DNA from: Caldisericaceae bacterium
GTDB lineage: Bacteria; Caldisericota; Caldisericia; Caldisericales; Caldisericaceae
Length of the DNA stretch: 24,554 bases
NCBI GenBank assembly: GCA_027076005.1
Contig: JALTHX010000150.1
Location: forward strand, 1-24,554
Direction: 5' to 3'
Each line of letters begins with the position of its first letter. Positions within the stretch are counted from its first letter, which is position 1. The position numbers and the translations under genes were made by a program. Shown piece after piece: positions 1-24,554 of this stretch. Under the pieces are notes generated by a model. That model made no database searches. It was not told the DNA's origin and saw only the letters and a list, made by a program, of their open reading frames with translations.

Positions 1-309
1 AGCGAAGGTAACAGGAATTCTTCTCTTTATGAGTTCCAGCGCAGTTTGGCCCGGTGCAATGGTAGAGAGTCCCCAGCCCTGCCTTGGGTAAACAAAATCT
101 TTAAGCCAAAACCAAAATCTTACGACCAACGGTTGGTCCCAATGCCATGCATGTTCCAAACGTGCGATATCTTCTGGATGCACATGCGGGTTTATAATAA
201 GAACAGCAAATGGATTACCCATTTTAGAAACAAGCCAAAAACTCACAAAGGCAATTGCAAAAAGAACAGGTATAAGTTCAAGTAATCTCCTCATCAAATA
301 ATTCTTCAT
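1..309 (-). CDS. ABC transporter permease, OppB/DppB family (N-terminal 103 codons; runs off the window edge)
   Basis: Not in the ORF track. Manual translation from ATG at 309: MKNYLMRRLLELIPVLFAIAFVSFWLVSKMGNPF...WDQPLVVRFWFWLKDFV...WGLS...LELIKRRIPVTFA, matching the OppB/DppB N-terminal pattern. AGGAGG SD 8 nt upstream; directly downstream of a family-5 SBP. Confidence 0.92.
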   Translation of the reverse strand, partial: MKNYLMRRLLELIPVLFAIAFVSFWLVSKMGNPFAVLIINPHVHPEDIARLEHAWHWDQPLVVRFWFWLKDFVYPRQGWGLSTIAPGQTALELIKRRIPVTFA

Positions 310-332
310 TTGTTTGTCCTCCTAAGTCTATT

Positions 333-362
333 AGAGAGGGGTGGTTTTCGCCCCCCCTCTCT
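333..362 (-). other. GC-rich intergenic stem-loop without U-tract (probable mRNA-stabilising or attenuating hairpin)
   Basis: AGAGAGGGG (333-341) pairs with CCCCTCTCT (354-362). On the minus strand it is followed by AAUAGACUUAGGAGG, not poly-U. Confidence 0.7.
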
Positions 363-386
363 CTTTCCAAGCTTATATTTTAGGTT

Positions 387-2609
387 CTACTTTTCCCAGT
401 ACCAATATTGTGCATTCCAGCTGCTCGGAGTTGTCGCATTGAGGTCATAGTCAAAACCTACAAGCCCTTTACGTACTACGGCTACTGAAACGTGCATATT
501 CAAATAAAGTTCTGGAAGTTGATCATAAACAATTGCTTGAATCTTTTTGGACGCTTCAATTCTCGTTTCTGGATTAACAGAATCGTTGCATATGTTTGTC
601 CATTTATCTAGTTCAGGATTAGAAATATGGGTAAAGTTCTGTCCATTTTCTCCGTTTGCTTCTGTAGGAATTTGTTCGCTGTTATAAAGCGTCCAACTGC
701 AGATTTCCGCAGGGTCAGAACCCCATGCAAATAGAGCACCCTGAAAAGTTCCAGCATACCAGTCATTAATTAAAGCAGACCAACTCTTAGGAACATAGCT
801 TCCGGAAATACCAAGGTTGTCTTTCCAATACTTTAGCATAAATTCAATTTCAGACTCACGTACTGCATATCCTTGAGGTCCCTCGAGGTTAATCACAACT
901 TTTTCACCTGCAGGGTTAAGTAAGTTCCCATCTTTATCCCAGGTGTAACCTGCCTTTTGAAGAATTTCTTTCGCTTTTGTAGGATCATATGGGTATTTGC
1001 CAATATTTGCCTTGTTAAAAGCTGCTGCACTCGGAGGTATTGGACCATAACAAAGTTTCCTCTTACCCATAAAGATCTTGTCAGACATTTCTTTCCTATC
1101 AAGTGCAAACATTAATGCCTTACGAAGGTTAATATCTTTAAGGAATTTATCCGTAAGGTTCAGTGTAACGTGTTCCCAATAAGTAGCGGGTACATAGTAA
1201 ATATTAAATGTCTTTTTTATACCATTTTTCTCTGCAGCATAAGCTCCAGGAACATCAAGGCCAATCCCGGGCATTGTCATATCAAGTTTACCTGCCATTA
1301 GCTGCATAAGCATTGTATTTGTATCAGGAGTAAAATAATAAATAAAGTTGTCTATTAAACCTTTACCTGCCCAGTAATTGGGATTTCTCTTAAGAATAAT
1401 ATAGTTGCCTGGAGACCAGTCTGCAACTTCATAAGGTCCTGTATAAACGGGGTGTTGATTAAAGCTGCAAGAATTAATAGAGGCAGGATTCTTATCGAAA
1501 ATCGGCTTTAATATATGTGCAGGGTAAAGACCCGCACCAGTCGGATCATACTGCGCCCATATCGTAAGCTCTTTCCAATAAACAACAAGTGTGTAATTGT
1601 CAGGTGTTTCAATCTTTGCAATTTTGTCCATCGGGTCTTTGGAAATAGCATTTACTTTAGGGCTTAATGCCATTTTCCAGCTGAAAACGTAGTCTTGTGC
1701 AGTTACTGGCTGTCCATCAGACCATTTAACGCCTTTCTTAAGTTTCCAAACCGTTTTCATAGTTTTATTCTTTTCATCAATAACCCAGGTGCCGTCCGTG
1801 GTACTCGGAACATAATCTGCTTCCACGGGGTAAAGTTTGCCAGAAGGAGTAGTAGCTGCTGCGCCTTCACTCACAGAACCAAGAACCTCATACATCGTCA
1901 TACTTGATTCAATGAGAGCAAAAAGCGTAGGGGGCTCTTCGGTAGATGCAGTTGCTACTTTACCGCCTTCAACCGGAGGTTTAAGCACCATATAAACGGA
2001 ATATGCACACTCTGCTCTTGTTGCAGGATCCCTCGGCCTAATATTTCTCGCTTCATCCCATTTAAGTAATTGGTAGTGAGGCCTCACTGCAAGAGTCATT
2101 GCACCTTTTGCCCAAGAATCTACTTTGTTTTCATCGTTTGAGAATGTAGCAAAGATAAGATTCGGATCGCTCGCCTCTTTTGCCTTGCCAAGAACTCTAA
2201 TTTCAAGAACTGCAAGCTGCTCTCTTGTAATAGGATCCGCAGGGCCGAACTTACCATTGCCGTAACCTTTGATATAACCGGCTTTTACAGCCGCTTCCAC
2301 GTAACCATACGACCAACGGCTTTTGGATACATCAGTAAAAGTAGCCGATGAAGGTTTGTAAAGGTTAAGCCCTTTTGCAGCTACAATCATCTTTGCAAAC
2401 TGCTCACGTGTCACCTTTGCCTCTGGTTTAAATGTACCATCCGGGAACCCCTTAATAACGCCCTTAGTTACAAGGTAATCAATCTGCTTCTTTGCCCAGT
2501 AATTTGCCGGAACATCGGGGAAACCCGCCGCACTTGCTGGCGCTGGCCTTACTGCAAAAAATACGAGCACCATTGAAAGTGCCAACACTACTGCTAATAA
2601 TTTCTTCAT
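387..2609 (-). CDS. Secreted fusion of three SLH domains and a family-5 (peptide/nickel-type) ABC substrate-binding domain, 740 aa
   Basis: Start moved to ATG 2609 (AAAGGAGG SD; signal peptide MKKLLAVVLALSMVLVFFAVRPAPASA, no Cys). Three SLH repeats (FPDVPANYWA..TREQF; FTDVSKSRWS..TREQL; ..SWAKGA..TRAEC), then SBP_bac_5-like motifs (WKLKKGVKWSDGQPVTAQDY, PVYTGPYEVADWSPG, LRKALMFALDRKEM, YPYDPTKAKEILQKAG). Confidence 0.9.
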   Translation of the reverse strand: MKKLLAVVLALSMVLVFFAVRPAPASAAGFPDVPANYWAKKQIDYLVTKGVIKGFPDGTFKPEAKVTREQFAKMIVAAKGLNLYKPSSATFTDVSKSRWSYGYVEAAVKAGYIKGYGNGKFGPADPITREQLAVLEIRVLGKAKEASDPNLIFATFSNDENKVDSWAKGAMTLAVRPHYQLLKWDEARNIRPRDPATRAECAYSVYMVLKPPVEGGKVATASTEEPPTLFALIESSMTMYEVLGSVSEGAAATTPSGKLYPVEADYVPSTTDGTWVIDEKNKTMKTVWKLKKGVKWSDGQPVTAQDYVFSWKMALSPKVNAISKDPMDKIAKIETPDNYTLVVYWKELTIWAQYDPTGAGLYPAHILKPIFDKNPASINSCSFNQHPVYTGPYEVADWSPGNYIILKRNPNYWAGKGLIDNFIYYFTPDTNTMLMQLMAGKLDMTMPGIGLDVPGAYAAEKNGIKKTFNIYYVPATYWEHVTLNLTDKFLKDINLRKALMFALDRKEMSDKIFMGKRKLCYGPIPPSAAAFNKANIGKYPYDPTKAKEILQKAGYTWDKDGNLLNPAGEKVVINLEGPQGYAVRESEIEFMLKYWKDNLGISGSYVPKSWSALINDWYAGTFQGALFAWGSDPAEICSWTLYNSEQIPTEANGENGQNFTHISNPELDKWTNICNDSVNPETRIEASKKIQAIVYDQLPELYLNMHVSVAVVRKGLVGFDYDLNATTPSSWNAQYWYWEK

Positions 2610-2700
2610 ACGTAATCCTCCTTTCGGTTTTTGAATTTTTTCTTTTAATACTTTGCTTTTCGCTGATTTTTTCAGCTCATCACCTCCCTTAATAATTTCA

Positions 2701-3177
2701 TCAAAATATAGCAAATTGACCAAATGGCCAATACAGTATAGCATTATTCCTCTTGTTATGCAAAAGCATTTCTTCCTTTTTGTTGTAAAGCTTATAATAA
2801 TTAATTTTTATATCCTCTTGTTTATTTCTTGGAGTTTCATTAACATCCAACAGTGTATATACACTTTCAATTGTTTTAAAAAGCATTGAAAAAAGAGAAG
2901 CAAGAGATACACTGCCAAGAGCAAAATTCACATTGACACTTTTTAGCCGGTTTCTCTCGATAAGGTGACTACTATTTATAGCTAATCCTCTTTTTAAATC
3001 ATTTGCTAAATCTTCCTTAAAAGTTTCTTTTGCAGGTACTTCCCCTTTTTTGAGTAAAAGAGAAAGTTCTGCTAATCGCAAGAGTTCCCCGTCATCCTTA
3101 ATGTTGGGATAATCGGGTTCTTTTTCAGCAAGAAGCTTGCTTAAAAATTGCTCTAACTTTTCTTCCTTACTGAGCAT
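2701..3177 (-). CDS. Putative single-pass anti-sigma factor, 158 aa
   Basis: Overlaps the ECF sigma stop by 11 nt; GAGGAG SD; charged helical N-terminus (PAKETFKEDLANDL), then one moderately hydrophobic stretch (VNVNFALGSVSLASLFSMLF). Function inferred from position and topology. Confidence 0.6.
   Translation of the reverse strand: MLSKEEKLEQFLSKLLAEKEPDYPNIKDDGELLRLAELSLLLKKGEVPAKETFKEDLANDLKRGLAINSSHLIERNRLKSVNVNFALGSVSLASLFSMLFKTIESVYTLLDVNETPRNKQEDIKINYYKLYNKKEEMLLHNKRNNAILYWPFGQFAIF
2705..2713 (-). promoter_or_regulatory. Extended -10 element (TG-C-TATATT), putative second promoter of the SLH-SBP operon
   Basis: Minus strand TGCTATATT about 15 nt upstream of the AAGGGAGGTG SD; no good -35 at 17 nt. 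Confidence 0.45.
2735..2763 (-). promoter_or_regulatory. Sigma70-type promoter for the SLH-SBP operon
   Basis: Minus strand TTGCAT-N17-TATACT with TG at the extended position; lies inside the 3' end of the anti-sigma-like ORF. Confidence 0.65.
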
Positions 3178-3733
3178 TTATTTTCTCCTCCACTAACTTC
3201 CTAAGTTTTCTTAATGCCCTGAACTGCAAAACTTTTACGGCACCAACAGTTTTATCAAGAGAAGTCGCTATTTCTCTAAGACTCATCCTTTTAAAAAACC
3301 TCATTTTCAAAATATCTCTGTATTGATCAGGCAATTCTGTTAAACATTTAGCAATTGTTTCATCAATTTCTCTTCGCTCGATTGTAATATAAGGGTCTTC
3401 GATCAGAGGATCCAAAACCTTGTTCCATGTTTCCTCAAAAGGGAGAACATCTATTCCCGCATTCTTTCTAAAAAAATCTCTTATTATATTTCTCTCAACC
3501 GCATACATCCAGATATCAAGCCCACCATCTCTTTTACTCTCAAATTTGCTTAATCCTCTCAACGCTTTAAAAAAAGTTTCCGACGTAACATCTTCCGCCT
3601 GTTCCCTGTTTCTCACTTTCCTATAGGCATATCTGTATACCCTTGGAAAAAAAATCCTGTAAAACTGCTCAAAAGCACCTTCATCACCTTTTACTATTTT
3701 ATCAACAAGTTTTTTTTCTTCTTCTATTTTCAA
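3167..3733 (-). CDS. ECF-type RNA polymerase sigma factor, 188 aa
   Basis: TTG start with AGGTGAGG SD; region 2 GDEGAFEQFY..RVYRYAY..AEDVTSETFFKA; region 4 LPDQYRDILKMRF..SLREIA..TVGAVKVLQFRALRKLR. Confidence 0.93.
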   Translation of the reverse strand: MKIEEEKKLVDKIVKGDEGAFEQFYRIFFPRVYRYAYRKVRNREQAEDVTSETFFKALRGLSKFESKRDGGLDIWMYAVERNIIRDFFRKNAGIDVLPFEETWNKVLDPLIEDPYITIERREIDETIAKCLTELPDQYRDILKMRFFKRMSLREIATSLDKTVGAVKVLQFRALRKLRKLVEEKINAQ

Positions 3734-3747
3734 GTCCTCACCTATAT

Positions 3748-3774
3748 AAACGTAAATTTACAGAAAAGGTTACA
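3748..3774 (-). promoter_or_regulatory. ECF-type (autoregulatory) promoter TGTAAC-N16-CGTTT
   Basis: Minus strand TGTAAC (3774-3769), 16 nt spacer, CGT (3752-3750); fits the AAC/CGT ECF consensus and sits just upstream of the sigma SD. Confidence 0.65.
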
Positions 3775-3775
3775 C

Positions 3776-4639
3776 CTATTCATTAAATACTTCTCCGTCT
3801 TTTACAAGATGCGGCGTTAAAATAACTATTAAGGAATCTAAATTCCCATCATCAGGTACTGCAACTACTTCATTTTCATTCAAGTTATAAGTTTTCACCG
3901 TTACAAATTTTATCACATTATGCCGAACAATAAAAACACCTTGTTCCTTACCGTTACTTACTAAAACGCCCTTATTCAGTACTACGCCTCTTTTAAAACC
4001 CTCAAAAACAGAAAACTCATTTTTGTTGATAAAATATTTTACAAGCTCGCTAATTTTAAAAAAAGCATACTCATTTGAAGAAAGAACCTTTTTAGCTGAA
4101 ACAGGATTCCCATTTACGTAAACATTAATTGCTGAGGACTTTAATGCTTCGGAATTCTTCATTCGCACAAAAGTAAAATCATTATTTAATATGCTGCACA
4201 GGGTGCTATTTTCTCCAATTCTATTTGGAGTATTGGAAAATTCTATATCTTTCTTGAAAGATATAATTTTATCAAGTGAGCTGAAATATTTATTAAACGT
4301 ACCCCATAAAAGAAGGCCGCTGTCGGGGGCAAATACATCATATGTATGGCCGTTAGATTTTATCCTGCAAATAAGTTCATCCTTGTTTACAAAAGTATAA
4401 TTCTCTACAAGTTTTTCTACCACTCCAGCGGAAGGGGATTCCACGGGGTAGGATATAAAAAAAGCTTCACCCGCAATTGATTGGCATACCGGATAGTTTA
4501 TTTCTTTTTCGTTTGTAACCTTAATGGCACTTACCCGAAGAAAGCCATGAAACTGCTGATAGGAAGATATTACCAAAAAAATACTACTAATAATAATTAC
4601 CAAATTAAATAACAAACGGGCAACGGGAAAGCGTTTCAT
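3776..4639 (-). CDS. HlyD/membrane-fusion-protein-like adaptor (N-terminal TM, lipoyl-like barrel-sandwich), 287 aa
   Basis: N-terminal anchor LLFNLVIIISSIFLVISSY; VESPSAGVVEKLVENYTFVNKDELICRI and VFAPDSGLL half-motifs; C-terminal GVVLNKGVL..GVFIV..IKFVTVK resembles MFP membrane-proximal domains. Confidence 0.55.
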   Translation of the reverse strand: MKRFPVARLLFNLVIIISSIFLVISSYQQFHGFLRVSAIKVTNEKEINYPVCQSIAGEAFFISYPVESPSAGVVEKLVENYTFVNKDELICRIKSNGHTYDVFAPDSGLLLWGTFNKYFSSLDKIISFKKDIEFSNTPNRIGENSTLCSILNNDFTFVRMKNSEALKSSAINVYVNGNPVSAKKVLSSNEYAFFKISELVKYFINKNEFSVFEGFKRGVVLNKGVLVSNGKEQGVFIVRHNVIKFVTVKTYNLNENEVVAVPDDGNLDSLIVILTPHLVKDGEVFNE

Positions 4640-4652
4640 AAGTGCCTATGTT

Positions 4653-5711
4653 TTATTTATTTTTCCTTCTCAAAAACGCAGGTATTTCAATATCCCCCGA
4701 ATCTATGTCCTCTAATTGTGGTAATTTTTTATGCTTGATTTTTAAATGAGAATTACTGATTTCTTTTTTATCAAAGCCTGCAGCTATAACAGAAATTCGG
4801 ATTTCATCATCAAGAGACTCGTCTATTGCTGTACCAAATATAGTATTGGATTCTTCAGATGCAGATTCTTTTATAAAATTTACCGATTCATTGATCTCAT
4901 ACAAAGTTAAACCGTTTCCTCCGGTAACATTAAGTAAAAGCCTTGTCGCCCCATCCACAGAAAATTCAAGCAACGGACTGCTTAATGCTTTTTTGGCAGC
5001 TTCCATTGCCCTGTTTTCTCCATGGCCAATGCCTAAACCAAGCCATGCAGTTCCGGCATCCTTCAGAGTAGCCCTCACATCTGCAAAATCAACATTTATT
5101 ACCCCAGGAACAGTAATAAGATCCGAAATACTCTTTACTGCAAAAAACAAAACGTTATCCGCAAGCTTAAAAGCCTCATTTAAGGGTGTTTTTTTGTTTA
5201 CAAGAGTAAGCAGTCTGTCGTTAGAAATCGTTATGATAGTATCAACATTTGGAGAAAGCTCCTTTGTTCCGTCTTCTGCGACTTTCATTCTGTGTTTTCC
5301 TTCAAATCCAAACGGTTTTGTAACCACGGCAACGGTAAGTATTCCGAGCTCTTTTGCAATTGAAGCAATTATAGGAGAAGCACCTGTTCCTGTGCCACCG
5401 CCCATACCTGCGGTAATGAACAAAAGATCTGCTCCTTCTATTACTTTTCTTAACTCATCTTTACTTTCTTCTGCTGACTTCTTGCCGATTTCAGGATAAG
5501 ACCCTGCACCAAGGCCACCAGTTGTCCTCGCCCCTATTTGTACCTTTTTCTCAGCTTTGCTTAAGGCAAGAACCTGAACATCTGTATTGATTGCAATAAA
5601 TTCAACGCCTTGAACACCTTCTTCTATCATTCTATTGACAGCGTTGCTTCCTCCTCCTCCGACGCCAACGACTCTAATTACTGCTTGTGAGCTTTTCCAG
5701 GGATCTAACAT
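4653..5711 (-). CDS. ftsZ: Cell division GTPase FtsZ
   Basis: [25 protein letters not shown] signature, INVDFADV T7 loop, C-terminal DIEIPAFLR; GGAGG SD. Confidence 0.99.
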
Positions 5712-5723
5712 ATTAAAAACCTC

Positions 5724-6929
5724 CTATTCGAATATATCTTTCAGCCACGACAAATCTTTCCAGATTGAAAAAGGTTTTCTTTTTACTTTTCCCGACTCCG
5801 CCATATATTTTACAAGCCCTACGGACGCCGAATACTGCGGTAAACCAAGCATATCAGCAGACATCTCACCATCACCAGGCTTCCCAATTCTAACCGGGGT
5901 TTCAAAAATCTCGCTTGCTCTTTTCGCTATACCTTTTAAATTGGCAGTGCCTCCAGTAATAACTATACCTGCAGGCATATTACCCCACTGGCCTAATTTA
6001 GTCAATTCAAAACGGATATTTTCAAATATTTCATCTATCCGTGCAGTAACAATATCACTAATCTTTTCTTTAGAAACCTTAATCTTTTCCGTGCCACCGA
6101 CATTAGATATTTCAACCTCGCCTTCGACATTTTCCCCCTCAGAAGCCACGGCACCGTATTCTCTCTTAATTCGTTCTGCTTCTTCCAAAGAAACTCTGAG
6201 GCCGTAAGCGATATCTTTAGTAATGTATTCACCAGCCATAGGGAAAACTTCCGTGAATGAAATATTGCCTTCGGAAAAAACAATAAGGTCTGTAGTACCT
6301 GCGCCTATATCCAACAATGCGACACCTAATTCTTTTTCTTCTTCCCGAAGCGCGGCAAATGAGGAAGCTACAGAGTGTAAAACAAATTCATTCACATAGA
6401 GTTCAGCATTTTTTACACACTTCCTGATATTTCGCAAAACAGTGCTGGAACCTGTAATGATATGGACTTCTTCTTCAAGTTTTATCCCGGACATTCCAAC
6501 AGGGTTTCTTATCCCTCCCTGACCGTCTATAATAAATTGCCTTGCCAGCGTATGAATAATTTCTTGATTCGGCTGGAGCATAATTACCTTTGCAGATTCT
6601 TCGGCGCGGCGCACATCATCACGCGTAATTTCCCTTCCTTCCCGAGATATAATAACAGTACCTTTATTGTTTACCGAATGAATATGCGTACCGCTCACAG
6701 TAGCATCTATAGAGGAGATTTTTTTGTTGCTCATATTCTCAGCCTTTTGTTTAGCGTCCTTTATGGCCTCAGTTGTTTTATCAAGGTCGACCACTACACC
6801 TTTAATTATGCCTTTACTAACTGATTCTCCGAATCCGATGATAAGCGGTTCGTTTTCTGTAATTTCCGCAACAACAAACTTTATACCGCCACTACCTAAA
6901 TCCAGAGCGGAAATTACCCTTTCATTCAC
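5724..6929 (-). CDS. ftsA: Cell division protein FtsA
   Basis: ALDLGSGGIKFVV, LLDIGAGTTDL, GIVITGGTANL, C-terminal amphipathic helix WKDLSWLKDIFE. Start set to GTG 6929 (GGAGGA SD, GTGA overlap with upstream stop); the track gives 6941. Confidence 0.96.
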   Translation of the reverse strand: MNERVISALDLGSGGIKFVVAEITENEPLIIGFGESVSKGIIKGVVVDLDKTTEAIKDAKQKAENMSNKKISSIDATVSGTHIHSVNNKGTVIISREGREITRDDVRRAEESAKVIMLQPNQEIIHTLARQFIIDGQGGIRNPVGMSGIKLEEEVHIITGSSTVLRNIRKCVKNAELYVNEFVLHSVASSFAALREEEKELGVALLDIGAGTTDLIVFSEGNISFTEVFPMAGEYITKDIAYGLRVSLEEAERIKREYGAVASEGENVEGEVEISNVGGTEKIKVSKEKISDIVTARIDEIFENIRFELTKLGQWGNMPAGIVITGGTANLKGIAKRASEIFETPVRIGKPGDGEMSADMLGLPQYSASVGLVKYMAESGKVKRKPFSIWKDLSWLKDIFE

Positions 6930-7528
6930 TGTTTCCTCCATTCAATAATTGCTTGAGCATAGTATTGCATATTTATCTTTTTCATCTCCTCCATTTTTTT
7001 CGCATACAACTCCAATATTTTTTTATATTCCAAAAACTTCTCCCCATAATTTCCATTTCCCATTATAACAGCAATTTTATTTTTGTCATAAAAACCTGCT
7101 AAACCATTGAAAACCGCAAATTCTCTTATTTCATTTAGGATACTTGCCATTTTAGCTGCACTAAACATTGAAACAAAATTTTCATCCCACTGACTACTTT
7201 GCATATTTGCTATTAACTTAAACTCACTATTTCCCTCAATTGTTTTTATTATATGACCTTTTTCTGTAATTGCAAACTTTCCATCAGCAAATTGAACAGT
7301 GCCAACTACAGGTTCCTGATAAAAAACATCAATATATATGAATTTTCTATGGATTGTTACGGGTAATTTACTAACATAAACGTAATAAAAATCGCCAGAC
7401 TTTTTAAAGATATCATTTACACTAACAGGAACATTACTGTGCACTCTTATGAATCTTCGGGGAAGAAATGGAGTGGAAAAAACAAGAATTAAGAAAGCTA
7501 CGATAACAAATAGAATTACCTTTTTCAT
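6926..7528 (-). CDS. ftsQ: Short, divergent FtsQ/DivIB-like protein, 200 aa
   Basis: Occupies the ddl-[ftsQ]-ftsA slot; N-terminal TM; VSKLPVTI..IDVFYQEPVVGTV..FAITEKGHII resembles the FtsQ POTRA/beta junction; KKINMQYY resembles the IDLRY tail. Confidence 0.62.
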   Translation of the reverse strand: MKKVILFVIVAFLILVFSTPFLPRRFIRVHSNVPVSVNDIFKKSGDFYYVYVSKLPVTIHRKFIYIDVFYQEPVVGTVQFADGKFAITEKGHIIKTIEGNSEFKLIANMQSSQWDENFVSMFSAAKMASILNEIREFAVFNGLAGFYDKNKIAVIMGNGNYGEKFLEYKKILELYAKKMEEMKKINMQYYAQAIIEWRKQ

Positions 7529-8457
7529 CCACTTCTTTTAAGAGATTCATCCACAATAAAACGGACAAGAGCAGGAAAACTAATATTTGCGGCCTTCGCA
7601 GCATCAGGAAGTAAGCTTGTTTCAGTAAAACCGGGAATTGTATTTGCTTCGAGAGCAAACACCTTGCCGGTTCTATCCACTATAAAATCTATTCTCGCAA
7701 AATCTCTTAATCCAAATTCCTCATAAATTTTACGAGTCATTTGTTCCGCTTTCTTATAACTTTCCTTAGGTATACGGGCCGGAATAATATGATGAGACTT
7801 GCCCTGCGTGTATTTAGCCTCAAAATCATAAAACTCATTCTCAGGCACTATCTCTATAATAGGTAATACCTTTATACTATTTCCGTTTCCTATTATGGAA
7901 ACTGTGATTTCTTTGCCTTCTATAAATCTTTCTATAATTACCTTTTTTGATAAGGAAAAAGCTAACTTAAGGCCCTTATCAAATTCCTGCTTATTTGAAG
8001 CAATTGTAACACCAATGGCAGAGCCTTGATCAATCGGCTTTATTACTACTTTATTTGTATTCAGCCTTGCTAAAACAGATTCGAACTGTAATGAGTTTTT
8101 ATTTTTTAAATATACGTAATCTGGGGTATTTATACCAATTGCATTAAGTACTCTTTTAGTAAAAAGCTTATCCATACATAATGCACTTGCTAAAACACCG
8201 GAACCCGTATATGGTATACCGAGTAATTCCAATGCTCCTTGCACTGTTCCGTCCTCTCCAAGATTTCCATGCAAAGCAATAAATACCGCATCGGGATGAA
8301 ACTCGTTTACTATACTTTCCAACTTACCCTTAAAATCAAACTCCTTTACGATAAAGCCTGCTTCATACAAGCCATTTGCGATAGCTCTTCCGCTTTTTTC
8401 GGAAACGGACCTCTCGGAAGATAATCCCCCGTATAGTACCAGAACTCTTTTTTTCAT
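7525..8457 (-). CDS. ddl: D-alanine--D-alanine ligase
   Basis: VLYGGLSSERSVS, LHGNLGEDGTVQG, CMDKLFTK, omega loop FYDFEAKY, RIDF, LEANTIPGFT. Confidence 0.97.
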   Translation of the reverse strand: MKKRVLVLYGGLSSERSVSEKSGRAIANGLYEAGFIVKEFDFKGKLESIVNEFHPDAVFIALHGNLGEDGTVQGALELLGIPYTGSGVLASALCMDKLFTKRVLNAIGINTPDYVYLKNKNSLQFESVLARLNTNKVVIKPIDQGSAIGVTIASNKQEFDKGLKLAFSLSKKVIIERFIEGKEITVSIIGNGNSIKVLPIIEIVPENEFYDFEAKYTQGKSHHIIPARIPKESYKKAEQMTRKIYEEFGLRDFARIDFIVDRTGKVFALEANTIPGFTETSLLPDAAKAANISFPALVRFIVDESLKRSG

Positions 8458-9389
8458 TTTTTCTTTAGAAGCAAATCAGTATTAAAATTCCCGATTAGCT
8501 TTACCTCCAATTCAAGAATTAAATCCTTTTTTCTATAAACCTTTTCCTGGGATTTTCTTATAAGAGTAAGTACGTCATTTGCAGTAGCATGGCCTAAGTT
8601 TACTATAAAATTTGAATGCAATTCCGAAACCATAGCATCTCCTACTCTCATTCCCTTGCAATTCGCTTCTTCCAACACTTTACCTGCATATGTAGTTGGG
8701 GGATTTTTAAAAATGCTTCCTGCACAAGGATACTCCGAAGGCTGTCTGCCTTTTCGTTTTTCAGAAACATCGCTTATTATTTTTTTAATCTTATTCTGGT
8801 CTACCTTTTCAAGGCTAAAAAGTGCTTCGAGCAAAATTAGTGGCTCATCCTGTAAAATACTGTATCTATAATCAAACTTTAAATCATCATGGTTCAATCG
8901 ATACCGCTTTCCAGTAAAATCCAAAACATTTACATATTTGACAAACTTGCTTAAAAAATGGGAGTTAGTTCCCGCATTCATTACAATGGATCCGCCTATT
9001 GTACCTGGTATTCCCCAAGCGAATTCAACCCCGCCAAGCCCTTTACTCATAGCAGAATTTATAAGACTTTTTACCGTACTTCCGCTTTTAACAAAAATGC
9101 TATCGCCATTAAGGGTGATTCCACTTATACCTGTAGAAATTTGTATTACCACCCCAGGTATACCCTGATCTGAAACAAGAAGATTAGTTCCATTTCCAAT
9201 GGGTGTTACCGGTTGCTTGTTCTTTTTTGCCCAGATTAAGATATTTCTAACATCATCGTCGTCTAACGGTTTGCAAAATATTTCTGCAGGCCCACCAATA
9301 CGGAAGGAAGTATGTTTATACATAGGTTCACTAAGTAAGACTTCCCCTTTTATTAACTCTTTTAATTGATCTACGCTTTCTCTTCTCAT
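8454..9389 (-). CDS. murB: UDP-N-acetylmuramate dehydrogenase MurB
   Basis: HTSFRIGGPA, IGNGTNLLVSD, GIPGTIGGSIVMNAG, AGSIFKNP, HSNFIVNLG, LELEVK. Confidence 0.97.
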   Translation of the reverse strand: MRRESVDQLKELIKGEVLLSEPMYKHTSFRIGGPAEIFCKPLDDDDVRNILIWAKKNKQPVTPIGNGTNLLVSDQGIPGVVIQISTGISGITLNGDSIFVKSGSTVKSLINSAMSKGLGGVEFAWGIPGTIGGSIVMNAGTNSHFLSKFVKYVNVLDFTGKRYRLNHDDLKFDYRYSILQDEPLILLEALFSLEKVDQNKIKKIISDVSEKRKGRQPSEYPCAGSIFKNPPTTYAGKVLEEANCKGMRVGDAMVSELHSNFIVNLGHATANDVLTLIRKSQEKVYRKKDLILELEVKLIGNFNTDLLLKKK

Positions 9390-9398
9390 CCTTTTCCC

Positions 9399-10742
9399 TC
9401 ACAATCCCTTAAGTAAAAAAGAAGAAAGTTCTGATACATCTCCCGGACCTAATAATACAACTAAATCACCTTTTTTCAATATCTGCTTAAGAATAGCCAA
9501 AGCATCATCTTTAACAGGAGCAAAGAATACTTCTTTTTTAGGGTTACTTTCCTTGACCCAATCAAATACTTTTCTGCCATTTACCCCGGGTATAGGGTTT
9601 TCAAACGCAGGATAAATCTCAGTTACGATTACAACGTCTGCAAGCCAAAAAGGAGAAGACACTTCTCTTCCCAATGCTTTTATCCTGGAGTATCTATGGG
9701 GCTGGTAAACTGCAATTAGGCGTTTCTCCGGAAAATGTTTTTTTAGGGCTGACAGCGTTGCCAAAACTTCAGTGGGGTGGTCAGCATGGTCATCAAATAC
9801 AATAACTCCGTCTTTTTCTCCTTTAAATTCCATACGCCTTGCAGGTGGAGAAAAATCTTTTAACGCAGCAGATGCTTTTTCCATATCTACGCCAACAGGT
9901 AAAACGGCAAGCAGTGCTGCTAAAGAATTAGACACGTTTTTATCTCCAAACATCGGTAAGAATACTTTAAAAGCAGATGAAGTACCCACGGCATCAAAAT
10001 AAGTACCGTTTCTCTCATACTTTATATTTCTTGCGTAAAGATCGACTTTTTCAGAATTTGTGCTAAAAGTTCTATGCAGCGAATGCAGAGAAACATCACT
10101 TGCATTCGGGTCATCAGCCGAGGTAACACACATTCTACTTTTTGCAACAAGCGACGCAAACGCTTTCTTGAGATTTTCGAAACTTCCGCCATAATAATTC
10201 AAATGGTCTTTATCAATGTTCGTAAGAACAAGTATGTCTGGATCAAATAGTAAAAAACTTCCGTCGCTTTCATCAGACTCAATTACAAAGTATTTAGCAC
10301 TTTTTTTAAAATTATCAAACTCTTTATCATCACCACCTACGTAAACGTTTGCCTCTACACCACAGTGTTTTAAAATGTGCCCAATAAGGGAAGTGGTGGT
10401 GGTTTTTCCATGTGTTCCAGAAACCACTATAGTTTTGTATTGATTAACGATTTTAGCAAGCGCTTCTCCCCTTTTTAGTATGGAAATCCCATACTTTTTA
10501 GCTTCCAGCAGTTCCACATTGTCTTCTTTTACCGCCGAGGAATATACTAACTGCTGAATATTTCTATCAATATGCTCTTTGCTATGCCCAATGTGAACTG
10601 TTATCCCTCGTTTTTCTAAGGCTTCAATTCTCTTAGAATGCCGTATATCAGAGCCTATAACCTTAAAGCCCATATCATTATACAAAAGAGCCAGTTTACT
10701 CATTCCAACTCCGCCAATACCAGTAAAAAGTACTTTATCCAT
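9399..10742 (-). CDS. murC: UDP-N-acetylmuramate--amino acid ligase MurC
   Basis: GIGGVGMS, SGTHGKTTTT, ESDESDGSF, DKDHLNYY, YQPHRYSR. Start set to ATG 10742 (GGAG SD, 8-nt overlap with murG). Confidence 0.95.
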   Translation of the reverse strand: MDKVLFTGIGGVGMSKLALLYNDMGFKVIGSDIRHSKRIEALEKRGITVHIGHSKEHIDRNIQQLVYSSAVKEDNVELLEAKKYGISILKRGEALAKIVNQYKTIVVSGTHGKTTTTSLIGHILKHCGVEANVYVGGDDKEFDNFKKSAKYFVIESDESDGSFLLFDPDILVLTNIDKDHLNYYGGSFENLKKAFASLVAKSRMCVTSADDPNASDVSLHSLHRTFSTNSEKVDLYARNIKYERNGTYFDAVGTSSAFKVFLPMFGDKNVSNSLAALLAVLPVGVDMEKASAALKDFSPPARRMEFKGEKDGVIVFDDHADHPTEVLATLSALKKHFPEKRLIAVYQPHRYSRIKALGREVSSPFWLADVVIVTEIYPAFENPIPGVNGRKVFDWVKESNPKKEVFFAPVKDDALAILKQILKKGDLVVLLGPGDVSELSSFLLKGL

Positions 10743-11817
10743 TAAGTTTCTCCATAATTTTTTCATAAATTAGCATTGCACTATCAGACGGTAAAAAATT
10801 TGCACAACAATCCATTTTATTCTTTATTATATCTATATGTTCAAAATAGTAAAATAACTTCTTTAAGAGCAAGTCTGGCAAGAGGTTTTTTTCCTCCACT
10901 ACATCCACACATCCTTTTTCCTTAAGGAAAAGAGCATTTTTCAATTGATGGTTATCTCTCGCATAAGGAAACGGCACAATAAGTGCGGGTAGTCTGCTGT
11001 GCACAAGCTCTGAGAGAGTCATTGCCCCACCTCTTACAAGAGCAAAATCAGCTGCTTTTAGTGCGTACTCCATATGGTCAAGGTATGGTAGTAGTACTAA
11101 CTCCTTCGTTTCATCACCTAAAAGTTTTTTGGTTTCTTCAAAAGCCCTTTTACCGGTAATAAATATAATTTGCAATCCGTATTTATCAATAAGCGTTTTA
11201 GCAATTTTAGTAAATATAAAATTTAGTTTCCTCGCACCGCCACTACCGCCAAATACGAGAAGTACACGTTTCTTACCGGAAAATCCAAAAAATTTCAGAC
11301 TTTGTTTTCTATCCGTTAAAAAGATTTCTCTGCGTACAGGGTTGCCAGTAAATAAAACTTTTTCCGCATTAAAAAAATGATATGCATCAGGAAAACCAAG
11401 AAATACATTTTCTGCTCCTCTCCCAAAAATCTTATTCGTTCTTCCCGGAATGATGTTCTGCTCATATATAAAATATTTTTTTCTCATTAAGTAAGCAGCA
11501 AGCAAAACAGGGGCAGAAACATACCCTCCCGCACCCATAATAGCATTGGGTTTTTCTTGCATAATTATGTTCGCCGCATCAAATACTCCCTGTGTTGCAT
11601 TTATTAAAAAACGGCTTATTTTCAAAGGGGTAAAATCTAACAGGGCGGAATGAATTATTCTCACCTGAAAATTATTTTCCTCATATATTTCTTCTTCTAC
11701 ACTTCCTTTCCTGCCAACCATAATTACCTGCTTGCCGTTACGCCTAAATTCTTTGGCAATTGAAAGTGCAGGATATATATGGCCTCCTGTTCCCCCACCT
11801 GCAATCAGTATTTTCAT
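10735..11817 (-). CDS. murG: Lipid II synthase MurG
   Basis: GGGTGGHIYPA, GAGGYVSAP, EQNIIPGRTN, TGNPVR, GGSGGA, RGGAMTLSE, DNHQLKNA. Confidence 0.97.
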   Translation of the reverse strand: MKILIAGGGTGGHIYPALSIAKEFRRNGKQVIMVGRKGSVEEEIYEENNFQVRIIHSALLDFTPLKISRFLINATQGVFDAANIIMQEKPNAIMGAGGYVSAPVLLAAYLMRKKYFIYEQNIIPGRTNKIFGRGAENVFLGFPDAYHFFNAEKVLFTGNPVRREIFLTDRKQSLKFFGFSGKKRVLLVFGGSGGARKLNFIFTKIAKTLIDKYGLQIIFITGKRAFEETKKLLGDETKELVLLPYLDHMEYALKAADFALVRGGAMTLSELVHSRLPALIVPFPYARDNHQLKNALFLKEKGCVDVVEEKNLLPDLLLKKLFYYFEHIDIIKNKMDCCANFLPSDSAMLIYEKIMEKLNG

Positions 11818-12896
11818 CTTACCTCTTCCTTTATAATATTTATCAAAATGCCAATACCCGCAAAGGTAGGTATAATGTTATTTCCGGAGTAACTTACTAT
11901 GGGAAGAGGAACCCCTGTTACCGGAAGTAATCCGATGTTTGTAGAGATATTTACTATTGCTCCTACTAAAATATTTATCGTAATTCCCAAAGCAATGATG
12001 CGAGCATAACGATCGTTTACGGCCCTGGCAACTCTAAATCCAATATAACCAAGCATAAAAAATAGAGTAATAATAATAGTTTCACCGATAAGCCCCAGCT
12101 CTTCACCTATAATTGCAAATATAAAGTCAGCTCCATTTTCTGGCAAACTTCCATACTTAAAAAAACTCTTCATTAATCCAGCTCCTGCAATTCCCCCATG
12201 TGCAATTGCTCGAAAAGATTGTAATGCTTGATAACCTTGGTCTGACGCAAATTTCTCAGGATGCAAATATGCAATAATCCTCTCATTCCATTCTTTGTAA
12301 TGCTTTATAAAAATATATCCTATAAACGAAACAAAAACGATAAAGCCTGACAGAATCTTAAAATCCATTCCTACCCCATAGAGTAGAAGAATTGTAGTTA
12401 AAAAAATAATAAAAGCACTACCCAAATCAGGTTCTAATGCAATTTTACCGACAAACAACAGCATAATGAATAGTAGAAAAATGTAATATTTTGGGAGTTT
12501 CTCTTCTGTTACTTTGCCGGAAAACAATTTTGCAATAAAAATAATTAAAAATAGTGATATATATTGAGATGGCTGAAAAGCAAATACAGTTCCGGTAGAA
12601 ATCCACCTGTTTGAGTTAGTACCCGGCGAGCTCTTGGTAAAAAATAGAATAATAAAAAGAAAAATCAAAATAGGAAATGAAAGTTTTTTGAGCAACTTAT
12701 AGTTTAAAATGGCAAAAAATACCATCACAGCGCTACCTGCACCTATGGCAATAAGATATCTGTAAAACAACGTTAAAGAAAAAGCACTATTTTGCGAAGC
12801 AGGACTTATGCTAAAATTCATTACAATACCGGCAATAACCAACAGGTACGTGAATATTAAGATTGACAAAATGTATGATTTTTGCTCTTTGCTCAT
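11814..12896 (-). CDS. ftsW: SEDS-family peptidoglycan polymerase FtsW (divergent), 360 aa
   Basis: Multi-pass membrane protein between murD and murG; RWI, EPDLGSA, GYQ..QS..AI..GG, LPE..ADFIFAIIGEELG, LLPVTGVPLPIVSY. Confidence 0.93.
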   Translation of the reverse strand: MSKEQKSYILSILIFTYLLVIAGIVMNFSISPASQNSAFSLTLFYRYLIAIGAGSAVMVFFAILNYKLLKKLSFPILIFLFIILFFTKSSPGTNSNRWISTGTVFAFQPSQYISLFLIIFIAKLFSGKVTEEKLPKYYIFLLFIMLLFVGKIALEPDLGSAFIIFLTTILLLYGVGMDFKILSGFIVFVSFIGYIFIKHYKEWNERIIAYLHPEKFASDQGYQALQSFRAIAHGGIAGAGLMKSFFKYGSLPENGADFIFAIIGEELGLIGETIIITLFFMLGYIGFRVARAVNDRYARIIALGITINILVGAIVNISTNIGLLPVTGVPLPIVSYSGNNIIPTFAGIGILINIIKEEVR

Positions 12897-14236
12897 AGCG
12901 CGTTTACGATTTCCTTAAACTGTTCACCTCTATCTTCAAAATCTTTAAACATATCAAAGCTTGCACAAGCAGGAGATAGGAGAACGATATCTCCGGAACA
13001 GGCAGCTTTTTTAGCAAGTAAAACTGCATCCTTTAAATCAGTTGCGAATACAATATCAGAATATCCCTGCTCTAAAGCACTGTTTGCAATATCAGGAGCA
13101 GTGTCACCCATCAGGATAAGTTTTCTTAATTTCGCCTTTAATATTTTTGCCATAGAAGAAAAATCATTGTTTTTGCTACTTCCCCCGGCAATCAACACAA
13201 TTTTTTCATTAAAAGCATCAAGCGCCTTTATCGTAGAGTCCGGAGTAGTGGCTTTGGAATCATTCACATAAAGCACCCCGTTAATTTGGCGTACTTCCTC
13301 AAGACGGTGTTCAAGCCCTTTGAATGTTTCTACTCCTTTCTTAATCACTTCATTAGGAACTTTCATTAGTTTACTTGCAAGAACTGCAGCAAGCGCATTT
13401 TCAAGATTATGCGAACCTCTTAGCTTTATAGAGGCAACAGGCAAAATCACTTCCTCATTTGTTGTGTTCCTAAATATAATCTGTCCTTCTCTTATATAGA
13501 CTCCTTTTTCAACAGGATCAGTCACACTAAAAAAATACACGTTGCTTTTTATCTTTTCTGCGAGCTCTCTTAACAGGGGAACATTATAATTTAAAACCGC
13601 AGAATCTTCAGTTGTCTGATTTTCAAAAATACGTTTTTTATAAAATAGATACTCATCCATTGTTTTATACCTGTTAAGATGGTCTTCCGTAAAATTTAGA
13701 AAAACCGCAACTCTCGGGTGAAAATTTTTGATCGTTTCCAGCTGAAAGCAGCTTGTTTCCAAAACTGCAATATCCGGAAGCGGATTATTAATCAAAAGTT
13801 CAGAATAAGGCGTGCCGAGATTACCACCCGTTACGGTGTTAAAAGAAGAGAAACGAAATATATTTCCAGTTAGTGCTGTTGTTGTACTTTTCCCATTTGT
13901 ACCTGTAATTGCAACAACACCAGTACTAGGCGCATTTTGATATGCAAACTCCATTTCGCCAATAAAGGGAATATTTGATTTTTTAACTTTATTCACAATT
14001 TCTGAATCCAGAGGGACACCAGGAGAAAGAACCGCTAAATCAAATTCTTTTACCATTCCAAATGTATGACCATTCATCTCATAAGGAATACCATTCTTCT
14101 CCAATATTTTTATAAACTCGTTAAAGTTGCTTCTTTCAGAACTTTCTGTGACAAACGACTCAAAGCCTTTCTCTTTTGCAAGCAATGCTGCATAAACACC
14201 ACTCTTTTTAGCTCCTACTATAAGAATCTTTTTCAT
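12893..14236 (-). CDS. murD: D-glutamate ligase MurD
   Basis: SPGVP, ITGTNGKSTTT, GGNLG, DHLNRY, GLEHRLE, NDSKAT, SPACASFDMFKDFEDRG. Confidence 0.97.
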   Translation of the reverse strand: MKKILIVGAKKSGVYAALLAKEKGFESFVTESSERSNFNEFIKILEKNGIPYEMNGHTFGMVKEFDLAVLSPGVPLDSEIVNKVKKSNIPFIGEMEFAYQNAPSTGVVAITGTNGKSTTTALTGNIFRFSSFNTVTGGNLGTPYSELLINNPLPDIAVLETSCFQLETIKNFHPRVAVFLNFTEDHLNRYKTMDEYLFYKKRIFENQTTEDSAVLNYNVPLLRELAEKIKSNVYFFSVTDPVEKGVYIREGQIIFRNTTNEEVILPVASIKLRGSHNLENALAAVLASKLMKVPNEVIKKGVETFKGLEHRLEEVRQINGVLYVNDSKATTPDSTIKALDAFNEKIVLIAGGSSKNNDFSSMAKILKAKLRKLILMGDTAPDIANSALEQGYSDIVFATDLKDAVLLAKKAACSGDIVLLSPACASFDMFKDFEDRGEQFKEIVNAL

Positions 14237-14237
14237 C

Positions 14238-15173
14238 TTATCGGCCTCCTAAAATAATTAATCCTATTATACAGGACACTACTGTTATGATGAAAAACCG
14301 GAAATCGATTTTTGTTTCACTCCATCCGGAGAGCTCGAAATGGTGGTGGATTGGTGCCATTTTAAAAATACGCTTACCATGCGTAATCTTAAAATAAGAA
14401 ACTTGTAGCATCACGGATATGGTTTCTACAATAGGGACAAAAGCAAAAAACGCAAGTAAAAGTTCAAATTTGCCCAATACGCTAATCGCCCCAACCAGCC
14501 CGCCTATGGCAAGAGAGCCCGTATCACCCATAAAAATGGAGGCTTTGGGGCTGTTAAACCAAAGATAGGCAAGCAGCGCTCCAAACATTATCAAAGAAAC
14601 GTCTTTGATTAAAACGCTTCCGATAATTGCAAAAGAAAGGAAAATGGGTAAAGAAACGACCGTAGAAAGTCCGTCTATTCCATCAGTAAGATTGAAAGCA
14701 TTTACTGACCCCACCATTATAAATAGAAATAACAAAAAATATCCAATAGCTCCTGCATCTATCACGAAATTATTAATAATAATATTTTTTGTTATAAAAG
14801 GCTTCCCTATTAAATACAGAATGACTGCAGCAAGAAATTGTAAAATAAGTTTCTCGCGTGCAGAAAGCCCAAGGGACTCTCTTTTTTTAATGCTTATAAA
14901 GTCATCGGCAAAACCAATCAATCCATTTAGTAAAAGTGCAAAATACAGAAATAAAAACCGCCTACCGTGCAAAAAAGGAATAAAAATAAGTGGCACAAGC
15001 AAAAAAACAATGCCACCCCCTGTTGGCGTCCCAATTTTTTTAAAATGAGATTTAGGCCCGTCTTCCCTTATATTCTGAGTAATTCTATCTTTCCTTAAGA
15101 AAGGAATCAAAATTAGAAAAGAAACAAAAGCAATAATAAACGAAAAAATAGCATACCACAGTTCTTTGCTCAT
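14238..15173 (-). CDS. mraY: Phospho-MurNAc-pentapeptide transferase MraY
   Basis: IREDGPKSH.KK.GTPTGGG, IGFADD, NAFNLTDGIDGL, IFMGDTGSLAIG, MAPIHHHFELSGWSE. Confidence 0.97.
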   Translation of the reverse strand: MSKELWYAIFSFIIAFVSFLILIPFLRKDRITQNIREDGPKSHFKKIGTPTGGGIVFLLVPLIFIPFLHGRRFLFLYFALLLNGLIGFADDFISIKKRESLGLSAREKLILQFLAAVILYLIGKPFITKNIIINNFVIDAGAIGYFLLFLFIMVGSVNAFNLTDGIDGLSTVVSLPIFLSFAIIGSVLIKDVSLIMFGALLAYLWFNSPKASIFMGDTGSLAIGGLVGAISVLGKFELLLAFFAFVPIVETISVMLQVSYFKITHGKRIFKMAPIHHHFELSGWSETKIDFRFFIITVVSCIIGLIILGGR

Positions 15174-16552
15174 CTTTTAAACCTCTCCTTTATAACTTTT
15201 ACTGCATCTTCCATATGCATTCCTCTGGACCCTTTGACAAATATAGCAGAAGAAGGAGGTATATCAAGCTTATCTTTCAAAAAATCAAGCAGGTCCCCTT
15301 TCTTAGGAAGATAAAAAACGTTTTTTACACCATTTTCATAAAGTGTTTCTATTGTAAACTTTGAATATTTTCCAACTGCTAAAACAAAGCTCGGATTAAA
15401 ACTCGCTATTATTTTTCCTATTTTTCTATGAGCATTTTCAGACTGTTCCCCCAACTCAAGCATATCGCCCAACAAAATAAACAAACGGTTTCTATGATTC
15501 TTAAACCTGCTTAAGGAATATTCCAGAGAAATTGGGTTAGAGTTATATGTTTCATCAATTAAAATTCTGTCTTCGGAAAGTTTTATTTCACTTCCTCTAC
15601 CGTTTACGGGGGTAAATTTAAGAAGTGCGTTTATTGATTTTTTTAGTGAAATGTTGTTAGTGAAACCGATTGCGATTGCAGCCAGAAGGTCATATACAAA
15701 ATTAACTCCGGAAAATGGAAACCTCGCAGGATAGCTACCTTTGTTTGTCCATATTTCAAGCTCCATGCTGTCAGCATTGATGCTTTTAATTTTAGCAGAA
15801 ACTGCGTTATGCCTGCTCAAACCAAAGGATATATAATTATTTTTAAGCTCTTTCAAAAGTATCTTAAAATATGCATCATTTCCATTTAAAATATTAATAC
15901 CTCTTTTGCTATCTACGAACTTAGCCAATTTAAATTTCTCATTTGCAACATTTTCAACGCTTCCCAAGTATTCAATGTGTGACATGCCTGCATTTAAAAG
16001 TATTGCAGAATCAGGATTCACTATCTCATTTAAAGTGTCCATATCTCCCGTCTTCTGGATTCCCATCTCTACAATATGGAATGCACTTTTAAGATCCGCA
16101 TCATTTAAGAAAAACAACGGTATTGAAAGCTCGGTATTTGCATTTCCTGCTGTTTTGGAAATCGGAAAACGACTATCCAACACGAGGGAAACCATTTCTT
16201 TCGTAGTAGTTTTTCCGGCACTGCCAGTTATTCCAATAACTTTTCCTTTTAATTTATTCCTTGCGTATTTTCCAAGATTAAACAACGCTTTTTGTACCGA
16301 ATTAGTTTGCAAAATAAGGAAATCTTTTTTTATAAAAGAGGTTTTTTCTTCAACTACTGCACCTATCGCACCATTTTTATATGCGTCTTCCAAGAATAAA
16401 TGCCCATCAATTTGCTTGCCTTTAATTGCAAAGAACAAAGAGCCTTCTCTCGCTTTTCTACTATCTATGGCAAAGCTCGTAAAGCCATCTATTTTTACTT
16501 TATTCCAATCTCCTTGCACAATATTAAGCAGTTCGTCAGTTTTTATTTTCAT
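15170..16552 (-). CDS. murF: D-Ala-D-Ala-adding ligase MurF
   Basis: IDSRK..G.LFFAIKG..DGH, GITGSAGKTTTKE, DETYNSNP, LGDMLELGE, VKGSRGMHME. ATG 16552 or TTG 16555. Confidence 0.96.
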   Translation of the reverse strand: MKIKTDELLNIVQGDWNKVKIDGFTSFAIDSRKAREGSLFFAIKGKQIDGHLFLEDAYKNGAIGAVVEEKTSFIKKDFLILQTNSVQKALFNLGKYARNKLKGKVIGITGSAGKTTTKEMVSLVLDSRFPISKTAGNANTELSIPLFFLNDADLKSAFHIVEMGIQKTGDMDTLNEIVNPDSAILLNAGMSHIEYLGSVENVANEKFKLAKFVDSKRGINILNGNDAYFKILLKELKNNYISFGLSRHNAVSAKIKSINADSMELEIWTNKGSYPARFPFSGVNFVYDLLAAIAIGFTNNISLKKSINALLKFTPVNGRGSEIKLSEDRILIDETYNSNPISLEYSLSRFKNHRNRLFILLGDMLELGEQSENAHRKIGKIIASFNPSFVLAVGKYSKFTIETLYENGVKNVFYLPKKGDLLDFLKDKLDIPPSSAIFVKGSRGMHMEDAVKVIKERFKR

Positions 16553-17981
16553 CAAGTATCTCCCTTACGCACTCCTCATCACTTTTCATAACAGTTTTGT
16601 TTCTAAAATGAATTTCTCTTTCTTCGCCTCTACCTAAGATTGCCACTACATCCCCCTTCTTCATTATAGAAACTGCTTTTCTAATTGCATTAAAACGGTT
16701 ATTTATTACTACAATATTACCGGAAGAGCCCTTTTTAACATCCCGTATTATTTCATCAGGATCAGCCCCCCTCGGGTCATCAGTTGTTAATATAAAAACA
16801 TCACTTAATGAAGAAGCGACTTTTCCGATATTGTACCGTTTCTCTACTGTAGACCATCCTACTGCGCCAACCACTGTAATAAGTCTATTCTGTTTAATTT
16901 GACGTGCATAATTCAGCACAGCTTCTATTTCATACGGATTATGCGCAAAATCAATAATTACAGTGCCCTTAATAGTTTCTATGGAATTCATTCTTCCGGG
17001 AATCTCCGGGAGATTCGCTGCAAATTGTTCAATTTTGGAAAGAGGTATTCCTTCTCCTTTGGTAAAGGCCAGAAACGCAAGAAAATTATAAAGGTTAAAT
17101 TCGCCTCTTGCTTTGAGAAATAAACGAACATAATCTTTGTCATACGAAAGCGTAACATACATTCCACTATGATCTGTTTTATCAATATGGGCCATAAAAT
17201 CTGCTTTATTTTTAATTCCATATGTTTTGAATGTCCGGGAAACAGACAAAAAATCTTCTATAAAAAGTGAGTCCCTATTAAGGATAGCAGGAACGTCCCC
17301 TTCAAAAAATTTTAATTTACAACTAAGATAATTTTGAAATGTTTTGTGCACTTCAAGGTGGTCCTGGCCAATATTGGTTAATATTTTTCTGTAAAAATCT
17401 ATTCCGCTTATTCTATTAAAAAGTATAGCTGATGAGGAAACTTCCATAAATACATATTTAATACCTGCTTTTACCATATCACTGAGTGCCCTGTTCAGGT
17501 AAAATGCGTCTGGTGTAGTAGGAGGAAATTTTTCCTTAAATATAAGTCCGCTGCCTGTATCTTCTCCAAGCGTACCTAAAAATCCGGCTCTAATACCAAC
17601 CCTGTTAAAAAAAGAATAGAGTATATAAGCAGTAGTTGTTTTTCCCGAAGTACCGGTTATTCCCACAACTTTCAATTTTCTGGAGGGAAAACCAAAAAAT
17701 GCAGCTGAAATTCTTGCGTACGCATCTCTCGAATCAGAAACCTTTATCAAAAGAATATTCTTAGGCACTGTAATATCTTTTTCCGAAACCACTACAGTGG
17801 CCCCGTTATGTATAGCCTCTAAAATTCTTTTATGGGAATCAAAGTGTATTCCCTTCATTGCAACAAAGAGATCAAATTTCTGAATCTTTCTCGAATCAAG
17901 TTCAATGCGATTAAACTCAACATTTAAATTACCTGAATACGAAAATCCCGGAAATAGTATCTTTAGCTCAGTGGCTTTCAT
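16536..17981 (-). CDS. murE: Diamino-acid-adding ligase MurE (atypical specificity motifs)
   Basis: LDSRKI, GITGTSGKTTT, TTP, MEVSS, TNIGQDHLEVH, PGRM, IIDFAHNP, TTDDPRG; position between ftsI and murF. Confidence 0.94.
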   Translation of the reverse strand: MKATELKILFPGFSYSGNLNVEFNRIELDSRKIQKFDLFVAMKGIHFDSHKRILEAIHNGATVVVSEKDITVPKNILLIKVSDSRDAYARISAAFFGFPSRKLKVVGITGTSGKTTTAYILYSFFNRVGIRAGFLGTLGEDTGSGLIFKEKFPPTTPDAFYLNRALSDMVKAGIKYVFMEVSSSAILFNRISGIDFYRKILTNIGQDHLEVHKTFQNYLSCKLKFFEGDVPAILNRDSLFIEDFLSVSRTFKTYGIKNKADFMAHIDKTDHSGMYVTLSYDKDYVRLFLKARGEFNLYNFLAFLAFTKGEGIPLSKIEQFAANLPEIPGRMNSIETIKGTVIIDFAHNPYEIEAVLNYARQIKQNRLITVVGAVGWSTVEKRYNIGKVASSLSDVFILTTDDPRGADPDEIIRDVKKGSSGNIVVINNRFNAIRKAVSIMKKGDVVAILGRGEEREIHFRNKTVMKSDEECVREILDENKN

Positions 17982-19683
17982 CTAAATCATCCTGTGGAAT
18001 CCTTAAATATTTTACTACATAGCTTGCAATTTTTTGAAAGAGTGGCGCAGCAACATATAATGAATAAGTAGGCTTTTCAGTTTCATTTATTACCGTAAGG
18101 ATAACAACTCGGGGATCACTTGCAGGGACCATACCACAAAAACTATAAATGAGCTTTGTATTGGAATATCCGCCGTTTGCATCAGGTTTCTGTGCGGTAC
18201 CGGTCTTCCCTGCAACAGTATAACCCTTAAGCTCAGCCTGCGGAACACCCTTTTCGGTAACAACTGCTTTTAAAGCATCCATTACTTCAGAAGCAACTTT
18301 AGGAGAAACAACGCTCTTCCGAATTGTAGGCGCATTATAGTATTTAACATTGCCGTTCATATCTTTTATTTCCTTTACTATAATCGGTTTCATCTCTATT
18401 CCCCTGTTTGCTATTGCACAGAAAGCATCGGCAAGTTGAAGTGGGGTAACTGCTACTCCTTGGCCATAGGACATCGTAGCTAATTCTACATCCCCGACAT
18501 CTTTTGCTTCAGGAACAATGCCCTTTTCTTCACCGGGTAAATTAATACCCGTATATTCACCCAATCCAAACCGACCAAAGTACCTTAAGAGCTGAGTCTT
18601 ACCTAACTTCAATCCAATTTTCATAAAAGCAACATCACAAGAATTCCTCATTATTACATTTAAGCCTTTTTCCTCCCCATGTTTTCTCCAGCAGTGCAAT
18701 ACTCTATCTTTTACTTTGAGCGAACCAGTGCAATAAAATGAATCATCCGTGTGTAATGTTCCCTCCTGTAATGCCGCAGCAGCAATTATTGGCTTTAACA
18801 CGGAGCCTGGTTCATAATTTAATTGTATCGCAAGATTTTTCACGTTATTTGGTGTTATAGAAGAAAGATTATTCGGGTCAAAATCAGGATATGAAGCCAT
18901 CGCAAGCACTTCACCGCTATGAGGATTCATTATAATTACTGTTCCGGATTTTGCTTTGTCTTTAATTACAGCTTCTTTCAGATATTTTTCTGCCATATAC
19001 TGAATATTTTTATCTATTGTAAGTTGCACAGTATCGCCTTTGCGGGGCTTTATTTCAAACATAGAAATGTTTGGGACTATAGGCCTAGGGGATGTTTTTG
19101 GCCAATAGATTTTACCATTCACGCCCTCAAGAAAACCGTTAAACTTGAATTCTATTCCCGATAATCCATTATCATCGTTGCCCACAAATCCAAGCACATT
19201 AGATAAAAGGTTATGAAAGGGATAAATACGTTCTTCCGTTGGGGTAATTGCTATCCCGTTTTTTAAGCCAATGCTTAAAATTTTGTCTTTCTGCTCTGCT
19301 GTAAGTCGTGTAGTTACTCTTACAAAAACATTATGTTTGCCAAGAATTTTCGTCAAAGAATCTTTACTTATATTTATAATTAAAGGAAGTTTGGAAAGCA
19401 AAATTTTCTTATCCGTACTATCCAAATAGGAAGGATTAATATCTAATTCGTAAGAAGGTTTATTTACAGCAATTGCAACACCGTTTCTATCAAGTATGTC
19501 ACCTCTTTCCCCTTTTATTTCAACGACTTCCGGAGAAATCAGGCCCTGAAGTTGTGCCATATAATAGCTTCTATGAAAAACTTGCAAATATAAAAGCCTG
19601 CCAAAAATAATGAGAAAAATAATCAAAAAAATTGTAAATAAAGACAGCAACCTTATTACAAAAGTATCAAGTTTATTTTGCAT
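17968..19683 (-). CDS. ftsI: Class B penicillin-binding protein (FtsI/SpoVD-like), no PASTA domain
   Basis: N-terminal TM, ERGDILDRNG, R.YP, GLSGIE, EPGSVLK (SxxK), NSCD, GKTGTAQK. ATG 19683 preferred over TTG 19689. Confidence 0.93.
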   Translation of the reverse strand: MQNKLDTFVIRLLSLFTIFLIIFLIIFGRLLYLQVFHRSYYMAQLQGLISPEVVEIKGERGDILDRNGVAIAVNKPSYELDINPSYLDSTDKKILLSKLPLIINISKDSLTKILGKHNVFVRVTTRLTAEQKDKILSIGLKNGIAITPTEERIYPFHNLLSNVLGFVGNDDNGLSGIEFKFNGFLEGVNGKIYWPKTSPRPIVPNISMFEIKPRKGDTVQLTIDKNIQYMAEKYLKEAVIKDKAKSGTVIIMNPHSGEVLAMASYPDFDPNNLSSITPNNVKNLAIQLNYEPGSVLKPIIAAAALQEGTLHTDDSFYCTGSLKVKDRVLHCWRKHGEEKGLNVIMRNSCDVAFMKIGLKLGKTQLLRYFGRFGLGEYTGINLPGEEKGIVPEAKDVGDVELATMSYGQGVAVTPLQLADAFCAIANRGIEMKPIIVKEIKDMNGNVKYYNAPTIRKSVVSPKVASEVMDALKAVVTEKGVPQAELKGYTVAGKTGTAQKPDANGGYSNTKLIYSFCGMVPASDPRVVILTVINETEKPTYSLYVAAPLFQKIASYVVKYLRIPQDDLDESH

Positions 19684-19939
19684 TATCAATCTCTACTATA
19701 ATATAAGAATTAGGGGTCAGCATTTTTAATTTGGTATGAGCAATTTCATCAATTTTTGATAAATCTAAAGCATTATAGTACTGAATACTGAGGTTTCTGT
19801 TTTCTGTTCTAACTGCAGTATAATTATTCGTATATAAATCAATTCTTTTTTCAAGAAGCCGCGTTTTAAATCCAAAGATTTCTCCCATAACGAATAGTAA
19901 GAGTAAAAACGAAGCGAGCAAGTACATCCTTTTTTTCAT
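19673..19939 (-). CDS. ftsL: Cell division protein FtsL-like, 88 aa
   Basis: rsmH-[ftsL]-ftsI slot; basic N-terminus, one TM, coiled-coil, LSKIDEIAHTKLKMLTP tail. Confidence 0.8.
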   Translation of the reverse strand: MKKRMYLLASFLLLLFVMGEIFGFKTRLLEKRIDLYTNNYTAVRTENRNLSIQYYNALDLSKIDEIAHTKLKMLTPNSYIIVEIDNAK

Positions 19940-20814
19940 ATTCTCTCGGCCACCCTTAATTTAGCACTTCTTGAGCGCCTATTAGAAAGAAGTTCTCCTT
20001 CCAACGGCCTTATCACTTTTTTGTTTATTCGGTTTACCCTTTTGTCCTCTCTAAATGCTTTTTTTACAACTCTATCTTCAAGAGAGTGGTAAGAAATTAC
20101 TGCAATCCGAGCATCTTGAGCAAGTATGTCGGGAGCATCCTTCAAAAACATCTCTAAGCTTCCTATTTCATTATTCACAAAGATTCGTAATGCCTGAAAA
20201 GTACGTGTAGCAGGATGAATTTTTCCTCTTTTATGATGATATACGTTAGCTACAATATCTGCAAGTTCCTCTGTAGTTTCTATCTTTTTCTTTCTCCTTC
20301 TATAATCTACTATTGCTTTTGCAATATGCCGGGAGAGTTTTTCCTCGCCAAATTTGAATATAATATCCGCAAGTTCATTTTCAGGAAAACTGTTTACAAC
20401 ATCTGCTGCCGTAAGTTCAGTATGAAAACTCATTCGCATATCAAGGGGCCCATTCTTAATAAAACTGAATCCTCTTCTGTTATAATAGAGCTGCAAAGAT
20501 GAAATCCCTAAGTCGGCAAGTATCCCATTTACCGCGGGTATGTTATATTTTTTTTGTATTGCCTTTATATTTAAAAAATTATCATTTACAAGAAAAAAAT
20601 TATCTCCTGCATTCTTTAACCGTTTATGCGCTATTTTTAAAGCTTCTGAGTCTTGATCTATTCCATACAAAAAACCCGAAGGACCTATAGCCTTAAGTAT
20701 TTCAACGCTATGCCCCCCTTCTCCTACGGTGCAATCAACTACAGTATCTCCTTTTTTGAGATTTAAATTTTCTAATACTTCATTTACTAAAACCGGTGTA
20801 TGTAATATTTCCAT
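19936..20814 (-). CDS. rsmH: 16S rRNA m4C1402 methyltransferase RsmH (MraW)
   Basis: HTPVLVNEV, VDCTVGEGGHS, DLGISSLQL..RGFSF..GPLDMRM, HPATRTFQALRI.VN.E, ISYHSLEDR, NRRSRSAKLR. Start ATG 20814 (probable leaderless) or 20823. Confidence 0.97.
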   Translation of the reverse strand: MEILHTPVLVNEVLENLNLKKGDTVVDCTVGEGGHSVEILKAIGPSGFLYGIDQDSEALKIAHKRLKNAGDNFFLVNDNFLNIKAIQKKYNIPAVNGILADLGISSLQLYYNRRGFSFIKNGPLDMRMSFHTELTAADVVNSFPENELADIIFKFGEEKLSRHIAKAIVDYRRRKKKIETTEELADIVANVYHHKRGKIHPATRTFQALRIFVNNEIGSLEMFLKDAPDILAQDARIAVISYHSLEDRVVKKAFREDKRVNRINKKVIRPLEGELLSNRRSRSAKLRVAERI

Positions 20815-20821
20815 TGCTTTC

Positions 20822-20827
20822 ATTATA
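20822..20827 (-). promoter_or_regulatory. -10 box TATAAT 7 nt before rsmH ATG (putative leaderless dcw promoter)
   Basis: Minus strand TATAAT-GAAAGCA-ATG; no SD; -35 only TTTTAT at 17 nt. Confidence 0.5.
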
Positions 20828-20851
20828 ACTTATTAAGTCCTGATATAAAAG

Positions 20852-21179
20852 CCCGAGTAAAGGATAAGCCGGATTCTGTTGTGCGAACGCTGTGGTCATT
20901 TATCTAATGCGACCAACCCGATGGTATGGAGAGAGCATCCTTTGCCATCCTATTTGGTCTTGCTCCGGGTGGGGTTTACCATACAACGCACTGTTACCAG
21001 AGCGTCTGGTAGTCTCTTACACTGCCTTTTCACCCTTACAGAGAATCTCTGCGGTTTATTTTCTGTGGCACTTTCCCTAAGGTCACCCTCGCCTGGATTT
21101 CCCAGGCACCCTGCTCTCCGGAGTCCGGACTTTCCTCAAGGCATAAACAAATGCCTTGCGACCACCTCCGTTACTCGGG
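20852..21179 (-). ncRNA. rnpB: Bacterial RNase P RNA, type A architecture, about 328 nt, apparently lacking P18
   Basis: GAGGAAAGTCCG and ACAGAATCCGGCTTA (P4); P1 CCCGAGTAA/TTACTCGGG; P3 AAGGCAT/ATGCCTT; P8 GCCTGG/CCAGGC; P9 with GTGA loop; AGTGCCACAGAAAA; AAGGGTGAAA; GGTAAACCCCACCCGGAGCAAG; P6 GAGAGC/GCTCTC. Confidence 0.97.
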
Positions 21180-21180
21180 A

Positions 21181-21897
21181 TTATTTAATTTCTTCCGGAA
21201 AGTAAAGAATCTTTCCGCACACCTCACATCTTATTAACTTTTCCCCTTTACTATCTTTAAGCTCCTCTAAGACCTCCAGGGGGAGCATTGCACCACAATT
21301 TAAACAAGCCCCTTTTTCTATAGGAGAAATCGCTCCATAAGGGAAGCTATCTTTAATTTTCTCATAACGAATCATTATATCTTCGGGGATTTCCTTTGCA
21401 ATTTTTCTGAATTCTTTTTTAAGCTTCGCGGTTTCATTCTTTATCTCTTTGCCAAGAAGTTCCCTTTCTTTATGTATACTTTGCAACCTCTCTTCCTGTT
21501 CCGCCGTTTCTTTCTCTAATTCCTTAATCTGTGACTCTTTTTCCTTTATTGCAGTTTCAGTAAATTCAAGGTTCTTCTCTAACTCCTCGGTTTTAGCCTC
21601 AAGGTTTTCTTTCGTTTTTTTAGCCGCTCTAACTTCTTTGCTTGTCTTAAGTTTATTTCCGTTTAAAAGATCCGTAATACCTTTTAGCTGATCCTTACTC
21701 TCGTCAATATCTCTTCCAATTTCCCTTTTCCTGTTGATAAATCCGGATATCGCAGATTTTAACCCCTCTATCTGATTCTGGATATTTTCAATTTCTTCTT
21801 TTATCTGTAGTTCTTGGTCAATTTCTTTCATTCTTGCTTCTTTATCACGCAAACTTTTTTCTTTTTGTTCAAACTTGTAAAGTAACTTTATATACAT
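21181..21897 (-). CDS. Coiled-coil protein with C-terminal C4 zinc ribbon (COG1579 / zf-RING_7-like)
   Basis: Long E/K-rich coiled-coil, then GACLNCGAMLP...LIRCEVCGKILY. Start set to ATG 21897 (GGAGGTG SD). Confidence 0.9.
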   Translation of the reverse strand: MYIKLLYKFEQKEKSLRDKEARMKEIDQELQIKEEIENIQNQIEGLKSAISGFINRKREIGRDIDESKDQLKGITDLLNGNKLKTSKEVRAAKKTKENLEAKTEELEKNLEFTETAIKEKESQIKELEKETAEQEERLQSIHKERELLGKEIKNETAKLKKEFRKIAKEIPEDIMIRYEKIKDSFPYGAISPIEKGACLNCGAMLPLEVLEELKDSKGEKLIRCEVCGKILYFPEEIK

Positions 21898-21916
21898 TGA
21901 CACCTCCGATTAACAG

Positions 21917-21991
21917 TGGTGGGCCCGCCCGGGTTCGAACCAGGAACCAATTGGTTATGAGCCAACTGCTCTACCGTTGAGCTACGGGCCC
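21917..21991 (-). tRNA. tRNA with CAT anticodon, most likely tRNA-Ile2 (lysidine type); elongator Met not excluded
   Basis: GGGCCCG-TA-GCTC-AACGGTA-GAGC-A-GTTGG-CTCATAA-CCAAT-TGGTT-CCTGG-TTCGAAC-CCGGG-CGGGCCC-A-CCA. G1:C72 excludes the initiator; C4:G69, U12:A23 and A73 favour Ile. Gene certain, isotype about 0.65. Confidence 0.95.
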
Positions 21992-22008
21992 TTCTCCTTT
22001 GCAATCAT

Positions 22009-22036
22009 ATTTTATACAAGTTTAAATTAAAGTCAA
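22009..22036 (-). promoter_or_regulatory. Sigma70-type promoter of the tRNA-zinc ribbon-rnpB unit
   Basis: Minus strand TTGACT-N16-TAAAAT ending 17 nt before the tRNA 5' end. Confidence 0.6.
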
Positions 22037-22075
22037 TAACTTTTAAAGTTTGCTTTTCAAATTGTATTTTTAAAC

Positions 22076-22081
22076 TATAAT
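22076..22081 (+). promoter_or_regulatory. -10 box TATAAT 5 nt before the ATG at 22087 (putative leaderless)
   Basis: TATAAT-AAAAT-ATG, no SD upstream. Confidence 0.45.
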
Positions 22082-22086
22082 AAAAT

Positions 22087-22539
22087 ATGAATAAATTAAC
22101 TATTAGGTCAGACGGTAAAAAAATTTCAGTAAGTGTGGACAAAGGCAAGTTATCTATTATTTCAAAAAACGAAACTACTGTAATTCCATTAGACAAAATA
22201 AATAAAGTTTATATTGACAATAGAAAAAACAAATATAAACCGGACCTTTTCTTCATTGTGTATACATTATTCAGCTCTATAATCGGGATAGGTATTTTAT
22301 ACCTGCTTTTTAAAAACGAAAGAAAAATTAATATGTTACAAACAGGAATAGCCTTTATTATTATAGTAGGTTTCGCGACTCTACTAATGATTATCGCAGC
22401 AAACAGAAAATCGTCACTTTTTGTAATATATGAAAATAAGACATTGGAAATTCCATTAGACAACCGTGACAAAATAGACCAGCTAATAAAACTTCTCAAA
22501 AACTTGGGAATTAAAATTTTATACTCAAAACAAGGCTAA
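22087..22539 (+). CDS. Hypothetical membrane protein with two central TM helices, 150 aa
   Basis: Beta-rich N-terminus, TM LFFIVYTLFSSIIGIGILYLLF and TM GIAFIIIVGFATLLMIIAA; its stop overlaps the convergent rseC stop by 4 nt. Confidence 0.65.
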   Translation: MNKLTIRSDGKKISVSVDKGKLSIISKNETTVIPLDKINKVYIDNRKNKYKPDLFFIVYTLFSSIIGIGILYLLFKNERKINMLQTGIAFIIIVGFATLLMIIAANRKSSLFVIYENKTLEIPLDNRDKIDQLIKLLKNLGIKILYSKQG

Positions 22540-22988
22540 TGATTCTGAATATAGAACCTTTTGGCAATCACAGAAACGATTCTTGAAGGAATAAGGAAAT
22601 TTTTATCCTTTTTTCTCACAACAAGCATTCCAACAAACAAAAAACCAATGGCAATTATCACGGAAAGTAGGTTCTCAAGTTTCCCTATATGAATGTTTAA
22701 TCCTTTTTCGAAAACCAATCCTATTATTAATCCTATCACAAGAAAAAATAAAGGGATCATATAAATAGTAAATATGCCATTTATTATATCTCTTTCTTCA
22801 TACTCAAATTCTACCAGGTCACCGGTCTCGGCACCTATACTATTCCGGGCAAGAATCGTGCCATTCTTATTGGGAATACCAGACGGGCAAGTACCTTGTA
22901 ACGGACAATGTGCACATTCATCCTCAGTTGCCGCTCTGACCTCAGCTACATCATTCTTAATACTTTTAACTATTCCTACTTTCTTCAT
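22536..22988 (-). CDS. rseC: RseC/MucC-family (SoxR-reducing-system) membrane protein
   Basis: GIVKSI..AEV..ECAHCP..GTC (CxxC-x5-C), ARNSIGAETGDLVE, YMIPLFFLVIG, two C-terminal TMs; AAGGAG SD. Confidence 0.85.
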   Translation of the reverse strand: MKKVGIVKSIKNDVAEVRAATEDECAHCPLQGTCPSGIPNKNGTILARNSIGAETGDLVEFEYEERDIINGIFTIYMIPLFFLVIGLIIGLVFEKGLNIHIGKLENLLSVIIAIGFLFVGMLVVRKKDKNFLIPSRIVSVIAKRFYIQNH

Positions 22989-23361
22989 ACATTATCTCCT
23001 TCCATATTGGTACTTTTGCTTTCACTTCATCTACAATCCACCTGCAAGCACCAAATCCCTCGTCTCTATGGGCGGAAGAAACAGCAACAAGGAAAGAAAT
23101 CTCTTTAAGGGGAATTTCTCCAACTCTGTGAATAATTACTACATCTTTTACCTTAAAAATCTTTTGTGCATCATTTTCTATTTTTTGCATTTCCTTAAGT
23201 GCCATATCAATATAAGCAGTATAATTAATGGAAACTACTTTTCCATCTTCTGCACTCCTCCTTGGCTCACCTAAGAAAAATACTATTGCACCAGCATCAT
23301 CTCTTTTTAGGGATTCCTCCACATTCTGAATATCGATTTTGTCTTTTTGAATTTTAACCAT
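22966..23361 (-). CDS. moaE: Molybdopterin synthase catalytic subunit MoaE
   Basis: AGAIVFF.G..R, Y.AY..MA, IIHRVG, VAVSSAHR..GF.ACRWIVDEVK.KVPIWK. Confidence 0.93.
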   Translation of the reverse strand: MVKIQKDKIDIQNVEESLKRDDAGAIVFFLGEPRRSAEDGKVVSINYTAYIDMALKEMQKIENDAQKIFKVKDVVIIHRVGEIPLKEISFLVAVSSAHRDEGFGACRWIVDEVKAKVPIWKEIMYEESRNS

Positions 23362-23604
23362 TTACCCTCCCTCGACCGGCGGAATAACCGCAACGGTGTC
23401 ACCGTCTTTCAATGCACTGCCTAACTGCGCATACTGCAAATTTACTGCAAATATAGAAGAATTAACAACCTCTGCAACTTTAGGGTATTTATCAATAATG
23501 GTTGATTTCAGCTCAGAAAGAGTGTTTCCATTAAAATCAACATATTCCTCATTTTTTTTAACAATTCGTCTGGCTTCTGCGAAATAAAGTATTTTAAGTT
23601 TCAT
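23362..23604 (-). CDS. moaD: Molybdopterin synthase sulfur carrier MoaD, 80 aa
   Basis: MKLKILYFA, FAVN..YA, L.DGDTVAVIPPVEGG C-terminal diglycine; adjacent to moaE. Start set to ATG 23604. Confidence 0.93.
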   Translation of the reverse strand: MKLKILYFAEARRIVKKNEEYVDFNGNTLSELKSTIIDKYPKVAEVVNSSIFAVNLQYAQLGSALKDGDTVAVIPPVEGG

Positions 23605-23610
23605 AGAAAT

Positions 23611-23665
23611 ATTATAACACAAAAATAAATTTGAGCATTGACTAAAGAAAGGATTTTGTTAGAAT
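23611..23665. promoter_or_regulatory. Back-to-back divergent extended -10 promoters for moaD (minus) and the molybdoenzyme (plus)
   Basis: Minus: TGTTATAAT (23619-23611) + 6 nt + ATG. Plus: TTGACT (23638-23643)-N16-TAGAAT with TG extension + 6 nt + ATG 23672. Confidence 0.7.
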
Positions 23666-23671
23666 AAAAAT

Positions 23672-24241
23672 ATGAAAAATAGTGATTTTAAAATGCCTCC
23701 GGGGCAAAAAGTAACTTCAAGATGGTATGCAATAGCAAGCTTAGGAAAGCCGGAAATAAAAATCTCGTCATACAAACTAAAAATTACCGGACTTGTGGAA
23801 GAAGAGAAATATTTTACATACCAAGATATTATGTCGCTTACGCTTATAGAAAAACAATTTGACATTCATTGTGTTGATGGTTGGAGCTATCTTGGGCCTG
23901 TTTTTAAAGGAATTTATCCCAAAACACTATTTAAACAGGTAAAAATAAAAGAAAACGGGAAATTTGTAATTATCCGCACAATTGATGGCTATACAACTGA
24001 CCTGCCAATAGATTTTTTACTCAGCGAAAATACCTTACTCGCATATGGAGTAAATGGAAAAATTTTAGACTTAGAGCACGGATTTCCCTTAAGGCTTGTC
24101 GTGAATGGAAAATATGCATATAAAGATGCTAAATGGGTTTCAGAGTTTAAAATTGTAGATAAAGACATCCCAGGATACTGGGAAGAAAGAGGATACAGCA
24201 AATCAGCAGATATTTATAAAGAAGAACGGTTCGAAAAATAA
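23672..24241 (+). CDS. Cytoplasmic sulfite-oxidase-family molybdopterin oxidoreductase (YuiH-like, Oxidored_molyb domain), 189 aa
   Basis: PPGQ, DIHCVDGWS (Mo-ligand Cys), HGFPLRLVV.GKYAYKDAKWV, GYWEERGY; no signal peptide. Confidence 0.9.
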   Translation: MKNSDFKMPPGQKVTSRWYAIASLGKPEIKISSYKLKITGLVEEEKYFTYQDIMSLTLIEKQFDIHCVDGWSYLGPVFKGIYPKTLFKQVKIKENGKFVIIRTIDGYTTDLPIDFLLSENTLLAYGVNGKILDLEHGFPLRLVVNGKYAYKDAKWVSEFKIVDKDIPGYWEERGYSKSADIYKEERFEK

Positions 24242-24467
24242 TAGGGCAGCTCTACTCATTATTGCGTTAGCTAAGTGATTTGAATTTTCAAAAATATCCT
24301 TATTATATTTATCTTCAGCTGTTAAAAATAATTCCACTTCTACTTAATATAGTTAATTAAAAAATAACTATTCTATGTTACTATAAAACTTACCCTCGCT
24401 TAACATCTATCTTAGTTTTAACCAACATTCTAACGGATCTTCCACCAAAAAATGGGACTATTTTATG

Positions 24468-24498
24468 CTCTAATCCCTCTTTGCAAAAGCGATTAGAG
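24468..24498. other. Imperfect inverted repeat/hairpin in the AT-rich terminal intergenic region
   Basis: CTCTAATC (24468-24475) / GATTAGAG (24491-24498) with partial inner pairing; no U-tract on either side. Confidence 0.5.
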
Positions 24499-24554
24499 GA
24501 AATTATAGATATGAAAAATCGTTACTACAATCTATCAGGCAATTTTACGTGCAA

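Follow-up and report, generated by a model that had tools for sequence, protein, structure and literature searches.

A DDPR-type MurE in the dcw operon of a Caldisericaceae bacterium may be a lysine-adding ligase of the Thermotoga type

Which diamino acid does the MurE ligase of Caldisericaceae add to the peptidoglycan stem peptide? The third stem residue sets the cross-linking of the wall, its recognition by hydrolases and innate immune receptors, and the action of antibiotics and enzymes on it. No report of a Caldisericota peptidoglycan chemotype was found in the literature searched, and the MurE proteins of this phylum are currently annotated as 2,6-diaminopimelate ligases, an annotation that may be wrong phylum-wide. 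The window, that is, the whole stretch of 24,554 nucleotides analysed here, comes from a Caldisericota metagenome-assembled genome (MAG) of 1.57 Mb in 316 contigs that is 80% complete. The original prediction, made from the window, was that its MurE is probably not a standard meso-diaminopimelate (meso-DAP) ligase and that the third residue is lysine, ornithine or something novel. The gene and its immediate neighbours are as follows.

16536..17981, minus strand: murE coding sequence, 481 aa (P0001), from the ORF list, the translation, profiles TIGR01085 and NF001126, Pfam and an AF2 model
17968..19689, minus strand: class B PBP (FtsI/SpoVD-like), immediately upstream of murE, from profile and Pfam matches
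15170..16555, minus strand: murF, immediately downstream of murE, from the ORF list and profile and Pfam matches

The murE gene overlaps ftsI upstream by 14 nt and murF downstream by 20 nt. It lies in a complete dcw operon with the order rsmH, class B PBP, murE, murF, mraY, murD, ftsW, murG, murC, murB, ddl, a 200-aa ORF, ftsA and ftsZ; the unnamed 200-aa ORF, which occupies the ftsQ position, had no Pfam match. This copy between ftsI and murF was the only MurE found in the assembly searched (80% complete). A 445-aa Mur-ligase-like ORF on contig C287 is FolC. MurE carries all three Mur ligase domains (PF01225, PF08245 and PF02875) and scored 403.1 bits against TIGR01085 (cut-off 257.3). It also passed NF001126, the NCBI model for DAP ligases, with 436.4 bits (cut-off 373), a pass that gauges overall similarity and not specificity. 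Against NF010628, the model for the L-Lys MurE of Firmicutes, it reached 261 bits and not the cut-off of 536, and its motif is DDPR, not DNPA.

Three motifs of the substrate pocket differ from those of the E. coli enzyme.

16770..16781, minus strand: DDPR (D401-D402-P403-R404) where E. coli 413-416 reads DNPR, from the translation, DNA and alignment
16836..16868, minus strand: loop GAVGWSTVEKR (residues 372-382), replacing GCGGDRDKGKR, from the translation and alignment
16620..16634, minus strand: GRGEE (residues 450-454) where E. coli 464-468 reads GKGHE, from the translation and alignment

TTDDPRG (the wider context of DDPR), GAVGWSTVEKR and GRGEE had all been read correctly in the original prediction, and translation and DNA place DDPR exactly at bases 16781-16770; the range given there, 16770-16870, holds DDPR and the loop, but GRGEE lies outside it in the same gene. 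Compared with E. coli MurE (reference from NC_000913; literature numbering is the sequence index minus one), the changes are D388W, R389S, D390T, K391V, G392E, N414D, K465R and H467E, while D413, P415, R416, G464, G466, E468, K393 and R394 are kept. The second Gly of the loop is replaced by Val, the equivalent of Arg389 is Ser377, and no Arg stands ahead of the conserved K381-R382. In the E. coli enzyme, the D-centre of meso-DAP is held by D413, N414, G464 and E468, R416 contacts the two carboxylates and R389 the L-centre carboxylate (PMC9434261, PMC3829189). D402 sits where E. coli has the Asn that binds this D-centre. Thus, of the features of a DNPR-type meso-DAP MurE, DNPR and Arg389 are missing, and the equivalents of Gly464 and Glu468, G450 and E454, are present and invariant in the alignment. 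DDPR, GxVGxS and GRGxE recur in the 20 closest aligned homologues, down to 43% identity, and the same motifs are found across 14 genomes and 10 genera of the host's family; this recurrence in aligned sequences excludes chance and sequencing error as their source.

Among all PDB sequences, the best match of MurE was the T. maritima LD-lysine ligase 4BUB (247.6 bits), followed at a distance by the enzymes of M. tuberculosis (173.6 bits), S. aureus (171.5 bits) and E. coli (161.6 bits). The C-terminal, amino-acid-binding domain alone scored 98.8 bits against 4BUB and at most 66 against every other PDB entry, with S. aureus as the weakest MurE match (43 bits). The alignment with 4BUB confirmed that DDPR occurs in the T. 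maritima L-/D-Lys MurE, whose motifs read GAGGNSDRGKR, TTDDPRGEDP and GRGHE. The two proteins have TTDDPRGxDP, GRG instead of GKG and Ser at the position of R389 in common. They are only 33% identical, however, and the T. maritima loop keeps GG and a nearby Arg, whereas that of the host MurE has no Arg before K381-R382; GRGHE in T. maritima corresponds to GRGEE here. The wall of T. maritima contains L-Lys and D-Lys and no DAP (PMC9434261, PMC9790342). Nevertheless, its MurE adds meso-DAP efficiently in vitro, and the choice made in vivo has been attributed to a low DAP pool (PMC9434261, PMC9790342); motifs alone therefore cannot exclude DAP. It had also been proposed that the Arg of GGDRD contacts the ligated amino acid. 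This holds for the L-centre carboxylate of the added residue, but the Arg binds no DAP-specific group (PMC9434261), and because T. maritima likewise has Ser in place of this Arg, its loss is no pointer to a novel residue. Indeed, nothing supported a novel third stem residue: lysine, or less likely ornithine, is enough to explain the data. For the ornithine-adding spirochaete enzymes with DDPR that had been named as a precedent, no support was found in the literature searched.

The meso-DAP ligases of E. coli and M. tuberculosis (1E8C, 2WTZ/2XJA) share the three-domain fold (TM 0.86-0.88) and the catalytic residues of the host MurE, but their GGDRD loop is lost in it and they score about 75 bits below T. 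maritima. The L-Lys ligase of S. aureus (DNPA; 4C12/4C13) has D406 and E460, which are matched by D401 and E454 in the host MurE. Its DNPA lacks the Arg and its loop Arg R383 is kept, the opposite of the pattern found here. The S. aureus enzyme does not fully recognise DAP, and the acidity of its pocket favours lysine (PMC3829189), which is contacted only by R383, D406 and E460 (PMC9434261, PMC3829189). Its A409R variant gained no DAP activity (PMC9434261, PMC3829189), which indicates that specificity is not fully set by the motifs.

When 1.84 billion representatives were searched exhaustively with the C-terminal domain, the best 150 included 107 proteins with DNPR, 7 with EDPR, 5 with DDPR and 3 with DDPK; the named proteins with DDPR or DDPK and GRGHE among these nearest domains were from Thermosipho and Kosmotoga (Thermotogota). 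A word-based homologue search with the C-terminal 120 residues returned only 17 proteins and no named DDPR taxa. The closest named homologues among the matches listed were from Caldisericaceae and Caldisericum MAGs (48% identity), and a scan of genome contigs gave, among the matches listed, mostly Bacteroidota and Clostridia with DNPR and one Caldisericum MAG. In a maximum-likelihood tree of 65 sequences, the host's family formed a clade on a long stem with a support of 100; family f7, also from Caldisericota, formed another group with a support of 100, and the Thermotogota group had one of 89. All three groups fell outside the main DNPR clade (82), but the tree does not resolve their mutual order. 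The affinity of the host MurE to that of Thermotoga is thus suggested by sequence scores and not by a resolved sister relation. Taken together, these comparisons point to a MurE of the Thermotoga type and not of the DNPR/meso-DAP type.

The catalytic core of the protein is preserved and includes the following two features.

17634..17654, minus strand: P-loop GTSGKTT, residues 110-116, ATP-binding and intact; alignment columns G110, T111, G113 and K114 are invariant
17316..17318, minus strand: K222, corresponding to the Lys that is carbamylated in Mur ligases, in an invariant alignment column

The role of the carbamylated Lys in Mur ligases has been described (PMC9434261). In addition, E180, H208, N296, N299, R330, D344 and H347 are kept and were invariant or nearly so in two alignments. 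The AlphaFold (AF2) model of MurE is confident (pLDDT 94.7, pTM 0.92) and matched solved MurE structures with TM 0.86-0.90, 4BUB being the top structural match (TM 0.89); since all of them fall in this range, the structural search cannot separate the Lys type from the DAP type. The strongly derived amino-acid-binding loop could also be explained if MurE were degenerate or non-catalytic, like the plant PAP11 MurE-like proteins, its odd motifs reflecting relaxed selection, and plant MurE-like proteins do score 208 bits against it. We find this hardly credible: all residues for ATP, Mg and UDP-MurNAc are invariant, the motifs are conserved across 10 genera, the model is confident, and no other murE was found in the genome, where this one sits in an unbroken dcw operon whose reading frames overlap. 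Given the invariant catalytic residues and the confident model, a decayed or non-catalytic protein appears very unlikely.

We propose that MurE is a ligase of the Thermotoga type that adds lysine in vivo, possibly D-lysine too, a prediction to which we give about an even chance. With the fold, ATP site, Mg ligands and carbamyl-Lys all intact, the acyl-phosphate chemistry should be standard. In the C-terminal amino-acid pocket, Asp402 stands where meso-DAP enzymes have the Asn that forms a hydrogen bond with the distal carboxylate, the basic loop residues are gone (R389 to Ser, K391 to Val), and E380 and E453 are additional acidic residues. Together, these changes would make the pocket more acidic and favour a diamino acid without a second carboxylate, for which L-lysine is the most likely candidate. 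R404, D401 and E454 would hold the alpha-carboxylate and epsilon-ammonium of lysine, and could hold D-lysine too, as in T. maritima. Against lysine speaks the retained Arg404, which in E. coli binds both carboxylates of DAP.

Next, 41 MurE orthologues were taken from 81 genomes of the phylum searched, covering seven families, and their motifs were read in register with E. coli MurE.

f1 (the host's family; 14 genomes, 10 genera): DDPR; loop G(A/P/V)VGxS; GRG(E/D/H/N/V)E
f7: DDPR; loop GCVGAGDRGK; GRGHE
f4: EDPR; GRGHE
f2 and f6: DDPE (one DDPG); GRGNQ
f3: YGVAK, YDDAK or YGLSQ at the DNPR position
f5: DDS(T/K)(K/E) at the DNPR position

DNPR was found in none of the 41 MurE proteins from the seven Caldisericota families. 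All 14 tabulated members of the host's family have DDPR. The reading of GRGEE as a departure from GKGHE stood in part: within this family GRG and the Glu that ends the motif (E. coli E468) do not vary, but the fourth position is not fixed and varies between E, D, H, N and V. Judged by its motifs (GCVGAGDRGKR, GRGHE), the MurE of f7 is the most Thermotoga-like in the phylum and closer to T. maritima than the host MurE. In one representative genome each of f2, f3, f4, f5 and f7, the sole MurE homologues were the tabulated proteins; one f3 genome has a second Mur-ligase match directly downstream of MurE, probably murF. The motifs of the host's family and the absence of DNPR across the phylum mark a family and phylum trait, not the quirk of a single sequence, and on these alignments a non-DNPR MurE is a trait of the lineage. 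With this trait throughout the host's family and no DNPR in seven families, a Lys-type wall, possibly with L- and D-Lys, is predicted.

We then considered the genes for DAP and lysine synthesis, a genome check for which had been suggested and which gave a mixed answer. The host MAG has a DapF homologue on contig C95 (220 bits) and lysA on contig C197, with an in-frame TAG at codon 235; the T. maritima genome likewise has a dapF homologue and lysA. Neither dapA nor dapB was found in the host MAG (80% complete), and no dedicated lysine racemase was named in the host genome, in which the only Alr-fold racemase scores as alanine racemase. Within the host's family, dapF was present in 22 of 23 genomes, lysA in 10 of 23 and dapB in 3 of 26, and dapA exceeded the family cut-off only in the three genomes with dapB (G013, which is of the host's genus, G030 and G075). 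In these three, a single contig carries dapA, dapB, lysA and a second copy of dapF; the operon of G013 reads dapF-dapA-dapB-dapD-lysC-lysA, with dapD of the acetyltransferase type. The five genomes of the family that were searched for asd gave no match above the cut-off. Genus g4 (6 genomes, completeness up to 99%) had no lysA, no dapB and no dapA match at E <= 1e-20, and G005 (99% complete), the only g4 genome searched for asd, had no asd, yet g4 keeps the same DDPR MurE motifs. The MurE motifs are alike in members of the host's family with and without the DAP operon. In families f3, f5 and f7, dapF and lysA were both absent (0/29 genomes, many of them more than 95% complete). These absences in relatives apply to the genomes searched and the family profiles used.

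These genes bear on the view that MurE still adds meso-DAP in vivo, with a DapF encoded beside murA supplying it from LL-DAP that is either salvaged or, in genomes with the operon, synthesised de novo. The full DAP operon of G013, G030 and G075 fits this view and speaks against lysine, as do the dapF found in nearly every genome of the host's family (in four genera paired with murA) and the NF001126 threshold that MurE passes. R404, D401, G450 and E454 are kept in the pocket, and the T. maritima enzyme takes meso-DAP in vitro (PMC9434261). However, most members of the host's family keep dapF without dapB and without dapA above the cut-off, and asd was above the cut-off in 0/5 genomes of the family searched, which leaves most of them with no known source of LL-DAP. 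Families f7, f3 and f5 lack dapF and lysA altogether, the equivalents of N414 and R389 are lost, the MurE pocket is acidified, and in the DapF copy two of the Asn that bind the carboxylate are replaced by Glu. We consider meso-DAP addition in vivo possible but doubtful. The gene distribution is hard to reconcile with a wall that requires meso-DAP and is compatible with a wall built with lysine, made or imported; the gene content of the relatives argues against meso-DAP as an obligatory wall component. With T. maritima MurE, a DDPR enzyme, as the nearest characterised relative, it also bears out the original prediction that this is not a standard DNPR-type meso-DAP ligase. Lysine addition thus remains our preferred reading, and the Caldisericota wall, as far as MurE sequences and gene content can tell, probably contains lysine (or ornithine) and not diaminopimelate.

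The near-universal DapF of the host's family is not the copy of the DAP operon. Its gene lies directly after murA and overlaps it, usually with wecB before the pair; on contig C95 of the host, murA occupies 8645-9910 and dapF 7852-8661, and the same arrangement is found in G013, Caldisericum exile and G005. Conservation of the pair extends to four genera. In the DapF of H. influenzae, the distal carboxylate of DAP is bound by N64, N157, N190 and R209, with Q44 and E208 as ligands of the distal amine (PMC8225329, citing Pillai 2006). Of the 44 proteins of the murA-linked clade, 42 have Glu at position 64, 43 have Glu at position 157 and 43 have Asp, Ser or Thr at position 44, while N190, E208, R209 and both catalytic Cys are kept. 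By comparison, the residues in the 76 nearest homologues outside the clade are N or Q at position 64, N or V at position 157 and G at position 44, and the Glu/Glu pair occurs once among them. Read from the alignments, these Asn-to-Glu changes are in the same direction as the change in MurE. Since murI was found in 24 of 25 genomes of the host's family, the protein is not needed as a glutamate racemase, and a role as a substitute of the Chlamydia type was rejected.

On the simplest reading, the murA-linked DapF would be a genuine DAP epimerase that serves the wall, and this would favour meso-DAP as the added residue. Because its acidification parallels that of the MurE pocket, we also give some weight to a second reading, in which it would be a cofactor-independent Lys/Orn racemase that supplies the D-isomer. 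There is a parallel in the DapF homologue PddB, which racemises 2,4-diaminobutyrate independently of PLP (PMC8225329) and in which both catalytic Cys are kept and distal-carboxylate ligands are replaced, as here. In PddB, however, N64, N157, N190 and R209 are all replaced, whereas only N64 and N157 (both Glu) and Q44 are changed in the murA-linked protein, whose score against the DapF model is still good (220 bits). The DapF of T. maritima racemises lysine weakly (PMC9790342). On the second reading, the Caldisericaceae wall would contain lysine or ornithine including the D-isomer, which would come from a DapF-derived racemase without cofactor, and not from a PLP racemase as in Thermotoga, and would be installed by the DDPR MurE. 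The putative racemase would be the one encoded directly after murA, its distal pocket acidified through Q44D, N64E and N157E. We regard this combined scheme as unlikely, but if it were true, the phylum, with DDPR, EDPR, DDPE, YGVAK and DDSxK and never DNPR in the sampled genomes, would hold several unexplored wall chemotypes.

The same DapF enters into the idea that MurE adds a different diamino acid without a distal carboxylate, L-ornithine or 2,4-diaminobutyrate, and not lysine. Here PddB is the precedent for a DapF homologue turned diaminobutyrate racemase (PMC8225329), but the DapF copy retains N190 and R209, both of which are replaced in PddB. Ornithine, too, would be accepted by an acidic pocket, as it is weakly by S. 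aureus MurE (PMC3829189), the lysine racemase of T. maritima acts on ornithine as well (PMC9790342), and C. exile metabolises ornithine via a specific ornithine decarboxylase (ODC) (PMC8503589). Nevertheless, the nearest characterised enzyme is a lysine ligase, and we consider such a substrate quite improbable.

The DDPR type itself is already known from T. maritima; new are the further-derived loop, the absence of DNPR from all sampled genomes of the phylum and the acidified, murA-linked DapF. This DapF paralogue may be a new racemase that needs no cofactor. If the prediction of lysine addition is true, Caldisericota would be the second deep-branching phylum after Thermotogota, with SLH-domain envelope proteins, to have abandoned meso-DAP, and its MurE proteins would form a natural series of pocket variants for learning how specificity is encoded.

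Two further observations concern other envelope and wall proteins. YkuD and OmpA-like domains are present and have no power to separate the wall readings. MurT/GatD was absent from the host genome and three other relatives searched and was present only in family member G009, which is C. exile, the species for which MurT/GatD has been reported (PMC11915815).

The amino-acid-binding motifs of MurE were found to be extremely diverse across the phylum Caldisericota, and DNPR was present in none of the 41 Caldisericota MurE sequences (0/41). The MurE genes of families other than that of the window (loci L114-L140) included the following variants.

MurE motifs in other Caldisericota families
f4: EDPR
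f2 and f6: DDPE with GRGNQ; the equivalent of E468 (E. coli MurE numbering) is Gln
f3: YGVAK, YDDAK or YGLSQ
f5: DDS(T/K)(K/E) with a SFFEEEDIRE loop

When one representative genome was checked per family, the variant-motif MurEs were the sole MurE homologues in f2, f3, f4, f5 and f7.

At another site of the window MurE (residues 181-186, 17454-17444 region), the conserved EVSSHA is EVSSSA in the window's subclade, with His replaced by Ser; elsewhere in the family, other genera have SSF or TSH at this place.

Two loci of the same MAG lie outside the window.

Contig C95, 7852-9910 (locus L009): wecB-murA-dapF cluster
Contig C197, 5921-7090 (locus L008, 1435-2607): lysA (TIGR01048, 369 bits)

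In the cluster on C95, murA overlaps at its end with the gene for the DapF homologue. The same arrangement was observed in loci L162, L159 and L160, and the cluster is kept across four genera of the window's family, including Caldisericum exile. The distal-carboxylate site of the murA-linked DapF homologue carries the clade-specific changes Q44D/S/T, N64E and N157E (H. influenzae DapF numbering). This protein is a candidate for an epimerase dedicated to the wall or for a new diamino-acid racemase that needs no cofactor. The lysA gene contains an in-frame TAG at codon 235 (C197 6623-6625). It shares only ~49% identity with its intact, operon-borne counterpart in G013, a genome of the same genus; the TAG-bearing copy may represent a pseudogene, a variant of the strain or an error of assembly.

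A MurT-like gene, whose presence in C. exile has already been described (PMC11915815), was detected in C. exile G009 (C1:318125-319357, L151; 260 bits on NF045635) but was not found in the MAG itself, in G013 or in the relatives G001 and G008, and on this distribution isoglutamine amidation is not family-wide.

The window also encodes a protein with SLH domains.

387-2744 (-): 785-aa protein combining SLH domains and a family-5 solute-binding domain

Anchoring through SLH domains implies a pyruvylated secondary cell-wall polymer, of the kind present in Thermotogota and other SLH-bearing diderms.

Follow-up and report, generated by a model that had tools for sequence, protein, structure and literature searches.

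The dcw cluster of division and cell-wall genes is usually headed by the regulator gene mraZ. To our knowledge, MraZ is the only dedicated dcw regulator described so far, and little is known about how the cluster is regulated beyond the model organisms. The window analysed here, the whole of a 24,554-nt stretch of DNA from a metagenome-assembled genome (MAG) of an uncultured member of the Caldisericota, has the genes from rsmH to ftsZ in the same order as the canonical mraZ/Pmra-headed clusters of E. coli and B. subtilis. It differs from them in that mraZ is gone genome- and family-wide, rnpB lies before rsmH, and rsmH lacks a Shine-Dalgarno (SD) sequence and has a -10 box at the distance typical of leaderless mRNAs. 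Pseudomonas aeruginosa PAO1 likewise carries rnpB (PA4421.1) at the head of dcw, next to mraZ (PA4421) as judged by locus numbering, but there mraZ is kept between rnpB and rsmH; the P. aeruginosa locus presumably has neither a zinc-ribbon gene nor a tRNA.

In the E. coli operons metY-rimP-nusA-infB and thrU-tyrU-glyT-thrT-tufB, tRNAs are co-transcribed with a downstream mRNA and freed by RNase P and other endonucleases. The Caldisericota transcript would differ from these in that its last cistron is predicted to be the very ribozyme of RNase P. Leaderless mRNAs of Actinobacteria and Deinococcus-Thermus have a -10 hexamer 6-8 nt from the start codon and no SD, and the Caldisericota dcw operon appears to be alike, a prediction made from sequence only.

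The neighbourhood of DUF164/COG1579 genes is also relevant. It has been reported that flgZ homologues have tRNA-Met and RNase H genes alongside, and that in Borrelia burgdorferi the homologue is followed downstream by the gene for RNase P RNA (Pereira et al. 2011, PMC3372290, Fig. 3B legend). That figure legend, which draws rnpB and tRNA-Met near DUF164 genes, was the only mention that we found in the literature; no paper came up that discusses a linkage of rnpB with rsmH/mraZ or with COG1579. The Caldisericota cassette resembles the DUF164 neighbourhood in the coiled-coil hairpin and C4 zinc-ribbon architecture of its protein, but it differs in having no NIF3, dnaG, rpoD or RNase H genes, and in having a tRNA on the same strand, 19 nt ahead of the ATG, and rnpB 1-3 nt past the stop codon.

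Gene order in front of the dcw cluster

On the minus strand of the window we found, in this order, a promoter, a tRNA(CAU) gene, an SD with a zinc-ribbon gene, a class A rnpB, rsmH and a complete dcw cluster. The cassette elements listed in a preliminary description of this DNA were all confirmed on that strand by ARAGORN, Rfam, ORF and Pfam analyses. The slot in front of dcw that is usually held by mraZ is occupied in this Caldisericaceae MAG by the tRNA/zinc-ribbon/rnpB cassette. The first dcw gene is rsmH (mraW; 19936..20814, minus strand; Pfam PF01795, 1.2e-101), and the rest of the cluster (4653..19939, minus strand) consists of ftsL, ftsI, murE, murF, mraY, murD, ftsW, murG, murC, murB, ddl, a 200-aa ORF in the ftsQ position, ftsA and ftsZ. 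By Pfam assignment, rsmH and ftsL through ftsA and ftsZ are in dcw order.

The MAG is 80% complete, and a genome-wide search with PF02381 gave no match above the cut-off in it, which bears out the earlier statement that mraZ is missing. Furthermore, mraZ was found in none of the 25 other genomes of the window's family, most of which are >90% complete. Judged by sequence comparison, the cassette ahead of dcw amounts to a conserved variation in gene order and not to proof of a new control circuit; the anatomy and conservation of the locus and the lack of mraZ are observations, and the transcript ends and processing steps given below are predictions.

A tRNA, a zinc-ribbon gene and rnpB in close succession

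The tRNA(CAU) gene, with CCA encoded, lies at 21917..21991 (minus strand; ARAGORN; Rfam tRNA, 69.8 bits). Its product is a non-initiator tRNA, with a G1-C72 pair and the anticodon stem GUUGG/CCAAU without GGG/CCC; neither the 1:72 mismatch nor the three anticodon-stem G-C pairs of initiator tRNA-fMet are present. An initiator-type tRNA(CAU) gene lies on a separate contig (C74), and a pattern search for tRNA(CAU) genes in two complete relatives gave the initiator and the cassette type only. Comparison against all tRNAs of the MAG leaves the cassette tRNA as either elongator Met or lysidine-Ile2.

A Shine-Dalgarno GGAGG (21903..21907, minus strand) is found 9 nt 3' of the CCA and 5 nt 5' of the zinc-ribbon ATG, which lies 19 nt from the CCA; the 13 nt previously given between CCA and the SD region was an approximate figure. 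This GGAGG, 3-10 nt past the CCA, is conserved in all family members. The zinc-ribbon gene (21181..21897, minus strand; ATG 21897, stop 21183-21181) encodes 238 aa. The motif of the DUF164 family has been defined as a CxxC-x(18-26)-CxxC zinc ribbon following a coiled coil of ~180 aa (PMC8469502). The cassette protein carries CxxC-x22-CxxC at C198/C201/C224/C227, past a coiled coil, and the four cysteines are invariant in orthologues. The single protein missed the Pfam gathering scores for PF24481 (20.3 bits vs 27) and PF02591 (18.5 bits vs 29.1). A profile of 12 orthologues had as its top three matches, over the full length, the solved family members 3NA7 (6.7e-11), 4ILO (1.8e-10) and 5Y05 (3.7e-4), and its alignment to 3NA7 is co-linear (residues 3-234 vs 7-235). 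By these comparisons the protein is a coiled-coil hairpin with a C4 zinc ribbon, of the DUF164/COG1579 family that includes HP0958-FlgZ, CT398-CdsZ and MSMEG_4306.

The rnpB gene (20850..21179, minus strand) encodes an RNase P RNA of class A. Rfam RF00010 matched 21177-20850 with 262.8 bits (gathering score, 100), over the full model (1-367) with the P18 region deleted, and this was the lone RF00010 match in the MAG. Folding extended the P1 helix, which was recovered in both MFE and centroid folds, to 21179, one T past the zinc-ribbon stop codon, in agreement with the single nucleotide previously noted between stop and P1. A zinc-ribbon gene followed by rnpB on the same strand was also seen in 18/80 unrelated metagenome loci, and the 15 of these checked by Rfam were all confirmed. 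The tRNA-zinc-ribbon-rnpB unit is a local minimal form of this widespread DUF164(COG1579)-rnpB neighbourhood; we know of no test of a link between the zinc-ribbon protein and RNase P.

The string of tRNA, zinc-ribbon gene and rnpB is kept in all Caldisericaceae and Cryosericum genomes examined, and among the orthologous loci the gaps are 3-10 nt from CCA to SD and -11 to +10 nt from the zinc-ribbon stop to the 5' end of rnpB. A sigma-70-type promoter with 10/12 matches in the promoter scan precedes the string (22009..22036, minus strand; -35 TTGACT at 22036-22031, 16-nt spacer, -10 TAAAAT at 22014-22009), and a tRNA leader of ~10 nt is predicted from it. It recurs at equal distance in 17/17 Caldisericaceae loci, and as TTGACG-N16-TATAAT in four Cryosericum loci; a promoter of the TTGACT-N16-TAAAAT type, 13-20 nt 5' of the tRNA, is the sole promoter common to all 21 orthologous loci of the two families, and none is conserved ahead of rnpB. 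Because there is one conserved promoter and the gaps are only -11 to +10 nt, a single precursor most likely gives rise to the tRNA, the zinc-ribbon mRNA and the RNase P RNA, and the locus has the features expected of one: a lone conserved promoter, no space for internal promoters or terminators, and a gene order that is kept. The end of the cassette is rnpB in all lineages, followed in five genera by a T-run and then a tRNA-Pro pair with its own promoter, and in Cryosericum by a GC hairpin terminator.

It is also conceivable that rnpB is transcribed alone, from a promoter in the 3' part of the zinc-ribbon CDS, the tight packing being genome compaction. The window has TTGCAA-16-TATAAT at 21401-21374 (10/12 match), but this site is missing even within the same genus. 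In five or six orthologues TTGCGA/TTGTGA-17-TATACT ends ~25 nt 5' of rnpB, but it is missing in the window and coincides with the invariant CEVCGKILY codons. Either site would leave a 5' leader that needs processing, and the Cryosericum CDS runs 11 nt into rnpB. The rnpB genes of families f3, f4, f5 and f6 do have their own promoter near the 5' end, and we nevertheless regard this explanation as very improbable for the cassette. As the main route to rnpB, a promoter within the zinc-ribbon CDS was rejected, the sites being unconserved and overlapping invariant codons.

The genome encodes rnpA (PF00825, 80.6 bits, contig C81), so the tRNA leader would be cut by an enzyme whose own RNA component is encoded further along in the cassette. 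The proposal that RNase P RNA and a tRNA substrate share one precursor has therefore gained support from the promoter found at 21/21 loci, the short gaps and rnpA. In such a precursor, transcription would start from the strong sigma-70-type promoter ~10 nt 5' of tRNA(CAU) and would continue through the SD and zinc-ribbon CDS into rnpB, 1-3 nt past the stop codon. RNase P would trim the 5' end of the tRNA, and cuts past the CCA and at the CDS/P1 junction would release three products. RNase Y is present, and a search of three genomes, of which two are at least 98% complete, gave no RNase E/G, so RNase Y is a likely cutter, perhaps together with RNase J; for RNase Z as the cutter past the CCA, only sub-threshold metallo-beta-lactamase matches were obtained.

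The junction between rnpB and rsmH

The rsmH start codon conserved in orthologues (ATG 20814; MEILHTPVL) lies 35-36 nt past rnpB, where roughly 30 nt had been estimated before. An extra upstream ATG, at 20823, is specific to the window. The promoter scan found a TATAAT -10 box (20822..20827, minus strand) 7 nt 5' of ATG 20814, and TATAAT/TATACT is present 6-8 nt 5' of the rsmH ATG in 10/10 genera of the family, in most cases preceded by TGn. The box is also there in the five genera whose cassette sits ~25 kb from rsmH (~25.5 kb downstream). In the cultured relative Caldisericum exile, whose genome is complete, the cassette is likewise 25 kb from rsmH. Genome-wide, the spacing from TA[TA]AAT to an ORF-opening ATG peaks at 6-7 nt. 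The rsmH start thus shows the sequence features of a leaderless promoter: a -10 hexamer 6-8 nt from the start codon, no SD, and conservation in relatives. The conserved TATAAT, including in the genera with a distant cassette, the missing SD and a U-run past P1 all point to an rsmH mRNA that is leaderless and made from its own promoter.

This U-run, TTTTATAT (20843..20850, minus strand), begins one C past the closing P1 helix and may be a terminator-like end of the cassette. The RNA behind P1 reads C-UUUU-AUAU, with the TTTT at 20850-20847 directly 3' of P1; neither this run nor the TATAAT at 20827-20822 appears in the preliminary description. A T-run directly past P1 was found in 15/17 family loci, whether the next gene is rsmH or tRNA-Pro. 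An intrinsic terminator with a local GC-rich hairpin and a U-tract was not found 3' of rnpB, where there is only the long-range P1 helix, and the putative terminator has only four Us and a stem that closes a 330-nt RNA. As stated earlier for this locus, the minus strand from 20800 to 22040 showed no canonical hairpin terminator; the only candidates were two weak 5-bp stems in the CDS, no more than is expected from shuffled sequence. Equally well, the T-run could belong to the promoter that follows, as its AT-rich upstream element. With no canonical terminator at the end of rnpB, substantial read-through may therefore occur.

We consider it probable that the locus comprises two tandem transcription units, a tRNA-zinc-ribbon-rnpB operon and a leaderless dcw operon. 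Transcription of the first unit would mostly halt at the U-run behind the long-range P1 helix, the second would start from the extended -10 promoter within the 35-nt spacer and yield a leaderless rsmH mRNA, and read-through from rnpB into dcw would be an extra input at most. The two units would adjoin because rnpB has long been directly before rsmH in the mraZ-less branch of Caldisericia. Since the rsmH promoter is kept where the cassette lies 25 kb away, this adjacency appears dispensable for dcw expression in the window's family.

The preliminary description had suggested that read-through replaces MraZ control, with one long precursor running from the tRNA promoter into dcw and tying the division and cell-wall genes to a stable-RNA promoter. 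The absence of a canonical hairpin terminator in the window, and the P. aeruginosa rnpB that also neighbours mraZ, are in keeping with such a precursor. However, with a conserved -10 box at leaderless distance and no SD, translation of rsmH should need a local transcription start; the rsmH promoter is retained where the cassette has moved; and the T-run past P1 is conserved regardless of the following gene. A transcription end at 20847-20851, named at the outset as a result that would count against read-through, is plausible because rsmH has its own -10 box and the T-run is there whatever follows. We regard one long precursor as unlikely, and the comparison does not support the idea for the window's family.

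Loss of mraZ and rnpB-rsmH adjacency across Caldisericia

The idea of read-through fares better in other families. In Caldisericia, mraZ was found in 40/41 genomes of families f2, f3 and f7, and in 0/51 other genomes of four families, f1 (the window's family), f4, f5 and f6. On the same strand and directly 5' of rsmH, rnpB is present in all assessable f4, f5 and f6 genomes and in five f1 genera, and this adjacency was never seen in the mraZ-bearing families. In f4, the sole canonical in-frame rsmH starts fall within the 3' end of rnpB. In one f5 genus (g16), P1 ends in the nucleotides that form the rsmH SD and is not followed by a T-run; T-runs are largely missing in f4 and in this genus, where rsmH overlaps rnpB. 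Because the rsmH start codon or SD sits in the 3' end of rnpB, co-transcription of rnpB and rsmH seems obligatory in these sister families, and a coupling may consequently persist in the window's family too. These observations speak for the long precursor.

The adjacency might instead be a neutral leftover of lost and rearranged genes that carries no regulatory significance in any of the lineages. It has been lost in half of the family's genera, with no change to be seen in the rsmH promoter, and an RsmH tree grouped the mraZ-less f4 with the mraZ-bearing f2 (88/89 support), a hint that mraZ was lost more than once. On the other hand, a single clade of mraZ-less families was not rejected (AU p = 0.07), the adjacency is kept across four families, with translation signals overlapping in f4 and f5, and Pseudomonas, too, has rnpB at the head of dcw. 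A purely neutral origin is, in our estimation, quite improbable.

A further possibility, which we put forward as a speculative one with a small chance of being correct, is that dcw of the mraZ-less Caldisericia was captured by rnpB, so that a transcript would become either the ribozyme or, by read-through, rsmH-dcw mRNA. In f4, where the rsmH start lies inside the 3' end of rnpB, these two fates would be mutually exclusive. In the window's family, the folding of P1 ahead of the U-run would serve as a conditional terminator, possibly affected by ribosomes that terminate 1 nt before P1. If this were true, division-gene dosage would report on the synthesis and folding of RNase P RNA, besides the leaderless promoter.

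The two tandem units that we favour for the window belong to a branch of a little-studied phylum in which mraZ is gone and rnpB stands in its place. The lineages of this branch appear to solve rsmH expression differently, by overlap with rnpB, by an SD borrowed from P1 or by a leaderless promoter. In addition, the cassette is a clean minimal example, with a leading tRNA, of a linkage between zinc-ribbon (DUF164) genes and rnpB that is widespread and functionally unexplained. This linkage hints that RNase P or the maturation of tRNA and other RNA may be a target of the DUF164 family, besides sigma-54 or secretion factors.

Anatomy of the tRNA, zinc-ribbon and rnpB cassette

The window is one complete contig of a Caldisericaceae metagenome-assembled genome (MAG; 1.57 Mb in 316 contigs, 80% complete), and its minus strand carries the cassette. 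A promoter scan found a promoter-like site, TTGACT-16-TAAAAT, at 22036-22009; it is followed by a tRNA(CAU) with an encoded CCA at 21991-21917 (ARAGORN, Rfam), a GGAGG at 21907-21903 and the zinc-ribbon open reading frame (ORF) of 238 aa, which runs from ATG 21897 to the stop codon at 21183-21181. The class A RNase P RNA gene (rnpB) occupies 21177-20850 (Rfam, 262.8 bits; gathering score 100), and its closing P1 helix reaches 21179 in both MFE and centroid folds. In the Rfam alignment this RNA lacks the P18 hairpin, with 23 consensus positions deleted. Beyond rnpB come C-TTTT-ATAT (20851-20843), a TATAAT found by sequence scan (20827-20822) and the rsmH ATG at 20814, the start common to orthologues; an in-frame ATG at 20823 occurs in this genome alone and has no counterpart in them. 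The dcw cluster, complete by Pfam, ends with ftsZ and extends down to 4653. The preliminary description had placed these three genes ahead of dcw, which is confirmed, with its distances correct to within a few bases. A single 287-aa ORF without assignment separates ftsZ from a gene for an ECF-type sigma factor (regions 2 and 4; 3167-3733), all on the minus strand.

As a single sequence, the zinc-ribbon protein matched the CT398-like coiled-coil and C4 zinc-ribbon families below Pfam cut-offs. The top three solved structures matched by a 12-orthologue profile were HP0958 (3NA7; best, 6.7e-11, full length), CT398 (4ILO; 1.8e-10) and MSMEG_4306 (5Y05), and all four cysteines of CxxC-x22-CxxC are invariant among orthologues. 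Based on these matches and this motif, we assign the protein to DUF164/COG1579. The biochemistry described for the family consists of the binding of sigma-54 and flagellar or secretion factors by members from two pathogens (PMC3372290, PMC8469502). Two typical Caldisericaceae cassettes, L038 (JALTDI010000112.1) and L045, encode proteins 99% and 55% identical to the window's, yet are filed under public MAGs labelled Desulfurellales, probably through mis-binning or mislabelling.

A conserved unit and its putative precursor

The order tRNA(CAU), zinc-ribbon gene, rnpB was found in all Caldisericaceae loci examined (17/17, 10 genera) and in four of four Cryosericum loci; by coordinates, the zinc-ribbon gene adjoins rnpB in each of the 43 Caldisericaceae and Cryosericum genomes in which both were found whole. 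The cassette is an old, conserved unit. Its sole position-conserved promoter lies 13-20 nt (Cryosericum: about 40 nt) upstream of the tRNA, CCA and Shine-Dalgarno sequence (SD) are 3-10 nt apart, and the zinc-ribbon stop codon falls between 11 nt inside and 10 nt before the rnpB 5′ end. This sole promoter and these tight gaps back the earlier proposal of one precursor for tRNA, zinc-ribbon mRNA and rnpB, which we infer as the simplest reading. Cryosericum rnpB is followed by a canonical GC hairpin terminator, which at two loci (L021:1821-1920, L031:1820-1920) is tandemly duplicated together with about the last 12 nt of rnpB.

The window's genome (G000) encodes RnpA and RNase Y. RNase Y is likewise present in two relatives, G002 and G009, and RNase E/G gave no match in any of the three genomes, two of which are at least 98% complete; their RNA-processing toolkit appears to be of the Bacillus/Thermotoga kind. 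RNase Z searches returned only scores below cut-off. With RNase Y encoded and no match for RNase E/G, cleavage behind CCA and between the CDS and P1 is probably the work of RNase Y or of J-type enzymes. The geometry further suggests that a ribosome at the stop codon 1 nt upstream of P1 would have to open the P1 5′ strand, so that on a single molecule translation at this stop and the ribozyme fold would be mutually exclusive in time.

Distant homologues of the zinc-ribbon protein form 7425 representative clusters (E up to 0.001). Same-strand rnpB lies 90-530 nt downstream of the homologue in 18 of 80 metagenome loci retrieved; Rfam confirmed all 15 rnpB-positive loci tested and found rnpB in none of five motif-negative controls. 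Pereira et al. 2011 (PMC3372290), in the legend to a figure, list tRNA-Met and RNase H next to flgZ homologues and, for Borrelia, also the gene for RNase P RNA. Given the metagenome linkage and this legend, the cassette is a minimal member of an already known DUF164-rnpB neighbourhood.

Transcription of rsmH in Caldisericaceae

Unlike the neighbouring zinc-ribbon gene with its perfect SD, rsmH has none. A TATAAT or TATACT, mostly with TGn ahead, lies 6-8 nt upstream of its ATG in 10/10 Caldisericaceae genera, and is retained also where the upstream neighbour is an unrelated gene rather than rnpB. Throughout G000, for ATGs opening ORFs of at least 100 codons, TA[TA]AAT-to-ATG spacing has a peak at 6-7 nt, with counts of 34 and 23 versus about 12 elsewhere, or about 2-3 times background. 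Judged by this peak, leaderless starts appear to be a real class in this organism, and the counts suggest some tens of such genes. Since leaderless initiation requires the mRNA to begin with its AUG, a local transcription start should be needed for translation of rsmH. A further leaderless candidate, in 22054-22539 on the plus strand, is a 150-aa ORF without a Pfam match that starts at ATG 22087 and is arranged divergently from the tRNA promoter; TTTTCA-16-TATAAT at 22054-22081 leaves 5 nt between TATAAT and ATG.

Of 17 Caldisericaceae loci, 15 have a T-run directly behind P1, regardless of the gene that lies beyond; such runs are mostly absent from sister lineages in which rsmH overlaps rnpB. 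The terminator scan of the window called no canonical terminator after rnpB, and the putative stem is a long-range helix with four Us only. Taken together, the SD-less rsmH with its -10 box, the leaderless class and the conserved T-run make a transcript end at 20847-20851 plausible. Some read-through from rnpB into rsmH may occur; given the leaderless-type promoter, the spacing peak and the T-run, it is probably not the main driver of dcw in Caldisericaceae. Replacement of MraZ control by stable-RNA read-through is thus unsupported in this family.

mraZ loss and the rnpB-rsmH junction in sister families

We surveyed mraZ, rnpB and rsmH in 93 Caldisericota genomes, which are related to each other and hence not independent samples. 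mraZ lies immediately upstream of rsmH in families f2 (22/23), f3 (9/9) and f7 (9/9). PF02381 found no mraZ in Caldisericaceae (0/25) or in families f4 (0/11), f5 (0/13) and f6 (0/2), nor any match above cut-off in the window's 80% complete MAG, in agreement with the preliminary description. rnpB is the next same-strand gene upstream of rsmH in all assessable f4, f5 and f6 genomes and in five Caldisericaceae genera, and directly precedes rsmH in none of the mraZ-bearing families; its occupation of the mraZ slot appears to be a clade trait. The RsmH tree groups f4 with mraZ-bearing f2 (support 88/89), and an AU test did not reject one clade of mraZ-less families (p = 0.07); mraZ may have been lost in either one or two events. 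In P. aeruginosa, judged by locus numbering, rnpB (PA4421.1) adjoins mraZ (PA4421).

At least four Caldisericaceae genera (g2, g4, g5, g8) have the cassette on the rsmH strand, about 25.5 kb downstream from where rsmH starts; g2, g4 and g8 form one clade in the RsmH tree (97/86), so the move was probably a single relocation. In another genus, g9, rnpB and rsmH are on separate contigs. Relocated cassettes (G009:C1:1126217-1151681, likewise G003, G013, G006, G020 and G024; Caldisericum included) are followed by two tRNA-Pro genes with a promoter of their own. Five Caldisericaceae genera have, beyond rnpB and a T-run, two tRNA-Pro genes under a TTGCAA-16-TATAAT promoter of their own.

Members of f4 have a dedicated rnpB promoter, and their conserved RsmH HTPV motif starts 1-15 nt past rnpB; the sole canonical in-frame rsmH starts lie inside rnpB, with ATG within a conserved GAAAUGA or, in two genera, TTG within the P1 3′ strand. 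Loci whose rsmH frame opens inside rnpB (L013:1783-1826, L029:1782-1825, L037:1775-1818, L083-L086) mostly have no T-run after rnpB, the exception being L029 with TTTT. In the f5 genus g16, the GAGG acting as rsmH SD consists of terminal P1 nucleotides, 5-7 nt before ATG (SD-like GAGG from the P1 3′ strand at L088:1450-1470 and L089:1566-1585), so that these nucleotides would be claimed both by the mature RNase P RNA and by a translatable rsmH mRNA, in competition. Because a promoter has no room between the genes, these sequences imply that rnpB and rsmH must be co-transcribed in f4 and g16 unless a promoter lies inside rnpB. Genus g14 of f5 has TATAAT-N7-ATG at rsmH, as in Caldisericaceae, and f6 has an AT-rich spacer of 200-260 nt.

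All our conclusions on this locus come from comparing sequences of related genomes. From these differing junctions, lineages appear to have solved rsmH expression behind rnpB differently, and read-through in place of MraZ is credible for the sister families. The locus is a variation on the DUF164-rnpB neighbourhood as well as on the dcw cluster, both of them known arrangements.

What the first reader, a model, noticed from the sequence alone, without database searches (positions are those of the whole stretch)
20852..21179. Compact type A RNase P RNA apparently lacking helix P18, with a minimal P12
Seen: after the P15 3' strand (GGTC) the sequence runs GCAT-TAGATAAATGACCAC straight into P2 (plus-strand 20914-20892), leaving no room for the roughly 24-nt P18 hairpin of E. 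coli-type RNAs. P12 is about 6 bp with a 3-nt loop (21038-21052), P19 is vestigial, and the total is about 328 nt. Established: P18 is nearly universal in bacterial type A RNA (L18 docks on P8); loss is known in Chlorobi and Archaea. Inference: an independent P18 loss in what looks like a non-Chlorobi, probably thermophilic lineage, implying more reliance on protein or compensating contacts. Novelty for this lineage is unverified.
Basis: partly seen in the sequence, partly recalled or inferred. Interest (0 to 1): 0.7.

Follow-up and report, generated by a model that had tools for sequence, protein, structure and literature searches.

The report
P18-less RNase P RNA of Caldisericia
This is the real, working-looking gene for the tRNA-trimming ribozyme RNase P in a hydrothermal-vent Caldisericota bacterium. 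It does lack the bracing helix P18, but so does every member of its class that I examined. It is therefore a lineage trait of a known kind, not a one-off oddity.

Summary
Window 21177..20850 (minus strand) is a full-length bacterial type A RNase P RNA of 328 nt (Rfam RF00010, 262.8 bits). The covariance model deletes P18 cleanly. P12 is short (8 bp, 3-nt loop) and P19 is a 3-bp stub.

The genome is a vent MAG of the family Caldisericaceae (phylum Caldisericota), despite an NCBI label of "Desulfurellales" on its near twin. All 39 rnpB genes I inspected from six families of class Caldisericia lack P18. All five inspected from the other class of the phylum keep a GNRA-capped P18. The loss is therefore a single, independent event at the base of Caldisericia.

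The partner protein is ordinary: the operon is rpmH-rnpA-yidD-yidC and RnpA is 107 aa with the RNR motif. No protein-only RNase P (HARP) was found.

P18-less type A RNAs are already published for Chlorobium and Aquificales. My pattern scan found 111 more species genomes, labelled with more than ten phylum-level groups. This scan had already noted the same variant in Bacteroidales on other DNA.

The only candidate compensating change is a longer P6 pseudoknot: 6-8 bp here against 4 bp in the P18-bearing sister class. That link is unproven.

Verdict: a new member of a known kind, of modest interest.

The parts
20850..21177 (-). rnpB, bacterial type A RNase P RNA, 328 nt
   Evidence: RF00010 at 262.8 bits, full model. 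On 30 relatives, 92.2% of cells are paired against 34-46% in slid controls, and 75 of 101 pairs show compensatory changes.
20892..20914 (-). P15 3' strand (GGUC), then GCAU, then J18/2 (UAGAUAAAUG), then the P2 3' strand. This is the site of the P18 deletion.
   Evidence: 23 gap columns in the cmscan alignment. The same junction is present in all 39 inspected Caldisericia RNAs. The cmscan alignment of L164 shows 24 model positions matched by 0 residues.
21034..21054 (-). Short P12: 2 + 6 bp with an AA bulge and a 3-nt AUU loop
   Evidence: cmscan alignment and pair list. P12 is also short in the P18-bearing sister class.
21113..21118 (-). P6 pseudoknot 5' strand, GAGAGC (RNA 60-65, in J5/7)
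   Evidence: Complementary to RNA 242-247. Relatives carry GGGAGC/GCUCCC, UGGAGGU/ACCUCCA and AGAAGC/GCUUCU, which are compensatory changes.
20931..20936 (-). P6 pseudoknot 3' strand, GCUCUC (RNA 242-247, in L17)
   Evidence: The potential helix is 6-8 bp in Caldisericaceae. In the P18-bearing sister class I read 4 bp (GGGC/GCCC) by eye from the alignment.
21125..21132 (-). P4 5' strand (AAGUCCGG with the bulged U), catalytic core
   Evidence: Seven P4 pairs at 100% paired across 30 sequences. Six are invariant and one shows compensatory change (helix 5).
20866..20872 (-). P4 3' strand (CCGGCUU)
   Evidence: helix 5.
21083..21086 (-). L9 GNRA tetraloop (GUGA). This is the loop that docks on P1 in type A RNAs, one of the interdomain contacts that remain.
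   Evidence: L9 is a GNRA loop in all 30 aligned relatives (GUGA, GCGA, GAAA, GUAA, GCAA, columns 100-103). Docking itself is inferred from published work (PMC4227106).
20881..20890 (-). Vestigial P19 (3 bp with one mismatch, UUCG loop)
   Evidence: Relatives have 3-6 bp, and families f5/f6 have longer P19 stems.
21181..21903 (-). Upstream neighbour: a 240-aa coiled-coil protein with a weak, sub-threshold match to the CT398-like coiled-coil hairpin domain. Its stop codon lies 3 nt before the rnpB 5' end.
   Evidence: Pfam PF24481 (CT398_CC), E 5.5e-4, 20.3 bits, below the 27-bit cut-off. The synteny is kept in family f1 and appears in several other phyla.
19936..20823 (-). Downstream neighbour: rsmH (mraW), followed by ftsL and a PBP (start of the dcw cluster), beginning 26 nt after the rnpB 3' end
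   Evidence: Pfam PF01795, E 1.2e-101.
21917..21991 (-). tRNA-Met (CAU), upstream of the coiled-coil gene. It is a likely substrate of the enzyme.

Best explanation
The locus encodes the catalytic RNA subunit of a conventional bacterial ribonucleoprotein RNase P, which cuts the 5' leader off tRNA precursors. It is a type A RNA in which helix P18, the strut whose GNRA loop docks on P8 to hold the catalytic and specificity domains together, was excised cleanly. The excision happened in the common ancestor of class Caldisericia.

Shown: all other core elements are kept, namely P1-P5, P7-P17, the P4 and P6 pseudoknots, the GGU of the L15 loop, and J18/2.

Inferred: domain alignment is left to the remaining contacts. 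These are the L8-P4, L9-P1 and L14-P8 contacts, an unusually long P6 pseudoknot, and the small RnpA protein. The G+C-rich helices suit a thermophile.
For: - RF00010 match at 262.8 bits over the full model, with P18 deleted.
- The structure is supported by covariation on 30 relatives: 92.2% of cells paired against 34-46% in slid controls, and 75 of 101 pairs with changes on both sides.
- P4 is 100% paired.
- G260, G261 and U262 of the L15 region and the J18/2 residues are invariant.
- rnpB is present in 30 of 31 relatives and in 80 of 93 genomes of the phylum.
- All 39 inspected Caldisericia RNAs lack P18.
- Five of five inspected RNAs from the sister class keep P18 with a GNRA loop.
- The window's genome has rpmH-rnpA-yidD-yidC. 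RnpA is 107 aa with the RNR motif, PF00825 at 80.6 bits.
- No PIN_5/HARP match in the genome.
- A twin MAG has the same RNA at 98% identity.
- The MFE fold shows no substitute hairpin.
Against: - No expression or activity data exist. No RNA sequencing run holds the stretch.
- Deleting P18 from full-size E. coli RNA lowers RNA-alone activity almost 700-fold (PMC5839562), so compensation must exist, and I have not identified it.
- The genome is only 80% complete, so the absence of a protein-only RNase P is not proven.
- P1 carries a C8.U317 mismatch. It is shared with the twin MAG, so it is real.
Confidence: 0.9

Rival explanations
1. The loss of the L18-P8 strut is compensated within the RNA, mainly by lengthening the P6 pseudoknot (J5/7 pairing with L17) from 4 bp to 6-8 bp. 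The longer helix would rigidify the P5-P7/P15-P17 hub. This adds to the main reading rather than replacing it.
For: - Potential P6 is 6-8 contiguous pairs in all 18 Caldisericaceae RNAs, 6-7 in f2, and 5-7 in f3. Compensatory variants occur: GAGAGC/GCUCUC, GGGAGC/GCUCCC, UGGAGGU/ACCUCCA, AGAAGC/GCUUCU, UGGGCAA/UUGCCCA.
- In the P18-bearing sister class I read GGGC/GCCC (4 bp) by eye from the alignment. It was not run through the helix script.
- Across phyla, the mean longest J5/7-L17 helix is 5.7 in 94 P18-less RNAs and 4.7 in 113 P18-bearing RNAs.
Against: - Families f4 and f5 lack P18 yet reach only 5 bp.
- The cross-phylum comparison is confounded. The searched L17 regions are longer in the P18-less set (29.9 against 23.6 nt), the control set is mostly Proteobacteria, and relatives are not independent.
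- A longer P6 could simply be an adaptation to heat.
- On the MAFFT alignment the P6 columns pair in only 68.6% of cells, because L17 is misaligned between families.
Confidence: 0.2
2. The role of P18 has been taken over by protein, either an altered RnpA or an extra subunit, as proposed for Pop5/Rpp30 in archaeal RNase P.
For: - Archaeal type A RNAs lack P18, and proteins are discussed as its replacement (PMC5839562).
- A coiled-coil protein gene abuts the rnpB 5' end here (3-nt gap) and lies next to rnpB in several other phyla.
Against: - RnpA is of ordinary length (107 aa) and matches PF00825 over positions 10-107 of 109 with a normal score. The same holds across the class.
- Whether the coiled-coil-rnpB synteny also occurs beside P18-bearing RNAs was not examined.
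- No evidence of binding was sought or found.
Confidence: 0.08
3. The gene is a decaying or mis-assembled rnpB, and tRNA 5' maturation is done by a protein-only enzyme.
For: The genome is 80% complete, so a HARP gene could be missed.
Against: - The same P18-less architecture occurs in 39 inspected genomes, including single-contig assemblies.
- There is strong covariation and an invariant catalytic core.
- RnpA is retained in 29 of 31 relatives.
- No PIN_5 match was found.
Confidence: 0.02

Closest known systems
P18-less type A RNase P RNAs of the Aquificales (Persephonella marina, Sulfurihydrogenibium azorense, Thermovibrio, Desulfurobacterium; Marszalkowski et al. 2006, cited in PMC8457005 and PMC4227106)
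   Same: - Type A architecture with P18 missing and J18/2 directly following P15.
- Thermophilic hosts, small genomes and compact RNAs (about 320-330 nt).
- Very short P12 in some members (PMC4227106).
- Desulfurobacterium and Thermovibrio MAGs showed the same junction in my scan.
   Different: - They belong to a different phylum.
- The Caldisericia loss is bracketed by a P18-bearing sister class within its own phylum, so it is a separate event.
- No biochemical data exist for Caldisericota.
- I did not examine whether the long P6 is also present in Aquificales beyond one example (L071, 6 bp).
Chlorobium RNase P RNA (Haas et al. 1994, cited in PMC8457005)
   Same: Type A RNA lacking P18. Two Chlorobium MAGs matched the P18-less junction pattern (L066 and L121).
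   Different: The host is a mesophilic phototroph, the RNA is larger (386 nt in L066), and the phylum is unrelated.
Canonical type A RNase P RNA (E. coli M1 RNA, Thermotoga maritima; Rfam RF00010)
   Same: All core helices, the P4 and P6 pseudoknots, the L15 GGU, the S-domain with P13/P14, and the RnpA cofactor.
   Different: No P18, hence no L18-P8 strut. P12 is 8 bp against 11 bp in the model, P19 is vestigial, and the potential P6 is longer.
Archaeal type A RNase P RNA
   Same: Lacks P18 (PMC5839562).
   Different: Archaeal RNAs work with four or five proteins and score to other Rfam models. This RNA is bacterial in sequence and has the bacterial single protein RnpA.

Membership tests
Bacterial RNase P RNA class A (RF00010) | Covariance-model score above the curated gathering threshold (100 bits) over the full model | tested here: met
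   262.8 bits, model positions 1-367, E 5.6e-85.
Bacterial RNase P RNA class A (RF00010) | P4 pseudoknot with the conserved AAGUCCGG / CCGGCUU strands and a bulged U (catalytic core) | tested here: met
   Seven pairs, 100% paired in 30 sequences (helix 5). Residues 45-53 and 308-313 are invariant or nearly invariant.
Bacterial RNase P RNA class A (RF00010) | P15-P16 internal loop with the GGU that pairs with the tRNA 3'-CCA | tested here: met
   G260, G261 and U262 are invariant in 30 relatives. P15 and P16 are supported by compensatory changes (helices 16 and 17). CCA binding itself was not tested.
Bacterial RNase P RNA class A (RF00010) | Type A specificity domain (P7-P14 with P13 and P14), as opposed to the type B P10.1/P15.1 layout | tested here: met
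   P13 and P14 align to the model. Helices 14 and 15 pair in 91-93% of cells with compensatory changes.
Bacterial RNase P RNA class A (RF00010) | P18 hairpin with a GNRA loop docking on P8 (present in most but not all members) | tested here: not met
   Deleted. It is not strictly defining, because published members in Chlorobium and Aquificales also lack it (PMC8457005).
Bacterial RNase P RNA class A (RF00010) | Cognate RnpA protein encoded in the genome | tested here: met
   PF00825 at 80.6 bits at G000:C81, a 107-aa ORF in an rpmH-rnpA-yidD-yidC operon.
Bacterial RNase P RNA class A (RF00010) | Cleaves pre-tRNA 5' leaders | not testable with these tools
P18-less variant of type A (Chlorobium / Aquificales kind) | J18/2 follows the P15 3' strand within a few nucleotides, with no hairpin between them | tested here: met
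   GGUC-GCAU-UAGAUAAAUG. Twelve unpaired nucleotides in the MFE fold.
P18-less variant of type A (Chlorobium / Aquificales kind) | The trait is shared by the clade and is not a single-genome lesion | tested here: met
   39 of 39 inspected Caldisericia RNAs from six families.

The most novel reading that the evidence does not exclude
Caldisericota offers a clean natural before-and-after pair within one phylum. One class keeps a canonical GNRA-capped P18 and the other lost it once. In this reading, the accompanying lengthening of the P6 pseudoknot from 4 bp to 6-8 bp is the structural compensation that lets a bacterial RNase P RNA do without the L18-P8 strut. More broadly, P18 loss would be a recurrent event across more than ten phylum-level groups that the literature has under-counted.
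Probability: 0.15. Interest if true: 0.5.

Novelty: new member of a known kind. Interest (0 to 1): 0.3.

Why it matters
P18 is treated as a near-universal interdomain strut of bacterial RNase P RNA. Deleting it from full-size E. coli RNA costs almost 700-fold in RNA-alone activity (PMC5839562).

A 2021 paper names only Chlorobium and Aquificales as natural P18-less clades (PMC8457005). This locus adds a whole class, Caldisericia. That class includes the genus I take to be Caldisericum; Caldisericum exile is cultured (from memory).

The sister class still has P18, which gives a tidy comparative system for asking what replaces the strut.

My scan also suggests that P18 loss is much more common than the literature implies. 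For this particular window, though, the feature is simply the normal rnpB of its lineage.

Tried and rejected
1. Sequencing runs. No RNA holder is listed, so nothing can be said about expression. The best DNA holder is a hydrothermal-vent metagenome and may be the source sample.

2. Promoter and terminator scan. There is no sigma-70-like site at a sensible distance from the rnpB 5' end. The gene begins 3 nt after the upstream stop codon, so co-transcription with later processing is possible but untested.

3. P6 length against P18 presence across phyla. There is a small difference (mean 5.7 against 4.7), but it is confounded by region length, a control set dominated by Proteobacteria, and the relatedness of the genomes. 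I treat it as inconclusive.

4. Junction pattern scan. Nine of its 120 hits were false positives. In those Pseudomonadota-labelled (alpha, gamma, Rickettsiales, Legionellales) and Thermodesulfobacteriota-labelled RNAs, the 5' strand of P18 itself reads AGANANATG. I removed them from the count.

5. HARP/PIN_5 search in the window's genome. Nothing was found, but the genome is only 80% complete.

6. Primary papers. The Aquificales papers (PMC1624910, PMC2151030) are not held, so I cite them only through PMC8457005 and PMC4227106.

7. Literature searches. 'Caldisericum' with 'RNase P' returned no paper. A search combining RNase P and P18 with the names of PVC and Caldiserica groups listed no paper that held either RNase P or P18.

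8. Coupling of the short P12 to P18 loss. Rejected, because the P18-bearing sister class has an equally short P12.

Full report
OBSERVATION

cmscan against Rfam finds one RF00010 match (bacterial RNase P RNA, class A) at window 21177..20850 on the minus strand. It scores 262.8 bits (E 5.6e-85) and covers the full model. After the 3' strand of P15 (GGUC) and GCA, the alignment shows 23 consecutive gap columns where the J15/18 tail and P18 belong. It resumes at UUAGAUAAAUG, which is J18/2, and then the 3' strand of P2.

A thermodynamic fold of the 328-nt RNA recovers P1, P2, P3, P5, P7-P9, P12, P13 and P15-P17. It leaves 12 unpaired nucleotides at the junction, so no substitute hairpin is hidden there.

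P12 is 2 + 6 bp with a 3-nt AUU loop, against 11 bp in the model. P19 is a 3-bp stub with one mismatch.

All four descriptive claims hold: no P18, a minimal P12, a vestigial P19, and a length of about 328 nt.

IS IT A REAL, CONSTRAINED RNA?

I aligned the window RNA with 29 relatives (alignment A1). I then counted pairs for a structure transferred from the cmscan alignment, adding P4, P6 and P17 by hand.

- 92.2% of cells form standard pairs, against 34-46% when the 3' partners are slid by 1-3 columns.
- 75 of 101 pairs show changes on both sides.
- P4 is 100% paired.
- The catalytic-core residues, the GGU of the P15/16 loop and J18/2 are invariant.

An independently assembled near-twin MAG (L031) carries the same RNA at 323/328 identity. 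It has the same junction and the same C8.U317 mismatch in P1. Neither feature is therefore an assembly error.

WHOSE GENOME IS IT?

- G014 matches WFZA01000016.1, "Caldisericales bacterium S143_107".
- G011 matches CAYONU010000018.1, "uncultured Caldisericales bacterium".
- G029 matches JAXGMQ010000001.1, "Caldisericia bacterium".

Family f2 has the same junction sequence as records labelled Candidatus Cryosericum or Caldiserica.

G009 is in the same family as the window and is a single contig of 1,558,103 bp. From memory that is the size of the Caldisericum exile genome; I could not verify this here.

The window therefore belongs to Caldisericaceae, class Caldisericia, phylum Caldisericota (lineage). 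The "Desulfurellales bacterium" label on the twin MAG appears to be a submitter mislabel.

A hydrothermal-vent metagenome holds the stretch. rnpB is 51.5% G+C in a 36.5% G+C window, as expected for a structural RNA of a thermophile.

HOW FAR DOES THE DELETION EXTEND?

All 30 aligned RNAs from five families of the class read CGGGU-N5-GC-(N1-2)-UAGAUAAAUG with no P18.

A phylum-wide search found rnpB in 80 of 93 held genomes. I fetched 14 more RNAs.

- Nine further Caldisericia members lack P18. They include the longest ones: f6 at 352-356 nt and G071 at 347 nt. In the two f6 RNAs the extra length lies in P19; I did not locate G071's. For L164 the model shows 24 positions matched by 0 residues.
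- All five inspected RNAs of family f7, the other class of the phylum, have a 7-8-bp P18. It is capped by GUAA, GAAA or GCAA and aligns to model positions 284-303 with high posterior probability.

By parsimony this is one loss on the stem of class Caldisericia, after its split from the P18-bearing class. It is independent of the Chlorobium and Aquificales losses. The trait belongs to the whole class, not to this genome.

The short P12 is shared by the P18-bearing class. It is therefore an older, unlinked feature.

THE PROTEIN PARTNER

PF00825 (RnpA) is found in 29 of 31 relatives. In the window's own genome it is a 107-aa ORF with the KRNRARR motif, in the standard rpmH-rnpA-yidD-yidC operon. 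Its length and score are ordinary.

No PIN_5 (HARP-type protein-only RNase P) match was found in the genome, which is 80% complete.

Nothing points to an unusual protein complement.

HOW COMMON IS P18 LOSS ELSEWHERE?

[quoted passage not shown] A 2014 paper extends this to Hydrogenothermaceae and Desulfurobacteriaceae in general (PMC4227106).

I scanned one genome per GTDB species for a P15...P15'-GC-N(1-3)-AGANANATG junction.

- Twenty hits chosen across phyla all contain RF00010 matches.
- Nine of the 120 are false positives, because a P18 stem happens to read like J18/2.
- The remaining 111 are truly P18-less.

Their labels include:
- the PVC groups: Kiritimatiellia, Pontiella, Verrucomicrobiota and Lentisphaerae/Victivallales;
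- Chlorobium;
- Desulfurobacterium and Thermovibrio;
- Caldisericota, including Cryosericum;
- Fervidibacter, Bipolaricaulota, Dependentiae, Atribacteria, Calditrichota, Gemmatimonadota, Fimbriimonadaceae and Elusimicrobia.

P18 loss is thus recurrent and under-described. This makes the present case less exceptional.

WHAT REPLACES THE STRUT?

Deleting P18 from full-size E. coli RNA lowers RNA-alone activity almost 700-fold (PMC5839562), so some compensation is expected.

The other interdomain elements are retained. L9 is a GNRA loop in all 30 relatives, and L8 and L14 are conserved.

The one systematic difference I saw from the P18-bearing sister class is the P6 pseudoknot.

- The window has GAGAGC/GCUCUC.
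- Other Caldisericaceae have 6-8 contiguous pairs with compensatory variants.
- In the sister class I read GGGC/GCCC (4 bp) by eye from the alignment.

Against this, families f4 and f5 reach only 5 bp. A cross-phylum comparison (means 5.7 against 4.7) is confounded. I rate RNA-intrinsic compensation through P6 as a hypothesis at about 0.2.

CONTEXT

rnpB begins 3 nt after the stop codon of a 240-aa coiled-coil gene with a weak, sub-threshold CT398-like match. It ends 26 nt before rsmH-ftsL-PBP, the start of the dcw cluster. A tRNA-Met gene lies upstream. No consensus promoter sits in front of rnpB, so processing from a longer transcript is possible.

VERDICT

This is the ordinary rnpB of Caldisericia: a new lineage for a known architectural variant, with a useful P18-bearing sister group. 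Interest is modest.

Noticed in passing
window 21181-21903 (-) next to rnpB; also L068, L125, L087, L134, L047, L077, L089 and others: A coiled-coil gene with a weak, sub-threshold CT398-like match ends 3 nt before the rnpB 5' end. tblastn finds homologues adjacent to rnpB in loci labelled Verrucomicrobiota, Calditrichia/Calditrichota, Spartobacteria, Gemmatimonadota, Lentisphaerae and Cryosericum. Earlier scan notes (e1-5330456, e1-4897629) saw the same adjacency. This may be a cross-phylum conserved gene-rnpB transcription unit.
   Followed up: partly
L031 (JALTDI010000112.1) and the window's genome: The near-twin MAG is labelled 'Desulfurellales bacterium' at NCBI. By GTDB kinship the genome sits in the same family as records labelled Caldisericales. 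This is probably a taxonomic mislabel in GenBank.
   Followed up: partly
L077 and L125 (Calditrichota/Calditrichia labels); L091 and L152 (Lentisphaerales/Lentisphaeria labels): These P18-less RNase P RNAs carry very long insertions at the P19 position. The tails between J18/2 and the P4 3' strand are about 114-122 nt in the first two and 60-70 nt in the other two, with self-complementary ends. They could be alternative struts.
   Followed up: no
L039, L052, L060, L061, L082, L085, L088, L135, L143: In these RNAs (labelled Alpha-/Gammaproteobacteria, Rickettsiales, Legionellales and Thermodesulfobacteriota) the 5' strand of P18 reads AGAYAWAUG, nearly the same as the J18/2 consensus. The P18 stem looks like a local duplicate of J18/2, and it fools simple motif scans for P18 loss.
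   Followed up: partly
window 21170 and 20861 (RNA C8 and U317): There is a C.U mismatch in the middle of P1, where close relatives have A-U. The independent twin MAG shares it, so it is a real substitution.
   Followed up: yes
window 20824-20849: Only 26 nt separate the rnpB 3' end from the rsmH start codon. They contain a promoter-like TTTATA-16-TATAAT.
   Followed up: no
L049, L096, L110, L146 (labelled Desulfurellales/Desulfurellaceae): These four further vent MAGs have a P18-less junction followed by a long P19. Their sequences differ from all the Caldisericota families seen here. Their true phylum was not determined.
   Followed up: no
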